A stretch of 64,000 nucleotides of DNA, taken from Gammaproteobacteria bacterium (GTDB lineage: Bacteria; Pseudomonadota; Gammaproteobacteria; Eutrophobiales; Eutrophobiaceae). A model generated the notes under the pieces. The model was not told where the DNA came from and did not search any database. It worked only from the letters and a program-made list of their open reading frames with translations. A program made the position numbers and the translations under genes. The DNA lies in NCBI GenBank assembly GCA_965240365.1, contig OZ251218.1:3022378-3086377 (forward strand). Direction: 5' to 3'. Within the stretch, counting starts at the first letter, position 1. Each line of letters begins with the position of its first letter. This document shows positions 1 through 64,000 of the stretch, one piece after another.

Positions 1-155
1 TGAATTATATAAAACACTGGATTCCGGCTTTCGCCTGCCTGCGGCAGGCAGGCTGGAATGATGAAATAGATGGGAATGCCGCCCGTTGCCATTGCACCGC
101 ACGCTTTCTGCATTCCCGCTTTCACGATAACAAGCGACCGCGTTAAAATACGGGC

Positions 156-839
156 ATGTTGAATCCTGATGCCGGCGCCTTGCGGGGCAATGATATGTTT
201 GACCCGGATTGCAGGGCCTGTCCGCGCTTGAGCCGTTATCTTGACGCGGTGAAGCTGCAATTTCCCGCCTATCACGCGCGGCCCGTGCCGGCATTTGGGG
301 CGCAAAAGCCCGGCTTGTTGATCGTCGGCCTCGCGCCCGGCCTGCATGGCGCCAATGCCACCGGCCGGCCCTTCACGGGCGATTATGCGGGTATTCTCCT
401 GTACCGGATGCTGTATAAATATGGTTTTAGCAGCCAGCCCGATTCCTCCGGCCCCGCTGACGGCCTGCGCCTGTTGCGATGCCGGATCACCAACGCGGTA
501 AAGTGTCTGCCGCCGCAGAACAAGCCGATCGGCAGCGAGGTCAACCGGTGTAATCCTTATCTTGCCGAAGAGCTTAAATATATTGCCAAAAAGGCGATTA
601 TCCTGTGCCTCGGCCAGATTTCGCACAGGGCGATCATCAAGGCGCTGCGCCTGAAACAAGCCGCGTATCCGTTTAAGCACGCCGCGCTTTATAAACTGGA
701 TGATGGCAGAGCCCTGGTTGATTCCTATCATTGCAGCCGCTATAACATGCACACCGGGCGTCTGACCGAGGCCATGTTTGAGGATATATTCAGGCTGCTC
801 AGAAAACGGCTGGGCCGCCGGGCGCGCCATGTCGTTTGA
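156..839 (+). CDS. Uracil-DNA glycosylase superfamily protein (family 4/5-like)
   Basis: GLAPG...GANATGRPFTGD motif and later H-containing motif typical of UDG superfamily; 227 aa; 3' end overlaps uvrC start by 11 nt. Confidence 0.5.
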   Translation: MLNPDAGALRGNDMFDPDCRACPRLSRYLDAVKLQFPAYHARPVPAFGAQKPGLLIVGLAPGLHGANATGRPFTGDYAGILLYRMLYKYGFSSQPDSSGPADGLRLLRCRITNAVKCLPPQNKPIGSEVNRCNPYLAEELKYIAKKAIILCLGQISHRAIIKALRLKQAAYPFKHAALYKLDDGRALVDSYHCSRYNMHTGRLTEAMFEDIFRLLRKRLGRRARHVV

Positions 840-2652
840 CCCCGCCGCCTTTGTCAAAAATCTGACGCCCCGCCCCGGCGTGTACTGCATGCAGAACGAG
901 GACGGCCAGGTTATCTATGTCGGCAAGGCAAAAAATCTGAAAAAGCGCGTGGCCAGTTATTTCAGCCGCGCCCAGGCCGATTCGCCCAAGACGCGGGTGA
1001 TGGTGAAACAGATCAGAAATATCGAGATCACGGTCACGCATACCGAGAACGAGGCGTTGATCCTGGAAAACAATCTGATAAAAGCCTATAAGCCCCGCTA
1101 CAATATCTATTTTCGTGACGACAAGAGTTACCCCTACCTTTATTTATCCACCGAGCACGGCTTCCCGCTGTTTCGCTATCATCGCGGCGCGCTCAAGGGC
1201 AAGGGCAGATATTTCGGCCCTTATCCAAGCTCGGGTTCTGTCCGGCAGACCCTGAACCTGCTGCAAAAGTTATTTCAGGTGCGTTCCTGTGAAGACAGCG
1301 TCTTTTCCAATCGTTCCAGGCCCTGTCTGCAATATCAAATCAAGCGCTGCTCCGCGCCCTGTGTGGATTATATTTCCAGGCAGGATTACGCGCGGGATAT
1401 CCGGCATGCGGTGTTGTTCCTGGAAGGCAGGAACGAGGCCGTGATCAAGGCCCTGACCCGGCCCATGCAGACCGCATCCGAGCGGCTTGAGTTTGAACTG
1501 GCGGCGCGCTTTCGTGATCAGATCCGCGCCTTGCGCGATATTCAGGAAAAACAGCACCGGGCGGCGGGCGGCGGCGATATGGATATTGTCTGTTGCGCCG
1601 TTGCCGGCAACCAGGCCTGTATTCAGCGGGTGTTCATCCGCGGCGGACTCAATCTCGGCAGCCGCAGTTATTTCCCGCAACATATCTCGGATCAGGCCGA
1701 GGCCGATTTAATCAGGGCCTTTTTAGGGCAGTATTATCTGGGCAAGGCGCGCCAGCATATTGCCGCCGAGATCATCATCAGCCATGATTTTGCCGGGCTT
1801 GAGTTAATGCAGGCGGTATTTAACGAGCATTTCAATAAAAAAATCAGGATCAAGACCCAGGTGCGCGGCGAACGCGCCCGCTGGCTCAAGCTGGCCGTGG
1901 ATAACGCCGCCTTGACGCTGACACAGCGGCTGGCGGCTAACCGGAACCAGCAAAGGCGTATCGCCGACCTGCAACAACTGTTGGGCATAAAAGACGACCT
2001 TGAGCAGATGGAATGTTTCGATATCAGCCACAGTCACGGCGAGGCCGTGACGGGGTCTTGCGTGGTCTTTGGCCGGGACGGGCCGGTCAATTCAAAATAC
2101 CGCCAGTTCAATATAGAAAATGTCACCAAAGGCGATGACTACGCGGCCATGAGCCAGGTCGTGCGCCGCCGTTATACCCGTCAGGTCAAGGAAAATGCAA
2201 GGCTGCCGGATTTGATTATTATAGATGGCGGCAAGGGCCAGATTGAAGTGGCCACGCGCGCGCTGAGCGAATTACAATTGCGGCATATCCCGGTGCTGGG
2301 CGTGGCCAAGGGGCCGGCCCGCAAAGCCGGGCTGGAAAAACTAATCCTGGCCTATGATAATAAAACGCTGAACTGCGGCGCGGATTCCCCGGCCTTGCAT
2401 TTAATACAACATATCCGCGATGAGGCGCACCGCTTTGCCATCAGCGCGCATCGTCAAAAACGCAAGAAAAAACGCGGCCGCTCAAGGCTGGAAGAGATAG
2501 CCGGCATCGGCCATAAACGCAGGCAAAACCTGATAAGACATTTCGGCGGATTGCAGGGCGTGGCCAAGGCCGGCGTTGACGATCTGGCCATGGCGCCCGG
2601 CATCAACAAAAGCCTCGCGGAAAAAATCTACGACGTATTCCATAACCATTAA
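829..2652 (+). CDS. uvrC: Excinuclease ABC subunit C (UvrC)
   Basis: N-terminal GIY-YIG (GVYCMQNEDGQVIYVGKAKNLKKRVASYF), UvrBC and C-terminal HhH; 607 aa from ATG at 829 (ORF track extends upstream to 778). Confidence 0.9.
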   Translation: MSFDPAAFVKNLTPRPGVYCMQNEDGQVIYVGKAKNLKKRVASYFSRAQADSPKTRVMVKQIRNIEITVTHTENEALILENNLIKAYKPRYNIYFRDDKSYPYLYLSTEHGFPLFRYHRGALKGKGRYFGPYPSSGSVRQTLNLLQKLFQVRSCEDSVFSNRSRPCLQYQIKRCSAPCVDYISRQDYARDIRHAVLFLEGRNEAVIKALTRPMQTASERLEFELAARFRDQIRALRDIQEKQHRAAGGGDMDIVCCAVAGNQACIQRVFIRGGLNLGSRSYFPQHISDQAEADLIRAFLGQYYLGKARQHIAAEIIISHDFAGLELMQAVFNEHFNKKIRIKTQVRGERARWLKLAVDNAALTLTQRLAANRNQQRRIADLQQLLGIKDDLEQMECFDISHSHGEAVTGSCVVFGRDGPVNSKYRQFNIENVTKGDDYAAMSQVVRRRYTRQVKENARLPDLIIIDGGKGQIEVATRALSELQLRHIPVLGVAKGPARKAGLEKLILAYDNKTLNCGADSPALHLIQHIRDEAHRFAISAHRQKRKKKRGRSRLEEIAGIGHKRRQNLIRHFGGLQGVAKAGVDDLAMAPGINKSLAEKIYDVFHNH

Positions 2653-3200
2653 TGACCATTCCCAACCAACTCACGCTGCTGCGAGTGGGCCTGATCCCGG
2701 TGTTCGTGCTGGTATTTTACCTGCCCTTTTCCTGGAATAATGAACTGGCCTGCGTCTTTTTTACCCTGGCCGCGTTGACTGACGTGCTGGATGGCTATCT
2801 GGCCAGAAAACTGGGGCAGGTCTCTTCCCTCGGCGCCTTTCTCGATCCCGTGGCCGACAAATTAATGATCGCCGTGGCCCTGGTGCTGCTGGTACAGCAA
2901 AACCCCAGTATCTATCTTGCCCTGCCCGCGGCGGTCATTATCGGGCGCGAAATCACGGTGTCGGCGCTGCGCGAGTGGATGGCCGCGGTGGGGGCGAGCA
3001 GCAGGGTGGCCGTCTCTGTCTGGGGCAAGGTCAAAACCATCGCCCAGATGGTCGCGCTCGGCTTTCTGATATTCCGTGAATCAATCCTGAATCTGCCGGT
3101 TTACACGATCGGCCTGATCCTGCTCTATATTGCCGCGATCCTGACGCTGATCTCCATGCTCCAATATCTGGCCAGCGCTTGGCCCAAACTGAAACAATAG
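2652..3200 (+). CDS. pgsA: CDP-diacylglycerol--glycerol-3-phosphate 3-phosphatidyltransferase
   Basis: CDP-alcohol phosphatidyltransferase motif DVLDGYLARK...GAFLDPVADK; conserved uvrC-pgsA-tRNAGly order of gammaproteobacteria. Confidence 0.85.
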   Translation: MTIPNQLTLLRVGLIPVFVLVFYLPFSWNNELACVFFTLAALTDVLDGYLARKLGQVSSLGAFLDPVADKLMIAVALVLLVQQNPSIYLALPAAVIIGREITVSALREWMAAVGASSRVAVSVWGKVKTIAQMVALGFLIFRESILNLPVYTIGLILLYIAAILTLISMLQYLASAWPKLKQ

Positions 3201-3322
3201 ATGCTGTTAATGTTATTGACAGCCGGATGTTGGCGGCTACAATACCGGTCTTGTGTGGAAATTGTCAGGCAGGCCCTGTGGCGAAGGCAACATTCTGCCG
3301 TATCCATGCAGGCAACAAATGC

Positions 3323-3398
3323 GCGGGAATAGCTCAGTTGGTAGAGCGATACCTTGCCAAGGTATAGGTCGCCGGTTCGAACCCGGTTTCCCGCTCCA
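3323..3398 (+). tRNA. tRNA-Gly (anticodon GCC)
   Basis: GCGGGAATAGCTCAGTTGGTAGAGC...anticodon loop TTGCCAA...TTCGAACCCGGTTTCCCGCTCCA; cloverleaf folds by eye; 76 nt. Confidence 0.9.
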
Positions 3399-3410
3399 GA
3401 TTTGAACTGG

Positions 3411-3440
3411 AAACCCCGGTCTTGCCGGGGTTTTCGTTTT
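3411..3440 (+). terminator. Putative rho-independent terminator after tRNA-Gly
   Basis: AAACCCCGG-TCTTG-CCGGGGTTTTCGTTTT: GC stem followed by T-run. Confidence 0.4.
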
Positions 3441-3460
3441 GAAGCAATGAAAAAACCTTC

Positions 3461-3534
3461 GGCTGAGTGGCAGAGTGGTTATGCAGCGGCCTGCAAAGCC
3501 GTGCACGCCGGTTCGATTCCGACCTCAGCCTCCA
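3461..3534 (+). tRNA. tRNA-Cys (anticodon GCA)
   Basis: GGCTGAG...anticodon loop CTGCAAA...GGTTCGATTCCGACCTCAGCCTCCA; acceptor stem GGCTGAG/CTCAGCC; 74 nt. Confidence 0.85.
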
Positions 3535-3653
3535 TTTTATCGCGGATGAATCCAACCAGGCGGTATTTTACCCGCCACCGAAAAAGTCACCTCCCTCAAA
3601 GTCATTATTGCCAGGCCGGATAACCCGGTCATTTGCGGCACATACGCTATTTT

Positions 3654-4082
3654 TTAACACGGCGGTATCAAAACCGCGCTGTCAAATCTGCTCGCGGCGA
3701 TGGCGTTGCAGAAGCCCCGCCATTCGCAGCCGGCGCAGGCCGAGCGGATCTGCCTGGCCGCGAACGCTTGCCGCAAGCGGTGGAGGAGGCCGGCATGCAG
3801 GGTCAGGCGCGCCCCGGTGTGGACTTCAAGGCCCGGCAAACGGCCCAGATCCCGCGCCGCGGCCCGATCCCGCTCGGCAACACTGGCGCGCTGGCAGTGC
3901 GGATCCGGGCCATCAAGCAGCGGGGCGCAGATATCATCCGGCCCCTCGACGATGCTGATCTTCTCACCAGCGCCAAGGCGACCCGCGATCCGCGTCATAT
4001 TGGCCGTAAAGGCGGGATTGTATCCCTTGCCGGCATAGGTCAGCACGCACAACAGATGATGCGGCCGCAGGCGCACCGTCAT
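3654..4082 (-). CDS. DUF1284-like small protein (RPHHLLC motif, C-terminal CxxC)
   Basis: MTVRLRPHHLLCVLTYAGKGY... 142 aa; start ATG overlaps bioY stop (TAATG) indicating translational coupling; the longer 314-aa ORF in the track is an out-of-frame extension across bioY. Confidence 0.45.
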   Translation of the reverse strand: MTVRLRPHHLLCVLTYAGKGYNPAFTANMTRIAGRLGAGEKISIVEGPDDICAPLLDGPDPHCQRASVAERDRAAARDLGRLPGLEVHTGARLTLHAGLLHRLRQAFAARQIRSACAGCEWRGFCNAIAASRFDSAVLIPPC

Positions 4083-4666
4083 TACGCGGTATGCCTGACG
4101 CCGCGAGTCATCAGCTTTAGCGTCAATGCCCCCAGCCCGGCCTTCAGGACAGCGCCGATCAGGAACGGCGCGATGCCGGCCATGATGGCCTGCTTGACGC
4201 CGATAAGCACCGCGAGCCACGCCCCGCCCAGGATCAGACACAGCCCGTTGCCGATCAACATGCCGGCGAAGGCCAGCCACGGACGATGTCCGTTCCAGCC
4301 GCGCTCGGCCAGCCAGCCCACGGCCATGCCCGCAACGGGAAAGGCGAAGAGATAACCGCCGGTCGGGCCCATAAAGTGGAGCGCGCCCGCCGCGCCGCCC
4401 GCCAGAACCGGCAGGCCAAGCGCGCCCTGGACAAGCCAGGCCACGATTGTAACGCCACCGAGCCGCCAGCCATAGAGCGCCCCCACCAGCGCGACGGCGA
4501 AGGTCTGCATCGTCACCGGAACCGGGACCATCGGCACTTCGATATAGGACGACAAGGTCAGAAAGAGACTGCCGACAACAATCGCGGCGAGTTTCCAACC
4601 CAGCGGGCGGTCTTGAAAATTAATCGGGCTAAAGCCCGGCTTCGGTATCATGCTTGAGGTAATCAT
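4082..4666 (-). CDS. bioY: Biotin transporter BioY
   Basis: 194 aa, 5-6 TM helices, typical BioY core (QTFAVALVGALYGWRLGG...GGYLFAFPVAG). Confidence 0.8.
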   Translation of the reverse strand: MITSSMIPKPGFSPINFQDRPLGWKLAAIVVGSLFLTLSSYIEVPMVPVPVTMQTFAVALVGALYGWRLGGVTIVAWLVQGALGLPVLAGGAAGALHFMGPTGGYLFAFPVAGMAVGWLAERGWNGHRPWLAFAGMLIGNGLCLILGGAWLAVLIGVKQAIMAGIAPFLIGAVLKAGLGALTLKLMTRGVRHTA

Positions 4667-4842
4667 TCGTGGCTCCTTTGCTAAACTTAAAGATAACTTT
4701 TCAGGTGTGGTTTTTACAGATCCCCGCGGGGTTATTTACGGCGCTTTCCCCTTAGAACCCTTAATTATCAGTTTCGGCGCAAGGCCAGACTGAAACGGTC
4801 GTCCGTGTGGTTATTCCCCGTGCTTAATCCTTTGATCAACGG

Positions 4843-4983
4843 CTAATTGTACATAATTACACGGCCGATTCTTGAGGAATTTGTGATTAATTTAACCACC
4901 GGGGCGGGCGAAGCGATACTTGGGGAAGAACACGCCGCGGGCGCATGGGGGCGCCCGGAACGCTTGTTTAAGGACTGGTTCAT
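4843..4983 (-). CDS. Candidate small ORF (46 aa) with strong SD upstream of bioY
   Basis: AAAGGAGGTATA-ATG; no similarity recognised; could be leader peptide or spurious. Confidence 0.2.
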   Translation of the reverse strand: MNQSLNKRSGRPHAPAACSSPSIASPAPVVKLITNSSRIGRVIMYN

Positions 4984-5971
4984 TATACCTCCTTTGTTGT
5001 AATTCCAGTAAGTGTCCGGGTTCAATACCCAGGGTCATCTCATCTAAAATAAGGTGTCAGTTATCCTAGCCACGGTATCTTTAAGTATTGCTCATAATGC
5101 GCCTATTGCCCCCACCGTCATTTATGGACAGGAAGTCCTGTATGCGGCGACCTGCCTGCTGCAGGCAGGGAGGGCACGCCTACAAGGATGTACGCCTACA
5201 GGGACGTAGGTGGTAGAGCGGCGTCTGGAACAAGCCGCCGAGGTGGTAGAGCGGCGCCTGCCTGCAGCAGTCCGGATGAGATGGCCACCTCTTGTTGCGC
5301 GGCGTCTGAAGCGCCAAAATGAAGTTTTTACTTAACCTAAATGCACAAAAGAGGTGTCCGAGATGAAAGTGACTCTAATTGGTATTGATTTGGCAAAGAC
5401 TATTTTTCAGGTATGTGGAGTGAATCAGGTCGGCAAGCCGGTGTTTAACCGGACGATACGGCGTGCGGGTCTGTTGTCCTTTGTGAGCCGTTACCCGGAT
5501 TCGGTAGCCTGCCTGCAGCAGGCAGGTGGCGATGGAGGCGTGCGGGGGGTCGAATTACTGGGGACGTGAGTTGCAGAAGCGGGGCTATGAGGTGAAGCTG
5601 ATTCCGCCGCAGCATGTGAAGCCGTTTGTAAACCTGCCTGCAGCAGGCAGGGGGGAACAAGACCGACCGTCATGATGCTCTGGCGATTTGTGAGGCGGCC
5701 GGTCGTCCTGAGTTGCGGTGTGTTATGCCTCGCAGTGTTGAGCAGACTGACCGGCTGCTGGCGCACCGGCTGCGCCCTGCCTGCAGCAGGCAGGGAGCAG
5801 GCCGTAGGCGGGCGTACCCGGTTGGTGAATCAAATTCGGGGGTTGTTGCGGGAGTATGGCGTGGTGGCCTGCCTGCAGCAGGCAGGTGGCCCGTCGCTAT
5901 CTCGGCATGCCGTGGGCCGAGTGGCAGGCGCTGGATGCGCGTATTGCGGAGTTGGAGGAAGATACTAGTAA

Positions 5972-7063
5972 TTGCATAAGTATTCGCAGTGCATTATAAT
6001 TTGCTGCCATGAGCACAAGAATTGAATTACGTAATCAGAAACGCAAAGATGTTGTTGAAGCAATCGTTATCCGCCAAGAACCTGTTCATTTAGTTCGGCG
6101 GATATACAACCTGCCGGAACGCACGGTTTTCGACTGGCTGTCACGTTATCGGGCCGGCGGATGGGATGCGCTCAAGGAGGGCAAGCGTAGCGGCCGCCCC
6201 AGAAAGCTCAGCGCTGAGGACATGCAGTGGGTTTATAAGGCGGTGACAATGGGCAACCCGATGCACTATCAGTTTGATTTTTGTCTTTGGACTCTGGGCG
6301 TGTTAGGCACCCTGATCAAGCAAGCACGCGGTGTCAAGCTGAGCAAGAGCGCCATTAGTCGCTTATTGAGGCATCTGGGGTTGAGCGCGCAACGTCCGGT
6401 CTACAAGTCGTATAAGCAAGACCCGAAGCAGGTCAAGCGCTATCTTTCCAAGACGTTTCCTGAGGCCGTGGCACAAGCGAAGGCGATGGGCGCGCAACTG
6501 TTCTTTGTTGATGAGGCTTCGGTACGTAGTGATGCGCACCGGGGCGCCACCTGGGGCAAGCGAGGCGAGACACCGGTTATCAGAGACAGCGGTGGACGTT
6601 TTGGGCTTAATATGATGAGTGCCATTTCTCCACGGGGGGAGATGCGTTTCAGTTTCATTGCGGGAGGTATGAACTCAAGCCGGTTTATCCAGTTTCTAAA
6701 AAAGCTCCATAAGGATGCCGGCAAGCCCATTTTGGTCATCGTTGATAACGCCAAATATCACTACAGTAAGGAAACACGGCGCTTCCTTAAGCAACAAGAC
6801 GGCCAGATTTTGCTGACTTTCCTGCCAGCGTACTCACCGGAACTCAATCCTGATGAACAGGTTTGGAATCATGCCAAACACCAACTCAGTCAACGCCCTG
6901 TCTGGGATAAACACGATATGAAAAGGCACTTGTCAGCTATTTTGCATTCTCTTCAGAAACGCACGGGCTTGATCATGAGCTTCTTCAAAATGAAAAATAC
7001 GAAATATATCCTGGAAGTCTTCATATGAACTGCGATTATTTATGCAAGGATTAATATTAAGGC
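5972..7063 (+). mobile_element. IS630-family element nested in IS110 copy 1
   Basis: Imperfect terminal inverted repeats ...ATTGCATAAGTATTCGCAGT / ACTGCGATTATTTATGCAAGG...; inserted at a TA dinucleotide present once in uninterrupted IS110 copy 2. Confidence 0.6.
6009..7028 (+). CDS. IS630-family transposase
   Basis: 339 aa; HTH N-terminus and DDE region (FFVDEASV...VIVDNAKYH...YSPELNPDE). Confidence 0.85.
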   Translation: MSTRIELRNQKRKDVVEAIVIRQEPVHLVRRIYNLPERTVFDWLSRYRAGGWDALKEGKRSGRPRKLSAEDMQWVYKAVTMGNPMHYQFDFCLWTLGVLGTLIKQARGVKLSKSAISRLLRHLGLSAQRPVYKSYKQDPKQVKRYLSKTFPEAVAQAKAMGAQLFFVDEASVRSDAHRGATWGKRGETPVIRDSGGRFGLNMMSAISPRGEMRFSFIAGGMNSSRFIQFLKKLHKDAGKPILVIVDNAKYHYSKETRRFLKQQDGQILLTFLPAYSPELNPDEQVWNHAKHQLSQRPVWDKHDMKRHLSAILHSLQKRTGLIMSFFKMKNTKYILEVFI

Positions 7064-7410
7064 TCAGGTCAAGCAGGATGAGTCGGCGCGGCGTCTGGCG
7101 GGTATCAAGGGGGTGGGCCACTGATTGCCAGTGCGGCCGCCTGCCTGCAGCAGGCAGGCCACTATGCGGCCAATCTGGGACTGGTGCCCAGAGAGCACTC
7201 CAGTGGCGGCCGCCAACGGCTGGGAGGGATTACCAAACAGGGTAACCAGTATCTGCGCCGCCTGCTCGTCCAGGGGGCCTGGTCGGTCTTGCGCTATGCC
7301 GACCGCAGTGAAGACCGGCTGTCACGTTGGGCCAGACAGGTCACCTGCCTGCTGCAGGCAGGTGGCTCGCATCGGCAAGCATAAGGCGGCGGTGGCCGTG
7401 GCCAACAAGC

Positions 7411-7429
7411 CCTGCCTGCTGCAGGCAGG
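7411..7429. repeat. 19-bp hairpin copy present in IS110 copy 1 only
   Basis: copy1 CAAG-CCCTGCCTGCTGCAGGCAGG-TGGCCCGC vs copy2 CAAAC-TGGCCCGC (44296 region). Confidence 0.8.
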
Positions 7430-7567
7430 TGGCCCGCATCATCTGGTCAATGCTGTATCACGGCGCCGAGTACCGGCCGGCTTGAGACACGCGCACCGGC
7501 CCGTTTGAGGCAGAAGTAGAACGTACCCACCATAGGTTGCGATGAAGATATGAAGTAACAGCTTAGA

Positions 7568-7670
7568 CCTGCCTGCAGCAGGCAGGCCGGCCCCTGAAAC
7601 GCTGACTTACCTGCCTGCAGCAGGCAGGCCGGCCCCTGAAACGCTGACTTACCTGCCTGCAGCAGGCAGG
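7568..7670 (+). repeat. Tandem array (2.5 x 42 bp) of hairpin + 23-bp spacer inside IS110 right end
   Basis: Unit CCTGCCTGCAGCAGGCAGGCCGGCCCCTGAAACGCTGACTTA repeated at 7568, 7610, 7652(partial); copy 2 has a single unit. Confidence 0.7.
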
Positions 7671-7887
7671 CCCGACTGGGCTGAAAAGCACGAAGGCACG
7701 ATAGAGCGACAGGGGCGCGGTTCTCATTGAGGCCCGGGGACAATGATTCCCCAACACAGAGGCCGGATAGTCGTATGCAGTCTTATTTTACCGTTATTGA
7801 ATAATCAGCTTGCAAACTACGAGGTGTACATATAGGCCGAAATAACAGAGCGGATTGCCGGCAGTCTGTTTTTCATATACTCCCCGC

Positions 7888-10715
<2,828 letters not shown>

Positions 10716-10897
10716 TTACAACGGTAAACCCGGTTATCGACCATTCAGGATTGAGGGCGGCATGAATATAGACCAAGACGGGTAGTATAATATCTTTTTG
10801 TGGGGATATATTAGCCTGGCGATCAAAACGACTTTAAAGATAAATTGATTCAAGATTTTATTTGATAATTGTGTACAAATGACATACATTTATAATT

Positions 10898-11170
10898 ATG
10901 AATATTGAATGGGATGAAAACAAACGCCGCTCTAATCTGCTCAAACACCGGGTAGACTTTGCAGATGCCGTGGGCGTGTTTTATGACGATAACGCCGTTA
11001 CGGTAGAAGACCCGGAACACTATCGAGAACAGCGGCTTATTACTCTGGGTATGGATTTCAAACTGCAATTGCTGGTGGTAGTCAATACACAAAGAGCCGG
11101 CGATACTATCCGCATAATTTCTGCCCGAAAAGCAAACCGCAAAGAACGCAAACAGTACGAAGGTGATTAA
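10898..11170 (+). CDS. brnT: BrnT-family ribonuclease toxin (DUF497)
   Basis: 90 aa, MNIEWDENKRRSNLLKHRVDFADA...; overlaps downstream antitoxin by 8 nt. Confidence 0.75.
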   Translation: MNIEWDENKRRSNLLKHRVDFADAVGVFYDDNAVTVEDPEHYREQRLITLGMDFKLQLLVVVNTQRAGDTIRIISARKANRKERKQYEGD

Positions 11171-11414
11171 CATGAAAGATAACTACGATTTCAGCGAAGG
11201 CAAGCGCGGCGCCGTAATCAAAACCGCCAAGCAACGTATCACGATTCGCTTGGATCCTGACATTATCCAGTGGTTCAAGGATAAGGTACGGGGAGGCGGC
11301 AACTACCAGTCTTTAGTGAATGAAGCCCTGCGCCAGCATGTTGAACGGCAGGGAGAACCGTTAGAAGATACCTTGCGCCGCGTCATTCGTGAAGAAATAC
11401 AGGCGACGGGATAA
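11163..11414 (+). CDS. brnA: BrnA-family antitoxin
   Basis: 83 aa, FSEGKRGAV...ITIRLDPDIIQWFK... typical BrnA. Confidence 0.7.
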   Translation: MINMKDNYDFSEGKRGAVIKTAKQRITIRLDPDIIQWFKDKVRGGGNYQSLVNEALRQHVERQGEPLEDTLRRVIREEIQATG

Positions 11415-11461
11415 ATGGAGCCTTGATACAGAGAGATAGCCGCCAACTGTCTTTCTACCCT

Positions 11462-12505
11462 CTACAAGTCAAAATCGAGCCACAGCGGCGCGGCGGACAC
11501 CGGCCGCGCCTGGCAGGCCAGCACGAATCCGCGTTCGAGATTGCGCTTCGATAGCGCCCTGGCGCTGGCCATTTGTACCTCGCCCTCGCGCAGCAGCGAC
11601 ATACAGGCGCCGCAATGCCCCTCGGCGCATGAATATGGCGCGTCTATCCCGGCCGCCAGCGCAGCCTCAAGCAGGGTCTGGCCCGCGTTGACGGTTATCG
11701 CGTGATCTATGCCATCCAATGTCATGCGGCATTGCTTTACGGCGACGCCTTTATCATTAGTTTGCGCTTCCGGGTCGACGCCGAGTCTGTCATCGTCAGC
11801 GGGAGAAAGGAATTTTTCGGTTTGAATAGAGACCGCCTCGCCGCAATGCCCGGCGAGTGTTGCTTCGGCCATATCCATCAGAGGCGCGGGGCCGCAAATG
11901 TAAATATCGGCGTTTTCCCAGCCGTTTGATTCCGCAATGATGTCATGCTCAGATATAAAGCCCCTGTCGCTGTCCAGCCAGTGGTGACAGGTAAATCTGT
12001 CCGGGTGGCGGACAGCCAACTGTTGCAGGGCAGCCCGGTAGATAATGGCGTCTTCACGCCGGTTGGCGTAGAGCAGCTTTACCATTCGGCGTGTTTCAGA
12101 GAGCGCCTGCTTTAGCAGGGCAATGCACGGCGTGATGCCACTGCCGCCGGCGATCAAAAACAGGGGCGCCGGCGACTGCCGGATCGTGAAGCGTCCTGCG
12201 GGCGCCTGCGCCTCTATGCGCTCGCCAACGCGCAAGTGATCGTTGAACCAATTCGAGCCGCGCCCGTTTTGCACGCGCTTGACGCATATCGTCATATCCG
12301 GGTCGGCACAAGGCGCGCTGGACAGCGAATAACTGCGTTCGATAAGGCCGGCTTCGTGGGGAATGCGAAAGGTTAAAAACTGGCCCGGAAGATAGCGAAA
12401 ATATTTTGCCTCGCCCCGCTCCGGCGCCAGCACGAAACTGCGCGCGGCGTCCGTTTCATAATGTATCGCCTTAACCGTCAGGCGATAATAAACAGCTTGT
12501 GACAC
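11462..12505 (-). CDS. FNR-like oxidoreductase with C-terminal [2Fe-2S] ferredoxin domain
   Basis: FAD-binding RSYSLSS, NAD-binding LIAGGSGITP, C-terminal CAEGHCGACMS...LAC; probable GTG start 1 nt after the stop of the upstream MOSC gene (track ORF extends further in-frame). Confidence 0.7.
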   Translation of the reverse strand: MSQAVYYRLTVKAIHYETDAARSFVLAPERGEAKYFRYLPGQFLTFRIPHEAGLIERSYSLSSAPCADPDMTICVKRVQNGRGSNWFNDHLRVGERIEAQAPAGRFTIRQSPAPLFLIAGGSGITPCIALLKQALSETRRMVKLLYANRREDAIIYRAALQQLAVRHPDRFTCHHWLDSDRGFISEHDIIAESNGWENADIYICGPAPLMDMAEATLAGHCGEAVSIQTEKFLSPADDDRLGVDPEAQTNDKGVAVKQCRMTLDGIDHAITVNAGQTLLEAALAAGIDAPYSCAEGHCGACMSLLREGEVQMASARALSKRNLERGFVLACQARPVSAAPLWLDFDL

Positions 12506-12506
12506 A

Positions 12507-13289
12507 TTAAGACAAAAAAATCGGGTCACCTGTTTTGACGCGACCCTCCTGCAACACCGCGGCAAACACGCCGGCATCGCCACCGTGCTTGCGGCTGATG
12601 TGCCGCAATACTTTTGGCGATTCTTCCGCGGTGTCGGGGTCAAGCGTAATCATTTTGCAGCGCGGGTCCCGCTCGATAACTGCCACTTCCAGCCTTTCGC
12701 CAATCTTCAGCGTCTTCCCAATCAGTGAAAATTCATAATAGGGATCATCCTGGTTTTCCCATTCCACGTAAAAGTTGGCGCGAAAGCGGCGTTTGTCGAT
12801 GGGCATACCGATTTCTTCCGATAGCGCCTCGGCCGCCGAAGTGGAGAAAATCGACAGCGGCCGGCAATCATGCTGGCCTTTTTGCGTGACATGCACGCGC
12901 AGCTTTCTGCCGGCGGCAGCTTCCAGATCAGCCAGAAACGCGGGATCCTCTATATCGTTGCGGGTTCCATCCGGGGTTTCAACACTCACGCGAAACGCCT
13001 CGGCGTCCGGGTAAACGGGGTTGATGCCGGGGGCAAGTCCCTCGGCGGCGTCCAGGTCTGGCGGTAAAAGCACATCCTGACTCGATTCAAAACTCGCCTT
13101 ATAAAGCACAAACTCCTCCTGATCACGACCCGTATGCCAGGGGAAAGCCGGATCGCCGTCTTCCGCGATCACGCCATAGATACGATCACCCATCAACCCG
13201 CTGTAGGCGGCGTAAACATGGGGGATATGCTCGCCGCGCATACCTTTCACCGGGTAGCGCCAGATACTTTCGATGTTTCCAAGTTTCAT
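12507..13289 (-). CDS. MOSC domain protein (YcbX-like, lacking the ferredoxin domain)
   Basis: MOSC_N beta-barrel + MOSC domain, 260 aa; N-terminus MKLGNIESIWRYPVKGMRGE. Confidence 0.8.
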   Translation of the reverse strand: MKLGNIESIWRYPVKGMRGEHIPHVYAAYSGLMGDRIYGVIAEDGDPAFPWHTGRDQEEFVLYKASFESSQDVLLPPDLDAAEGLAPGINPVYPDAEAFRVSVETPDGTRNDIEDPAFLADLEAAAGRKLRVHVTQKGQHDCRPLSIFSTSAAEALSEEIGMPIDKRRFRANFYVEWENQDDPYYEFSLIGKTLKIGERLEVAVIERDPRCKMITLDPDTAEESPKVLRHISRKHGGDAGVFAAVLQEGRVKTGDPIFLS

Positions 13290-13961
13290 CTCCTGCCTCC
13301 TGTGGTTTGTATTGAGCCGCTATCTGTTTGATCGATAAGCAGGCCTGATTAAGAGACGTTCATAATACGCCTTTTGATTGGAAAGTATAGGCAGAATATT
13401 TGGCGCTTTATCGCTCTTAGACAGAGCGACACCGTCTTTCTGGCGCGGAATCTTCTCGAATCTATCAGGAAGAACAATGCCTGCCAATGCGACAGCTTTG
13501 TTAAATCATTTCTGATAGTGGTGCCGACAGAAAATTATTGTAAGCTGATGATTATCGACTGCATAAACAAGGATGCGAATCAGCCGTTGTTCCTGAAGGG
13601 TCACAAAAATCTGCTCCAGAATGCCCTTATTCGCCCACCAACGAAGACAGTATGTAAATAGTATACCAGTTGCCATATTCTTTCGGTAGATGCCGCCACT
13701 TACAGTCGTTTTCGGCCATATAAAAAAAAGGCATTTAATAACTGCTAGTTATTTATCTTGACGTTACCCCGTTGTGCCGGTAAAAGCCTCGATAGTTGTG
13801 CATATTGAGTATCTGTTAATTTCATATAAACAGGATAGCACATTATCTTTTTTAGCGTAAACAGGCGGTAGCTTCACTTCAAAATTCGATATCCCGAGCT
13901 TGTCTCCCAATTACAAATTTCCTTATATGCTGCCGTTTCTCGAAAAAACTCAAATTCATAT

Positions 13962-15536
13962 GCTAGGAGTCTGTCGGCTTTAACACCTCAATCACCAGCC
14001 GATGGGCCTCCATCAAATGCTGTCTCCAGAGAAACGGAGCCGTCAGCATCCCAAACCCAACTGAATCAAGGCATTTTCTCAAGAGAAATGGCTTCTTCCG
14101 CACATTCAGCCTCACAGGACGTGTAATCGCTTCAGATTCCAGGCCAGACACACCAGAGTCCATTCCCCGCTGGCCGCCTCCTGTCCGCGAAGATGAAATT
14201 GCCGGAATCCCAGGACCGACTTGATAATCCCAAACACCGTCTCCACTGTGGATTTGCGCTTGGCGTAGATCGCTTTACCTTCCGGGGTGCGTAATCGATG
14301 CGCCATCGCCATGACCGCGTCCGCGTCTTCCGGGCACGGTGGAGGCACGGCGAAGCGCTCATCCCAGGGCAGGTTATGCGACTCACGGCTCACAGCAATA
14401 TAGGGCGTGGCGCCAGCGGCTTCACAGTCCTTCACGTTGTCTTCACTAAAATAGCCCGCGTCCGCCAAGACCCCATCGACCGTGCCCAGACGGTCCGCCA
14501 TCGCCTCCAGGGCCTTAAGAGCCGGCTCGATTTCCTGTTTATCGTTCGGGTTCTGCGTCATGTGGTTTTCGACAATCAGATGGGTCTCGACATCCACCGC
14601 CGCCTGGGCATTGTACGCCTGCACAAACCCCTGCGAGGTAGGCATGATGCGCGATTCCTTGTCAGTGAAGTTCACCTGATCCTTAGCGCGCGGCCCCGGT
14701 TGTGGCGCTTTGGGGGGCTTGCCTGGGGTCTTGCGACCCGTTTTCGCTTCCTTGTCCTCACGCTTTTTTAGCTTCGCCTCATAGTCGGCCTGTTCCGCCT
14801 CAAAGCGCTCCTGCGCGCGACGCGCGATCTGTGCTTTGGCCTTCTGGATCGCCGCCAACCGCGCTTCCCGACGCGCCAACTCCTCCGGTATCTCCATACC
14901 GGCATCGTCCTCCGTATCGTCCGCCTGTTGTGCGCGCTTCATCAGTTCCTCGACCTCGCCCTTCAACTGCGCTTCCAGCTTGTTCGCATGCGCCCAACTC
15001 ACCGCCTTGTGCTTGCTCGCGTTGGCTTTGACCTTGGTGCCGTCCAGACTCACGTTGCCCAGCTTGAACAGACCGGCTGTCTTGGCCAGCACCAAAAGCT
15101 GCACGAACAGCCCTTGTAACTCACCCAGAAAGCGTTTGCGAAACGTGGCAATGGTGTCGTGGTCGGGATGGCTGTCCCCAGTGATAAACCGAAACGCCAA
15201 CGAATCGTACGTGGCCTGCTCCAGCTTACGGCTGGAAAACACCCCGGTGGCATAGCCATAAAACAGCAGCGCCAGCAGTACAGCCGGGTGGTAGGGGGGC
15301 TTGCCCACACCGCGGTAAGCACTCTCCAGAACCCTCAGGTCCAGTTGGTCCACCATCTCGACTACAAAACGGGCCAGATGCTTCTGCGGCAACCAGTCCT
15401 GTAAGGAGGGCGGTAACAGATAGGCCGTGTCACGATTGATCGTTCGAAATTTGCCTGACATTGGCTGCTTGATTCTCTATAGTGGAAAACATGACAGTTT
15501 ACCTGATAGAACGCCTAAATCCGACAGACTCCTAGT
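13962..15536 (-). mobile_element. IS5/IS1182-family insertion sequence
   Basis: 15-bp terminal inverted repeats CTAGGAGTCTGTCGG (13962) / CCGACAGACTCCTAG (15522) enclosing one 449-aa transposase. Confidence 0.65.
14112..15461 (-). CDS. IS1182-type (IS5 family) transposase
   Basis: 449 aa; InsH-like N-terminus (LLPPSLQDWLPQKHLARFVVEMVDQLDL), coiled-coil middle, DDE C-terminus. Confidence 0.85.
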   Translation of the reverse strand: MSGKFRTINRDTAYLLPPSLQDWLPQKHLARFVVEMVDQLDLRVLESAYRGVGKPPYHPAVLLALLFYGYATGVFSSRKLEQATYDSLAFRFITGDSHPDHDTIATFRKRFLGELQGLFVQLLVLAKTAGLFKLGNVSLDGTKVKANASKHKAVSWAHANKLEAQLKGEVEELMKRAQQADDTEDDAGMEIPEELARREARLAAIQKAKAQIARRAQERFEAEQADYEAKLKKREDKEAKTGRKTPGKPPKAPQPGPRAKDQVNFTDKESRIMPTSQGFVQAYNAQAAVDVETHLIVENHMTQNPNDKQEIEPALKALEAMADRLGTVDGVLADAGYFSEDNVKDCEAAGATPYIAVSRESHNLPWDERFAVPPPCPEDADAVMAMAHRLRTPEGKAIYAKRKSTVETVFGIIKSVLGFRQFHLRGQEAASGEWTLVCLAWNLKRLHVL

Positions 15537-15544
15537 GCAGTGTA

Positions 15545-16642
15545 TTAAACTGATTGTTGATTTGCAAGTGTCGTCCTTGCCCGATTCACTTTTTCTAAAA
15601 TGACCTCAGCGGATTTTGTCCAAACAAACGGCTTTGACGACCGATTATGCCGGGCAATAAAATCATGGATGGCGGCTTCCAAATCTTTTACCGACGTAAA
15701 CACACCGCGCTTTAATTGTTTTTCTGTCAACAGACCAAAAAATCGTTCAACTAAATTCAGCCACGAGGAACTGGTGGGAATAAAGTGCAGATGAATTCGC
15801 TTGTTCTTCTTCAGCCACTTTTTTACATTTTCATGCTTATGTGTCGCGTAATTGTCGACGATCAAATGCAACTCCTGATCCGCCAGTGTCTGCTTATTGA
15901 CCTCTTTTATAAAAGATAGAAACTCTTCGTTCCTGTGCTTCTTATGGCATTGCCCAATGACTTCCCCTGTTAAGGTGTTCAGCGCGGCAAACAGGGTGCT
16001 TGTGCCATGGCGCTTGTAATCGTGTGTCATTGTTCCACACCGACCCCGCTTCATCGGCAGACCAGGCTGTGTCCTATCCAGTGCTTGAATAGCGCTCTTT
16101 TCGTCCACACAAAACACGACAGCATTTTCTGGCGGTGACAGATAAAGACCAACAACATCACGCAGCTTTTCTTCAAAGCGCGGGTCATTGCTGACTTTAT
16201 AATTCACCGTCAAATGAGGCTTTAAACCCACTTCACGCCACACTCGGTTCACAAAAGAATGGTTGACACTCAGCTTGCGAGCTAAACGTCGTGTCGACCA
16301 GTGGGTAGCCCCTTCTGGTTTTTCCTGTGTCGTGATTCGGATGATCTTAGAGCGAAGCTCGGCTTGTTCGTTACTATTTTTACCACCGTGGTTTGCACCA
16401 CGAGGCAAATCCTTTTCAATGCCTGGAAAACCCTTCTCCACAAAACGGTTTCGCCAACGGCCCACTTTATTGACATCAATGCCCAGCTCTTCTGCAATTT
16501 TGTAGTTGGGCTTTCCTTGCGACGCCAACAAAACGATCTTCGAACGCTCAACCAAACGGGTTGGCGTTGTTCTACTGCGAATGTTTTTTGTTAGGCGTTT
16601 TTGATCTTCTTCTGATAGAATAACTTTTACTTGAGCAGGCAT
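15545..16642 (-). CDS. IS630-family transposase (second, unrelated copy)
   Basis: 365 aa; HTH + DDE (VFCVDEKSAIQALDR...IVDNYATHKHE...SSSWLNLVERFF). Confidence 0.85.
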   Translation of the reverse strand: MPAQVKVILSEEDQKRLTKNIRSRTTPTRLVERSKIVLLASQGKPNYKIAEELGIDVNKVGRWRNRFVEKGFPGIEKDLPRGANHGGKNSNEQAELRSKIIRITTQEKPEGATHWSTRRLARKLSVNHSFVNRVWREVGLKPHLTVNYKVSNDPRFEEKLRDVVGLYLSPPENAVVFCVDEKSAIQALDRTQPGLPMKRGRCGTMTHDYKRHGTSTLFAALNTLTGEVIGQCHKKHRNEEFLSFIKEVNKQTLADQELHLIVDNYATHKHENVKKWLKKNKRIHLHFIPTSSSWLNLVERFFGLLTEKQLKRGVFTSVKDLEAAIHDFIARHNRSSKPFVWTKSAEVILEKVNRARTTLANQQSV

Positions 16643-16674
16643 CGGGCTTCATCATCCTGGTGTGTGAAGCCTCA

Positions 16675-17484
16675 TTATATATCATCAATCAATTTAATAC
16701 AATATACTAGACGCAGGACTCGCTCAAGAGTCTCTGCCCCTTTTGGATTGTTGAACTTATTGGTATTACCTAACTCTCGTTGCAACGCTCGGCCAAGGAT
16801 CCTTACGCAATCGTGGCCACAGCAAAGCGATTTTTTCTCTTCGATCCGATCAAGTTCTATTTTGATCAATTTTAAAATATTAACCTCTGTTTCTTTTGGT
16901 CGCTTCTGAGACCGACTAACAACATGCTGAACGGTTCTAAGCTTGTCCAATTTAAACGAGCTTTGATGATTGAAACGATAAGTCATCCCGCTAAACTTTA
17001 AGTACCAAGAATCTCTTTTCGAGAGATAGCGGAATGCTCCACAGAAAGATGCTGCTTCAAAGATCAGATCACAGACATCTTTGCCCGAAGCCTCTACTGC
17101 ATTCACGCGATCTTTAACTCCAAATTCGCGCAAGACGTTCTCAAGTGCGGGGGAGCATAATATCATTATTTCGATGTCGTTCTCATCTGAGTAAACTACC
17201 GAGCCCTTGTGTGCAGGATATCCAATCAAGTCAGAAAAATCCTTGTCAGCAAGACCCAATGCTCCACGAAATCCCGAATTCTCCAGAATGGTAATTGCTT
17301 CAATAAGGTTCTTACGCCCAATACAGACGATGATTGAGCATCGATCGGCATCGCAGAATTTACGAAATAGATTCGCGTCACTACTGCCTTCTACGAGCAA
17401 GAAGCTACCATCATGCAACGCTCCTTCAAGACGAATTTGGTTAGCCAATGTTGCTCCACTTATCTCAGCGCGGATACTGCTCAT
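16675..17484 (-). CDS. AriB-like DUF4435/TOPRIM nuclease (PARIS-like effector)
   Basis: 269 aa; TOPRIM catalytic layout: conserved Glu (LLVEGSSD) then DxD (GLADKDFSD); 7-nt gap after ATPase gene; low GC (~42%). Confidence 0.6.
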   Translation of the reverse strand: MSSIRAEISGATLANQIRLEGALHDGSFLLVEGSSDANLFRKFCDADRCSIIVCIGRKNLIEAITILENSGFRGALGLADKDFSDLIGYPAHKGSVVYSDENDIEIMILCSPALENVLREFGVKDRVNAVEASGKDVCDLIFEAASFCGAFRYLSKRDSWYLKFSGMTYRFNHQSSFKLDKLRTVQHVVSRSQKRPKETEVNILKLIKIELDRIEEKKSLCCGHDCVRILGRALQRELGNTNKFNNPKGAETLERVLRLVYCIKLIDDI

Positions 17485-17491
17485 GACTTGA

Positions 17492-18865
17492 CTATACCAC
17501 CAGCTCTTGGACCAAATCCCATCTGTCGTGGATAATTTGAGGAGAATGGGTCGCGATAATCACCTTCATTTTCTTAATCTCTTGAATCTTTTGCAGATCA
17601 GAGATGAAATTTTTTTGCCACGCAACATGCAATGACAGCTCTGGCTCATCTACGAGAATCAAAGAATACTCTTCTACTTTGAAGAGTAAGTCGTAGATGA
17701 GCACAAGTTCATGTTGCTCGCCCGATGAAAGATCCGAGAGCGGAATTCCAGCGCCCGTGTTACTGTCTTCAGCTCTGATACCTCTTTTGGGATCAATCGC
17801 AATCTTCTTGAAAGAAAAATGCTCATCCAGAATTTGCTTGAAGAGCCTGATCTTGGCATAGGCTTCATCGAAGATGCCGAGCTTCTTTTCGGTATCTTCG
17901 ACATATATTGCAAGAATTCTTCGGATGCTCTCTTCTTGAAAGATGTCTGAAGGTTGAATTGATTCGCTAATCGTTTGTCCTAGAAGTCCGACAGACACAA
18001 GATCATCTCGTTTTTGGGTCAATTCTTGAAGACTCTCACGAATTTCTGATTCGTCACTGACAGGTTCAGCACGAAATTCAATTATCCTTTTGGGAAAAGT
18101 CTGGTCGAGTTTTTGCGATTCGTTTGCATACTCCTGAAGCAGTCTGCCAATCCTCTCAGCAAGATCAGTTGCGTCTTTTTCCACAACAGGCGGTGGAGTA
18201 AAACGTGCATACCTTCTAGGGCGTCGGTTATCCTCCTGCTCCTCAAGATAAAGCAAACGTTACGTCTCAATCAGATGAGTATCGACAGACGCAATCGCGT
18301 CTTGAAGCCACTCCGGAAGTTTCAATGAATCAAGAAGTTTTTGAGGTAGTCGGTCAGCATATAGCTCGATGATCTGATCTGTTGCAAAGGTTCTACCTTG
18401 ATGGAAGTCATGCCAAAGATCAGGTCCGATCTGTTCTACCGGAAAGCGATGTTCAAAGTATCTCAAATCCGGCAACGAAAAATCTGCAGCAAGCAAATAT
18501 AGCTCTTTGTCAGCGCCAAAACCAGTTGCCTTAATCGACACAGCCCTTTTTTCTCTAATCTCCTCACTATCAATGAGACCACCTTCATCCTTAAGAATTG
18601 ATATTTGCTTTCCAGAAGATAGCTGAAACACGATTTTTTCAAAACTGATCTTCTGGAAGAAACCAAGTTTCCGATTAAAAAACGAGTCTATAATTCTGAG
18701 CAGAACCGTTTTGCCATAACCGTTTGGGGCAGTGATTATTGACACATATTCCTCTTCACCAAATCTCAATTTGTAGTTAAAACGCCGAAATAGGTTTCGA
18801 ACAGTAAGTGACAAGAGTTGCTCTGGTTTCTGGCCATTGATCATTTTGTTGCTCATTTCTCGCAC
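17492..18865 (-). pseudogene. AriA-like ABC/AAA_15-21 ATPase interrupted by in-frame TAA
   Basis: Walker A ITAPNGYGKT (N-half 18263..18865), ABC signature LSDLSSGEQ, Walker B LILVDEPELSLH, H-loop IIATHSP (C-half 17492..18256); both halves in one frame separated only by TAA at 18260..18262. Confidence 0.65.
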
Positions 18866-19098
18866 CGATTAGAGTTCTGATATAAAAGTTTGTCCACTGA
18901 ATGTCGGGAAATCAGCCTCACAGGCCCTAATGAAGGGCCGAAAAGGCTCAAATCGTGATTCTATATATCCAGTGGGTCCAATTCAAGGCTGAGTCTTCTC
19001 CAATGACAGATGAGTCTGAAGGGCTTCGGTGTCAGGGATCATGGGAGCACATCGTGATACTATAAACCCAAGCCCCTCAGACTCTTAAGCAAATCCAA

Positions 19099-19290
19099 GC
19101 CTGCGCGATCCGACGGCGTCTTCAGTTCGAACTCGCCGCTGGTGCTCTTTACCATCTTTTTGGGCTTGCCGCTAAGACGGTTGTCGACAACATTCACCGG
19201 TCATGTGCGAATCGAGTGCGCATTCCAGTATGGCTTCCGTCAACTATTTCACCAACGGCACCAGAACACCGTCCTTACCGGTGATCCCCT
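19099..19290 (-). pseudogene. IS256-family transposase N-terminal remnant
   Basis: Translation ...LVPLVK*LTEAILECALDSHMTGE... and ...KSTSGEFELKTPSDRAG matches the IS256 Tnp N-terminus (compare intact fragment at 21925). Confidence 0.35.
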
Positions 19291-19429
19291 ACCCTGATTG
19301 AATTTGTATCGAAATTCTCGCGATTTGTCAATCCTCCTTTCTTTAAGGATAAAAAAAATGGTCGCTTGCGGCCAAGTTTTTTATCAGAAACGGCATTAGT
19401 TCCCGATCGAGGCTTCCCCATCAAACGAT

Positions 19430-19639
19430 TCAGTTCCTGGCCTCCACCTCCGTGGCGTGCATGCCTTTTGGCCCTTGTTTGGCGTGGTAGGAAACGGGTT
19501 GGCCTTCGTTGAGGGTTTTAAAACCCTCGGATTTTATGGAGGAGTAATGCACGAAAATATCGGCGCCGCCCCCTTCCGGTTCGATAAATCCATAACCCTT
19601 GGCTTCGTTGAACCATTTTACAATACCATTACTCATCAC
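19430..19639 (-). CDS. cspA: Cold-shock protein (CspA family)
   Basis: [15 protein letters not shown]...DIFVHYSSI; 68-69 aa. Confidence 0.85.
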
Positions 19640-19669
19640 AAATATTCTCCTGATTTAATATCCATGCCA

Positions 19670-20149
19670 CTAAGGAATGGACAGTGTGCGGATGATGCGC
19701 CAGTCATCCTGTTGAATATGCACATACCATTTACCCGGCCCGAGCGCGGGCAGATTGCCCTGATAGATGTTTTTTCGGGTGTTGCGCAGTTTTACCTGCC
19801 GGTCCAGGCCCGCGCGGGTGGCATGCAGAAACGAAACGTCAATCTGCACGGGATGACTAAAATTGGCATTGGCGGACAGCCGGATTTTTACTTCTTCCAG
19901 CTTTGCATCGATCTCTATGTCCGCCGCCAGTTGATAGGCCTCGGCCTGCCTGTCTCTTTCCAGGGTGCGGTTGATCTTGAGGCCCTGCTTGTAATAGTCG
20001 CCCACCACCAGTCCGTCATAGGAACTGATCGCCAGGTAAAGCATGTGGACGCCGCCGATAATGGCGACCGCCGGGAAAAAAATCACCAGCCAGACATAAC
20101 GTTCCCGATACCAGGGCCTGGCGGGCCGGGACGGGTTTAAGGGCTTCAT
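19670..20149 (-). CDS. fixH: FixH/CcoH-family cbb3 oxidase maturation protein
   Basis: 159 aa, N-terminal TM, SSYDGLVVGDYYKQGLKINRTL motif; overlaps ccoG stop. Confidence 0.7.
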   Translation of the reverse strand: MKPLNPSRPARPWYRERYVWLVIFFPAVAIIGGVHMLYLAISSYDGLVVGDYYKQGLKINRTLERDRQAEAYQLAADIEIDAKLEEVKIRLSANANFSHPVQIDVSFLHATRAGLDRQVKLRNTRKNIYQGNLPALGPGKWYVHIQQDDWRIIRTLSIP

Positions 20150-21603
20150 GGCAGCGGCCCCAGAAAGCTGGCCTTTTCCTTGACGGATAATTCCGGGTCG
20201 CTGACGGCCGTCAGGCTAAAGTAGAAGACCGTGCTGCGGCCTTTCAGATTATCCTCGCTGGCCCGTATGCGCACCGGCAGGTCGGCCACCGTGCCGGATT
20301 CAACCAGGATGCTCTCCTTGTCCAGCAGCAGCCTTAAGCCCTCGATGCCCTCCGCGCGCAGGGTAAAGCGATGATCCAGATCGTCCTTGTTGATCAGTTT
20401 CAGGGTGTAGATATTCTCTATCAATCCGGCGGTTTCGCGGTAAAGCTGGTTTCTGTCCCGGATCACATCCAGTTCAATTATCTGCCGCTGGCTGAGGCTG
20501 AATAAAAACAGGCCGCTCAGGACGATCAGCAAGATCATGTAAACCACCAGACGGGGGCGGATGATCCGGGCCGGCCGGCCGATCATCGCGTTTTCCGTGG
20601 TGTAGCGGATCAAGCCCTTCGGATAACCCATCTTGTCCATGACGTGATCACAGACATCAATGCAGGCGGAACAGCCGATACATTCGTATTGCAGCCCATC
20701 GCGGATGTCGATGCCGGTCGGGCAGACCTGCACGCACATCGTGCAGTTAATGCAATCACCCAGGCCCTCGGCCTTATAGTCCGTGCCGGGCCGCCGCGAG
20801 CCGCGCGGATCGCCGCGCCCCTTGTCATAGGAGATGATCAGGGTGTCGGGGTCGAACATCGCGCTCTGAAAGCGCGCGTAGGGGCACATATATTTGCAGA
20901 CCTGCTCGCGCATCCAGCCCGCGTTGAGATAGGTGGCCAGGGTGAAAAAGCCGATCCAGAAGGCTTCCCACGGATGCAGATTGAAGCCGGCAAAATCACG
21001 CAGCAGGCGTTCGGCCGGCGAGAAATAGGCCACAAAGGTGAAGGCCGTAAGCAGCGAGATCAGCAGCCAGCAGCCGTGCTTGCCGAGCTTGATGAACAGT
21101 TTGTTGGGGCTGAGGGCGGCCTTGTCCAGCTTCATTTGTTTGGCGCGCGAGCCTGCAAACTTGCGCTCTATCCAGAAAAACACCTCGGTCCAGACCGTCT
21201 GCGGGCAGGCATAGCCGCACCACAAGCGGCCGGCCAGGGCCGTGAAGAAAAACAGGGCAAAGGCGGCCAGGATCAATAAAAAGGCGAGCAGCAGAAAATC
21301 CTGCGGCCAGAAGGTCAGCCAGAAGATATAAAACTTGCGCGCGGGCAGATCAAATAAAACCACTTGCCGCCCGCCCATTTGCAGCCAGGGCAGGATAAAA
21401 AACAGGCCGAGCAGGGCAAACACGGCCGTGGTCCTGAGCACGGCGAAGACGCCATGCACTTCACGCGGATAGATTTTCTGCCGCTTTTCATAGAGCGAAC
21501 TTTCAATGTTTGCGGCCGGCGCGGGCCTGGCCGGCGCCGCCCTGGCGCGCCCGGTCAGCCGGTAATCCGCGCATTGCGGGGCGCCTTTGATCGCTGGAGG
21601 CAT
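20146..21603 (-). CDS. ccoG: Cytochrome c oxidase accessory protein CcoG/FixG (4Fe-4S ferredoxin)
   Basis: 485 aa, 5 TM, two CxxCxxCxxxCP motifs (CINCTMCVQVCPTG...CIGCSACIDVCD). Confidence 0.85.
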   Translation of the reverse strand: MPPAIKGAPQCADYRLTGRARAAPARPAPAANIESSLYEKRQKIYPREVHGVFAVLRTTAVFALLGLFFILPWLQMGGRQVVLFDLPARKFYIFWLTFWPQDFLLLAFLLILAAFALFFFTALAGRLWCGYACPQTVWTEVFFWIERKFAGSRAKQMKLDKAALSPNKLFIKLGKHGCWLLISLLTAFTFVAYFSPAERLLRDFAGFNLHPWEAFWIGFFTLATYLNAGWMREQVCKYMCPYARFQSAMFDPDTLIISYDKGRGDPRGSRRPGTDYKAEGLGDCINCTMCVQVCPTGIDIRDGLQYECIGCSACIDVCDHVMDKMGYPKGLIRYTTENAMIGRPARIIRPRLVVYMILLIVLSGLFLFSLSQRQIIELDVIRDRNQLYRETAGLIENIYTLKLINKDDLDHRFTLRAEGIEGLRLLLDKESILVESGTVADLPVRIRASEDNLKGRSTVFYFSLTAVSDPELSVKEKASFLGPLP

Positions 21604-21609
21604 GGAATA

Positions 21610-21921
21610 ATGACGCTATTGAGTGTCGAACCGTCCGAAGGGTTGATCAGCCCAAGGGTCTCGTTCGCGGCCGGGGGCACCCATGCCCCGCCGATCATGC
21701 ATGTGCCGGGATCGATCCCAGCGGTGTATTCTCCGCGCTTGACACAAAACATTGCGCTCGCCATGGTCTCGTGCGATTGTGCAGAGATCGGCACATCCCT
21801 TGAGGTGGTAATGCCCACGGGTTCAGTGCAGGCGACAGTCGTCGAGAAACCGTTCTATGATCCAAAAAGGTACTGTTCAGAATTCTGTGTCATTTCTTTA
21901 GACTACTGTATCAGGAGGTGA
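21610..21921 (+). pseudogene. C-terminal remnant of an aminomethyltransferase (GcvT-family) gene
   Basis: ...IALAMV...GTSLEVVMPTGSVQATVVEKPFYDPKR matches GcvT C-terminal barrel; N-terminal ~260 codons absent (ccoG occupies the position on the other strand). Confidence 0.45.
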
Positions 21922-21924
21922 TAT

Positions 21925-22341
21925 ATGAAAGACAAACTTGATTTTGATCTGGAAGCGGCCCTACAAGGGCTGCGTGAAGGCAGAAGACTGAGCGGCAAAG
22001 ACGGCCTGTTAACGCCGCTCATCAAGCAGCTTACCGAAGCGGCCATGCAGGCTGAGCTGGATTCGCATCTGGCTGAAGACGATGGCCCCAATCGCAGGAA
22101 CGGGCATTCCACGAAGACGATGAAAAGCCCCGCCGGGGAGTTCGCCTTAAACACGCCCCATGATCGCGCCGGCTCCTTTGAGCCGCAACGGGTCAAAAAG
22201 TATCAAACTCATCTGACCGATGAGCTCGAACGCAAGGTGCTGGGGTTATTTGCGCTAGGGAACAGCTATCAGGACATCCGGGCCCACATCGCCGAGCTGT
22301 ATGATATCAACCTGTCCAATGGTCAGGGGAATCGCACTTAA
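21925..22341 (+). pseudogene. IS256-family transposase, N-terminal 138 aa only
   Basis: LLTPLIKQLTEAAMQAELDSHL...STKTMKSPAGEFALNTPHDRAGSFEPQRVKKYQT...; strong SD AGGAGGTGATATATG; truncated by ISAs1-like element. Confidence 0.65.
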
Positions 22342-22388
22342 ATTTTGATTTTTGGTATAAGCTTGTTTCTTGACCATTCCTCATATAT

Positions 22389-23369
22389 TTGGGCTTCAAG
22401 ATGACAAGTTTAACCAGTTATTTCAATGATATAGATGATCCTCGTTCTGGCAACGCGCCGCGCCACAAGTTTTGCGATCTGATGACAATCCGTCTTTTGT
22501 GCGCCCTGTGTGGTGGGGAGACGGCGGTCGATATGGAAAATTTCGGCAATATGAAGGAGGATTTCTTACGGGAATTTCTCGAATTGCCCCATGGCGTACC
22601 TTGCCATGATGCGTATTCACAATTGTTCAGGTTGATGAAACCGGCGAGCTTCCAGACGTTTTTCGACAAGTTTCGCGCCGACTTCGCCGCCGGGCGTGGA
22701 GAGGAAGCAGCTATCGCGATTGACGGCAAAGAGATGCGGCGCCGCTTCGATAAGGCGATGGAACAGTCGAATCTAAACATGGTAACGGCCTTTGCGCATG
22801 GTGCGCGGCTGACCCTTGGGATCACTCAAAGCGCCAAGGGGGTGGTGAGATATTGGCCCCGCGTGAGTTGGTTGAGATGCTCGATATTCGTGGCATCACT
22901 ATCACCGCTGATGCGTTACATTGCCAGCGTGAGACCTGCGAATTGATCGTAGGGGAAGGGGGAGATTATTGCCTGCAACTCAAAGGCAACCAGGGCGATA
23001 TGCTGGCGGATGTACAGGCCTTTGTCAAAGATCAGAACATTGATTTCATTGATGAATATAAATCAACTGACGCGGATCATGGCCGTATCGAAGAGCGATC
23101 ATATCGCGTTTACGATGTCCCGAACTCTCTGGCCGAGAGGCACGATTGGCCGCACCTGCCTGCTGCAGGCAGGTCTGCAGGCCTTCGTTCAGGTCATCTC
23201 AAAACGTGAGGCAGGCGGCAAAACCAGCCACTCCGAGAGGCTGTATTTGATGTCAAAACGCCCCACAGCTCAACACGCCGCAACTCTAATCCGCGGCCAC
23301 TGGCAGATCGAAAACAGCTTGCACTGGTCGCTCGACGTTGTCATGGCCGATGACCATCACCGTGCCTGA
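22389..23369 (+). pseudogene. ISAs1-family transposase, frameshifted and hairpin-interrupted
   Basis: DIDDPRSGNAPRHKFCDLMTIRLLCALCGGE... (H-repeat/ISAs1 N-term) and ...HWQIENSLHWSLDVVMADD (C-term); frame change near 22850-22946 and 19-bp hairpin at 23155. Confidence 0.6.
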
Positions 23370-23608
23370 AAAGAGCACGCCCCAGCCAATTTCGCCGCCC
23401 TAAGACGCATCGCGCTCAGTATCATAAAGGCAAACACCGATAAGGGATCAAATCGGGGCAAATTCAAAAAGGCAGGATGGAGCAACAATTTCCTCAGAAA
23501 GCTCATAAATGGGTTTTGAAGTGCGATTGCCCTGGACAAATCGCTTGTTAGCGACATGACGCGCAGTTAAAACTTGATCTGGCTTTTCATTTATGTGAAT
23601 ATATTTTC

Positions 23609-24385
23609 ATGATTGTGAACCAGATAAACCATTTTCTGAGCTTCATAGAGCTGTTCTCCCAGCAGCATCGGCCCATGACACTGACGCAAATTGCAGATGC
23701 GCTGGAGCTGGCAAAATCCACGACCTATAACATGATTGAAACCCTCATGGCCCGGGGATATCTCTACGAAGTGCGGGTACGCGGCGGGTATTATCCCAGC
23801 CGTAAACTGCTCTGCGCCGGCAAGAAAATTGCCGAAGGGGATCCGGTCACCACCATCATCCAGGATTTTTTACATAAGCTTGCTTTTGAAACCGGGGAGA
23901 CGGCTCTTCTGGCCACCCGTGACAAAAGCCATGTGATCTATCTTGATGTGGTTGAGTCACGACAACCCATTCGTTATTCCGCTTCCGTAGGTGACCGAAG
24001 GCCGGTTTATGCGACATCCGGCGGGAAAGCGATCTTGTCTAGCTATGCGGATGACGTGTTCGAAAAAACCCTGGCTTCCCTTGATTTCAAAGATGTGCGG
24101 GAGACGACAATCCGCGATGCGCAAGCCCTGCGTGACAATATTGCCGATGGCATACGACGTGGGTTTTTCCTCAATTGTTCGGAATACACGCCCGAGGTCA
24201 CAGGCGTTGGCATCCCGATTGTTGTGGAAGGCCGCACATTGGGGCTGTCGATTGCAGGCCCCAATCATCGCATGCAGGGACGATCTGACAGTATTGCCAC
24301 CGCTCTACACGGTGCTGCTGGCGAGATAGCGGAGGCGCTGGATACGGCCGGAATCGGGCCAAGTTCACATCTTCGCAAAGCCTAA
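23609..24385 (+). CDS. IclR-family transcriptional regulator
   Basis: N-terminal wHTH (MTLTQIADALELAKSTTYNMIETL), C-terminal IclR effector domain. Confidence 0.8.
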   Translation: MIVNQINHFLSFIELFSQQHRPMTLTQIADALELAKSTTYNMIETLMARGYLYEVRVRGGYYPSRKLLCAGKKIAEGDPVTTIIQDFLHKLAFETGETALLATRDKSHVIYLDVVESRQPIRYSASVGDRRPVYATSGGKAILSSYADDVFEKTLASLDFKDVRETTIRDAQALRDNIADGIRRGFFLNCSEYTPEVTGVGIPIVVEGRTLGLSIAGPNHRMQGRSDSIATALHGAAGEIAEALDTAGIGPSSHLRKA

Positions 24386-24430
24386 CTTTGATCAAAAAGA
24401 CTATACATAACCATATGGGAGCCCCAAAAG

Positions 24431-25450
24431 ATGAACTTGACAAAACGAGTAAGTATCGCGGCTACAGCCTTGATGATGACGCTACCGCTTCAAGCGCATG
24501 CTGAAAAAATCACTTTCGCCGATAGTTTTCCATTAAAACACTATCTTTCGAAAGAGGGTATGGTTTGGTACATGAACCGTGCCAGCGAATTGACCGATGG
24601 CGCCATCAAGTTTCAGCATTTTCCGGCCGGGCAGTTGGCAAAAGCCAAGGCGATTTTGCAGAAAGTCCGCGATGGCGCGGTGCAGGCCGGTTATGTCGGC
24701 ATCGGCTATGCCAGTGACCGTCTCCCGCTGAATGGCGTATCCATGATCGCGGGCATGACAGGAAACTCACTGCCCGGAAGCCAAGCCTATTGGAAAATGG
24801 TCAAGGAAGGCCCTTTGAGGCAAGAATTCGATGCCAATGGCATCGTGCCCCTATTTGCGGCTGTTCTGCCAGCCTATCAGCTTGTCTTAAACAGGGGGCC
24901 AGTGAAATCGGTAGATGATCTGAGCGGTCTTAAAATAAGATCGTCAGGCACCTTAAACCTTGCTGTAGAAGCTTTTGGCGGCACACCGGTATCATTATCT
25001 GCCCCCGATATCTATGTCGGGATTCAGCGCGGAACCATTGAAGGTTCGCTCCTGCCGCCGGGCAGTGTCAAACCTTACAATCTGCAAGAAGTGATCAAAT
25101 CCACAAGCACCAATGGCGCGTTTGGTACATTTGCCATCACAGCGGTTATGAACGGGGAGGTATTCAATGCCTTACCCAAAGCGCATCAAGAAGCGCTGAT
25201 GCAAGCAGGCGATGAAACAGTTACCCATTTGGGAACCTATCAGGATGGGGAAGTGTCGAAGGCTTTGAGCGAGTTTAAGGATCTGGGGATTGCCGTTTAT
25301 CAATTTGATGACGCCATGCTTGCTGAATTAGAGCCGGTATTGGCGTCGGTCAAACTCGCTTGGATTAACCGCATGTCCGAGCGCAACCTTGATGGTGCCA
25401 GTATCGTATCAGCCTTTGAAGACGCCGTTGCACGCGCGCAAGCTCAATAA
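24431..25450 (+). CDS. dctP: TRAP transporter substrate-binding protein (DctP family)
   Basis: 339 aa with signal peptide; followed by DctQ and DctM genes. Confidence 0.8.
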   Translation: MNLTKRVSIAATALMMTLPLQAHAEKITFADSFPLKHYLSKEGMVWYMNRASELTDGAIKFQHFPAGQLAKAKAILQKVRDGAVQAGYVGIGYASDRLPLNGVSMIAGMTGNSLPGSQAYWKMVKEGPLRQEFDANGIVPLFAAVLPAYQLVLNRGPVKSVDDLSGLKIRSSGTLNLAVEAFGGTPVSLSAPDIYVGIQRGTIEGSLLPPGSVKPYNLQEVIKSTSTNGAFGTFAITAVMNGEVFNALPKAHQEALMQAGDETVTHLGTYQDGEVSKALSEFKDLGIAVYQFDDAMLAELEPVLASVKLAWINRMSERNLDGASIVSAFEDAVARAQAQ

Positions 25451-25510
25451 ACATGTATAAAGGCTGGGTCACAGCAGGAGCATGCTGTGACCCCTTTGCC
25501 GTGACCACAG

Positions 25511-26038
25511 GTGGATAGCGTCATGTTGAAGAGCTTCGAGGGATTTGAAAATCTGCTGAGCTGGTTTGCAGGCCTTTGTGTGTTTGTCATGATGGCTCTG
25601 GTCAGTTTCGATGCAATCGGAAGATATGTTTTTCAATCACCGCTGACTTTTCAGTTCGATTTCACAACCAATTATCTGATGGTCATCGTCGGCGTCCTGT
25701 CCTTATCTTGGGGGGAACGTGAAGGAGCGATGATCCGCATAAAGGCCGCAACACGCCTCTTACCGGAAAGCACACATGGTTTGCTCTACGCCTTCAATAA
25801 CCTAATAGCAGCAGCTGTCTTTGCGGCGATGACAGTTGCTTCAGGGAAAAGGACACTCGAAACCTATCACGACGGTGATGTCCTGTTCGGCGTGATCGAC
25901 TGGCCCGTCTGGCTATCACATGTCTGGGTGCCGATTGCCGCAGGCACTTTGACTCTGCGGCTGGTGATCCAGGCCTGCCAATATGGCGTGTTCCGTCAAC
26001 CGACTACACCCGTCAATGACAACACTCTGCGGGGTTAA
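25511..26038 (+). CDS. dctQ: TRAP transporter small permease (DctQ)
   Basis: 175 aa, 4 TM. Confidence 0.7.
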   Translation: MDSVMLKSFEGFENLLSWFAGLCVFVMMALVSFDAIGRYVFQSPLTFQFDFTTNYLMVIVGVLSLSWGEREGAMIRIKAATRLLPESTHGLLYAFNNLIAAAVFAAMTVASGKRTLETYHDGDVLFGVIDWPVWLSHVWVPIAAGTLTLRLVIQACQYGVFRQPTTPVNDNTLRG

Positions 26039-26044
26039 GGGATC

Positions 26045-27331
26045 ATGGCTGTTTTCATTGGCATTTTGGCTCTGATCGTGTTGATCGTTTTGGAAATGCC
26101 GATCGCCTTTGCGCTTATGTCTGCGGCGGTTCTCGGCCTTTGGTTGACAGGCGGTGACGTGCTCGTCTTGAGCTTTTTAGGCGACGTATTGCATGAAGAG
26201 GCCGCAAATTATGTCTTGTTGACCATACCGATGTTCGTGCTGATGTCGCAGTTTATGGCCAAATCAGGCATGGCCCGTGATATCGTGGTTTGCTGCGACC
26301 TGTGGCTGGGACGGGTGCGCGGCGGTCTTGCCATGGCCTGTGTAATCGCGAGTGCTTTCATGGCGGCTGTTATCGGCTCTAGCACGGCGTCCACAGCCAC
26401 AATGTCAACGGCTGCCTTCCCGACCATGAAGGAAGTCGGTTACGCCAATAAGCTCGCTGTCGGTGTCATCGCGATATCCGGCACATTGGCAATTATGATA
26501 CCGCCTTCGATTATCTTGATCGTCTACGGAGTCCTAACAGAGGTTTCGATCGGGAAACTGCTGATCGCCGGAATCGGACCCGGCCTGCTTACCATAGTCG
26601 GATATATGACGGCCATTGTGCTGATGGGGCTTTGGCGACCGGAATCCATGCCCGCAAGATCCGAATTCAACCGGGTTCAAGCCGTTGAATCATTAAAGAC
26701 GGTCTGGCCTGTCTTTTTGCTGATGACGGTGGTGATCGGGTCGCTTTACAGCGGCATTGCGACCCCCACCGAGGTAGGAGCGGTCGGATCGCTTTTCGCC
26801 TTCATCATTGTTTTGATGATGCAGCGTATGCGAGGCAAAGCCTTCTTTGCATCCTTACGCGAAACCGTTCGTACCACCGTCATGATCATCGCGATCATCT
26901 CAGGTGCCTTGATGTTCGGTTATTTTTTGACATTCACTCAGGCCACGCAGAACCTGTTATCCACCATCCAGACCTCCAGCCTTCAGCCATGGACGATTAT
27001 GCTGATCCTCGTCTTCATTTATTTGGTGTTGGGGATGTTGATGGACCAGATGGCGATATTGGTTCTTACAGTACCGATCACATTCGCACTCATCTCTCAA
27101 TATGGATTTGATGGGGTCTGGTATGGGATCATCATTACCAAAACCGTGGAAATCGGATTGGTCACGCCCCCCTTGGGCCTCAACATTTTTATGGCTTCAA
27201 GCCTTACCAAAGTACCGGTCGGCGAGTGTTTCAAAGGTGTTGCACCTTTTATTTTGGTTGAGCTGGTTATTCTGGGACTGCTTCTCGCCTTCCCGCAAAT
27301 CTCGCTTTTCTTGCCCTCGCTGATGGATTGA
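26045..27331 (+). CDS. dctM: TRAP transporter large permease (DctM)
   Basis: 428 aa, ~12 TM, typical DctM. Confidence 0.85.
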   Translation: MAVFIGILALIVLIVLEMPIAFALMSAAVLGLWLTGGDVLVLSFLGDVLHEEAANYVLLTIPMFVLMSQFMAKSGMARDIVVCCDLWLGRVRGGLAMACVIASAFMAAVIGSSTASTATMSTAAFPTMKEVGYANKLAVGVIAISGTLAIMIPPSIILIVYGVLTEVSIGKLLIAGIGPGLLTIVGYMTAIVLMGLWRPESMPARSEFNRVQAVESLKTVWPVFLLMTVVIGSLYSGIATPTEVGAVGSLFAFIIVLMMQRMRGKAFFASLRETVRTTVMIIAIISGALMFGYFLTFTQATQNLLSTIQTSSLQPWTIMLILVFIYLVLGMLMDQMAILVLTVPITFALISQYGFDGVWYGIIITKTVEIGLVTPPLGLNIFMASSLTKVPVGECFKGVAPFILVELVILGLLLAFPQISLFLPSLMD

Positions 27332-27360
27332 ACAGACAGAGACAGAGAAGGAAAAATCAC

Positions 27361-28503
27361 ATGTATGATCTTCTCAAAGGCATCCGTGTGCTGGATTTGA
27401 CATCCGTGATACTGGGACCTTTGGCAACCCAGTATTTGGGGGATTTTGGCGCGGATGTCATCAAGGTCGAGCCCCCTACAGGTGATATTTTGCGCCATAT
27501 CCAACCGGCCCGTTCCAAAGGCATGGGTGCCGGATATCTGGCCTTCAATCGTAACAAGCGATCAATAGGGCTAAATTTGAAGGACCCGGCGGATCATGCA
27601 ATTTGTCTGCATCTGCTGGAAGGAGCCGACGTACTGGTCCATAATATGCGTCCCATTGCAGCTAAAAAACTGGGCCTCGACCCGGAAGCGGTGCGCACGC
27701 GCCATCCGAATATCATCTATTGTGTGTCAACCGGCTATGGCAGCCGAGGGCGAAATGCAAATCTGCCCGCTTACGACGATATCATTCAAGCAGCCTGCGG
27801 TATCGCGCATCTGAACCGGGAGTCTTCAGGAGCCCCCAGATTTCTACCAACGGTCCTCTGTGACAAGGTGGGCGGTCTGCATTTGGCCATGGCGGTTCTG
27901 GCCGGTGTGGTGCAGCAGGCGAAAACCGGGCGCGGATGCCTGATCGAAGCACCGATGTTCGAGGGGCTTGTCAGCTTCCTGATGGCGGAACATTTGGCGG
28001 GAGAAACCTTTCGCCCTGCCCAGGGAGGCATGGGGTATGAACGGCTTTTATCGGAACAACGCAAACCTTTCGCGACCCGGGACGGTTACATCGGCGTGCT
28101 GCCCTATAATGGGGAGCATTGGGCATGTTTCTTAAACCTCATAGGGCGCGCCGATTTGGCGGCGGCAAATTGGGTACAGGATGCCGCAGAGCGCAGCAAA
28201 AATATCGGCCAACTTTATGCTATTATTGCCGATGTCATGCCCGAGCGCACAACAGCCGATTGGATGGAAGCGTTAAGAAAGTTGGACATACCCTGTGCCC
28301 CCGTCAGTTCTCTCGAAGAGCTATTGGAGGATGCACATCTGCTTGATGTTGGCTTGTTTGAGGATATTGAACACCCCTCGGAGGGGGCTCTTCAGACCAT
28401 CCGCTCCCCCTTCTGGGTGGACGGGGCCGATCAGCATCCCGATAAGCCCGCCCCCCCCTTATTGCCATCAAAAACCGACATTGAATGGGCGGCGCGGGAA
28501 TGA
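27361..28503 (+). CDS. CoA-transferase family III (CaiB/BaiF-type)
   Basis: MYDLLKGIRVLDLTSVILGPLATQYLGDFGADVIKVEPP; SD GAAGGAAAAATCAC-ATG (track ORF starts earlier at 27328). Confidence 0.8.
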   Translation: MYDLLKGIRVLDLTSVILGPLATQYLGDFGADVIKVEPPTGDILRHIQPARSKGMGAGYLAFNRNKRSIGLNLKDPADHAICLHLLEGADVLVHNMRPIAAKKLGLDPEAVRTRHPNIIYCVSTGYGSRGRNANLPAYDDIIQAACGIAHLNRESSGAPRFLPTVLCDKVGGLHLAMAVLAGVVQQAKTGRGCLIEAPMFEGLVSFLMAEHLAGETFRPAQGGMGYERLLSEQRKPFATRDGYIGVLPYNGEHWACFLNLIGRADLAAANWVQDAAERSKNIGQLYAIIADVMPERTTADWMEALRKLDIPCAPVSSLEELLEDAHLLDVGLFEDIEHPSEGALQTIRSPFWVDGADQHPDKPAPPLLPSKTDIEWAARE

Positions 28504-28579
28504 TCGCAAACTGGTTGAACGGCATATGCGCCATCATTTCCCTCATTATCGTATTACCACAATTACTAAAGGTATTCCT

Positions 28580-28978
28580 ATGACAGATCCTATCCCCCTT
28601 CAGCCCCCTTTTATTGAGCATCTGGATCATCTAGAAAAATACGGACCGCCCGGTCATGCCGGTACCGTTAATGTTCGTTTATGTGAAAAAACCTTCTGCA
28701 AAAGCTTTGAAATGGTGCTGGGAGAGATCGCACCGGGTGGTGAGGCGCACAAACATCACCATGATATCGAACATCAAGCCATTTACGTGCTGCAAGGACA
28801 TGCCCGCGTTACGCTCGCCAATAATCCCGCCGTTGATTGCCCGCCCGGAACAATCATCCGTTTACCTCCCAAACTTGATCATCATGTTCTGTCTCTTGGC
28901 CCTGAGCCCTTAAAACTGATGATCGTATACAGCCCACCGCTCCCTAAACGAGATGATGTTCCCGTTAAAGATGCCTAG
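28580..28978 (+). CDS. Cupin-domain protein
   Basis: 132 aa; H-x-H...E...H cupin motifs (HKHHHDIEHQAIYVLQGHA). Confidence 0.55.
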   Translation: MTDPIPLQPPFIEHLDHLEKYGPPGHAGTVNVRLCEKTFCKSFEMVLGEIAPGGEAHKHHHDIEHQAIYVLQGHARVTLANNPAVDCPPGTIIRLPPKLDHHVLSLGPEPLKLMIVYSPPLPKRDDVPVKDA

Positions 28979-29058
28979 AGACAAGCCCTTTGTGCAAACA
29001 CCGATCGCCTTGTTCGTCAATCCCAGCAATAGCGGGCCAGTACAAATTGTGGGATGGC

Positions 29059-29871
29059 CTAACGCCCTCGGAAACGGGGTGCCCGCTTTTCAATGAATGC
29101 TTTTCGTCCTTCCACAAAGTCTTCTGAATTCAGCGTCCGCTTCCGTTCGTTCACGGCCAGTTCGAGCGAATCATTGATACAGGATGGATTGCCCGCAAGT
29201 AATAATTTCTTGTGGGCGCGCAGCACAAGAGGGGCTTGCGATGCCAGCATGCGCAGGATTTCCGCCGCTCTGGCGCGGATCGCGCCAGTATCGACCACCT
29301 CATGCAGCATTCCGCTCCGTAGCGCCCACTCTGCATCAAGCGGGCCCATATGCAGCAGCAAATAACTGGCGTGAGAATATCCAATCTTTTCGACCAGAAG
29401 CGACGGGAGTTGAACGGCGGAGACGCCAATGCGTACCTCGGTGGTGGCAAACGCCGCGTTGGTGGCTCCGATCCGGATATCCGCGGTAATCGCCAGCGCC
29501 ACACCAAATCCGATGCAATGCCCCTGGATCGCGGCGACAACAGGTTTGCCATTCAGATCGTCCCGGAGAAAATCCAGATCATAGCTCTCCTCGCTGGTGC
29601 CGACCTTCGTCTCTGAGGCGCTCTGGTCTCCTTCGCTGATGTCGAATCCGGCGCTGAAGGCACGATCGCCTGCCGCATCAACCACCATCACCCGCGCGCG
29701 CTCATCCTCCTTGAACGCCACGAATGTGGCGTTCAGCGCGCTGACGAGTTCTGCATTGATCGCATTTAGACGCTGGGGATGGTTCAGCGTCAGATAGGCG
29801 ATGTCGTCCTCGACCCGATATAGGAGCGGGTCGCCCTACCGTTCGGTGCTGTTATCCGTAGCGTTATCCAT
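29059..29871 (-). pseudogene. Enoyl-CoA hydratase/isomerase (crotonase) with in-frame TAG at codon 12
   Basis: MDNATDNSTER*GDPLLYRVEDDIAYLTLNHPQRLNAINAELVSAL...; TAG at 29836..29838; rest of the 270-codon frame intact. Confidence 0.6.
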
Positions 29872-29872
29872 G

Positions 29873-30456
29873 TCAATACTCTCTATCAAATATCTGTTTT
29901 TTCTGGTTTTTGTTTTCCTGAAAGGCCGCGAGCGCGCCCGCTTTAACCAGTTCGATGCAACACTGGAAGCGAAGCTCCCTGGAGATCGTATTCTGCAAAT
30001 CCGTCACCAACCGACCTCTTTCCTCAACCTCCATAGGTCCCGACAACTCGACCCTGACCGGCAAGGGAGGGTCCTGAACCGGCGGAGGGGATTTTAAGAC
30101 CACGCGGGCGTTTCCGGTAAGGCCACGATCGGCGAACCGCTGGATCAGGGCCTGAATCGCACTGGGGAAAACGTTAACCCCACGAACGAGGAGCATGTCA
30201 TCGGTTCGCCCCTGAACGAGAAAACGAATTGTATCGCGCCCGCAGGCGCAACGCCCGAGCCGGATCAGGTACCTGTCTCCAGTACGAAAGCGTATGGCAG
30301 GGGCGCATTCCTTTTCGAGAGCAGTGTAGACAGCTTCTCCGCAAACACCGTCTTCCATCGGAAGAGCCTCCCCGGAGGCCGGATCGATGATCTCCAGATG
30401 TGCTATTTCCTCGGTCAGAAAATGCAATCCTGAGTTATGTTCACAACGTGGATTCA
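29873..30456 (-). pseudogene. Phenylacetate-CoA ligase-like (PaaK family), C-terminal part
   Basis: ...GLHFLTEEIAHLEIIDPASGEALP...GRTDDMLLVRGVNVFPSAIQ; separated from N-part by IS30 insertion. Confidence 0.6.
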
Positions 30457-31387
30457 ACCAGCAAGAGCAACATTAGGATTGATTCCGAAAAATACCTGAT
30501 TAGGTGTTTTCATGCCAAGGCATTTTCGAGGTCGGTTATTTAATTTATCCATAGCCATTTTAATCTCCTGTTCAGTGATGGTGGTAAAGTCTCTGTTCCT
30601 GGGGAAGTATTGGCGTATCAGGCCGTTGGTATTTTCGTTGAGTCCGCGTTGCCAGGAGGCATAGGGGTGAGCGAAATAAAAGGTCGCATTGAGCGCTTTG
30701 GCAATGGCCTGATGGCGCGCAAACTCCCTGCCGTTGTCAGAAGTCAGGGTATGGACATTATCAGACAAGGGAGCAAGCTGTTGCAAAATAGCGGCCTTGA
30801 CCGTATCCGCTTCCTTGCTGGCGACCCTGGCAATCAACGTCAGGCGCGACTTACGCTCAGTCAGGGACACGAGGGCCTGTTTGTGCCCCTTGCCAATAAT
30901 CGTATCCAATTCCCAACCTGCCTGCTGCAGGCAGGTCACCCAATCGGGCACGTCTGTCGACGATGGCGGGTCGCTCATCAATGGAAACGCGGCCAGACCA
31001 CTGGCCACGGCGGCTAAAGTGACCGTAGCGCTTCCTGCGCCGCTTCTGGCAACGCAGGCGACGGTACAGGTCGCCGCCTTGCTGTTTGTCCCGCAGAATA
31101 TAGCGATAAATCCACTCATGGCTAATCCGAAGGCGCTTTTCCTGAGCCAGCCAGAGGCTGACCTGTTCCGGGCTCCAGTCCTCACGCAGCAAGGCTTCAA
31201 CCCAGTCCCAATGGCCGGGTTGAATGCGCACCTTAGCCTTTCCCTGCCGGCGGGTCACGGCCAGCCGTTCGGCCTGCTGCGGACGATAGCCGCAGAGGCC
31301 ACGGTTGCGCCTCAACTCACGGCTTATGGTGGATTTGTGAACCTCAAGGATACGGGCTGTCTCAGTTTGATTATGGCCTGCTTTCAT
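30454..31387 (-). pseudogene. IS30-family transposase (frameshifted)
   Basis: MKAGHNQTETARILEVHKSTISRELRRNRG... HTH, C-terminal ...LNENTNGLIRQYFPRNRDFTTITEQEIKMAMDKLNNRPRKCLGMKTPNQVF; two overlapping ORFs. Confidence 0.65.
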
Positions 31388-31558
31388 AAGGGCGCCTGCC
31401 TGCTGCAGGCAGGTAAATCGGGTATCGTTGCTCCTGGGTGAGCTGTGTGTATTGTCTCATCGATGCTTCTCATTCTTGCCAGAACAAAAAGCAGAGATAC
31501 TACCGCAGCTCGCCTCCTGTTCCGAGTTATGAGTTGCACTTACGAGTTGAATTCACGC
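30457..31558 (-). mobile_element. IS30-family element copy 1 inserted in paaK-like gene
   Basis: Imperfect terminal IRs GTGGATTCAACCAGCAAGAGCAAC... / ...GAGTTGCACTTACGAGTTGAATTCACG; transposase (30454..31387) frameshifted, 2 hairpin copies inside. Confidence 0.6.
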
Positions 31559-32325
31559 AATTTAATAGACGCAATAAAGCTGGTGTGCATGGCTCCGATA
31601 CCGTCATAGATGCGTGCTCCGCCCCAAAGAGCGGAGATACGGTTTCACACTTCGTCGATCGATCCGCCGGGTTCGCCTGCCAGAGAAATCCTCTCAAAAC
31701 CAAGACCTGCCGGATCGACCCCGTGTTTATCGCGCAATTCCTCGCCCATCCAGATGGCGTAGGACGGTGTGCAGTTCAATTGCTTGGGCCTTACCTGCCG
31801 TGCGACAACGGCGAAGTTCTCAGGCCCGCTCTTCCCACCGATCGGCACCACCGTTAATCCCGCATCCTGCATCACATCGGCCCCCGGCATGCCGGCAATC
31901 CACATCGACATGACGAAAGCGTGCATCACCTCCATGCACCGTTTCATAATCTCGGCGCTCAAAACACTGTCCCGGCGGGTATAGCCGGTGAATGTCGGTG
32001 TCCCGGTCGTGCCAGACGTCGAACTGATGTGCGTGACATCACGCGGATCGCACACAATGTGCATGCCTAGCGTATGCAGCCTCTTTTCCCAGGAAGCACG
32101 CTGGCTTTCGCGTTCAATGGATTTATCCATAAACGGCACCGCGCCAAGATCGCCGAAGCTTCGGATCATGTCGGGATGGATACCTGCATCGTCAAAACGT
32201 TTCCGATGGAAATCCGATTTTTCGTAAACAAGATTCAACTGGGTTTTCAACTTGGCGAACCTGTAGTCGTCAAGCCGGGGCCGATCCACGAAACCGCGTT
32301 CAGGGCTGTAAAACGGGCTGAGCAT
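31559..32325 (-). pseudogene. Phenylacetate-CoA ligase-like (PaaK family), N-terminal part with in-frame TGA
   Basis: ...HISSTSGTTGTPTFTGYTRRD...ISLAGEPGGSIDEV*NRISALWGGARIYDGIGAMHTSF then IS30 IR; TGA at 31645..31647. Confidence 0.6.
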
Positions 32326-32410
32326 TGCGTCCTCCAGAACCGCCAGCCCATACCTTTGGTTGACTGACTACGAAGCTTGTGACATAAAATAATAAATATC
32401 ATACTAAAAT

Positions 32411-33760
32411 TCATTGCTGTCCCATTAACAGGGAATAAAAAGGCCTGATTCCACTGAGATTGATATAATGAGTTTGCTAAAAAACGCTGTATCAATAAGG
32501 AGAATCAGGCCGTGGCACATTGTAATACGATTTTTTCACAAATACTAAAGTTTGTTCCGAGACATGAATTTGAATCTCTGGCGAAGCGGCATCACTTGGG
32601 TCGGGCGTTCCGGAAAACTTCGCGTTGGCCTGCCTGCTGCAGGCAGGTCGCAATTTGTGTGGATGGCGATGGCACAATTGTCTGGCCGAATCAGTCTGCG
32701 CGATATTGTGGACAATCTTTCGGCACAGGCCCATCGTTTGTATCATCCAGGCAGTTCGAAGCCATCACATTCTACCTTGGCACGTCTTAACGAAGAGAAG
32801 CCCCATGCGCTTTATGAAGCCCTGTTTGGGAAGTTACTGAGTCGCTGTCAATGTGTTGCTCCGGGGTATAATTTTCGCTTCAAGAATCCGCTGTATTCAT
32901 TGAATGCGTCGATGATTGACCTGTGTCTCGCGGTATTTCCATGGGCGGATTTTCGAACGAGCAAAGGCGCCATTAAGCTGCATATTGGTTTAAACCATCG
33001 GGGTTATTTACCGGAATTTGTGACGATTACGGAAGGGAAAACGCACGACCTGCCTGCAGCAGGCAGGTAAAATGGTCGGTAGGACATTGCAATTTCCAAA
33101 GGGCAGTATTGTGGCAGTGGACCGCGGTTACAATTACTACAGCTGGTATAAGCAACTGAATGCTAAAGGTATCTTTTTCGTAACCCGCTTGAAGTCGAAT
33201 GCGAAGGTGCGTGTTGTTGCGCGCCGACCTGCCTGCTGCAGGCAAGTGTGTGGTCAAGCAGAGGAATGTGACGAGTGACCAGACGATCAAATTCACGGGA
33301 GTGCGTGCCCAAAAGAGGTGTCCGATTGGATTACGTCGAATCGGTTACCGGGAGCCAGTAACGGGCAAACGTTACGTGTTTCTGACGAACAATTTCAAGC
33401 TGTCGGCACAGACGATAGCGGATATATATAAATCACGCTGGCAGGTTGAATTGTTTTATAAATGGGCCTGCCTGCTGCAGGCAGGTCAAGCAAAATTTGA
33501 AGATCAAGGCGTTTATGGGCACGAGTAAGAATGCGGTGTTGACCCAGATATGGATTGCAATGTGTGTTTACTTGTTGCTGGCGTATTTGAAGTTTCAATC
33601 AAAGGTAACGAGAAGCTTGCAACAAATTCTGCGATTGCTACAACTGAATTTGTTCGAGAAACGCGATCTGACCGCCTTGCTTAACGGTGACCCACCCCAG
33701 ACACGCTGGGAAACTGATCGTCAAATAACACTGCTATGAAAGTTAATGGGACAGCAGTGA
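32411..33760 (+). mobile_element. IS4-family element
   Basis: 18-bp terminal IRs CATTGCTGTCCCATTAAC (32411) / GTTAATGGGACAGCAGTG (33743); transposase carries 4 hairpin insertions. Confidence 0.65.
32512..33739 (+). pseudogene. IS4-family DDE transposase broken by four 19-bp hairpin insertions
   Basis: ...VAVDRGYNYYSWYKQLNAKGIFFVTRLK...YKSRWQVELFYKW...GTSKNAVLTQIWIAMCVYLLL; hairpins at 32629, 33049, 33228, 33467 each shift the frame. Confidence 0.65.
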
Positions 33761-33871
33761 CTAAAATTATAATAAATACGACGTCAATAAAAAATAATTG
33801 TGACATCAATGTCAAATTTGTCGACGGACACGGGAGGAAACAGAATGTCGCCGCGATTGAAAAAAGCCTTA

Positions 33872-34748
33872 GGGCGTAGACCTATAAACAAGTAACAGTT
33901 AAAATGGCGGCAAGATAAAAAACTCAGGAGGTTTCAATGTCTCTAAATTTCTGGTTAACGAAAGAGCAGTTCAAAAAAATCCAACCATTGCTACCGAACA
34001 AGCCGCGTGGCGTTGCCCGCGTGTGCGATAGACAAGTCTTGTCAGGCATCATCTATTGTCTTCAGCGGGGATATAGGTGGAGTGATGTTCCCGAGGAATA
34101 CGGCCCGGCCAAGACGCTCTACAATCGCTACAGGCGCTGGTCTGAGGCGGGTGTGTTCGAACGCATATTCAAGGCTTTAGCAGGTGAGGGCGCAGACTTC
34201 AGCACGCTGATGATTGACACGAGCCACATCAAAACCCACCGGATTGCCGCCAATGGTGTAAAAAAAACAACAGTCAGGGGCGAGCCATCGGCAAGACCAG
34301 GGGTGGCTTGAATTCCAAACTGCATCTGGTGTGCGATGGTCAGGGCCGCCCTGTCCATCTGCACCTGACGGCGGGCAACCGGGCTGACCTGCCTGCAGCA
34401 GGCAGGTATTACCCAGGCCCGTCACTGCCTTGAGGGTCATGTGCGTAAGGGCTGCACCGTTATTGCCGACCGTGGATACGATGCCAATCATCCCTGCCTG
34501 CTGCAGGCAGGTGCGTAACTGGCTGCTCAAGGCCGAAGCAACAGCCTGCATCCCACCCCGCAAAAACCGTAAGGTGCAGTTCGAATACGACACCGAGCTC
34601 TATAAAACACGCAACATCATTGAGCGCATGTTCAACCGCATCAGGGACTGGCGCCAGTTGTCCCTTCAAACCTTCCGATGTCCCGAGACGTTCCTCGCTG
34701 CCGCACAACTCGCTGCTATTGTGATCTGGTTATTATGAGTCTACGCCC
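33872..34748 (+). mobile_element. IS5-family (IS427/IS1031-type) element, copy A of tandem dimer (877 bp)
   Basis: IRs GGGCGTAGAC / GTCTACGCCC; orfA 33937..34311 + A8 slippery run + orfB; carries two hairpin copies (34388, 34493). Confidence 0.65.
34493..34511. repeat. 19-bp hairpin copy present in IS5 copy A only
   Basis: copy A AATCAT-CCCTGCCTGCTGCAGGCAGG-TGCGTAACT vs copy B AATCACC-TGCGTAACT. Confidence 0.8.
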
Positions 34749-34750
34749 TA

Positions 34751-35608
34751 GGGCGTAGACCTATAAACGGGTAATAGGTAGAATGACTGTAAGATAAAAA
34801 ACTCAGGAGGTTTCAATGTCTTTAAATTTCTGGCTGACGGAAGAACAGTTCAAAAAAATCCAACCATTGCTACCGAACAAGCCGCGTGGCGTTGCCCGCG
34901 TGTGCGATAGACAAGTCTTGTCAGGCATCATCTATTGTCTTCAGCGGGGATATAGGTGGAGCGATGTTTCCGAGGAATACGGCCCGGCCAAGACGCTCTA
35001 CAATCGCTACAGGCGCTGGTCTGAGGCGGGTGTGTTCGAACGCATATTCAAGGCTTTAGCAGGTGAGGGCGCAGACCTCAGCACGCTGATGATTGACACA
35101 AGCCACATCAAAACCCACCGGATTGCCGCCAATGGTGTAAAAAAAACAACAGTCAGGGGCGAGCCATCGGCAAGACCAGGGGCGGCTTGAATTCCAAACT
35201 GCATCTGGTGTGTGATGGTCAGGGCCGCCCTGTCCATCTGCACCTGACGGCGGGCAACCGGGCTGACCTGCCTGCAGCAGGCAGGTATTACCCAGGCCCG
35301 TCACTGCCTTGAGGGTCATGTTCGTAAGGGCTGCACCGTTATTGCCGACCGCGGATACGATGCCAATCACCTGCGTAACTGGTTACTCAAAGTCAAAGCA
35401 ACAGCCTGCATCCCACCCCGCAAAAACCGCAAAGTGCAGTTCGAATATGACACCGAGCTCTATAAAACACGCAACATCATTGAGCGCATGTTCAACCGCA
35501 TCAGGGACTGGCGCCAGTTGTCCCTTCGAACTTTCCGATGTCCCGAGACGTTCCTCGCTGCCGCACAACTCGCTGCTGTTGTGATCTGGTTATTATGAGT
35601 CTACGCCC
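34751..35608 (+). mobile_element. IS5-family (IS427/IS1031-type) element, copy B of tandem dimer (858 bp)
   Basis: Same IRs; separated from copy A by TA; 19 bp shorter than copy A because it lacks the second hairpin. Confidence 0.65.
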
Positions 35609-35691
35609 TAGTGAGCCCGCTGCTCTTGAGAGACCTCCGCGACTGCGCGTGCTCTAAATCCAGCACGATCTCTCAAACACACTAGGAGTTT

Positions 35692-36483
35692 CTAATTGTA
35701 TAGTCCCGCAGTGTGCTGAAGTGGATTAATGATAAACCGTTCAGGTTCCTTTTGCCACCCTTCAATGACTTTTTCGTAGGGTGTCAGCCCTTTTAAGGTT
35801 TTTAGACGTTTGCCGAAGTTATACGCCTTCAGGAAAGTCTGTAGGTGGGCTTTGAGTTGCGCATGTGCGCCGTAGTGATAGCGCTTGACGGTGGCCTCTT
35901 TGATAGTACGGTTCATGCGTTCCACCTGGCCGTTGGTCCAGGGGTGGTTAATTTTTGTGAGCCGGTGTTCAATGTCATGTTCTTGGCAAACACGGTCAAA
36001 GAGGTGCATAGATGTCGGTTTATCCTGTTTGTGGTGGGTAAATTGAGCGCCGTTATCGGTCAGGAGGGTGTGTATTTTGTAAGGCAGGGCCGCAATGACA
36101 TTTCTCAGGAACTGTACCGCGGTCATCTTCTTTTTATCCGTGTGTAGTTCGGTGTAGGCCAACTTACAGGTGCGGTCGATAGCCACAAAGAGTTGCAGTT
36201 TACCTTGTTATGTTTGCACTTCAGCGATATCGATGTGGACATAGCCAATAGGATATTTCTTGAACTTCTTCTGCACCGGCTTCTCCCCTTCGACCTCGGG
36301 CAGGCGGCTGATACCATGACGTTGCAGGCAGCGATGCAGGGAAGAGCGTGTCAGATGCGGGATCGTGACCTGCAGGGCATACAGGCAGTCATCCAGAGGC
36401 AACAACGTATGCTTGCGGAAGGCCACAACCATAGCCTCCTCTGCCAGCGATAAGCTGGTGGAGCGTGGCTGTTTCGGCCCCAT
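35692..36483 (-). pseudogene. IS481-family transposase with in-frame TAA
   Basis: HTH N-part ...KKYPIGYVHIDIAEVQT*QGKLQLFVAIDRTCKLAYTELH... rve core C-part; TAA at 36208..36210; 5' region additionally carries a degenerate hairpin at 36541. Confidence 0.6.
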
Positions 36484-36694
36484 TTTTGCGTCATGGACAA
36501 AATCACGCCGCTTCCATTTCGCTACCGTTGCGGGGTTCAGGTCTGCCTGCTGCAGGCAGGTTATAGCGCTTCGCCAATTTGGCTATGCTCTCTTGACTAT
36601 TTTGTATTGCTCGACGCACCACCTCAGTCGTTGTGGCGCTGCCGTGTAGTATTTGGCCCATAGCTCCTCCTTTGTTGGTATAGCAGAATAACTT

Positions 36695-37453
36695 ATGTTA
36701 TCACACTGCGGGACCTTACATCTAATGACTTATTATGACGCGCGTCGGGGGCGATTGCCCGGCGTTGCGGGCCTGTGGCTATGCTTGCTGTTCGTGGTGA
36801 TTTCCATGATCATTGCGAGCGGGGCCGCCGCCCATAATGTCACGCCCGGAGATGCGGACTATATCCAGGAAATCTGGGGCATCAAATTCATCCCGTTCAT
36901 GTATTTGGGGGCCAAGCATATGGTCACTGGATACGACCACATCCTGTTCCTGTTCGGGGTGGTGTTCTTTCTCTATAAGCTCAAACATGTCACGCTTTAT
37001 GTGACCTTATTTGCGGTCGGTCATTCCACCACCATGTTAGTGGGCGTGGCATTTGGCTGGGATGTGAATGCCTATATCATCGACGCTATTATCGGCCTGT
37101 CCGTGGTCTATAAGGCGCTCGACAATATGGGGGCCTATCAGCGTTGGTTCGGCTTCCAGCCCCATACCAGGGTGGCGACGTTGATTTTTGGCCTGTTCCA
37201 CGGTTTGGGGTTGGCGACTAAAATCCTCGAATACCGGATTGATCCGGAAGGATTGCTGGTCAATCTGATCGCCTTCAATATCGGTGTCGAAATCGGCCAG
37301 GTTCTGGCCCTTTGCCTGATCCTTATCGTTATGGGGTTCTGGCGACGTACCGACGGTTTTTTCAAACACGCTTATTCCGCCAATGTGGTGATGATGTCCG
37401 CAGGCTTCGTGCTGATGGGCTATCAGATCGCCGGTTACCTGACAGCTACTTAG
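36695..37453 (+). CDS. HupE/UreJ-family Ni/Co transporter
   Basis: Signal peptide then H..GAKHMVTGYDHILF signature; 6 TM; true start may be an internal Met. Confidence 0.65.
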   Translation: MLSHCGTLHLMTYYDARRGRLPGVAGLWLCLLFVVISMIIASGAAAHNVTPGDADYIQEIWGIKFIPFMYLGAKHMVTGYDHILFLFGVVFFLYKLKHVTLYVTLFAVGHSTTMLVGVAFGWDVNAYIIDAIIGLSVVYKALDNMGAYQRWFGFQPHTRVATLIFGLFHGLGLATKILEYRIDPEGLLVNLIAFNIGVEIGQVLALCLILIVMGFWRRTDGFFKHAYSANVVMMSAGFVLMGYQIAGYLTAT

Positions 37454-37537
37454 AAACTGAAGCTTTCAATCGCCACGCAGGCTCTTCGCGTCGGGTGATG
37501 CGATTTGATCGCCTGGCGCTCTAAACGGAGTTTAATC

Positions 37538-38158
37538 ATGTATAATTCTGAAAAACCAAGTAAGGAAGAATTGCCGAGCACCAAGAAGCTCGTGCGGTCT
37601 ACAGTGATCGCTCTGGCCTCGGCCATTGTGATCTTATTCACCGTCATTTTGCCATCGGAATACGGCATTGATCCGACCCGGATCGGGGCCGTGTTGGGAT
37701 TGACCGAAATGGGGGAAATCAAACAGCAGCTTGCCGATGAAGCGGACGCCGATGAGCAAAACGAGGTCCGCAACACCCAACCGTCAAACTGGCTTGCCCA
37801 ACTCGGCTCTTTTCTGATGCCGACGGCCCAAGCGGCTGAACACGCATGGCGTGATGAGGTGAGTTTTTTGCTTGAACCGGGGGAGGGGATCGAGTGGAAA
37901 TTGGTCATGGCAGAAGGGGAGGTGGCGATCTATCGCTGGCAAACTGATGGCGGGCGGGTTAATTTCGACCTGCACGGGGATGGCAGCGGCCGATCCATCG
38001 CTTATGAGAAAGGCCGTGGTTCGCGTGGGGAAGAAGGGACATTGCAAGCCCCTTTTAGCGGCAAGCATGGTTGGTTCTGGCGTAACCGCGACAAGCGCAC
38101 GGTAATGGTGACCTTGCAAATACGCGGCGAATATCAGAGCTTGAAACGCACGGGGTGA
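37538..38158 (+). CDS. Hypothetical membrane-anchored protein
   Basis: Single N-terminal TM (VIALASAIVILFTVILP), soluble C-terminal domain; no family recognised. Confidence 0.4.
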   Translation: MYNSEKPSKEELPSTKKLVRSTVIALASAIVILFTVILPSEYGIDPTRIGAVLGLTEMGEIKQQLADEADADEQNEVRNTQPSNWLAQLGSFLMPTAQAAEHAWRDEVSFLLEPGEGIEWKLVMAEGEVAIYRWQTDGGRVNFDLHGDGSGRSIAYEKGRGSRGEEGTLQAPFSGKHGWFWRNRDKRTVMVTLQIRGEYQSLKRTG

Positions 38159-38298
38159 TGTGCCTCTTTAACCGGACCCCGCGGCCTTGGTCGCGGGGTT
38201 GACAGCACAAATCCAGGCGTTAAGACGGTTAATACTTTGCGAACCCTCTTTGCGCCAAAATAGCCCTCGCATAATAGCGAGTCGTTAGGAAACCTTCC

Positions 38299-38607
38299 GT
38301 GCCGATTGATGATCCAGAGCTTAGAGCAGCGGTTGAAAAACTGAAATCCGGCCATATGGGGGCGGCGGCTGATATCCCTGTGAAAGTCACCACGGTGCTC
38401 GGAAAAGCCTCTATCCAAGTGTCGAAGCTGATGACACTGAACCGCGGCACGATTTTGGAACTGGACCGTAAAGTAGGCGAACCCATCGATATCTACGTCA
38501 ATAACCGCCTCGTCGCCCGAGGTGAGCTTGTGGTCGTTGATGAACTATTAGGTGTGACCGTCACGGAAGTGATCCGCGCCGGCGCCGAAGCCCTGACCCA
38601 TCATTAA
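38299..38607 (+). CDS. Orphan FliN/SpoA-domain protein
   Basis: 102 aa; ...TILELDRKVGEPIDIYVNNRLVARGELVVVDELLGVTVTEVI matches SpoA (FliN/YscQ C-terminal) fold; no other flagellar/T3SS genes nearby. Confidence 0.6.
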   Translation: MPIDDPELRAAVEKLKSGHMGAAADIPVKVTTVLGKASIQVSKLMTLNRGTILELDRKVGEPIDIYVNNRLVARGELVVVDELLGVTVTEVIRAGAEALTHH

Positions 38608-38638
38608 AGATAAGCTATTTTCAGCCATTGCTTATCTT

Positions 38639-38866
38639 ATGCGGACATCACTTAACAGGGCCGGATCAATGAGGTGGTGCTGGGCAAGCGTACGGAGACG
38701 GCGGAGACGGATGTTGCTGGCGCGCTATTTTGGTATTTCGGAGGGCTTATTCCTAGGATTGCAAGCAGATTACGATTTGATGGAAGCTCGGCGATCGATG
38801 GGGACAAGCTGGAGGCCGTTAGACCGCGCGCGGCGTGAGGGTGCCTTTCGGATGGATGACCATTGA
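38639..38866 (+). pseudogene. Possible HigA/XRE-antitoxin C-terminal remnant
   Basis: ...LARYFGISEGLFLGLQADYDLMEARRS resembles HigA C-terminus; no toxin partner. Confidence 0.25.
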
Positions 38867-38892
38867 GAGGATGCCTTCCCAAGGAAATGCTT

Positions 38893-40234
38893 TCAGCCCA
38901 GCATGTCCGGCAAGGCGAGAGAAAGTGCCGGAAAACCGATCAATAGGGCGACAATAACGATATCCGACAGTAGAAAAACCGCTATGCCGCGGAAAATTGT
39001 TTCAAGCGGAACCTTGTCTTCGACAATAGATTTGATGACAAAAACATTGATCCCGATCGGAGGTGTCACAAGCCCCATTTCAAGCAATTTCACGACCACA
39101 ACACCGAACCAGACCAAGCTCATATCAAAGCTATCCATGATCGGCAGTGTCACAGGTAATGTCAGCAAGATAATCCCAATCGGATCTAAGAACATGCCCA
39201 GCAGCAAATACATGATCACTAAAAACACCATGATCCAGAAGAAGCTGACACCTGACTGCGTAATCCAGTTTGTTAGGAAGGAAGAGAGGCCGGTTAAGGC
39301 GATGAAATTTACGAACAGCCAGCCACCAATCGCGATGGTAAAAATCATTGAGGTTTGGGTGGCCGTCTCTTTCATGGCTGCCAGCGTTTTCGAAAAGCTC
39401 AATCTTCCAAGCACCCAGCCCAGAAGTAATGTCGTGATGGTGCCAACGCCGGCCGCTTCCGTTGCGGTGAAAAAGCCGGTATAAATCCCGCCAATGACAG
39501 TGCCGAATATGGCGAGCATGGTCCAACATTTGCTAAGGGCCGACCAACGCTCGGCCGCTGTAATCTCTTCTTTCGGGTTGGGGGCCGCATCGGGATAGGT
39601 TTTTGCCCAAATCGCGATGACAATCAGATATCCTAACAGCGATAAAAGCCCTGGAATGACGGCGGCCATGAACAGTTCCGAAATGGATTGCCGCGCGAAA
39701 ATGCCGTAAAGGATAAAGAAAATCGACGGTGGGATCAGCGATCCTAAAGTGCCGCCAATGGCGACAGAACCCGATGCAAGGGCTTTGGAATAGCCAAATC
39801 TCAGCATTTTCAGGGATCGCAATGCGCCCCATTGCCGCCGCACAAGCGACAGAAGAGCCGGTGATTGCCGAGAATCCGCCGCACCCCACGACCGATGCTG
39901 CAGCCACGCCGCCGGGAACCCGCGTCATCCAAAGCCGCGCGGCCTTGTAAATATCGGTGGTAAACCCTGCCTCAAAAGCCAGATGCCCCATCAGAATAAA
40001 GAGGGGGATTGTCGATAACGTATAAGAAGAGATAAAGGCATATGGGCTGTTGCCCAGTAGCGAAAACGTGGGCCTTAAGGCCCATTGCGGTTGAAAGCTG
40101 CCGCTTTGCCAAGCGTAAATCAGAAAGATCCCGACAACGGCGACTGAGCCCAGCGCAAAGGCGATGGGCACGCGCAAAAACAGCAATACCAGCACAAAAG
40201 CAAGGCTTAGGAAGCCTATCGAGACCGGATCCAT
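38893..40234 (-). pseudogene. dctM: TRAP large permease DctM with +1 frameshift in an A/T run
   Basis: N-part (39533..40234) and C-part (38893..39843) in different frames; shift maps to T4 run 39807..39810 (expected ...IPEMLRFGYSK...). Confidence 0.7.
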
Positions 40235-40246
40235 GGGGAGCGGCCT

Positions 40247-40768
40247 TTAGGAAGGGGTGGCGTTGCTGCGAAATCCGCAGGCATGTTTGAGATTGCGAAC
40301 AAAATCAATGATGAGTCTGACGAGAAACAGACCGACACCCACCGTAAAGACAATCTTCATGGGCCAGACCGGGATATCAAGTTCACCGTCGTAATATGCC
40401 GATGTGGCAATATCACGCGGGACTTTTTGAACCAGAAACCACGCGATTGCGCCAAAGAACGCAAAACCCAGCACATTTCCCAAAATTTTAAGCGCGCTGA
40501 TCACTCGAGCGGGCATCCAATCTGTGGTGACCGTCACTGCGATGTGCCCGTCTTGTGACTGAACCCAGGCCAAAGGTAGAGCGATGATGGGGATCATCAT
40601 GATGCCTGCAATGATAATCATATCGGGGACGCCGGTATTGAAAAATGCGCGCCCAAGCACGGAACCGGTGATCATCGCCCCCATGATCAGGATGACGGCG
40701 GCACCGAAATAAGTAAAGAGACTTTCTAGCCTCGTTACCAGTTTGAAGCTCATGTCAATCAAGGCCAT
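40247..40768 (-). CDS. dctQ: TRAP small permease DctQ
   Basis: 4 TM; start taken at MALIDMSF to avoid overlap with dctP. Confidence 0.65.
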   Translation of the reverse strand: MALIDMSFKLVTRLESLFTYFGAAVILIMGAMITGSVLGRAFFNTGVPDMIIIAGIMMIPIIALPLAWVQSQDGHIAVTVTTDWMPARVISALKILGNVLGFAFFGAIAWFLVQKVPRDIATSAYYDGELDIPVWPMKIVFTVGVGLFLVRLIIDFVRNLKHACGFRSNATPS

Positions 40769-40778
40769 TTTGACACCC

Positions 40779-41849
40779 TCAGCGGTTCCAAGGATAGCCT
40801 TTGGAATCACGTTCTGCGACGTATTTGTCGACCAGTGCCTGGTATGCCGCCATTAGCCGTTCACCCGGCAAGTTTTTGGCATCTGCCTTTTCGATCCATT
40901 TTGCACTGTCTGCATCTGCTATGTCAGCCAGTTTCGGCACAAAAGAAGGATCAGGCGTGTGAATTTGAACGGAATGACCATCCACACCTTTTTGCAATTT
41001 TGTACGGGCTGCTTTGCGTGCATCATGCATGATCTTAGCAAAGTGGTTGCGGGTGAAATCCTCGCCCAATTCCTTAATAACCTGCTGATGCTCCGGCGAT
41101 AGGCTGTCAAATGTGCCTTTATTCATTGCAATGCCAAAGCCCAGATATTGACCCATGTCGATCTCTGTGATGTGGGTGGCTTGCTCGTAGTGTTTATAGG
41201 CCAAAACAGTGTAGTAATAGGTGGTTGAGGCATCAACGGTACCGTTGGAGAACGCCTCGTAAACTTTGGGTTGGCCAAGCGAAACAGTGCTTGCACCATA
41301 CGCTTTAAACGCCGGAACAAACCCCCCTGTGGCACGCACGGTCTTTCCATCCAGATCCGAAAGCGTTTTGATCGGCTCTTTCGACAGAAGCTGCGTGGGA
41401 CCGGTGGTGAAATTACCGAAATAGACGAGACCGGCGGCATCCCATTCTTTTTTGACGTCGTTATTCGTCGTCATCAGGTCGTAAACGGCGTTCATCCCAA
41501 CCCATTCATCTGCATATTGCAGTGCATCGGCAAGCTCATATGTCACTAACTTACCCGGTGCATAGACCGGCACGATAGAGCCCATATCCGCTACGCCATC
41601 GGCGATGCTGTCCACGGCGGTCGTTGCACCGACAAGCGCGCCGCCCCAAACAAAATTAATGCCCAATTTATTGTTGGTTCGGGCGCGGAGCTCTGTGTCC
41701 AGCCACTGCATGGCTTCCGCTCGCGTTCCCCGGTTCGGTCCGAAATCACCATAGCGTAAAAGTCGCGTTTCCGCTGCCGCAGAGACGGTGGTGACGGCTA
41801 AACAAACGCCTGTTAAGGCGCAAAACATTTTGTGGTTGATAAACGACAT
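40779..41849 (-). CDS. dctP: TRAP substrate-binding protein (DctP family)
   Basis: 356 aa with signal peptide (MSFINHKMFCALTGVCLAVTTVSAAA). Confidence 0.8.
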   Translation of the reverse strand: MSFINHKMFCALTGVCLAVTTVSAAAETRLLRYGDFGPNRGTRAEAMQWLDTELRARTNNKLGINFVWGGALVGATTAVDSIADGVADMGSIVPVYAPGKLVTYELADALQYADEWVGMNAVYDLMTTNNDVKKEWDAAGLVYFGNFTTGPTQLLSKEPIKTLSDLDGKTVRATGGFVPAFKAYGASTVSLGQPKVYEAFSNGTVDASTTYYYTVLAYKHYEQATHITEIDMGQYLGFGIAMNKGTFDSLSPEHQQVIKELGEDFTRNHFAKIMHDARKAARTKLQKGVDGHSVQIHTPDPSFVPKLADIADADSAKWIEKADAKNLPGERLMAAYQALVDKYVAERDSKGYPWNR

Positions 41850-42018
41850 GTTTCTCTCCTCAATTCTCGGTCAAAGCTTTGATTGTTCGTGACCTTATTA
41901 TTAACGGTTCAAAACGTTTCACAGGGCTTATAATATGTCAACTGATAAATTATTATTTCATCTAATGACTTATTCTGATGCGTTGTGAAACGTCAATATG
42001 CTGCCCATATCATATGGC

Positions 42019-42500
42019 GTGGATTCAACCAGCAAGTGCAACATTAGGATTGATTCGGAAGCTCTGAATAAATCCATCCTGGACTTACCTGCCTGCAGCA
42101 GGCAGAGCTTCAAAATCAATGACTTACGTCATTAATTTTGGCGGTACGTCCCTGTGCCGCAGGAAGCTCTGATTCAATCAGAGCTTCCGTTCCGAAAAAT
42201 ACCTGATTAGGTGTTTTCATGTCAAGGCATTTTCGGGGTCGGTTATTTAATTTATCCATAGCCATTTTAATCTCCTGTTCAGTGATGGTGGTAAAGTCTC
42301 TGTCCTTGGAGAAGTATTGGCGTATCAGGTCGTTGGTATTTTCGTTGAGTCCACCTGCCTGCAGCAGGCAGGCGTTGCCAGGAGGCATAGGCCTGCCCGC
42401 TGCAGGTGGGGGTGGGCGAAATAAAAGGTCGCATTGAGTGCTTTGGCAATGGTCTGATGGCGCGCAAACTCCCTCATGGACCCCGATGTGCTGGCCAAAC
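42019..42500 (-). pseudogene. IS30-family copy 2, 3' fragment with a 136-bp MITE-like insert
   Basis: IR GTGGATTCAACCAGCAAGTGCAAC; insert 42057..42192 bounded by GGAAGCTCTGA direct/inverted repeats; two extra hairpins at 42354 and 42392 absent from copy 1. Confidence 0.55.
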
Positions 42501-42789
42501 AATCGTGTGATGCGCGTAGCAAAGGTTAGATGCTGTCTCTCAATGACGTTTCCGATGGGCTGTCTGCCCTCGCGGCCCCTATTCTCAATACGAAAGGGGA
42601 CTTAATTGCGGCCGTTTCGCTTGGGGGGCTGACCCCGCAGATAGATACGGGATCACCACCTGATTTGCTGGCACCGCTGTTGGATTGCACCCGTGCTCTG
42701 AGTGCGTTCTACCAGAGTCAGGGGGATAATCTTCCGCTATAGTTCACTTAATGAAATTATAATTGCATATTGACATATTTTCGATGCAC

Positions 42790-43268
42790 TCCTAAATTCT
42801 TACGTGAATTCAACTCGTAAGTGCAACTCATGACTCGGAACAGGAGGCGAGCTGCGTTAGTATCTCTGTTTTTTGTTCTGGCAAGAATGAGAAGCATTGA
42901 TGAGACAAAATACACACAGCTCACCCAGAGGAGCAACGATACCCGATTTACCTGCCTGCAGCAGGCAGGCGCCCTTATGAAAGCAGGTCATAATCAAACT
43001 GAGATAGCCCGTATTCTTGAGGTTCACAAATCCACTATAAGCCGTGAGTTGAGGCGCAACCGTGGCCTGCGCGGCTATCGTCCGCAGCAGACTGAACAGT
43101 TGGCCGTGACCCACCTGCCTGCATTGCCAGAAGCGGCGCAGGAAGCGCTGCGGTCCTTTAGCCGCCGTGGCCAGTGGTCTGGCCGCGTTTCCATTGATGA
43201 GCGACCCGCCATCGTCGACAGGCGTGCCCGATTGGGCGACCTGCCTGCAGCAGGCAGGATGAGATGGT
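42790..43268 (+). pseudogene. IS30-family copy 2, 5' fragment (opposite orientation), truncated by IS110
   Basis: MKAGHNQTEIARILEVHKSTISRELRRNRGLRGYRPQQTEQLAVT...; ~190-bp internal deletion replaced by half-hairpin (43113..43123); ends at hairpin 43250..43268 where IS110 copy 2 begins. Confidence 0.55.
43250..43268. repeat. 19-bp hairpin abutting IS110 copy 2 left end
   Basis: CCTGCCTGCAGCAGGCAGG|ATGAGATGG; the equivalent hairpin (mutated arm) abuts copy 1 at 5257..5275. Confidence 0.8.
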
Positions 43269-44665
43269 CACCTCTTGTTGCGCGGCGTCTGAAGCGCCAA
43301 AATGAAGTTTTTACTTAACCTAAATGCACAAAAGAGGTGTCCGAGATGAAAGTGACTCTAATTGGTATTGATTTGGCAAAGACTATTTTTCAAGTGTGTG
43401 GAGTGAATCAGGCCGGCAAGCCGGTGTTTAACCGGACGATACGGCGTGCGGGGGTTCGAATTACTGGGGACGTGAGTTGCAGAAGCGGGGCTATGAGGTG
43501 AAGCTGATTCCGCCGCAGCATGTGAAGCCGTTTGTAAACCTGCCTGCAGCAGGCAGGGGGGAACAAGACCGACCGTCATGATGCCCTGGCGATTTGTGAG
43601 GCGGCCGGTCGTCCTGAGTTGCGGTGTGTTATGCCTCGCAGTGTTGAGCAGACCGACCGGCTGCTGGCGCACCGGCTGCGCCCTGCCTGCAGCAGGCAGG
43701 GAGCAGGCCGTAGGCGGGCGTACCCGGTTGGTGAATCAAATGCGGGGGTTATTGCAGGAGTATGGCGTGGTGTTGCCCAGGGGAAGGGGGCGCTGGAAAC
43801 GGGCGCTGCCGGCCTTGCTGGAAGACGGTGAGCATGGCTTGACAGTTACCTGCCTGCAGCAGGCAGGGGGGCCGTCGCTATCTCGGCATGCCGTGGGCCG
43901 AGTGGCAGGCGCTGGATGTGCGTATTGCGGAGTTGGAGGAGGATATTAAGGCCTAGGTCAAGCAGGATGAGTCGGCGCGGCGTCTGACGGGCATCAAGGG
44001 GGTGGGGCCACTGATTGCCAGTGCGGCCGCCTGCCTGCAGCAGGCAGGCCACTATGCGGCCAATCTGGGACTGGTGCCCAGAGAGCACTCCAGTGGCGGC
44101 CGCCAACGGCTGGGAGGGATTACCAAACAGGGTAACCAGTATCTGCGCCGCCTGCTCGTCCAGGGGGCCTGGTCGGTCTTGCGCTATGCCGACCGCAGTG
44201 AAGACCGGCTGTCACGTTGAGCCAGACAGGTCACCTGCCTGCAGCAGGCAGGTGGCTCGCATCGGCAAGCATAAGGCGGCGGTGGCCGTGGCCAACAAAC
44301 TGGCCCGCATCATCTGGTCAATGCTGTATCACGGCGCCGAGTACCGGCCGGCCTGAGACACGCTCAGGCCCGTTTGAGACAGGAGTAGAACGTACCCACC
44401 ATAGGTTGCGATGAAGATATGAAGTAACATCTTAGACCTGCCTGCAGCAGGCAGGCCGGCCCCTGAAACGCTGGCTTACCCGACTGCAGCAGGCTTACCC
44501 GACTGGGCTGAAAAGCCCGAAGGCACGATAGAGCGACAGGGGCGCGGTTCTCATTGAGGCCCGGGGACAATGATTCCCCAACACAGAGGCCGGATAGTCG
44601 TATGCAGTCTTATTTTACCGTTACTGAATAATCAGCTTGCAAACTACGAGGTGTACATATAGGTC
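43269..44665 (+). mobile_element. IS110-family element copy 2 (transposase 43346..44340 disrupted)
   Basis: Left end ATGAGATGGTCACC directly after hairpin; same architecture as copy 1 but without IS630, with a different set of hairpins/deletions. Confidence 0.6.
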
Positions 44666-44733
44666 AGGAACAGGCCGCCGAGGAATCCAGTGGTTGATAC
44701 AACACATTCCCGCATCAGCGGGAATGACCATTT

Positions 44734-47588
44734 CTAATAAATCTGTTCAGCATCCTCCCCCCCGGCCAGAACAGGCACCCTGTCTTTCACCTTGTCCGAT
44801 CGCCGTGATGCGACCGGTTTAATCGGCCCCATATCAGCCTTCTTCAAATTAACCGCGCAGAACTTGAACTCGGGTATCTTGCCAAACGGGTCAAGCTCTT
44901 CATTGGTAATCAGATTGGCCGCGGCCTCGTTGAAGCTGAAGGGCATCATCACCACGCCCTCCAGGATATGTTCATCGGCGCGGGTGGCCACCGCGATACT
45001 GCCGCGGCGTGACTGGATCACGAGTTTGTCCCCGGTTGTGAGGCCGAATTTACGCAGATCTTTGGGGGTTGACCATGACGCACGGCCCCGGTTCCAGCGC
45101 GTCCAGCACCCGCGAATGGCGGGTCATTGTGCCCGTGTGCCAGTGTTCAAGCTGACGGCCGGTGACAAACACATAGGGGAAATCGCTGTCGGGCAGTTCG
45201 GCCGCTTCGGTGTATTCGGCCGGCACAAACCGGCCGCGGCCGTCCGCTGTCGGAAAGACGCCATCCTTGAATATCACCGGCTCGCCGGGATCGCCTTCTT
45301 TTTTCAAGGGATAAGTCAGCGAATCTTCCCGTTCCAGCCTGTCCCAGGTCATGCCGGCCATGCTGGGCACGGCCTTTCTGATCTCCGCGAAGACTTCCTC
45401 GGGGCCGGCATAGTCCCAGTCCAGGCCGATGCGCCTGGCCAGTTGCTGGATGATCCAGAGGTCCTGCCTGGCCTCGCCGGGCGGCTTGATGGCCTGCCGG
45501 CCGATTTGCACGCGCCGGTCGGTGTTGGTAAAGGTGCCTGTTTTTTCGGGGAAGGCCGTGGCCGGCAGGATGACATCCGCGTAGCTGCAGGTCTCGGTAA
45601 AAAATATGTCCTGAATCACGCAATGCTCAAGCCGGGCGAGGGCGGCCCGGGCATGGTGCAGGTTGGGATCGGACATGGCCGGGTTTTCACCCATGATATA
45701 CAAGCCCGTCAGATCGCCGTCATGGATGGCGTGCATGATCTCGACCACGGTCTTGCCCGGTTTCGGGTCCAGTTCCGCGCCCCCAAAGCTGCTCGAATTT
45801 TTCCCTGTTCCGGTCAACCGATACGGGCTGGTAGTCGGGGTAAACCATCGGGATCAGGCCCACGTCGGAGGCGCCCTGCACGTTATTCTGCCCGCGCAGC
45901 GGGTGCAGGCCGGTATTGGGCCGGCCGATCTGGCCGGTCAGCAGGGCCAGGGAAATCAGGCAGCGGGCATTGTCGGTGCCATGCGTATGTTGCGAGATGC
46001 CCATGCCCCAGAAGATGATAGCGCTCCCGGCCGTGGCATAGGTCCGGGCGATCTCCTTGATGCGTTCGGCCGCGACACCGCAGATCGGCGCCACCGCCTC
46101 CGGGCTGTACTTGAGCGCGGTTTCCTTGAGGGCTTCAAAGCCGTGTGTATGTTCAGCAATAAATTTTTGATTATGCAGCTTTTCGCTGATGATGGTGTGC
46201 ATCATCGCGTTTAATAACAATACATCCGTGCCGGGCCGAAGCTGAACCAGATAATTGTTGTGCAAATACATCTCGGAGCCGTAGGGTTCGATCAGGATCA
46301 GGCGGCTGCCCCGCTCAACGGCATTTTTCATAAAGGTCGCCGCGACCGGATGGTTATCGTTCGGGCGCGCGCCGATGACGATAATGACTTCCGCCCGGGC
46401 GCCGTCGGCGACCTGGTTGGACACCGCGGCCGAACCGATGGTCTCCAACAGCGCGGCGACGGAAGAGGCGTGACAAAGGCGCGTGCAGTGATCCACGTTA
46501 TTGGTGCCAAACCCGGCGCGCACCAGCTTTTGCACCAGATACGCCTCTTCATTGCTGCCCTTGGCGCAGCCAAAGCCGGCCAGCGCCCGCGGCCCCTGCT
46601 TATCCCGAATGCGTTTGAGGCCGCCGGCGGCAAAATCCAGCGCCTCGTCCCAGTCAGCTTCACGAAAATAGCGGGACACGTCCGCGGGCTTGATCAGGGC
46701 CGGCGTCTTGGCCGCGTCCCTGCGCCTGATCAGGGGCCGGGTCAGGCGATCCGAATGATGCACATAATCGAAACCGTAACGGCCCTTGACACACAAGCGG
46801 CTCTTGTTGGCCGGCCCGTCGCGCCCCTCGACATACTGAATCCGGTTGTTTTTGACATTAAAACTCAACAGGCAACCCACCCCGCAATAGGGACAGGCCG
46901 ATTCCACCTTTTTATCCGGCTTGACCAGGCCCACCTTGCCGGCCGGCATCAGCGCCCCGGTCGGGCACGCCTGCACGCATTCACCGCAGGCCACGCAGGT
47001 GCTCTCGCCCATCGGCGCGGCCATATCGAACACGATTTTTGATTTATTGCCGCGAAAGGCATAGCCGATCACGTTATTGACCTGTTCCTCGCGGCAGGCC
47101 CGGACACAGCGGGTGCATTGAATACAGGCGTCCAGATTGACGGCGATGGCCGGATGGGAGAGATCGGGTTCAAGCGGTTTGCGCTGTTCAAAGCGCGGCT
47201 TGTGAACCTTGAGCCGGCCCGCCCAGTAGTCCAGTTCCGATTGCAGGCGGTAAGGCGACTTGCCCTGCTCCGGCATATCGGCCAGCAATAGCTCAATGAC
47301 CATCTTCTGCGAGCGCAGCGCCCGTTCATTATTACTTTCGACCTTCATCCCCGCCGTCGGCTGCCGACAGCAGGAGGGCGCCAGCGCCCGTTCGCCTTCA
47401 ATCTCGACCATACAGGCGCGGCAATTACCGTCAGGGCGGTAGCCTTCCTTGTAGCATAAGTGAGGAATATCGATCCCGTTACGCTTTGCGGCCTGCAATA
47501 TCGTCTCTTCTTCATAGGCCAGGATGTCGCGGCCGTTGAGGCTGAAACGTGTGAGCGCGTCATACATGAACTTCGGATTTGCAGCCAT
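44734..47588 (-). CDS. fdsA: NAD-dependent formate dehydrogenase alpha subunit (FdsA); two apparent +1 frameshifts in G5 runs
   Basis: N-terminal 2Fe-2S/4Fe-4S (CYKEGYRPDGNCRACMVEIEG, CIQCTRCVRAC, CVACGECVQACPTGA), Mo-bisMGD domain (CPYCGVGC...HCTRLCHASS, Cys not Sec); three track ORFs (45720..47588, 45050..45817, 44734..45021) join if single G is removed at 45780..45784 and 45064..45068. Confidence 0.7.
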
Positions 47589-47713
47589 TTAGTCATACCT
47601 CCGAAAACAGCTTGTTTGAGTGGGCGCGGCCGGTAATTCCGTTGCGATGGGTCCGGTTTTGAGCGCGCGGGCGGCGTCACTATCCGGGCAAAAGACGGGT
47701 CGGGCCGGGCGCT

Positions 47714-49375
47714 TCATTTGAATTCCTGTGGAAAATACTTGATCGCGCAACGCAGCGGATTGGCCGCGGCCTGACCCAGGCCGCAGATAGAGGCGTCCTG
47801 CATGGCCCCGGCCAGTTCCAGCAGCAGTTCGGTATCCCATTCTTCGCGCTGCATCAGCCGCGCCGCCTTCTCCGTGCCGACCCGGCACGGCGTGCATTGA
47901 CCGCAGGATTCATGCTCGAAAAAACGCATGGCATTCAAGGCGGCGGCCCTAGCGCTGTCCTGGTCGGACAACACGATGATGGCGGCCGAGCCGATAAAGC
48001 AGCCATAGGGTTGCAGTGTGTCGAAGTCCAGCGGGATATTGTCCAGCGAGGCGGGCAGGATGCCGCCGGAGGCCCCGCCCGGGAAATAACCGTAGAATTC
48101 ATGTCCGACCAGCATGCCGCCGCAATATTCATCGATCAGTTCACGGATGGTGATCCCGGCCGGGGCCGGGTGTACGCCCGGTTTTTGCACGCGCCCGCTG
48201 ACGGAAAAGGAGCGCAACCCGGTGCGATCATGCCGCCCGTGGCGCGTGAACCAGCGCGCCCCGTTTTCGATGATGGCCCGGACCCAGTACATGCTTTCCA
48301 TGTTCTGTTCCAGGGTCGGGCGGCCAAACAGCCCGACCTCGGCCACGTAGGGCGGGCGTAATCTGGGCATGCCGCGCTTGCCTTCAATGGACTCGATCAT
48401 GGCCGATTCCTCGCCGCAGATATAGGCCCCCGCGCCGCGGCGCAGATGGATCTCCGGCAGATCACAAGGCGGATCCCGCGCCAGCAGTTCAAGCTCCCGT
48501 TCAAGCATCTTGCGGCAACCGGCATACTCATCCCGCAAATACAGATAAATCCTGTCGGCCTCAATGGCCCAGCGCGCGATCAAGGCGCCTTCAAGGAAGC
48601 GATGCGGGTCGCGTTCGAGATAATAGCGATCCTTAAAGGTGCCGGGTTCGCCTTCATCAATATTGATCGCGATCATGCGCGGTCTGGCCTGTTTGCTCAG
48701 GATGCGCCACTTTTTGCCGGTCGGGAAACCGGCGCCGCCCAGCCCCCGCAGATTCGAGTCTTCCAGTATCGAGATGATCTGCTCGCGTGAATAGTCGCCC
48801 CGAATACATTTCAACAATGTTTCATAACCGCCTTTTGCGCGGTATTCGGCATAGCCGGTGCAGGCGGGCGGGGAATCTTCAAAGTGGTTTTGATCAATGG
48901 CCGTCCTTATTTTGTCCAGATCAGCATGCTCAATCGGCCGGGTGCCGGCCACGGCCACGGGCGCAGCCGGGCAGCGGCCCACGCAGGGCACGGGCTGGAT
49001 ACGGACATTATCGAAATTTTCCGACTGAAGCCGCCGGATGAGTTGTTTGGCGCCGAACATCTCGCAGGTGACGGAATCACAGACGCGCACGGTACGGGGC
49101 GGGGGCGGCGGGTCATTTTCCCGCAGGACATCAAAATGATGATAAAAGGTGGCGGTTTCGTAGATTTCCGCCACGGGCAGGCTCATTTCCAGCGACAGGG
49201 CCTGTATATTGCGGCTGGAGATGGCGTGATAGCGGTCCTGGATTTTATGCAGATGCTCAATCAGAAACTCGCGGTCGCGCGGCGCGTCACCCAGCAGGGC
49301 CTTGATTTCCGCAACGGACTCGTGCGGAATAGTGCGGCCCTTGAGGCGGCCTTTTTTTCCTCTGGTGCGTTTCAT
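47714..49375 (-). CDS. fdsB: NAD-dependent formate dehydrogenase beta subunit (NuoF-like with NuoE-like N-terminus)
   Basis: 553 aa; NADH/FMN site GLRGLGGAGFPTGKKW, 4Fe-4S ESCGQCTPCRVG. Confidence 0.85.
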   Translation of the reverse strand: MKRTRGKKGRLKGRTIPHESVAEIKALLGDAPRDREFLIEHLHKIQDRYHAISSRNIQALSLEMSLPVAEIYETATFYHHFDVLRENDPPPPPRTVRVCDSVTCEMFGAKQLIRRLQSENFDNVRIQPVPCVGRCPAAPVAVAGTRPIEHADLDKIRTAIDQNHFEDSPPACTGYAEYRAKGGYETLLKCIRGDYSREQIISILEDSNLRGLGGAGFPTGKKWRILSKQARPRMIAINIDEGEPGTFKDRYYLERDPHRFLEGALIARWAIEADRIYLYLRDEYAGCRKMLERELELLARDPPCDLPEIHLRRGAGAYICGEESAMIESIEGKRGMPRLRPPYVAEVGLFGRPTLEQNMESMYWVRAIIENGARWFTRHGRHDRTGLRSFSVSGRVQKPGVHPAPAGITIRELIDEYCGGMLVGHEFYGYFPGGASGGILPASLDNIPLDFDTLQPYGCFIGSAAIIVLSDQDSARAAALNAMRFFEHESCGQCTPCRVGTEKAARLMQREEWDTELLLELAGAMQDASICGLGQAAANPLRCAIKYFPQEFK

Positions 49376-49559
49376 GCGCCGTGTTTATTTCACCCCTATC
49401 GTTAATGGTTATGAATTATGACCACAACGTCATCATAATTTCAGGCCGCCTGTTTTTAATTCAGTATTCGGCGGACAACCGATAGAAACGAACACCATCC
49501 GCAATCCTATCTGGCGTCAATTTGTATTGACGCCCATTAAGACTTCATTTTTGTAATTA

Positions 49560-50340
49560 TAACCGATTTGGCATGTATTGCTTGATTTTGTTGCGTCATT
49601 TATCCAACGCCGTCATTCCGGCCCATCGCAGAGGCAGGCGAAAGTCGGAATTCCAACCGGCACGGTAGGGCAGGCAGAGCCGGAATCTATTTCACATCCC
49701 GGCAGACCTTTCCTGGATTCCAGCTTTCGCTGGAATGACGACGGGGGCAGGAATGAAAAGACAGCAGGGAGTCAAAAGGAGCGGGAATAACAGAGGCCAG
49801 AATAACTTTGAAGGTCAACGGGCCGTATCTATCACCTACGTCGTCATTCCGGCGAAGGCCGGAATCCAGTGGCTTATGTCATACATTCCCGCTTAAGCGG
49901 GAATGACAATCAAATGCGTTATTTCAACCGGCACGGTAAAGCAGACAGAGCCAGAATCCATATCACATCCCGGCAGACCTTTCCTGGATTCCGGCCTTCG
50001 CCGGAATGACGACGAGGGAGTAAATAACAGAGGGGGTCTGAAAGATACCCGGCTACGCCCCTGCCGTCATTCCGGCCGGCACGGTAAGGCAGGCAGAGCC
50101 GGATTGCATTTCGCCCCCCGGCCCCGCCCTCCTGGATTCCAGTTTCCGCTGGAATGACTACGGGGGTGGAATGGAAAAGAGGGCAGAGGACCAAAAGGAG
50201 CGGCAGTGACAGAAGCCGGAATAACATTGAAGACCAACGAGCCGTATCTATCACCTACGTCGTCATTCCAGCGAAAGCTGGAATCCAGTGGTTTATATAC
50301 TACATTCCCGCGCAGCGGGAATGACAACAGAGGAGGGCGG
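49560..50340. repeat. Composite intergenic repeat array (two ~419-bp higher-order units)
   Basis: Hairpins of three kinds: ATTCCCGC-N4-GCGGGAAT, TCATTCC(A/G)GCGAAAGC(T/C)GGAATCCAGTGG, TGGATTCCAGCTTTCGCTGGAATGACG. Confidence 0.7.
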
Positions 50341-50352
50341 GAATAACGAACC

Positions 50353-51174
50353 TCAACGAGGTTGCAATATCAATATCTCCCCCTTCCCATTCAGGGCCAG
50401 ATCGCCGCTATAACGGTGTGCGACCGGCTGTTGCCGGCTGAATAACGCCAACTCGCCGCCCATATTCGCCAATTGGGTAAATAACAGGCGCAGAAACTGC
50501 ATTTTCAGATGACCGCAGCTTTTGAAGGTGGCGGACAGGCTGGCCGGTTTTTTGGCGAGTATCAGGCTGCCCCGGCGCATCCCGGCGGCCGGGTAGCGGC
50601 CGGCCTTGTCGAGGATAATCACCGTGCCGGCATGCATACGGCTGGCGCAATAGTCGCCCGCCTTGCCGCGGATGATAATGATCCCGCGCCGCATGCGATC
50701 CGCCACGCGATCACCGGCGCGGCCGCCGATATTTATCATGCCGCCGCTCATGCCAAACAAATCCCCCGGCCGTCCGGCGCCGGCATAGTCCCCGGCATTG
50801 CCGTCTATATCAATCCGCCCGCCGGCCAGCCCGCTGCCCGCCCAGGCCCCGGCGTCGCCCCTGACGCGGATACATCCGCCCGCCATGCCCCGGCCGAGCA
50901 AATCACCCACGTCGCCTTCCACCTCGATGCCGCCGCTTTGCATCCCCTGGCCCACGCCGCTCAATTTGTCACAGCTTTTTGCTATCTTGATCCGGCCGCC
51001 GGGCCGCCCCGTGAGCTTAAATAAATCCGCAACGCGGGCCGTTTCTCCGCCGTAAACCAGCCTGATGCCTTTGATCGCGGCCAGTGTCTGGCCTGCCAGC
51101 TTATCCGGTGTCAGCACCGACATATCCAGCCGGTATTGCGGCGCGTGTTTCAGGCTAAGGGTCAGCGCCGTCAT
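50353..51174 (-). CDS. fhcC: Formyltransferase/hydrolase complex subunit C (FwdC-like)
   Basis: 273 aa; tandem GxxGxxxG beta-helix repeats. Confidence 0.8.
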   Translation of the reverse strand: MTALTLSLKHAPQYRLDMSVLTPDKLAGQTLAAIKGIRLVYGGETARVADLFKLTGRPGGRIKIAKSCDKLSGVGQGMQSGGIEVEGDVGDLLGRGMAGGCIRVRGDAGAWAGSGLAGGRIDIDGNAGDYAGAGRPGDLFGMSGGMINIGGRAGDRVADRMRRGIIIIRGKAGDYCASRMHAGTVIILDKAGRYPAAGMRRGSLILAKKPASLSATFKSCGHLKMQFLRLLFTQLANMGGELALFSRQQPVAHRYSGDLALNGKGEILILQPR

Positions 51175-52067
51175 TTTAACAACGCCCGCAGATGGAACAG
51201 ATGCGGCCCCAGATGCCCGCCATAGTGGCCCGCGCTGATGCGATAAATGCCTTTGGCGGGGCCAAACGAGCAGGCGGCGCGAATCCCGGCGCGCATTGCC
51301 CTGTTGATGGCCGCCTCGTCAAGACCGTCAATCACGATCTCAAGCACCGAGCCGATCTCGGGGCTTAACGCCGTTTTAACCTGTCCCTTGAGGGTAGGGC
51401 AGTAGGCCTCGTTGGTTGAAGCCGTGAGGAATTTATATTTTGAGCCGACTTTTGAGCCGGAACCGACCACCCCGCCGGGGAAGGCCGTGATCACGCCCGG
51501 CACCTGGCGGATGGCGGCAACGGCCTTTTCACAGGCCGCGAGGCCATGCCGGGCGGTTTTGGCCAGCACCAGAAAATTACCGCCGCCGATGGCGCCGGTC
51601 ACGCCGGTGGATTCTTCACAGATAAATTCGCCGTGCATGACCGGGATCCGCCAGTAACGCCGGCCATTAATGAGCTTTGAAATCTGGTAGCCGTCGCCGA
51701 AAAAACGCAGGTGTTTGCCCATGGGGATCTGTTTTTCACTGTCGAGGCCGGAGTAGCAGGCCGTGGTGGCCGTGGTCATTACCGACTGCCCGACCCGCGT
51801 GGGCACCTGTTTTTCCAGATCTTTGGTGGACATGGTAAACAGCATGACCGCGATGCCCGGCCGCCCGTCCGGGGTCTCGGCCGGTTTTAATTCCCGCTCA
51901 ATATCGGCCTCAATGCCGCAGGCGATGACCGAGGAGGCAAAACCGCGAATGGCATTGGCCGCCAGATAGGCCCATTTTAAGGTCATCGCGGTAATGATGA
52001 TGCGCGTGGCCTTCATCGGGAAGGCTTCGGCAAAGGTGTCATCAATGACTACGCCGTTGATCTTCAT
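51171..52067 (-). CDS. fhcD: Formylmethanofuran--tetrahydromethanopterin formyltransferase (Ftr-like) FhcD
   Basis: Start at MKINGVVIDDTFAEAF; ~298 aa typical Ftr. Confidence 0.85.
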   Translation of the reverse strand: MKINGVVIDDTFAEAFPMKATRIIITAMTLKWAYLAANAIRGFASSVIACGIEADIERELKPAETPDGRPGIAVMLFTMSTKDLEKQVPTRVGQSVMTTATTACYSGLDSEKQIPMGKHLRFFGDGYQISKLINGRRYWRIPVMHGEFICEESTGVTGAIGGGNFLVLAKTARHGLAACEKAVAAIRQVPGVITAFPGGVVGSGSKVGSKYKFLTASTNEAYCPTLKGQVKTALSPEIGSVLEIVIDGLDEAAINRAMRAGIRAACSFGPAKGIYRISAGHYGGHLGPHLFHLRALLK

Positions 52068-52071
52068 GCCT

Positions 52072-53727
52072 TCACGCGCAGGGTTGAACGATGACCCGGC
52101 TGTTGCCATGTTCCATGATTTCAGCCTCATCAATCTTGAAATTAGCCAGCGAAACGGTCTGGTAATCGGCAAAATAACGCTTTAACGATCGCTCTATGCC
52201 GCGGTCGAATTCCGGCCGCAAGGTATGCGTCGCGCCATTGACCACCCGGCTGATCCTGCCGTTGCGCACGATCAATTCCCCGTCCTTGAACACATAATCC
52301 GGCCGGCCAAACATCTTCTCCTTATCGGCCTGTTCGCTGTAAACCGTAATATCGGCCACGGCCCCGGCCCCCAGATGCCCGCGGCTCCTGAGTCCCAGGC
52401 TCCTGGCCGGCGCGGCCCGGGTCATAATGGCGATCTCGTACAGGGAATATTCACGATCAATACCGGCCAGTGTGCTGGCCCGGGCGGCGGCCGGGTTTAT
52501 CGTGCCCAGCATCTCGTTTCTGAAATGGCGATCCATGAGCAGGCGGATCAAATGCGGGTAACTGGTAAAAGGGGCGCCGTTCGGGTGATCGGTGGTCAGG
52601 AACACGCGCCACGGGTCATCCACCAGCAGGAACAACTCCAGGCCAATGGCCCATTGCAGCGCATTCACAAAATTTTTGTCGCGGTACTTGAACGGCACGA
52701 CCCCGCAACCCGCCTCGCATTCAATATCCATAATGAGCCATTTGTCCGGGTGGGCATGTTCATGGCCGGCGTATTGCAACATCGAGTCGCCGGATACCGT
52801 CACCGTTTGCCCGAACAGGATTTGCCCCACATCAATGGAAATATTCGGGTTTTTATTCACCGCCTCGGCAATCCCGGCGGCGGCGGATGAAAACTTTCTG
52901 TCACCCTCGCTGCCGTAGCTGTGAAACTGGATATGGGTCAGGTGCAGCGGCCTGCCCTCGGCCGCGGCAATGGTGGCCAGCGTGGTGGCGGCATTGCCGG
53001 GCACGCCCAGGTTGCAGCCGTGCACATGCAGGGGGTGAGGAATGCCCAGTTCGGTCACGGCCCGGCTGAGCGCGATCACGATTTCCCTGGGCGATACGCC
53101 GTAATGCGGGTTGCGTTCATCCAGGTCCAGCCGCCGCTGATTAAACTTGAACGCGCTGATGCCGCCCGGATTCACCACCTTGATCGCCAAAGCCTGGGTC
53201 GCGTTGATGATCCAGCCCACGTAATCGTTGATCAGGGCCTGATCTTTCTTTGCCGCCAGCAGCCGCAGAAAAAAATCATCATTGCCCAGCATGGCATAAG
53301 CCCCCTTGTCAACCATCGGCGTGTCGGCCATTTCCATATGCGTCTGCCTGGCGTTGGCGGGCAGCATGGCAGGTTCGAAACAGGCCGTATAGCCCATCTC
53401 GGCATAACGATAACCGGCGGTGAAGGTTGAAGGCGCGGCATGGCCGCAGCCCGAGCGCGTGAGTTTTGTCCGGTTGACCGGGTCAGCCGCGTGGTCCTCC
53501 GGCAACATCATGCGCGCCAGATTGACCTTGCCGCCGCCGATATGGGTGTGGATATCAATGGCCCCGGCCATGACGATCCTGCCCTTGAGATCAAGCCGCC
53601 GGCCTATCCTGGCCCCGGCCGCGGGCTCAGGGCAGATAAGGCCGTCCCGGATATACAGATCCCGCCGCTCGCCGTTAATACCGTGCGCCGGGTCATAGAC
53701 CCGCCCGTTCGCCAGTTTGGTGTACAT
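52072..53727 (-). CDS. fhcA: Formyltransferase/hydrolase complex subunit A (FwdA-like amidohydrolase)
   Basis: 551 aa from MYTKLANGRVYDP; metal-dependent hydrolase fold (DIHTHIGGG); start overlaps fhcB stop (TAATG). Confidence 0.85.
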   Translation of the reverse strand: MYTKLANGRVYDPAHGINGERRDLYIRDGLICPEPAAGARIGRRLDLKGRIVMAGAIDIHTHIGGGKVNLARMMLPEDHAADPVNRTKLTRSGCGHAAPSTFTAGYRYAEMGYTACFEPAMLPANARQTHMEMADTPMVDKGAYAMLGNDDFFLRLLAAKKDQALINDYVGWIINATQALAIKVVNPGGISAFKFNQRRLDLDERNPHYGVSPREIVIALSRAVTELGIPHPLHVHGCNLGVPGNAATTLATIAAAEGRPLHLTHIQFHSYGSEGDRKFSSAAAGIAEAVNKNPNISIDVGQILFGQTVTVSGDSMLQYAGHEHAHPDKWLIMDIECEAGCGVVPFKYRDKNFVNALQWAIGLELFLLVDDPWRVFLTTDHPNGAPFTSYPHLIRLLMDRHFRNEMLGTINPAAARASTLAGIDREYSLYEIAIMTRAAPARSLGLRSRGHLGAGAVADITVYSEQADKEKMFGRPDYVFKDGELIVRNGRISRVVNGATHTLRPEFDRGIERSLKRYFADYQTVSLANFKIDEAEIMEHGNSRVIVQPCA

Positions 53728-55013
53728 TATGCCTTTGCCCCGAGGCCGTCCGTCACCCTGGCCAGCAGCGCGCTGACGCTGAGGCAATCCGAATGCCGGA
53801 CCTGCTTCAGCGGCAGGGCCACCACATTATCCATGCGAAACAACTGCCCGCCGTGATCCACGCCGGGGGTGGCGACCGGGACAAACACCTCGGGCGTGAA
53901 ATCGAGCCGGGTATCCGGGGTCGCCAGCACGATCACGGGCATATCCGCGCGCGGCAGATCATGGGCCGGGCTAAAACTGGATACCCAGACAAGCGCGTCG
54001 GCCTCCCGGTTTTTCAGCACATTATCTATTGAGTAGCGGTGCGCGTCATAATCCGGGTAACCCTTATTAAAACTGACCCGGAGCGGGTAGCCGCTTTGCC
54101 ACGCGCAGATCGTATTGGCCGTTACAGCGCCATCCGCGCCGCTCAACGGCAGGCCGGCAAAGCGGGTGAACCGCGTCAGACACTTCACCAGCCCGCAAAG
54201 ACTCTGAATCGTGAGTTCGGCATGAGGAATATCCAGATCGGCGGCCGACCAGACGAGGACGCCATAACGCGCGGCCTTCATTTTTTCCGCGAGAGCGCGC
54301 AGGGCTTCCAGTTTTACCCCGGCCACTGCATCGGCGTCAATATCAGCGCCCGCGACCAGGGCGCGCAGGGTCGAGACAAGCTCGCCAATCTGCCCGGTCC
54401 TGCACGGCAACAGGGCAGGGGGCCGGCCGTTCGGGCCGATGCCGGGCCGGGTATTCAGCCCGGCGCCGATATAGACCAGCTCGCGCTTCTTTCCGGTCTT
54501 AAACAGCGCCTTCTGATTCCAGACCAGCCGTTCATAAAAACGCGGATAACGGTCGGCATCGGCGCCGGCAAAAACGATCAAATCGGCCCGGTTCCTGATC
54601 TCGGCCAGACTGGTGGTAATCCAGCCCTGCTCCTGCAAGACCAGGGTATTGCGGCTCAACGCGGCGCCGTGCATGTGGTCCAGTATGGCCCCGGTCCGGT
54701 CCGCGAGCCGCATCACCTGACGCATCCCGGCGGCGTCAACGCCAAGCCCGGCGATGAGCGGCGTGCGGGCATTTTTCAGGATCCGTTTTATTTCAGCAAC
54801 GGCCGCCCTGGTTGACGCCTTCTTGCCTTTAATTTGCGGATAATTCTCAACGGGCGCCTTCTGAAAACCGGCCCTGGCCTGCTGGCAGCCGTTTTCCAAC
54901 ACCACAAGCCGCCCGCGCTCATTCCGGACTGTCAGATCATCACACAGCATGGCGCAAAAAGGGCAAGTCACGCCACGGCTGATCTCCGGGATGCTGTTTA
55001 CTGTCTTCTCCAA
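53727..55013 (-). CDS. fhcB: Formyltransferase/hydrolase complex subunit B (FwdB-like)
   Basis: 428 aa; N-terminal Cys cluster CPFCAMLCDD; molybdopterin-oxidoreductase-like fold. Confidence 0.8.
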   Translation of the reverse strand: MEKTVNSIPEISRGVTCPFCAMLCDDLTVRNERGRLVVLENGCQQARAGFQKAPVENYPQIKGKKASTRAAVAEIKRILKNARTPLIAGLGVDAAGMRQVMRLADRTGAILDHMHGAALSRNTLVLQEQGWITTSLAEIRNRADLIVFAGADADRYPRFYERLVWNQKALFKTGKKRELVYIGAGLNTRPGIGPNGRPPALLPCRTGQIGELVSTLRALVAGADIDADAVAGVKLEALRALAEKMKAARYGVLVWSAADLDIPHAELTIQSLCGLVKCLTRFTRFAGLPLSGADGAVTANTICAWQSGYPLRVSFNKGYPDYDAHRYSIDNVLKNREADALVWVSSFSPAHDLPRADMPVIVLATPDTRLDFTPEVFVPVATPGVDHGGQLFRMDNVVALPLKQVRHSDCLSVSALLARVTDGLGAKA

Positions 55014-55199
55014 TGGAAATACCTTCCTTATTATTTTTCACACCCGACCGGCCGGGCCACCTCTCCGGCGACAGATATAAATTGAGATCGGTATGAAATG
55101 CAAGAAGAAATAGTAAAGTATTTGCGAAATCGGGGGGTGGCAGATAGGTGGGTCGGAATGATAGGGCGGCAGGAAGGCGTTAAAGGCTGCCGGGATTTA

Positions 55200-56110
55200 C
55201 CTATTGCCTACGCCGGAATGACGACGAAGGAGTAAATAACAGAGGGGGGTCTGAAAGATACCTGGCTATGCCCCCACCGTCATTCCAGCGAAAGCTCGCC
55301 TGCATGGATGCAGGTGGTAGAGCGGCGTCAGGAACAGGCCGCCGAGGAATCCAGTGGTTTATACAATCCATTCCCGCAAAGCCCTGCCTGCAGCAGGCAG
55401 GGGGAATGCCATTTTGACTGGTTTGGTACACGCAGACAGGGCCGGATTCTATTTCGCTCCCCGGCATCGCCTCCCTGGATTCCAGCTTTCGCTGGAATGA
55501 CGTCAGGGGCGGGAATGAAAGAGATGGAAGAGTACCTAAAAGGAGTGGCAAGAAACAAAAAGCCTCGTCATTCCGGCCTTCGCCGGAATGACGACGAGGG
55601 AATAAACAACAGAGGGGAGTCTGAAAGATACTTGGCTACGCCCCCACCGTCATTCCAGCGAAAGCTGGAATCCAGTGGTTTATACAATCCATTCCCGCAA
55701 AGCGGGAATGCCATTGTGGTTGGTTTGGTACAGGCAGACAGGGCCAGATTCTATTTCGCTCCCCGGCATCGCCTTCCTGGATTCCAGCTTTCGCTGGAAT
55801 GACGTCAGGGGCGGGAATGAAAGAGATGGAAGAGTACCTGAAAGGAGTGGCAAGAAACAAAAAGCCTCGTCATTCCGACCTTCGCCGGGCGGCTACGGGC
55901 ATCCTGCCCTCACGCCACATACAGGACATCCTGTCCATAAATGACGACGAGGGAGTAAACAACAGAGGGGGGTCTGAAAGATACCTGGCTACGCCTCCAC
56001 CGTCATTCCAGCGAAAGCTCGCCTGCATGGATGCAGGTGGTAGAGCGGCGTCAGGAACAGGCCGCCGAGGAATCCAGTGGTTTATACAATCCATTCCCGC
56101 AAGGCGGGAA
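55200..56110. repeat. Composite intergenic repeat array between fhcB and autotransporter
   Basis: Same unit families as 49560..50340, ~300-bp higher-order periodicity; one ATTCCC..GGGAAT hairpin carries the 19-bp palindrome in its loop (55383..55401). Confidence 0.7.
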
Positions 56111-56115
56111 TGACA

Positions 56116-59100
56116 TCAAAACTCCCACATAAACCCAACTTGCGCATGCACCCCCAGATCCGCCTTCGAGCCGTAGCGGGCCTCAATATTGGCGCTGAAG
56201 GTCAGCTTCAGGGCCGGCACGACATAGTCGAAGCCCGCCCCCATAAAGCCCGTCACGGCCTTGCCGCCGCCGGCCCTGAACTTGACATCCTGGCCGTCAA
56301 GCAGGCCGCGCACCGTGTCCCCGCTAAGGCGGGCGCGGCCCTCGGCTCCGACCCGGAGTTCGCCGCTAAGCTGGCCCCCGTGAGCGTTCGCGGGAAAGCT
56401 CAGCGGCAAACCCAGGCTGGCGCGCGCGATGCCGATGTGTAAAGCCCGCTCGTTTATCCTGAACGCGGCGGCGCCCTCGGCCCGGCCTTCCGGCTGATAG
56501 GCATAGGCTTCTGTAAACAGGCCCAGATAACGCAGCCGCAACGCCGGGCGCAGCGTCACGCCATTGAAATCAAAGCGGGTGGCAAGCCCCACTTCAGGGT
56601 TGATAAAGAGGCCCGAGTAATCGGTCTGTATGCGTTCGGTCCCGTCTATAGCCCGGTTATTGGCCTGTTGCCACGTGGAGCGGAACTTGCTCCGGCCGAG
56701 CATCAGGGCCACGTTCAGGTCAAGGTTATCCCGGCGGGTGGCGGCCCAGACGCCCGTGAATATGCTCTCGCTGTCTTCATCGCGGGCCGGGCCGCTGACC
56801 TCGACCACGCTGCGGGCCGCGCCCAGAAAGAACCCGGCCCCGGCCTCCGCGCCAATGGTCGAGACGCCCGCCAGACCGCCCCCGTAACGATGCCGGGCGG
56901 GCGGCATGAAGCGCCCGTCCCGTTTGAACCGGTGCAGACCGCCAAAGGGCCTGGCCCAGAGCGCCCTGCGCTTGTCCCCGTCCTCGCCTTGCCCCGGGCT
57001 GTTGATATGACTTTGCCCCTGATGAGTGAGCGCCTCCGAGACCGCGCCCGTCCACTGACTCAGAGCCGCATCGCCGAGCGTGTGGATGGTCGGGTCCAGG
57101 ATGGCCACGGTCGTTTCCGCCTTCCCGAACTGGTTTGAGCGGCGGGTGCCGCGGAGCACGGGCCGGGGGCCGGCTTCAATGGCAAAGCGCGTGGGTTCGG
57201 TCCCGGCCGGGGCGTCGTTGTCGGTCAAGGTAAACTGGGCCGCGCGCGCGGGGATGTATTGCAGGGTATCGCCCGCGCCGTCCCAGTGGATATTCCCTAT
57301 CAGGGTGAAGTTATCGCGCAGGATCAGGCGATCCCGGCCCTGGCCTCTGAGCATCAGGGCGTCGCCCGCCGTGCCATCCAGCGAGCGCAATATACCGGCG
57401 TGATCAATCGTCGTGTCGCCGGCCCGCGCGCGCTCGACCAGGATGCCGGTCTTGCCCTCGATCGTGCCGCCTTTTTTATTAAGCAGCAGCTCAATGGCCC
57501 CGCGCGCGAAAATGCCGCGCGCGGTCTTGCCACCCGCGATGCGGCCGCTGTTCTCAAGCCGCCCGCCGGCGCCGAGCGAGAGGCCCGCGCCGGTCTTGCC
57601 CTCGATCGTGCCGCTGTTAGTCAGCGTGTTGATCGCGCCGCGCGCCAGAATGCCGTTGTCTCCGCCCGCGATCCTGCCGGTATTATCAAGGTTGCCGATA
57701 GAGGCGGCCATGACGCCGTTGCCTTTGGCAGATTCAATCGTGCCGCTATTGTCAAGCCGGGTAATCGGCCCGGCCGCGAGGCCCGCGCCCGTGCCGCCCG
57801 CGATGCGGCCGCTGTTTTCCGCGAGGCGGATGGTGTTTGGGCCATAATCCGCCCCGGCCGCGCCGCCTTCGATCGTGCCCGTGTTTTTCAGCGTGGCGAG
57901 GCCGGAGACCATGCCGCTGAGTTTGATGCCTTCATTGGCCTCGCCGCGGATCGTGCCGCTGTTGTCAAGATTCAGGATGTTGGCGGCCTCAATGCCCACG
58001 GCGCCGCTGGTAATGGCCGCGCGGCGGCCGTTATTTTGCAGGCGGGTGATCAGCCCGGCCTTGAGCGCCGCGCCGCGGCCGCCGCGGATTGTGCCGCTGT
58101 TGTTCAGGGTGTTGACCGCGCCGCGCGCCAGAATGCCGTTGTCCCCGCCCGCGATCCTGCCGGCGTTGTCGAGGCGGCCGATGGAGGCGGCCATGACGCC
58201 GTTGCCTGCCGTAGATTCAATCGTGCCGCCCGCCTTGTTGTCGAGCCGGGTAATCGGCCCGGCCGCGAGGCCCGCGTCCGCGCCGCCCGCGATGCGGCCG
58301 CTGTTTTCGGCCAGGAGGATGGCGTTTTGGCCATAATCCGCCCCGATCGTGCCGCCCTCGATCGTGCCCGTGTTTTCCAGCGTGACAGGGTCGGGGGCCG
58401 TGCTGCTGAGTCTGATGCCTTCACTGGCCGCGGCGCCCCTGGGGATGGCCGCGCGCCGGCCGTTATTCGGCCCGGCCTTGAGCGCCGCGCCGCGGCCGCC
58501 GCGGATTGTGCCGCTGTTGTTCAGGGTGTTGACCGCGCCGCGCGCCAGAATGCCGTTGTCTCCGCCTTCGATCCTGCCGGCGTTGTCGAGGCGGCCGATG
58601 GAGGCGGCCATGAGGCCGTTGCCCGCGGTGGATTCAATCGTGCCGCCCGCCTTGTTGTCGAGCCGGGTAATCGGCCCGGCCGTGAGGCCCGCGCCCGTGC
58701 CGCCCGTGATGCGGCCGTTGTTTTCGGCGAGGCGGATGGCGTTTTGGCCATAATCCGCCCCGGCCGCGCCGCCCTTGATCGTGCCTGTATTTTTCAGCGT
58801 GACGGGGCCGGGGGCCGTGCCGCTGAGCTTGATGCCGTTGTCTCCGCCTTCGATCCTGCCGGCGTTGTCGAGGCGGCCGATAGAGGCGGCCATGACGCCA
58901 TTGCTTGCGGTGGATTCAATCGTACCGCCCGCCTTGTTGTCGAGTCGGGTAATCGGCCCGGCCGTGAGGCCCGCGCCCGTGCCGCCCGCGATGCGGCCGC
59001 TGTTTTCGGCGAGGCGGATGGCGTTTTGGCCATAATCTGCCCCGATCGTGCCGCCCTCGATCGTGCCCGTGTTTTCCAGCGTGACGGGGCCGGGGGCCGT

Positions 59101-61554
59101 GCCGTTGAGCTTGATGCCTGTACTGGCCGCGCCGCGGATTGTGCCGCTGTTGTTCAGGGTGTTGACCGCGCCGCGCGCCAGAATGCCGTTGTCTCCGCCT
59201 TCGATCCTGCCGGCGTTGTCGAGGCGGCCGATAGAGGCGGCCATGAGGCCGTTGCCTGCCGTGGATTCAATCGTGCCGCCCGCCTTGTTGTCGAGCCGGG
59301 TAATCGGCCCGGCCGTGAGGCCCGCGCCCGTGCCGCCCGCGATGCGGCCGCTGTTTTCCGCGAGGCGGATGGTGTTTTGGCCATAATCCACCCCGGCCGC
59401 GCCGCCCTTGATCGTGCCCGTGTTTTTCAGCGTGACGGGGCCGGGGGCCGTGCCGCTGAGCTTGATGCCTTCATTGGCCGTGCCGCGGATCGTGGCGCTG
59501 TTGTCCAGGCGGCCGATGGAACCGGCCTGGATGCCGCGCTTCCTGCCCGCGATTTCGCCGCGGCCGGTGTTGGCCAGGGTTCTGATATGGCCCGAGACAT
59601 TCAGCCCCTCACTGTTTGTTCCCGACCCTTCGCTTTCGATCCTGCCGCTGTTGTTCAGGTCGCCAATCGACGCGGCCCTGACGCCGCTCTGAACGCCCTT
59701 AATGACGCCTTTGTTTGTCAGTTCGTCGATTGCGCCATCCGCGCGGACGCCGTCCGGGCCGCTCCCGGAGATCTCGCCATCGTTCTCAAGCCTGCCGATC
59801 CGGTTTTCGGCATGAACGCCAAGATTGCCCGAGATCGTGCCGTCTTTTTTATTGATCAGGGTATTGATAGTCCTGGCCTTAACCCCCCCATTGCCGCCCG
59901 AGATCTCACCGTTGTTCTCCAGGCCGCCGAGTTCAGACCCGCCGATCCGGTCTTCGGCATGAACGCCAAAATTGCGCGAACCCGAGATCGTGCCGTCTTT
60001 TTTATTGATCAAGGTATTGATAATGCTGGCCTTAACCCCGCTATCGCCGCCCGAGATCTCACCGCTGTTCTCCAAAACCCCGTTATCACCATTTGAGATT
60101 TTACCGCTCTCCAGGCGGCCGAATGCAAGCGTGCCGATCCGGTCTTCGGCGTGAACGCCAAAATTGCGCGAACCCGAGATCGTGCCGCCTTTTTTATTGT
60201 TTAAGGTGGTGATAACCTTCGCCTTAACCCCGCCATCGCCACCCGAGATTTCGCCGCTGTTCTCCAGCCGGCCGAGCGTTTCTGTTACCGTGACGCCCCT
60301 GTTGCTGGTGCTCTCCCCGGCGGCGGCGCCCTGAATTTTACCGCCCGCCTTGTTCTTCAGCAGGTCGATGGCGTTTGCGAATACGCCGGTTTGGCCTTCA
60401 ATCTGGCCGCTGTTGTCCAGCTCGGCGATGGAGGAAGCGGCATGGAGGCCGTGAGCGCCGCCCTTGATCGTGCCGCTGTTCGTCAGTTTTTCGCTGGCTA
60501 TGGTCCCAGAAGTGAGGCGGATGCCGGCATGACCGGCGCCGCCCTCGATCCGGCCGCTTTTTTTATTGCTCAGTTCCGTGCCGATAGAACCCGCCCTGAT
60601 GCCGTCACGCGGGCCCTGAATGAGGCCAGTTGCCTCATTGGTCAATGTGTCGATGGCGCCGCTGCCTATCAGGCCGAAGCCCTTCCCTGCCTCAGGGTCG
60701 CCGGTATTGGTTCGGCCGAGTATTTTACCGGCGTTGCTAAGCGTGCCGATGCTGCCGAAAACGATGCCGTTTCCGGATGTCGATGTAATTTCGGCGTCCT
60801 TTTCGTTGCTCAGCTTGTCGATTTTGCCACCCGTGGAGATGGCCGCCTCAATATTGCCGATTAGCTCGCCCTGGTTGGTCAATGTGCCGATGGAGGCGGC
60901 TTTAACGCCGAAAGTAATTCCCGTGATGGTCGCAGTCGCTGTCCCGGTCGCTTCGTTGCTCAGGTTTTCAATACGGCCGCGGGCCAGAATAGCGCGTTCG
61001 GATTCAATCTTGCCGCTGTTGGTCAGCGTGGTTATACTGCCTGTAGTGTTAATACCGAAATCAGTAGCGTCAATCGTGCCGCTGTTTTTCACCTCGCTAG
61101 ATGGAATTGGCGAAAAAACCGACAGTCCCTTTCAAAGTGCCCCTGTTGTCCAGTCCAGATATTGCTGGCGTTCCCAGAGACAGCAATTATTTTCTCTCAC
61201 GCCAAAGACGGGGCCTCCAACTGCAGTAATTGTAACGCCGGGCAACACGATCAGGGTTTCGTTATCTTTGAGAGTATTTATTTGCCTTCCGTCTTTATCT
61301 ATCGTGATATTTTTACGCTCCACCGCTAACGGGGACAGAGGCAGCGCCAGCAGCAGCGCCAGAGACAGCGGGCAGAGACAGCGCCCGGCGGCGCGCCCGG
61401 GCCGGCCATGCCCCGGCCTCTGTCCCCCTGCCTGTCGTCGGATTTGAATCAATAGGGCCTGCAACATCATCTCTCTCGCATATGGCCGGAAGGCGTTATG
61501 TGGATAGTTTGTATCGGTCAAGCGCCACGGTCCGCGCTTCATTTCCGGGCGCAA
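56116..61554 (-). pseudogene. Giant autotransporter adhesin (1812 codons) with in-frame TGA near N-terminus
   Basis: C-terminal autotransporter beta-barrel ending ...AQVGFMWEF; passenger with >=6 near-identical ~115-135-aa tandem repeats (...LDNKAGGTIESTAGNG(L/V)MAASIGRLDNAGRIEGGDNG...); signal-peptide-bearing N-part (61135..61554) in same frame, separated only by TGA at 61132..61134. Confidence 0.75.
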
Positions 61555-61589
61555 GCATAAACATTCCGCGCTTGCCGGGCAAGCATTCT

Positions 61590-61940
61590 TTTGACCCCCG
61601 CCGCCCGTTGCTACGCCACCCCCACCGTTACGTTGCCTGGTTTGGTGTTGGCGGGTAAAAAGAACGTCATTCTAACTGGCACGGTGAGGCAGAAAGCGCC
61701 GGGTTCCGTTTCACACCCCGGCGCCGCCCTCCTGGATTCCAGCTTTCGCTGGAATGACGACGGGGCGGAAATGAAAAAACGGAAGAGTATCTAAAAGGGG
61801 TGGCATTGAACAAAAAGCCCCGTCATTCCAGCGAAAGATGGAATCCAGTGGTTTATACAATCCATTCCCGCAAAGCGGGAATGCCATTTTTCCCATGAGT
61901 CCCTCCGTCCTGTCATACCTGCCTGCTTACAACAGGCAGG
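61590..61940. repeat. Intergenic repeat array
   Basis: TCATTCCAGCGAAAGATGGAATCCAGTGG, ATTCCCGCAAAGCGGGAAT and a long-loop hairpin variant CCTGCCTGC-TTACAA-CAGGCAGG. Confidence 0.6.
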
Positions 61941-61970
61941 CGCAAGCGGGCATAACAATTCAGGCTTGCT

Positions 61971-62783
61971 TCATTTCCCAACATACAAAAGAATTTCGCC
62001 CCGGTTTAATTCAACGGCGTCGCCGCACCAGCGTTCGAAGCGGCCATCAAGCAGGCGTTCGCCGGTATGGATGCCAAGCGCGTTCAGGTAATGGCAGAAA
62101 TGCCTTAGAAAGGTGGGCCGGTATTGGCAACTGAGGCCGAAACTGGGCAGCATTTCGGCCTTGTTCAGGCAGATAATGGAGCCGCGCTTCATCCCGGCGC
62201 CGGCGCGAATGCCCATTTCACCCAGGACAATAATGGTGCCGGCCAGCATATTGACCCCGGTAAAATCGCCGCTGTTGCCGCCCACCACGATCAGGCCGCG
62301 GCGCATGACATGGCCGGTCTCGTTTTTGACATTGCCATGCACGATGATCTCGCCGCCCTGCATGCCCGCCGCGCTGCCGCGGTAGCCGCTGCCGGTCATG
62401 TGCCCGGCATTGCCCCGGACGGTGATCCGGCCGCCCTGCATCTCCGCCCCGAGCCAGTCTCCGGCGTTGCCCTCGACCACGATCTCGCCGCCGCGCATGA
62501 CCGCCCCGGTATGCAGCCCGACATCCCCCGCGATGGTTATTTGGCCGCAGGACATGGTTGCGCCGATATGCTTGACCGCGGACAGATCGCCGTCAATCTC
62601 GATATGGCCGTCAAAATGGCCCCGGCAATCGAAAAAATCGCCCAATTCAGCCTGACGGTTGCCATGCAGGACGGCGAGCCTGGCAATGGCCGGGTTATCC
62701 AGCGGCTTGAACCGGTCCGGGCAGATACAATCCGCTTCCAGCGGCGCCTCCGGCCTGGTATGCAGTTTGAGTTTCAGGGTCAT
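61971..62783 (-). CDS. Second, divergent FwdC/FhcC-like beta-helix protein
   Basis: 270 aa, GxxGxxxG repeats; ~35% identity by eye to fhcC at 50353. Confidence 0.7.
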   Translation of the reverse strand: MTLKLKLHTRPEAPLEADCICPDRFKPLDNPAIARLAVLHGNRQAELGDFFDCRGHFDGHIEIDGDLSAVKHIGATMSCGQITIAGDVGLHTGAVMRGGEIVVEGNAGDWLGAEMQGGRITVRGNAGHMTGSGYRGSAAGMQGGEIIVHGNVKNETGHVMRRGLIVVGGNSGDFTGVNMLAGTIIVLGEMGIRAGAGMKRGSIICLNKAEMLPSFGLSCQYRPTFLRHFCHYLNALGIHTGERLLDGRFERWCGDAVELNRGEILLYVGK

Positions 62784-62789
62784 GTCGTG

Positions 62790-63140
62790 GGTTTCAGGAT
62801 TTGGTTGATGACGGGTATTTTATTCTGTCTGGCACAGTACAGACAGACAGAACCGGGTTTCATTCCAATCCCCGGCATAGCCTTCCTGGATTCCAGCTTT
62901 CGCTGGACGGCTACGGGCATCCTGCCCTCTCGCCGCATACAGGACATCCTGTCCATAAATGACGACGGGGGTAGCAGGTGTATTCCGGCAATCTTCAATG
63001 TTATTGTCAACCGACCCGTTGTTCCAGCCCGCCGATGTTCTCACCAACCCGTCATTCCGGCGAAGGCCGGAATCCAGTGGTTTTTTTCAATACATTCCCG
63101 CGTAAGCCCTGCCTGCAGCAGGCAGGGGGAATGACAATTA
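62790..63140. repeat. Intergenic repeat array
   Basis: ATTCCCGCGTAAG[19-bp palindrome]GGGAATGAC at 63090..63135 plus GGAATCCAGTGG hairpins. Confidence 0.6.
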
Positions 63141-63150
63141 AGCAGACATC

Positions 63151-64000
63151 TTAAGCCAGCAGTTTTTGCAAGTGAATCTGATACTGCCCCAAACCGCCAC
63201 CGTAGTTGCCGGCCGCGATCTTTTTCAGGCCGGGGCGGGCCGCGGCCCGCATGCCGGCGCGCATGGCCTTTTGCACGGCTTCCAGTGTGAGACCGTCAAT
63301 GACGATTTCCAGCACGCTGTTAATGCCCGCTTCCAGCCGGCTGTCCGCGGTCACGCCGCGCAGGGTCGGGCACCAGGCCTCGTTGGTTGAGGCAATGAGC
63401 GCCTTGTAGCGCGAACCCACCTTGCTGCCGCTGCGCACCACGCCATTCGGAAAGGGCAGGATAATATCCCGGATCGACCGCATTGCTTTAACGGCGGCCG
63501 CGGCCGCGCGCAGGGCGGTGGTTTGATCTTTGGCCAGGAGCAGCAGGTTGCCGCCGCCCACGGCGTCTTGCAACTTGAATTCATCATCGACCAGAAATTC
63601 GCCGTCCATAACCGGGATCCGCCAGAGCCGCCGGCCGGCGATGACCTTGCTCTGTTGCCAGCCATCGCCAAAGTAGCGCAGTTGGCCGCCGACCGTGACG
63701 GCCGCGCCCTCGGTCAGCCCGTTGTAGCAGGCCGTAGAGGGACAGGTCATCACGCATTGACCGACGCGCTCGACCAGGCGTTTGCCGAGGCTTGCGGGAT
63801 CCATCGCAAACAACAACACGGAAACGGCCGGCCTGAGATCCGGCGAGGCGTCTGCCGGCAGTTCGCATTCTATGCCGGCCTCGCATTTACAGCCGATCAC
63901 CGAGGTGGCAAAGCCGGTCATGGAGCGGCCCGCGGCCCGGGCCCATTCCCTGGTCGCGGCCGTGATGATGACGCGCGCGGCGACCATCTTGAAGGCTTCG
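63151..64000 (-). CDS. Second Ftr-like formyltransferase (5'-partial; N-terminus beyond window)
   Basis: Aligns with fhcD from residue ~55 (…IIITAATREWARAAG…LEIVIDGL…); continues to window edge. Confidence 0.75.
   Translation of the reverse strand, partial: EAFKMVAARVIITAATREWARAAGRSMTGFATSVIGCKCEAGIECELPADASPDLRPAVSVLLFAMDPASLGKRLVERVGQCVMTCPSTACYNGLTEGAAVTVGGQLRYFGDGWQQSKVIAGRRLWRIPVMDGEFLVDDEFKLQDAVGGGNLLLLAKDQTTALRAAAAAVKAMRSIRDIILPFPNGVVRSGSKVGSRYKALIASTNEAWCPTLRGVTADSRLEAGINSVLEIVIDGLTLEAVQKAMRAGMRAAARPGLKKIAAGNYGGGLGQYQIHLQKLLA

Follow-up and report, generated by a model that had tools for sequence, protein, structure and literature searches.

The window, that is, the whole 64-kb stretch of DNA analyzed here from a 3.66-Mb chromosome, contains an fhcCDAB operon, a further fhcC/fhcD pair and a protein of 1658 aa with an autotransporter domain, the flanking genes named in a preliminary description of this DNA (Table 1). 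The assignment of the 1658-aa protein is based on its C-terminal 361 aa, which match the Autotransporter beta-domain (PF03797, E = 2.4e-13) when scanned as a fragment alone; a Pfam scan of the whole protein missed the domain. Hairpins that had been reported for four intergenic blocks and for the window edge are present in all of them, and a further block at 44663-44728 brings the number of array blocks to six; as had been proposed, the arrays bracket the autotransporter gene and the duplicated fhc genes.

The main hairpin, H1 (CGTCATTCC[A/G]GCGAA[A/G]GC[T/C]GGAATCCAG), is an oriented unit of 28 nt, built from a CGTC head, an 8-bp stem, a 4-nt GAAA or GAAG loop and a CCAG tail; the stem and loop fold with z = -4.5 to -5.3. 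The pattern GTCATTCCNGCN4GCNGGAAT with at most 2 mismatches was matched 17 times in the window, compared to 0.04 matches in shuffled sequence. The published degenerate pattern for Ssn-related motifs (SRMs; searched as HGTCWYN(0-2)YYVSBRHN(0-5)WNVSBRGN(0-2)RNCYNB) was matched ten times, compared to 0.31 expected from 100 dinucleotide shuffles; nine matches fall in the arrays and the remaining one, at 44984, lies within coding DNA and is probably due to chance. Allowing up to 3 mismatches, the published NTS consensus was also matched ten times (0 expected), whereas the strict Neisseria consensus CGTCATTCCCGCGMAVGCGGGAATCYRG had no exact match in the window, because one stem pair is changed in H1 (C-G to G-C or A-T); H1 copies differ from the NTS consensus by 2-3 mismatches each, and the constant two are both sides of this stem pair. 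All intact copies have the flanks CGTC-ATTCC...GGAAT-CCAG; in SRMs, three conserved bases 5' of the palindrome are needed for cleavage, and a C directly 3' is needed for binding. H1 also has every element by which CGTC-1 repeats are defined (CGTC head, 8-bp stem starting with AT, 4-nt loop, CCA tail). Since the SRM pattern fits and the NTS consensus differs by a compensatory stem pair, H1 is, judged by its sequence, a CGTC-1 REP/SRM hairpin, a member of the class that contains dRS3/NTS.

Table 1. Coordinates of hairpin arrays, inserts, IS110-family copies and neighboring genes in the window; H1(+) and H1(-) denote the orientation of the hairpin.
Feature	Position	Strand	Details
Edge array fragment	1-125		H1(-) 17-63 with 19-nt I2 palindrome (34-52) in loop
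Edge array fragment, half ATTCCCGC hairpin	~111-125		
Rearranged array remnant	5117-5252	+	CGTCATT joined to reverse-complement I3, I2, I1-like unit
IS110-family copy 1	5253-7836	+	left end abuts I1 5' half
IS110-family copy 2	43235-44662	+	degenerate, 7 I2 inserts
Truncated doublet	44663-44728	+	I1 3' half (44663-44682), H1 3' arm GAATCCAGTGG, spacer
Truncated doublet, hairpin	44706-44728	+	ATTCCCGC-N4-GCGGGAATGAC
Array A	49609-50345		between fdhB and fhcC
Array A, H1(-)	49713-49740, 49984-50011, 50132-50159		last copy variant
Array A, H1(+)	49842-49869, 50261-50288		
Array A, H2	49885-49907, 50304-50325		ATTCCCGC type, minus-strand tag
fhcC-fhcD-fhcA-fhcB operon	50353-55013	-	bracketed by arrays A and B
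Array B	55206-56115		between fhcB and autotransporter
Array B, H1(+) with I1	55278-55356, 56001-56079		I1 = 55297-55345, 56020-56068
Array B, H2 with I2	~55370-55410		I2 = 55383-55401
Array B, H1(-)	55475-55502, 55777-55804		
Array B, H3	55565-55594	-	fully palindromic: 13-bp perfect palindrome version of hairpin, then GGCTTTTTGT on coding (minus) strand
Array B, H1(+)	55648-55675		
Array B, H2	55691-55712, 56093-56114		
Array B, H3 with I3	55867-55947		I3 = 55889-55939
Autotransporter gene	56116-61092	-	repeat-rich; bracketed by arrays B and C
Array C	61665-61940		between autotransporter and second fhcC
Array C, H1(-)	61732-61759		
Array C, H1(+)	61821-61848		variant
Array C, H2	61864-61885		
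Array C, I2-like hairpin	~61916-61940		longer loop
Second fhcC (fhcC')	61971-62783	-	separated from second fhcD by array D
Array D	62812-63135		within second fhc operon, between fhcD' and fhcC'
Array D, H1(-) with I3	62884-62966		I3 = 62907-62957
Array D, H1(+)	63050-63077		
Array D, H2 with I2	~63094-63135		I2 = 63108-63126
Second fhcD (fhcD')	63151-63987	-	cut by window end

The kinship with dRS3/NIME elements that the preliminary description had suggested is real, and stronger than it had argued: H1 agrees with the oriented NTS form of dRS3 in 26 of 28 bases, and both non-palindromic ends, the CGTC head and the CCAG tail, are conserved. The better dRS3 homolog, however, is the TCATTCCRGC...GGAATCCAG hairpin and not the ATTCCCGC type (H2) that had been singled out; the formula ATTCCC-N8-GGGAAT occurs at 44706 and 49885 only, the other ATTCCCGC hairpins having a 7-base interval, and the arrays as a whole do not follow the 20-bp inverted repeat of NIME/dRS3, H1 reading ATTCC[A/G]. 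The second and third hairpin types originally listed are one hairpin in two orientations, and the fourth (GGTGGTAGAGCGGCG...) is a 49-nt insert within that same hairpin. The "higher-order units" of 300-420 bp turned out to be two-copy direct repeats, of 243 nt (spacing 419, 81% identical), 188 nt (spacing 302, 95% identical) and 166 nt (spacing 723, 97% identical); Tandem Repeats Finder reported no array in 49400-56300. Array A contains a unit of ~260 nt twice at the spacing of 419, with spacer modules of 50-115 nt separating the hairpins, and spacer modules of 52-114 nt recur across several blocks (families D4, D5, and D8). Hairpins flanking repeats of ~50-150 bp in strain-variable number, the arrangement that characterizes NIMEs, are thus found in these arrays.

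Three same-species loci, whose genes share 97.5-98.5% identity with those of the window, have arrays that differ from the window and from each other at every site; the fhcC-fdhB interval holds one vs. two units, the fhcC'-autotransporter interval one vs. 3.5 units, and a locus downstream of bioY contains zero, one or two units in three strains. A sister species (~87% identical) retains a decayed single unit at the site of array A and has no autotransporter between the fhc operons; in another relative the autotransporter gene is located elsewhere, and among strains the protein measures 1658, 1683 or 1562 aa. The arrays are fast-changing mosaics in which whole units are gained and lost within ~2% divergence. 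In addition to the 17 units in the window, more were found elsewhere in the same species, so that the observation that would have made a general NIME-like role unlikely, units occurring only here, was not made.

The identical 26-mer of the hairpin recurs in at least 118 genome stretches from many phyla; among 188 perfect hairpins at these foreign loci, the CGTC head is present in 85% and the CCAG tail in 92%. CGTC-tagged REPs and SRMs had already been described as widespread (PMC3733652; PMC11893778), and the initial framing of the hairpins as a Neisseria-type oddity in a foreign genome does not hold. The SRM class constitutes the single-stranded DNA target of small GIY-YIG Ssn nucleases (PMC11893778); membership in it would predict a cognate single-domain GIY-YIG (cd10448) ssn gene in the same genome, usually flanked by the motif. 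ORF clustering of the 118 loci listed yielded a GIY-YIG protein of ~95 aa as the only small protein family recurring near the 26-mer, and no recurring tyrosine or other transposase family. Its gene shares an 8-kb locus with the 26-mer in 5 of 118 loci among the matches listed, and is directly flanked by the hairpin in two of these five (L057 and L038); in L057 it is bracketed by an inverted hairpin pair, one of which equals window positions 55470-55502 over 33 nt, and L038 shows the same architecture. The ssn genes near the hairpin are 75-92% identical across phyla; since this similarity and the identical hairpin both cross phyla, they support hairpin-ssn-hairpin as a horizontally spreading, IS-like unit.

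Neither a motif scan nor a profile based on five GIY-YIG proteins detected an ssn gene in the 64-kb window, where UvrC was the sole GIY-YIG match, and the profile search found none in the sister-species loci L119-L123 or the same-species loci L244-L246 (L247-L249 lay outside these searches). Since ssn was not found in the window or the related loci searched, we can only infer Ssn action here; the genome would encode a cognate Ssn that acts on these sites, or the hairpins could be orphans in a genome without cognate ssn. When the palindrome of the Neisseria repeat was altered in sequence but could still form the hairpin, SsnA activity was lost; considering that the strict NTS consensus does not occur here, any cognate enzyme must therefore have shifted its specificity.

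Three small elements are cleanly inserted in the hairpins: I1 (49 nt), I2 (19 nt) and I3 (51 nt). The window and L247 both carry I1, whereas the L248 hairpin is intact without it; I3 occupies its site in the window but not in L247. The palindromic I2 (CCTGCCTGC[A/T]GCAGGCAGG) has 36 copies in the window, in hairpin loops and many times within the frameshifted transposase genes of four IS families; in unrelated metagenome contigs, ~14% of its occurrences (17-19 of 125) are in SRM loops, and one metagenome locus (L237) matches window positions 15-61 at 91%. I2 is found in one IS110-family copy and is missing from the other; its removal restores the transposase reading frame, and the protein reconstructed by deleting the I2 19-mers contains both domains of the IS110 family, DEDD_Tnp_IS110 and Transposase_20 (PF01548, E = 3e-18; PF02371, E = 2e-14). 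An origin of I2 as a sequencing adaptor or artefact was rejected, because I2 is polymorphic between IS copies, reading frames are restored by its removal, and it sits in hairpin loops in independent assemblies. Copy 1 of the IS110-family element is interrupted by an IS630-like element (gene 6009-7028) and many I2 inserts. The right end of copy 2 abuts the I1 3' half inside an H1 hairpin; it replaces the 5' part of the doublet at 44663-44728, which is intact at the orthologous site in relatives. A literature search returned no match to the I2 string and no description of nested 19-, 49- and 51-nt inserts for Neisseria.

With a probability of roughly 80%, the blocks are clusters of CGTC-1 REP/SRM hairpins, fast-changing mosaics whose mode of action would be of the Ssn type. 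If the studied systems are a guide, the unit would work as single-stranded DNA, its hairpin being bound in one orientation by a ~95-aa single-domain GIY-YIG Ssn that would introduce a nick on the 5' side of the CGTC head, a few bases away from it; in the Neisseria system, this activity restricts incoming transforming DNA. At the present locus, inverted hairpin doublets with 50-115-nt spacers form BIME- or NIME-like mosaics between co-directional genes, and whole units of 200-420 bp are gained and lost, for which unequal recombination or slippage between repeats is the simplest route. The hairpins also serve as landing sites for I1, I2, and I3 and, via I1, for the IS110-family element. Consequences for recombination, or for expression of the autotransporter or fhc genes, may follow.

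How far the Neisseria model extends to these arrays depends on the feature compared. Hairpins separating repeated spacers of 50-115 nt, at syntenic intergenic sites and in strain-variable number, would suit NIME arrays in the original sense (Bentley et al., 2007, PMC1797815), and so would a bracketed autotransporter that varies in length and position among strains and relatives, and the insertion of an IS110-family element via a hairpin, given that a phage-encoded transposase/recombinase targets dRS3 in Neisseria. Yet NIMEs are defined within Neisseria, and the dRS3 formula is found at two sites only; this identity is unlikely, also considering that the single variable gene at this locus precludes statistics on an association. 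The role in promoting recombination and antigen mosaicism, which the preliminary description took over from Neisseria, is a hypothesis of 2000-2007 that was never demonstrated experimentally; the one experimental result found in the literature is that NTS and SsnA reduce the integration of transforming DNA (PMC11893778), which points to restriction, and no follow-up paper on Ssn was found. A role at the RNA level, with the hairpins punctuating fdh, fhc and autotransporter transcripts as terminators or mRNA stabilizers, is doubtful but conceivable: every array lies between same-strand genes and one inside an operon, REPs act in this way in other bacteria, and terminator-like scores were obtained for two H2 hairpins and for H3, which lies downstream of the autotransporter gene and carries a U-tract (55594-55565, minus strand). 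Most units, however, are without a T-run, terminator-like sites are not enriched overall (30 in the window vs. 22.1 +/- 4.5 expected), and unit number varies freely between strains; an Rfam scan of the whole window at gathering thresholds found two tRNAs and no match at the hairpins, and termination does not explain why the unpaired head and tail are conserved across phyla.

The inverted doublets seen in this window and in most of the 118 foreign loci listed, together with the clustered, BIME-like copies, recall REPINs, inverted REP doublets copied by the Y1 (IS200/IS605-like) transposase RAYT. This origin was rejected as highly improbable; the tag is CGTC and not GTAG, CGTC REPs were found without a dedicated transposase in a published survey (PMC3733652), and around the hairpin in those 118 loci a GIY-YIG protein recurs but no transposase family. 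Chance palindromes or assembly artefacts have nothing in their favor except the repetitiveness of the region, and are refuted by shuffles that yield next to no matches and by recurrence of the units across many phyla and in related strains that were assembled independently.

Among known systems, NTS/dRS3 of Neisseria with SsnA (Chenal et al., 2025, PMC11893778) shares the oriented 28-nt hairpin, from its CGTC head through the ATTCC... stem and the 4-nt loop to the CCAG tail, the intergenic mosaics of strain-variable content beside a surface-protein gene, and the hairpin as insertion site of an IS110-family element. In contrast to Neisseria, the stem pair noted above is changed, ssn was not seen in the window or loci searched, the hairpins hold nested inserts, and the host, whose nearest named relatives are uncultured Gammaproteobacteria, has fhc and fdh genes. 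CGTC-1 repeats (Di Nocera et al., 2013, PMC3733652) agree in head, stem, loop and CCA tail, in mostly inverted pairs and in lacking a dedicated transposase; yet that survey found them mainly in Alphaproteobacteria, with large clusters in Neisseria and Wolbachia only, whereas the present clusters are from a probable gammaproteobacterium. Inverted hairpin doublets and a single small, repeat-flanked nuclease-type gene are shared with REPIN-RAYT systems (Bertels and Rainey, 2011, PMC3116915), but the partner is a GIY-YIG nuclease instead of a Y1 transposase, mobilization by Ssn is only putative, and neither a GTAG-type tag nor a repeat-flanked Y1 transposase gene was found. The REPs and BIMEs of E. 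coli are likewise extragenic palindromes in mosaic clusters; they differ by their GTAG tag and RAYT partner protein, and their inserts are full insertion sequences, compared to 19-51 nt here. Loops of REPs are insertion sites of IS1397, and IS621, a member of the IS110 family, has REPs as its target. REPs are also cited in the literature as IS targets.

The hairpin class itself is known; the nested micro-insertions are the less ordinary part of this locus. We tentatively suggest that a hierarchy of ultra-small mobile DNAs uses the hairpins as landing pads and integrates without duplicating the target; I1 and I3 would enter at fixed hairpin positions, and the IS110-family element would then target I1. 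If so, I2 would rank with the shortest known mobile elements, and a hairpin-specific enzyme acting on single strands would move oligonucleotide-sized palindromes; Ssn itself, an HUH enzyme or a bridge-RNA recombinase acting in trans would be candidates. The duplication-free insertions of 19-51 nt offer a testable handle on how the mosaics are built, a question left by both key papers. Clustered mosaics of the NTS/dRS3 type, long a hallmark of Neisseria, are hereby extended to an uncultured bacterium with the one-carbon genes fhc and fdh, and the comparison of strains shows whole units being gained and lost in such arrays within ~2% sequence divergence; for genome annotation, the arrays flag an autotransporter locus that is variable and a duplicated fhc operon whose transcripts they may punctuate.

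The intergenic arrays of the window are composed of a single oriented hairpin and its variants. This hairpin, H1 (CGTCATTCC[A/G]GCGAA[A/G]GC[T/C]GGAATCCAG), is accompanied by H2 (GTCATTCCCGC-N3/4-GCGGGAAT), the first of four types distinguished in the preliminary description, and by a fully palindromic form, H3 (GTCATTCCGGCCTTCGCCGGAATGAC). Inspection of the sequence bore out the hairpins where that description had placed them, but its second and third types are H1 in opposite orientations. The pattern GTCATTCCNGCN4GCNGGAAT, allowing up to two mismatches, was matched 17 times in the window (0.04 expected), always within six blocks. Folded as single-stranded DNA, H1 forms an 8-bp stem with a 4-nt loop at -7.8 to -8.9 kcal/mol (z about -5). 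The higher-order units proposed initially exist, but as direct repeats of two copies each, 419, 302 or 723 bp apart and 81-97% identical; Tandem Repeats Finder called no array at them. The neighboring genes are as first described: fdhA/fdhB-like genes, fhcCDAB, a second fhcC/fhcD pair (fhcC'/fhcD'), and a gene for a 1658-aa repeat protein, of which the C-terminal 361 aa, searched as a fragment, match the Autotransporter beta-domain (PF03797, E = 2.4e-13); a scan of the whole protein missed this domain. The short reading frame in the fdhA-like gene could stem from a frameshift or sequencing error near 45720-45820, or the gene could be a pseudogene.

Coordinates of hairpin blocks, nested elements, insertion sequences and comparison loci (window positions unless a locus is named)
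Feature	Position	Remark
Window-edge block	1-125	
Further hairpin block	44663-44728	absent from the preliminary list
Array A	49609-50345	
Array B	55206-56115	
Array C	61665-61940	
Array D	62812-63135	
I1 copies	55297-55345, 56020-56068	fixed position between GCT and GGAAT
I3 copies	55889-55939, 62907-62957	fixed position between GTCATT and CC
I2 example sites	5508, 5633, 5776, 7411, 23155, 30917, 34388, 42354, 55383, 63108	
IS110-family element, copy 1	5253-7836	degenerate
IS110-family element, copy 2	43235-44662	degenerate
IS630-like element	6009-7028 (gene)	DDE_3; nested in IS110 copy 1
I2-containing 42-nt unit	7568-7670; 44437	x3 in IS110 copy 1; x1 in copy 2
Dense degenerate insertion sequences	30450-36600, 42100-43235	rve, DUF4372, DUF4096/DDE_Tnp_1_2
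886-bp direct duplication	33866-34751, 34745-35611	within an insertion-sequence patch
fdhA-like gene	44750-47588	622-aa ORF (45720-47588); 946-950 aa in relatives
fhcD'-fhcC' spacer	L247 1579-1950	1.3 kb with Zeta_toxin fragment; 368 bp in the window
Autotransporter-site comparison	56116-61092; L119 4455-4776; L123 89-612; L247-L249	
Ssn-like GIY-YIG gene	L057 5181-5471	between an inverted pair of H1 hairpins
Ssn-like GIY-YIG gene	L038 396-683	same hairpin-flanked layout
Ssn-like GIY-YIG genes	L061, L096, L113	beside the identical hairpin

The class of H1 was traced by a full-text literature search with the hairpin string, which led to two studies. Bacterial REPs have been divided into GTAG- and CGTC-tagged super-families; members of the CGTC-1 family, among them the Neisseria dRS3 element, carry a CGTC head and a CCA tail around an 8-bp stem that begins with AT and closes on a 4-nt loop; large clusters of them were seen in Neisseria and Wolbachia only, and no dedicated transposase is known for CGTC REPs (Di Nocera et al., 2013; PMC3733652). 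About half of the dRS3 copies represent a longer, oriented element, NTS (CGTCATTCCCGCGMAVGCGGGAATCYRG), which the 94-aa single-domain GIY-YIG nuclease SsnA binds solely in single-stranded form; the cut falls a few bases upstream, with the consequence that less NTS-bearing transforming DNA is integrated. Ssn homologues number in the thousands across bacterial phyla and have on their flanks Ssn-related motifs (SRM), for which a degenerate pattern was published (Chenal et al., 2025; PMC11893778). Applied to the window, this pattern recovered nine array sites and one probable chance site (0.31 in shuffles), and the NTS consensus ten sites at 2-3 mismatches (0 expected); the two constant NTS mismatches in H1 are both sides of one stem pair. 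Judged by these matches, H1 is an SRM/CGTC-1 hairpin and not a strict NTS. The dRS3 kinship suggested earlier was right in substance, although the formula ATTCCC-N8-GGGAAT is met literally at two sites only. The SRM class had previously been described as widespread; the window adds clustered SRM/CGTC-1 mosaics in a non-Neisseria genome.

At least 118 stretches of DNA from species-representative genomes carry the exact 26-mer TCATTCCRGCGAARGCYGGAATCCAG, including stretches from Dehalococcoidia and other Chloroflexota, Desulfobacterota, Xanthomonadales, Gallionellaceae, KSB1 and Calditrichota; it is usually one arm of an inverted doublet, and no DNA similarity of these loci to the window was found beyond the hairpin itself. 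Their perfect 8/4 hairpins with a GTC tag have 14 distinct stem sequences, a CGTC head in 85% and a CCAG tail in 92%. Clustering of every ORF in the 118 listed loci yielded no recurring transposase family near the hairpin; the sole small hairpin-specific family was a protein of ~95 aa, present in five loci, that consists of a single GIY-YIG domain (PF01541, E about 1e-16). One of the H1 hairpins flanking this gene in locus L057 is identical to window positions 55470-55502 over 33 nt. The L057 protein has at least 7,999 homologues, among them proteins that keep 75-92% identity in records under the names Nitrospira, Sulfuricaulis, Immundisolibacter and Rhodocyclaceae, most of these records being short contigs. 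Such identity across phylum names, together with the identical hairpins, suggests that the Ssn-like gene and its hairpin may constitute a horizontally spreading, multi-copy element. Within the window, motif and profile searches detected no ssn gene, the sole GIY-YIG match being UvrC (778-2652); likewise none was found by the profile search of the sister-species loci L119-L123 and the same-species loci L244-L246. Since an Ssn homologue accompanies the motif in 81% of the genomes that contain over 200 SRMs (Chenal et al., 2025; PMC11893778), the local unit density makes it fairly probable that the source genome carries a cognate ssn gene.

Array content was compared between strains, as the preliminary description had proposed, using same-species assemblies with genes 97.5-98.5% identical to the window; every array differs, both from the window and among strains. 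The spacer between fhcC and fdhB holds two units in the window and L249, and one in L247 and L248; the spacer between fhcC' and the autotransporter gene, which L249 does not cover, holds one unit in the window and L247, and 3.5 tandem units of 211 bp in L248. Between the autotransporter gene and fhcB, no two of the four versions (window, 1103 bp; L247, 1107 bp; L248, 542 bp; L249, 1022 bp) share a module string. Units of ~340 bp downstream of bioY number 0, 1 and 2 in three strains, and the window has a rearranged remnant at that place. The arrays are thus hypervariable over a short timescale, with whole units gained and lost in a way that would fit unequal recombination or slippage. The autotransporter varies in length as well (1683 aa in L247, 1562 aa in L248, at least 1470 aa in L249), and its gene behaves like a variable island bounded by arrays. 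In the sister species, sampled as Tara metagenome scaffolds (~87% nucleotide identity), the same hairpins are found, in part at other intergenic positions: the doublet that follows fdhA is kept, the array A site retains a single decayed unit, and the two fhc operons are adjacent, 321 bp apart and with no autotransporter gene between them; in the window, array, autotransporter gene and array take up 6975 bp at this place. In another relative, a fragment of an autotransporter homologue lies beside fdhB.

The variable autotransporter locus would agree, as an anecdote, with the original idea that the arrays promote recombination in the manner of NIME elements, whereas transformation data from Neisseria run in the opposite direction (PMC11893778). 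A side role at the RNA level is possible, given that all arrays lie between minus-strand genes and that H3 with its U-tract (55594-55565) forms a good terminator-like site behind the autotransporter gene; yet the majority of units have no T-run, terminator-like sites are not enriched overall, and the conserved unpaired head and tail of the hairpin cannot be explained in this way.

Three small elements, I1 (49 nt), I2 (19 nt) and I3 (51 nt), interrupt hairpins that are otherwise intact, all three without a target-site duplication. The window and L247 carry I1 between CTGGATTCC and AGCTTTCG, and the intact orthologous hairpin of L248 lacks it; I3 separates GTCATT from CCGGCG in the window, and is missing from L247 as well as from the second copy within the window. 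Both are exact presence/absence polymorphisms in SRM hairpins between strains ~98% identical, and each can form two small hairpins. I2, the palindrome CCTGCCTGC[A/T]GCAGGCAGG, occupies hairpin loops at positions 34, 55383 and 63108 and reaches 36 copies in the window (34-63126; 0 expected), most of them within transposase genes of IS110, IS3, IS4 and IS5 type, which they frameshift. IS110 copies 1 and 2 differ by a clean 19 bp at a place where copy 1 has an I2 and copy 2 has none, and an IS110-type reading frame becomes continuous again across three sites once the 19-mers are deleted. Oriented by its central A, I2 follows an A at 19 of the 26 distinct sites. Exact I2 was absent from the first 123 loci compared, occurs at 1-3 copies per ~20 kb in the later same-species loci, and is found, usually as a single copy, in unrelated metagenome contigs (at least 120, with 35-58% G+C); of 125 occurrences, 19 were context hits, and about 17 of these (~14% of the occurrences) were placed by inspection inside SRM-type hairpins. 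I2 behaves as a clean insertion without target duplication, and no publication containing its string was found.

The IS110-family element is linked to I1: copy 1 meets the 5' half of I1 at its left end, and copy 2 meets the 3' half at its right end, the latter junction lying inside H1 at 44663, where related strains have an intact doublet. With the two halves of I1 as its flanks, the element has as its apparent target I1 within the SRM hairpin, and the order of nesting would be hairpin, then I1, then IS110. The turnover of arrays demonstrated at strain level goes beyond the accessible literature, as do the exact, duplication-free micro-insertions into hairpins, above all that of the 19-nt palindrome.

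Follow-up and report, generated by a model that had tools for sequence, protein, structure and literature searches.

What is a 19-bp hairpin that lies inside other hairpins, and does the fold of its host determine where it is found? The sequence-only reading of this locus had proposed that such an insert occupies the apex of three pre-existing stem-loops, and that it targets extruded hairpin loops or ssDNA rather than a linear motif. In the window, by which we mean the whole 64-kb stretch of DNA analysed, all three hairpin repeats carry the exact insert, hereafter E, where it had been reported. E is a 19-bp palindrome with arms CCTGCCTGC and GCAGGCAGG around one centre base, that is, 9 nt, any single base and the reverse complement of those 9 nt. 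Its 19 nt of DNA fold into one hairpin, a triloop on an 8-bp stem. We counted 38 copies with no more than three mismatches, 32 of them perfect, versus 0.06 expected from shuffled sequence (Table 1). About 30 of the 38 lie in transposase coding sequence of six IS families (IS110, IS30, IS4, IS5, ISAs1 and IS481), with up to nine E sites in one gene; three lie in hairpin repeats, and there are five non-IS copies. The density of E within IS elements of the window is about 3–6 times that in other non-coding DNA, and no motif common to the hit IS families was found. The copies are irregularly spaced singletons, the sole array being a 42-bp tandem attributed to unequal recombination. Inverted dimers at fixed spacing, as in REPINs or BIMEs, were not found in the window, nor was an unpaired GTAG or CGTC tag at the foot of the E hairpin, where the flanks vary and show single-base biases only. 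An Rfam scan of the window returned two tRNAs and nothing else.

Table 1. Copies of E and associated elements in the window
Feature	Position	Strand	Location	Remark
E, centre G	34-52		in CGTC-type REP hairpin (host 21-59)	folding; empty paralogues 49717, 55479, 55781, 61736
E	5151-5169		REP-mosaic intergenic DNA, upstream of IS110 copy 1	
E, degenerate, 2 mismatches	5257-5275		adjoins left end of IS110 copy 1	IS landing site
IS110-family element copy 1, dead	5276-7836	+		carries E copies; nested intact IS630 at 5962-7053
E	5508-5526		in transposase ORF of IS110 copy 1	
E	5633-5651		in IS110 copy 1 ORF	precise vs intact L119
E	5776-5794		in IS110 copy 1 ORF	precise
E	5868-5886		in IS110 copy 1 ORF	at 74-bp deletion junction
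E	7140-7158		in IS110 copy 1 ORF	in place of ~40 bp
E, centre T	7344-7362		in IS110 copy 1 ORF	centre A at equivalent copy 2 site
E	7411-7429		in IS110 copy 1 ORF	copy 2 empty here
E	7568-7586		IS110 3' non-coding region	unit 1 of 42-bp tandem array
E	7610-7628			unit 2 of 42-bp tandem array
E	7652-7670			unit 3 of 42-bp tandem array
E	23155-23173		in DDE (ISAs1-like) transposase fragment	
E	30917-30935		in IS30 transposase	excision restores 325 aa
E	31395-31413		in IS30 transposase	
IS4-family element	32412-33760	+		four E inserts
E	32629-32647		in IS4 transposase	empty in L115/L116/L118
E	33049-33067		in IS4 transposase	empty in intact copies
E, 1 mismatch	33228-33246		in IS4 transposase	empty in intact copies
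E	33467-33485		in IS4 transposase	empty in intact copies
E	34388-34406		in IS5 copy 1	common to copy 2
E	34493-34511		in IS5 copy 1	copy 2 empty here
E	35267-35285		in IS5 copy 2	
E, 1 mismatch	36542-36560		in N-terminal part of IS481-like transposase	
E, 1 mismatch	42088-42106		short insert bounded by inverted repeats, beside IS30 remnant	
E	42354-42372		in IS30 remnant	equivalent site filled in L119:1839
E-like 19-mer, doubtful, 3 mismatches	42392-42410			may be ordinary IS30 sequence
E	42951-42969		in IS30 remnant	equivalent to site 31395
E	43240-43258		IS30 remnant / IS110 copy 2 junction	IS landing site
IS110-family element copy 2, dead	43259-44663	+		
E	43539-43557		in IS110 copy 2 ORF	
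E	43682-43700		in IS110 copy 2 ORF	
E	43849-43867		in IS110 copy 2 ORF	
E	44030-44048		in IS110 copy 2 ORF	in place of ~40 bp
E	44234-44252		in IS110 copy 2 ORF	
E	44437-44455		3' non-coding region of IS110 copy 2	
E, centre A	55383-55401		in REP hairpin (host 55370-55407)	copy followed up from the sequence-only reading
Empty paralogue (ATTCCCGCAAAGCGGGAAT) of 55370-55407 hairpin	55691-55709			
E, doubtful or decayed, 3 mismatches	61922-61940		REP-rich intergenic DNA	
E, centre A	63108-63126		in REP hairpin (host 63094-63132)	folding

The filled hairpins consist of ATTCCCGCAAAGC, E (CCTGCCTGCAGCAGGCAGG) and GGGAAT at 55370-55407, of ATTCCCGCGTAAGC, E and GGGAAT at 63094-63132, and of ATTCCGGCTTTCG, E (CCTGCCTGCGGCAGGCAGG) and CTGGAAT at 21-59. 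The uninterrupted unit noticed earlier near 55690 is indeed there and occurs again at 61864-61882; a second empty type, ATTCCAGCTTTCGCTGGAAT, provides the four paralogues of the host at 21-59. Filled and empty hairpins differ by exactly 19 bp with an unambiguous junction, and these pairs support the view that E is a real insertion and not a loop variant. The position at the apex did not hold. On folding, the hosts have 9-bp stems and loops of 3–4 nt, and E lies at the shoulder between loop and stem, 1–2 nt inside the 3' arm (between the second and third base at 55383 and 63108, between the first and second at 34). The host hairpins (ATTCCNGC-loop-GCNGGAAT) have stems of 8–9 bp that begin with AT and loops of 4 nt, with (C)GTC at the head and CCA(G) at the tail. 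They fit the CGTC-1 class of REP sequences, defined by an 8–9 bp stem beginning with AT, a 4-nt loop, a CGTC or GTC head and a CCA tail (PMC3733652).

Exact insertion was also observed in the IS elements. E is an exact 19-bp addition at IS110 site 7411 and at IS5 site 34493 when each is compared with copy 2 of its element, and at all four IS4 sites when these are compared with intact copies from related metagenomes (L115, L116 and L118). Alignment of six IS110 sites with the intact copy in L119 revealed precise insertions. At about 15 of the 18 testable sites not one target base was lost, and no target duplication was detected in at least 16 filled/empty pairs. In other phyla, 28 of the 31 empty sites recovered with blastn-short fit the removal of exactly 19 nt, and sites of this kind ruled out a true length of 20–21 nt. 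Deletion of E in silico restored full-length transposases, among them an IS30 protein of 325 aa (two E) and an IS4 protein of 399 aa (four E); all frame-restored ORFs are transposases by Pfam, and the IS4 protein aligns with intact 383-aa transposases over 99% of its length at 94% identity. Intact E-free IS copies (IS630 and IS1182-like) are also present in the window. Position −2 of the junction differs at 4 of 16 sites; since all four are synonymous third-codon positions, these extra substitutions beside the junction are suggestive only.

Loci with the identical 19-mer number over 106 in genomes and over 120 in metagenomes, both counts being lower bounds, and come from about 16 phyla; the calculated chance expectation is about four genome loci. 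Some hosts are cultured isolates whose sequences come from different technologies; Algoriphagus, Belliella, Robertkochia, Pedobacter and Arenibacter are among the cultured ones. Degenerate copies are present in a relative with a 98%-identical LigA (ENA ERZ25067561). A perfect GC-rich palindrome with CTGCAG and many matches in metagenome-assembled genomes might be an adapter, a linker or an assembly error; alternatively, E might not be mobile at all, its copies having been spread by host duplication. However, E is found in isolates and in SPAdes, MEGAHIT, Velvet, SOAPdenovo, Canu and Flye-type assemblies, its flanks are colinear and non-chimeric, decayed copies as well as filled and empty alleles exist, and the flanks around identical E are either unrelated or differ by about 20%. 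We consider either explanation extremely improbable. The alignments show E to be a genuine and exact insertion into unrelated sequences across many phyla.

About 90% of the copies elsewhere are intergenic. The genes that E breaks in other phyla are only transposases (IS1380-like, IS1182, IS4/5 and IS256) and one integrase. No copy was found inside a housekeeping gene, and every interrupted gene belongs to a mobile element. E persists only in dispensable DNA: in mobile-element genes and in intergenic sequence, REP-type hairpins included. Removal of E from mRNA or its bypass in translation is disfavoured, given that ordinary genes are free of E. Phage was dropped as a candidate carrier, there being only seven viral contigs with E among the matches listed, each with an intergenic site.

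Hairpins are hit more often than chance would predict. By our estimate the intergenic DNA of the window outside IS elements totals about 9,000 nt, of which the hairpin repeats make up about 400, yet they hold three of the five non-IS copies; 18 of the 21 hairpin repeats of this type are empty and three are filled. With a test that called for a stem of at least 8 bp and a junction within the loop ± 4 nt, strong hairpins were detected at 4 of 31 E sites in the window versus 2.1% of controls, at 12 of 114 W-centred loci versus 1.5%, and at 6 of 118 S-centred loci versus 1.9%. This 3–7-fold enrichment accounts for 5–13% of sites only, and part of it may reflect survival of E in hairpin-rich intergenic DNA because the random controls were mostly coding DNA. 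Hairpin-borne E was seen in other phyla at L013, L022 (twice), L041, L062, L065, L072 and L082, and diverged repeat copies carry E at an equivalent relative position both in the window and in L022, an Ignavibacteriota genome. Where E does lie in a hairpin, its junctions cluster in the upper stem, 3–6 nt from the loop centre on one side or the other, and not at the apex, and empty IS-gene sites of the window fold no better than random positions.

The flanks of E are not random either. E is hardly ever preceded by T or followed by A, and in the window an A stands immediately 5' at 19 of 26 sites. The centre base correlates with one flank: on the strand with the purine centre the 3' neighbour is C at 67–70% of sites, whereas the mirror position is G at 18–38% only. 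These preferences concern single bases and differ between the source genome and others. Copying of the centre base from the flank was rejected; it fits the copy at 34 and several in L107 but fails at C/G and G/C sites and in other genomes.

Both sets of data bear on a purely structural rule, under which E would enter extruded hairpin or cruciform loops whatever their sequence. Three window REP hairpins filled at an equivalent shoulder position, the like cases in other phyla and the enrichment of strong hairpins are what such a rule predicts. The IS-gene sites that fold like random sequence, the junctions in the upper stem and the clear single-base flank preferences argue against it. The sequence-only reading had held that its idea would be weakened if most insertions lay away from loop apices, and 87–95% of the sites are in fact without a stem of at least 8 bp. 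As a sole rule structural targeting is largely refuted, and we regard it as unlikely. What stands of the original proposal is that hairpins are hit above chance; hairpin loops are not the determinant of E insertion, and a linear preference is also present.

E itself is a target. Three independent IS110 left junctions consist of E followed directly by ATGAGATGG, with a common right end in CATATAGG and a shared GG core, and each of these three IS110 copies also has internal E. The element has the DEDD_Tnp_IS110 and Transposase_20 domains (Pfam), and an intact 337-aa homologue was found. As expected for IS110 elements, there are no inverted terminal repeats and no duplication, and the element enters one particular repeated palindrome with which it shares a core. 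These junctions show E to serve as an insertion site for the IS110-family element. One could propose that the IS110-family bridge recombinase created or spread E, as a by-product or as a dedicated site, so that no separate mover would be needed. The densest E clusters, in and around IS110, fit this proposal, as do the adjoining left ends and internal copies. However, enzymes of the IS110 family recombine double-stranded circles, a reaction that cannot yield a 19-bp insert. Many E loci have no IS110 nearby, a Shewanella homologue (61% identical) has the same IS ends but no E, and the ORF of the intact copy in L119 is free of E. An origin from IS110 is therefore very unlikely.

Copies of E also appear to recombine with one another, giving deletions and tandem arrays. 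Two or three copies lie at deletions, and the deletions at some copies measure 40–114 bp. Such copies, exactly at deletions, would also be expected if E were a filler built at double-strand breaks and not transposed. By this route a 9-nt tail, (CCTG)2C, would be added to both 3' ends together with one untemplated base, usually a purine, and the ends then joined; the breaks would come from hairpins cut by nucleases and from defence nucleases attacking mobile DNA. The architecture of 9 nt, any base and reverse complement is consistent with this, as are the absence of target duplication, the clustering of sites at hairpin shoulders and in IS DNA, and the polarity that tracks the purine-centre strand. 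But the roughly 15 of 18 testable sites without one base lost are unusual for break repair, the arm length of E is invariant, and we know of no bacterial enzyme that adds a fixed 9-mer. Recombination between E copies explains the deletions equally well, and the tandem arrays are direct evidence of it. We find a break-repair origin improbable.

The abundance of E in transposase genes raises a further possibility, that a host or selfish system directs E into these genes to silence them, the hits in hairpins being side effects. In the window E is denser in IS elements than in other non-coding DNA, with about 30 of 38 copies in six families and up to nine sites per gene, and in other phyla E breaks only transposase genes and one integrase gene. 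In other genomes, however, about 90% of the copies are intergenic; intact E-free IS630 and IS1182-like elements coexist in the window, the hit families have no common motif, and purifying selection against hits in ordinary genes would give the same pattern. Directed silencing is thus a rather poor prospect. We propose that the concentration in transposase genes is due mainly to selection, a 19-nt frameshift being lethal in ordinary genes and neutral or useful in IS elements. Selection alone may not suffice, given that E density in IS is about 3–6 times that of other non-coding DNA.

Our tentative preference, held at somewhat under even confidence, is that E is a non-autonomous 19-nt hairpin micro-element, which a seamless ssDNA mechanism copies or moves in trans and which is kept only in dispensable DNA. 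IS200/IS605 and RAYT enzymes act on ssDNA hairpin substrates, with no duplication and with seamless excision. The mover would probably be a hairpin-recognising ssDNA enzyme of this HUH/Y1 kind, similar to RAYT or IS200/IS605 TnpA, which would cut at the foot of the E hairpin and reseal the donor in a seamless 'peel and paste'. Integration would take place into transiently single-stranded DNA; this, we propose, could explain why extrudable hairpins are hit to excess in their loop and frayed upper stem, and a mover acting on one strand could account for the link between centre base and flanking base.

Several observations weigh against an HUH/Y1 micro-element. Neither a Y1/HUH gene nor any other was tied to E, and no neighbour recurs in 106 loci: the 1,111 ORFs clustered from within 2.5 kb of E in these loci form generic families only (T9SS tail proteins, IF-2, cyclophilin), and the ORFs between paired E copies are unremarkable. 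Searches of the window and 118 loci by tblastn with Y1/RAYT consensus queries revealed no RAYT gene flanked by E. The one RAYT-like hit, in L021, is flanked by a different hairpin of its own, and the Y1_Tnp (IS200) gene in L119 likewise has its own hairpins, different from E. Known HUH transposons require two asymmetric ends and a 4–5 nt target, whereas E is one symmetric hairpin with single-base flank preferences only, and the GTAG tag of RAYT-type REPs is missing from it. The two or three copies at deletions are compatible with a break-repair origin too.

The 19-mer was not found in any of the papers searched, where keyword matches were confined to work on REP, SDR and HIP1 repeats, and the RepRanger paper does not list it. 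SDR1–8 of Nostocaceae (Elhai et al. 2008, Genome Res 18:1484), as other papers describe them (PMC4390886, PMC5861425, PMC3116915), are dispersed repeats of 21–27 nt judged to be mobile; according to these descriptions SDR5 sits between the third and fourth base of the HIP1 palindrome, and SDRs are found in Nostocaceae only. Like SDRs, E is very short, precisely inserted and without an associated gene, and it is dispersed with no duplication and with filled and empty sites, though at 19 nt it is just below the published size range. Compared by description only, E differs from SDRs in its spread over about 16 phyla, its invariant arms, its shorter length and near-perfect palindrome, and its frequent position in transposase ORFs. 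REPs and REPINs (RAYT, a Y1 HUH enzyme) share with E the form of short, GC-rich, high-copy hairpins, the presumed ssDNA movement and a role as IS110-family targets. REPs are imperfect palindromes of 20–40 bp, high in copy number and mostly extragenic; E is 19 bp long, with 38 copies in 64 kb, though about 30 of these are in IS genes. Unlike REPs, E has no GTAG/CGTC tag, forms no dimer and is flanked by no RAYT gene. REP sequences are lineage-specific and vertically inherited, whereas E is identical across phyla. There are also REP families that lie within other palindromes (Di Nocera 2013), as E does. CGTC-tagged REPs (dRS3 of Neisseria) resemble E in being similar across phyla and having no known transposase, but here they are targets and not the insert, and their sequence is unrelated.

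E resembles IS200/IS605 elements and their non-autonomous derivatives (PATEs) in its seamless junction without target duplication; seamless donor resealing, hairpin dependence and strand specificity would be further points in common. However, those elements have two distinct subterminal hairpins with guides, a length of at least about 80 nt and a fixed 4–5 nt target on the 5' side, as against one 19-nt hairpin with one-base preferences. MITEs combine terminal inverted repeats with a DDE target-site duplication, and E has no such duplication. IS1397/ISKpn1 and the IS110-family elements IS621, ISPa11 and ISPpu9/10, which enter REP hairpins, are precedents for insertion into the loop region of a palindromic repeat, and the IS110 of the window inserts next to E in a like manner; these are full-size IS elements with their own enzyme, unlike E. 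Rickettsia palindromic elements and the mitochondrial GC clusters or byp elements are, like E, palindromic inserts in genes, but those inserts are in frame or translationally bypassed in functional genes, whereas E, at 19 nt, shifts the frame and is absent from ordinary genes.

It is possible, though we would not yet call it probable, that E is an undescribed 'nano-transposon', at 19 nt the smallest mobile DNA known, cross-phylum and with invariant arms, seamlessly inserted and perhaps excised by a hairpin-specific enzyme. Its main visible effects would be the possibly reversible knock-out of transposases and the provision of IS110 landing pads. If E truly moves, the lower size limit of mobile DNA would be a single 19-nt hairpin, and there would have to be an enzyme that recognises this one hairpin across 16 phyla or more. 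Since the 1980s it has been asked how repeats of the REP and SDR kinds spread, and E, with its invariant sequence, many filled and empty sites and cultured hosts, makes the question tractable. For annotation, E accounts for groups of pseudogenes labelled 'fragmented transposase'; taking out its 19 nt can repair them in silico. A seamless activity that inserts and excises hairpins of programmable size might interest genome engineering. In the genomes that carry it, E acts as a natural frameshift cassette: it inactivates IS elements of many families, and it seeds deletions and tandem arrays.

Deletion of the 19-mers in silico restored long reading frames in the window, and Pfam identified all of the restored frames as transposases. 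Since comparison of filled with empty sites proves the addition of 19 bp, E (a palindrome of two 9-nt arms around one centre base) is an exact insertion: exactly 19 bp were gained, without duplication or loss of target sequence. The E at site 7411 was absent in IS110 copy 2 and the one at site 34493 was absent in the neighbouring IS5 copy. In ENA metagenomes ERZ25067561 and ERZ25067570, intact 383-aa copies lacked E at all four IS4 sites; the restored IS4 protein shared 94% identity with them over 99% of its length. Six IS110 sites were empty in the intact 337-aa copy at L119, a locus from another genome. Seamless insertion of 19 nt occurred in many independent events, and excision of exactly 19 nt gave the known empty sites in 28 of 31 matches from other genomes; lengths of 18, 20 or 21 nt essentially never fitted the recovered empty sites. 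A transition two positions 5' of the junction was seen in 4 of 16 filled/empty comparisons, always at a synonymous third-codon position and with a background divergence of about 4%. Exceptions to loss-free insertion were found at three sites where DNA was missing. These copies, like the architecture of E itself, fit the main rival explanation, an origin in break repair in which the two ends would have received the same 9-nt tail and a single untemplated purine would have been added, but about 15 of 18 junctions were without loss and we regard this origin as improbable.

Coordinates of the features discussed (window positions unless a locus is named)
Feature	Position	Strand	Description
E in hairpin repeat	55370-55407		ATTCCCGCAAAGC[CCTGCCTGCAGCAGGCAGG]GGGAAT
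E in hairpin repeat	63094-63132		ATTCCCGCGTAAGC + 19-mer identical to the 55383 copy (CCTGCCTGCAGCAGGCAGG) + GGGAAT
E in hairpin repeat	21-59		ATTCCGGCTTTCG[CCTGCCTGCGGCAGGCAGG]CTGGAAT
E-free paralogue	55691; 61864		ATTCCCGCAAAGCGGGAAT
E-free paralogue	49717; 55479; 55781; 61736		ATTCCAGCTTTCGCTGGAAT
Mosaic arrays of CGTC-type REP hairpins	49700-50330; 55200-56115; 61730-63135		hairpins often paired ~19 nt apart, within repeated units of ~300-370 bp
IS110 copy 1 with E at left end	5257-7836	+	independent left junction
IS110 copy 2 with E at left end	43240-44663	+	independent left junction
L119 IS110 with E at left end	L119 2395-3880		independent left junction
E in IS110 3' region, copy 1	7568-7670		three, 42-bp period
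E in IS110 3' region, copy 2	44437-44497		two, one decayed
E in IS110 3' region, L119	L119 3597-3615		one
E at deletion	5868		74 bp missing
E at deletion	7140/44030		E in place of ~40 bp
E at deletion	L119:2289		114 bp missing
Sites with transition at -2	5508; 7411; 34493; 43849
Restored IS30 transposase			325 aa; 2 E removed
Restored IS4 reading frame			399 aa; 4 E removed
Other restored segments			IS5, ISAs1-like, IS481-like, IS110
Intact IS630-family element	5962-7053		339-aa DDE_3 transposase; nested in dead IS110 copy 1
Intact IS1182-like transposase gene	14112-15461		E-free
Intact IS630-like transposase gene	15545-16642		E-free
Inverted-repeat-bounded insert	42030-42185		GGAAGCTCTGA...; ~150 bp; missing from matching L119 sequence; carries E-like copy 42088; may be a small MITE
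1,658-aa ORF	56116-61092	-	no Pfam match; antisense frame internally repetitive; possibly a large surface protein of repetitive sequence
tRNA genes	3323-3395; 3461-3531		sole Rfam matches in window
RAYT-like Y1 gene (Algoriphagus MAG)	L021 921-1475		between direct copies of its own hairpin repeat

The window contained 38 copies of E with up to 3 mismatches, 32 of them perfect, compared with 0.06 expected from shuffles. Of the 38 centre bases 25 were A, 12 were T and 1 was G; as the arms form a palindrome, A- and T-centred copies are two orientations of one element. About 30 copies lay in IS-derived DNA and only 3 in hairpin repeats, and none was found in the ordinary genes that make up about 45 kb of the window (uvrC, ligA, formate dehydrogenase subunits). 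Among 236 sites the sole credible interrupted genes encoded IS1380-like, IS1182, IS4/5 and IS256 transposases and one tyrosine integrase; E survives only in dispensable DNA. E was several-fold denser in IS DNA than in other non-coding sequence, as directed silencing of IS elements by E would predict, a reading to which we give little credence.

E was not restricted to the window. When one genome per species was scanned, the A/T-centred 19-mer was detected at at least 106 loci, against about 4 expected by calculation for 596 Gb, and the C/G-centred form was present at at least 120 metagenome loci. Among the matches listed were isolates of Algoriphagus, Belliella, Robertkochia, Pedobacter, Arenibacter, Perlabentimonas and Rosettibacter, and MAGs of Acidobacteriota, Armatimonadota, Bacteroidota, Bipolaricaulota, Calditrichota, Chlorobiota, Chloroflexota, Desulfobacterota, Elusimicrobiota, Ignavibacteriota, Latescibacterota, Nitrospirota, Omnitrophota, Planctomycetota, Proteobacteria, Thermotogota and a CPR lineage. 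In a relative of the window organism (LigA 98% identical) the copies were mostly decayed and lay in REP-rich spacers, a finding that speaks against an artefact and for E having been present in this lineage for a long time. Rfam gave no match for E, and the 19-mer was not found in the literature text searched.

The sequence-only reading had described three copies of E at the apex of hairpin repeats, targeted as extruded loops. All three composites and the unit without E were recovered, and in all cases composite and paralogue differed by 19 bp at one unique junction. The apex position was not borne out: the host units folded into 9-bp stems with loops of 3-4 nt, and E (alone, as DNA, an 8-bp stem with a triloop, -8 kcal/mol) lay 1-2 nt into the 3' arm of the host stem. 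Two more hits in the same kind of hairpin, in an Ignavibacteriota genome, were one base deeper into that arm. The copies at 55383 and 63108 are identical in flanks that are about 20% different or unrelated, and so appear to be separate insertions at an equivalent place in the hairpin. The host hairpins match the CGTC-tagged REP superfamily (dRS3 in Neisseria), defined by an 8-9 bp stem starting AT, a 4-nt loop, a (C)GTC head and a CCA tail; such REPs are similar across phyla, without a known transposase, and REPs nested in other palindromes have been reported (PMC3733652). In the window 18 units of this type were empty and 3 filled, and their mosaic arrays resemble the NIME/dRS3 arrays of Neisseria.

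Empty sites rebuilt by removal of E were checked for hairpins against random-position controls. With exact stems and small offsets the window sites were close to random positions, exact stems of at least 6 bp were found at 9% of sites in other genomes versus 1.8% of controls, and minimum-free-energy folds with stems of at least 5 bp barely separated sites from controls. Strong hairpins (stem of at least 8 bp, at most 1 mismatch, junction within the loop ± 4 nt) were present at 4/31 window sites (controls 2.1%), 12/114 A/T-centred loci (1.5%) and 6/118 C/G-centred loci (1.9%). Distances between junction and loop centre fell into two peaks, near -6 and +3 nt, and 24 of 58 hairpins near junctions lay within 7.5 nt when about 12 were expected. 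E thus favours hairpins, at their shoulders, which retains part of the loop-targeting claim, but hairpins explain only 5-13% of sites. Because the controls were mostly coding DNA, part of the enrichment may be mere survival of E in intergenic DNA.

T on the 5' side of E and A on the 3' side were near-absent (2-4%). When each copy was oriented to a purine centre, the 5' neighbour was A at 19 of 26 unique window sites, and in other genomes the 3' neighbour was C at 79/118 A/T-centred and 85/121 C/G-centred sites, whereas the mirror position was G at only 45/118 and 22/121. The bias is one-sided and E is therefore polar despite its palindromic arms, which points to a strand-specific process. The commonest context of C/G-centred copies in the metagenome loci was C|E(G)|C, often ..ATC|E|C.., within short tandem or REP-like repeats. 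The centre base was flipped (T versus A) between paralogous copies at 7344 and 44234 and at 30917 and L119:2147; both sites are flanked A|T, where either orientation meets the window rule, and no flip was detected at asymmetric sites. Such flips may reflect re-insertion at hot spots or inversion of the centre of the palindrome.

E is also where an IS110-family element lands. In three of its copies the IS started directly after E or an E-like 19-mer (ATGAGATGG...), the DNA to the left was unrelated, and the copies all ended ...GTGTACATATAGG; a GG core is common to the ends of E and IS110. A Shewanella homologue, 61% identical, had the same ends and no E. One mosaic-repeat site is made up of the DNA to the left of copy 1 plus the DNA to the right of copy 2; it carries a solo E in another genome (L107:8552) and has none near 55335 in the window. 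The ORF of the intact L119 element was E-free, whereas both window copies were riddled with E and deletions; the IS630 element within copy 1 is presumably its youngest layer, because it is E-free. The tandem unit in the 3' region of copy 1 consists of E and a 23-bp spacer (CCGGCCCCTGAAACGCTGACTTA), which is ancestral IS sequence since the Shewanella homologue has it. The differing counts (three units, two, and a single E) point to unequal recombination between E copies, and the three deletions fit E-by-E recombination.

From these sequence comparisons we infer that E is mobile. A duplex of 19 bp cannot form a circle, and insertion leaves no duplication; on established family knowledge DDE, serine and IS110-type mechanisms are thus ruled out. 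The excision of IS200/IS605 elements is seamless, and RAYT acts as a monomer that cuts both sides of one REP hairpin. By analogy, the most economical model would be a single-strand hairpin intermediate handled by a putative HUH/Y1-type enzyme; a taste for frayed hairpin tops would follow, because these are single-stranded. Contrary to this model, no partner enzyme was found near E loci: ORF comparison at 106 loci gave no recurrent protein family, and nothing notable was found among genes between paired copies. Only 7 viral contigs carried E, all at intergenic sites. At L021 the upstream copy of the RAYT-like gene's own hairpin has E in its loop; the hairpins of an IS200-type Y1 gene at L119 are unrelated to E.

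The nearest published analogue, compared by description, is the small dispersed repeats of Elhai, which other papers describe as 21-27 nt long and found only in Nostocaceae, with SDR5 inserted precisely inside the HIP1 palindrome (PMC4390886, PMC5861425, PMC3116915). E lacks features that define REP/RAYT and IS200/IS605 elements, which also counts against the HUH/Y1 model, and it falls outside the REP-RAYT, PATE and MITE classes. In behaviour it resembles an SDR or a REP, but an invariant sequence across phyla, a smaller size and frequent presence in transposase genes set it apart.
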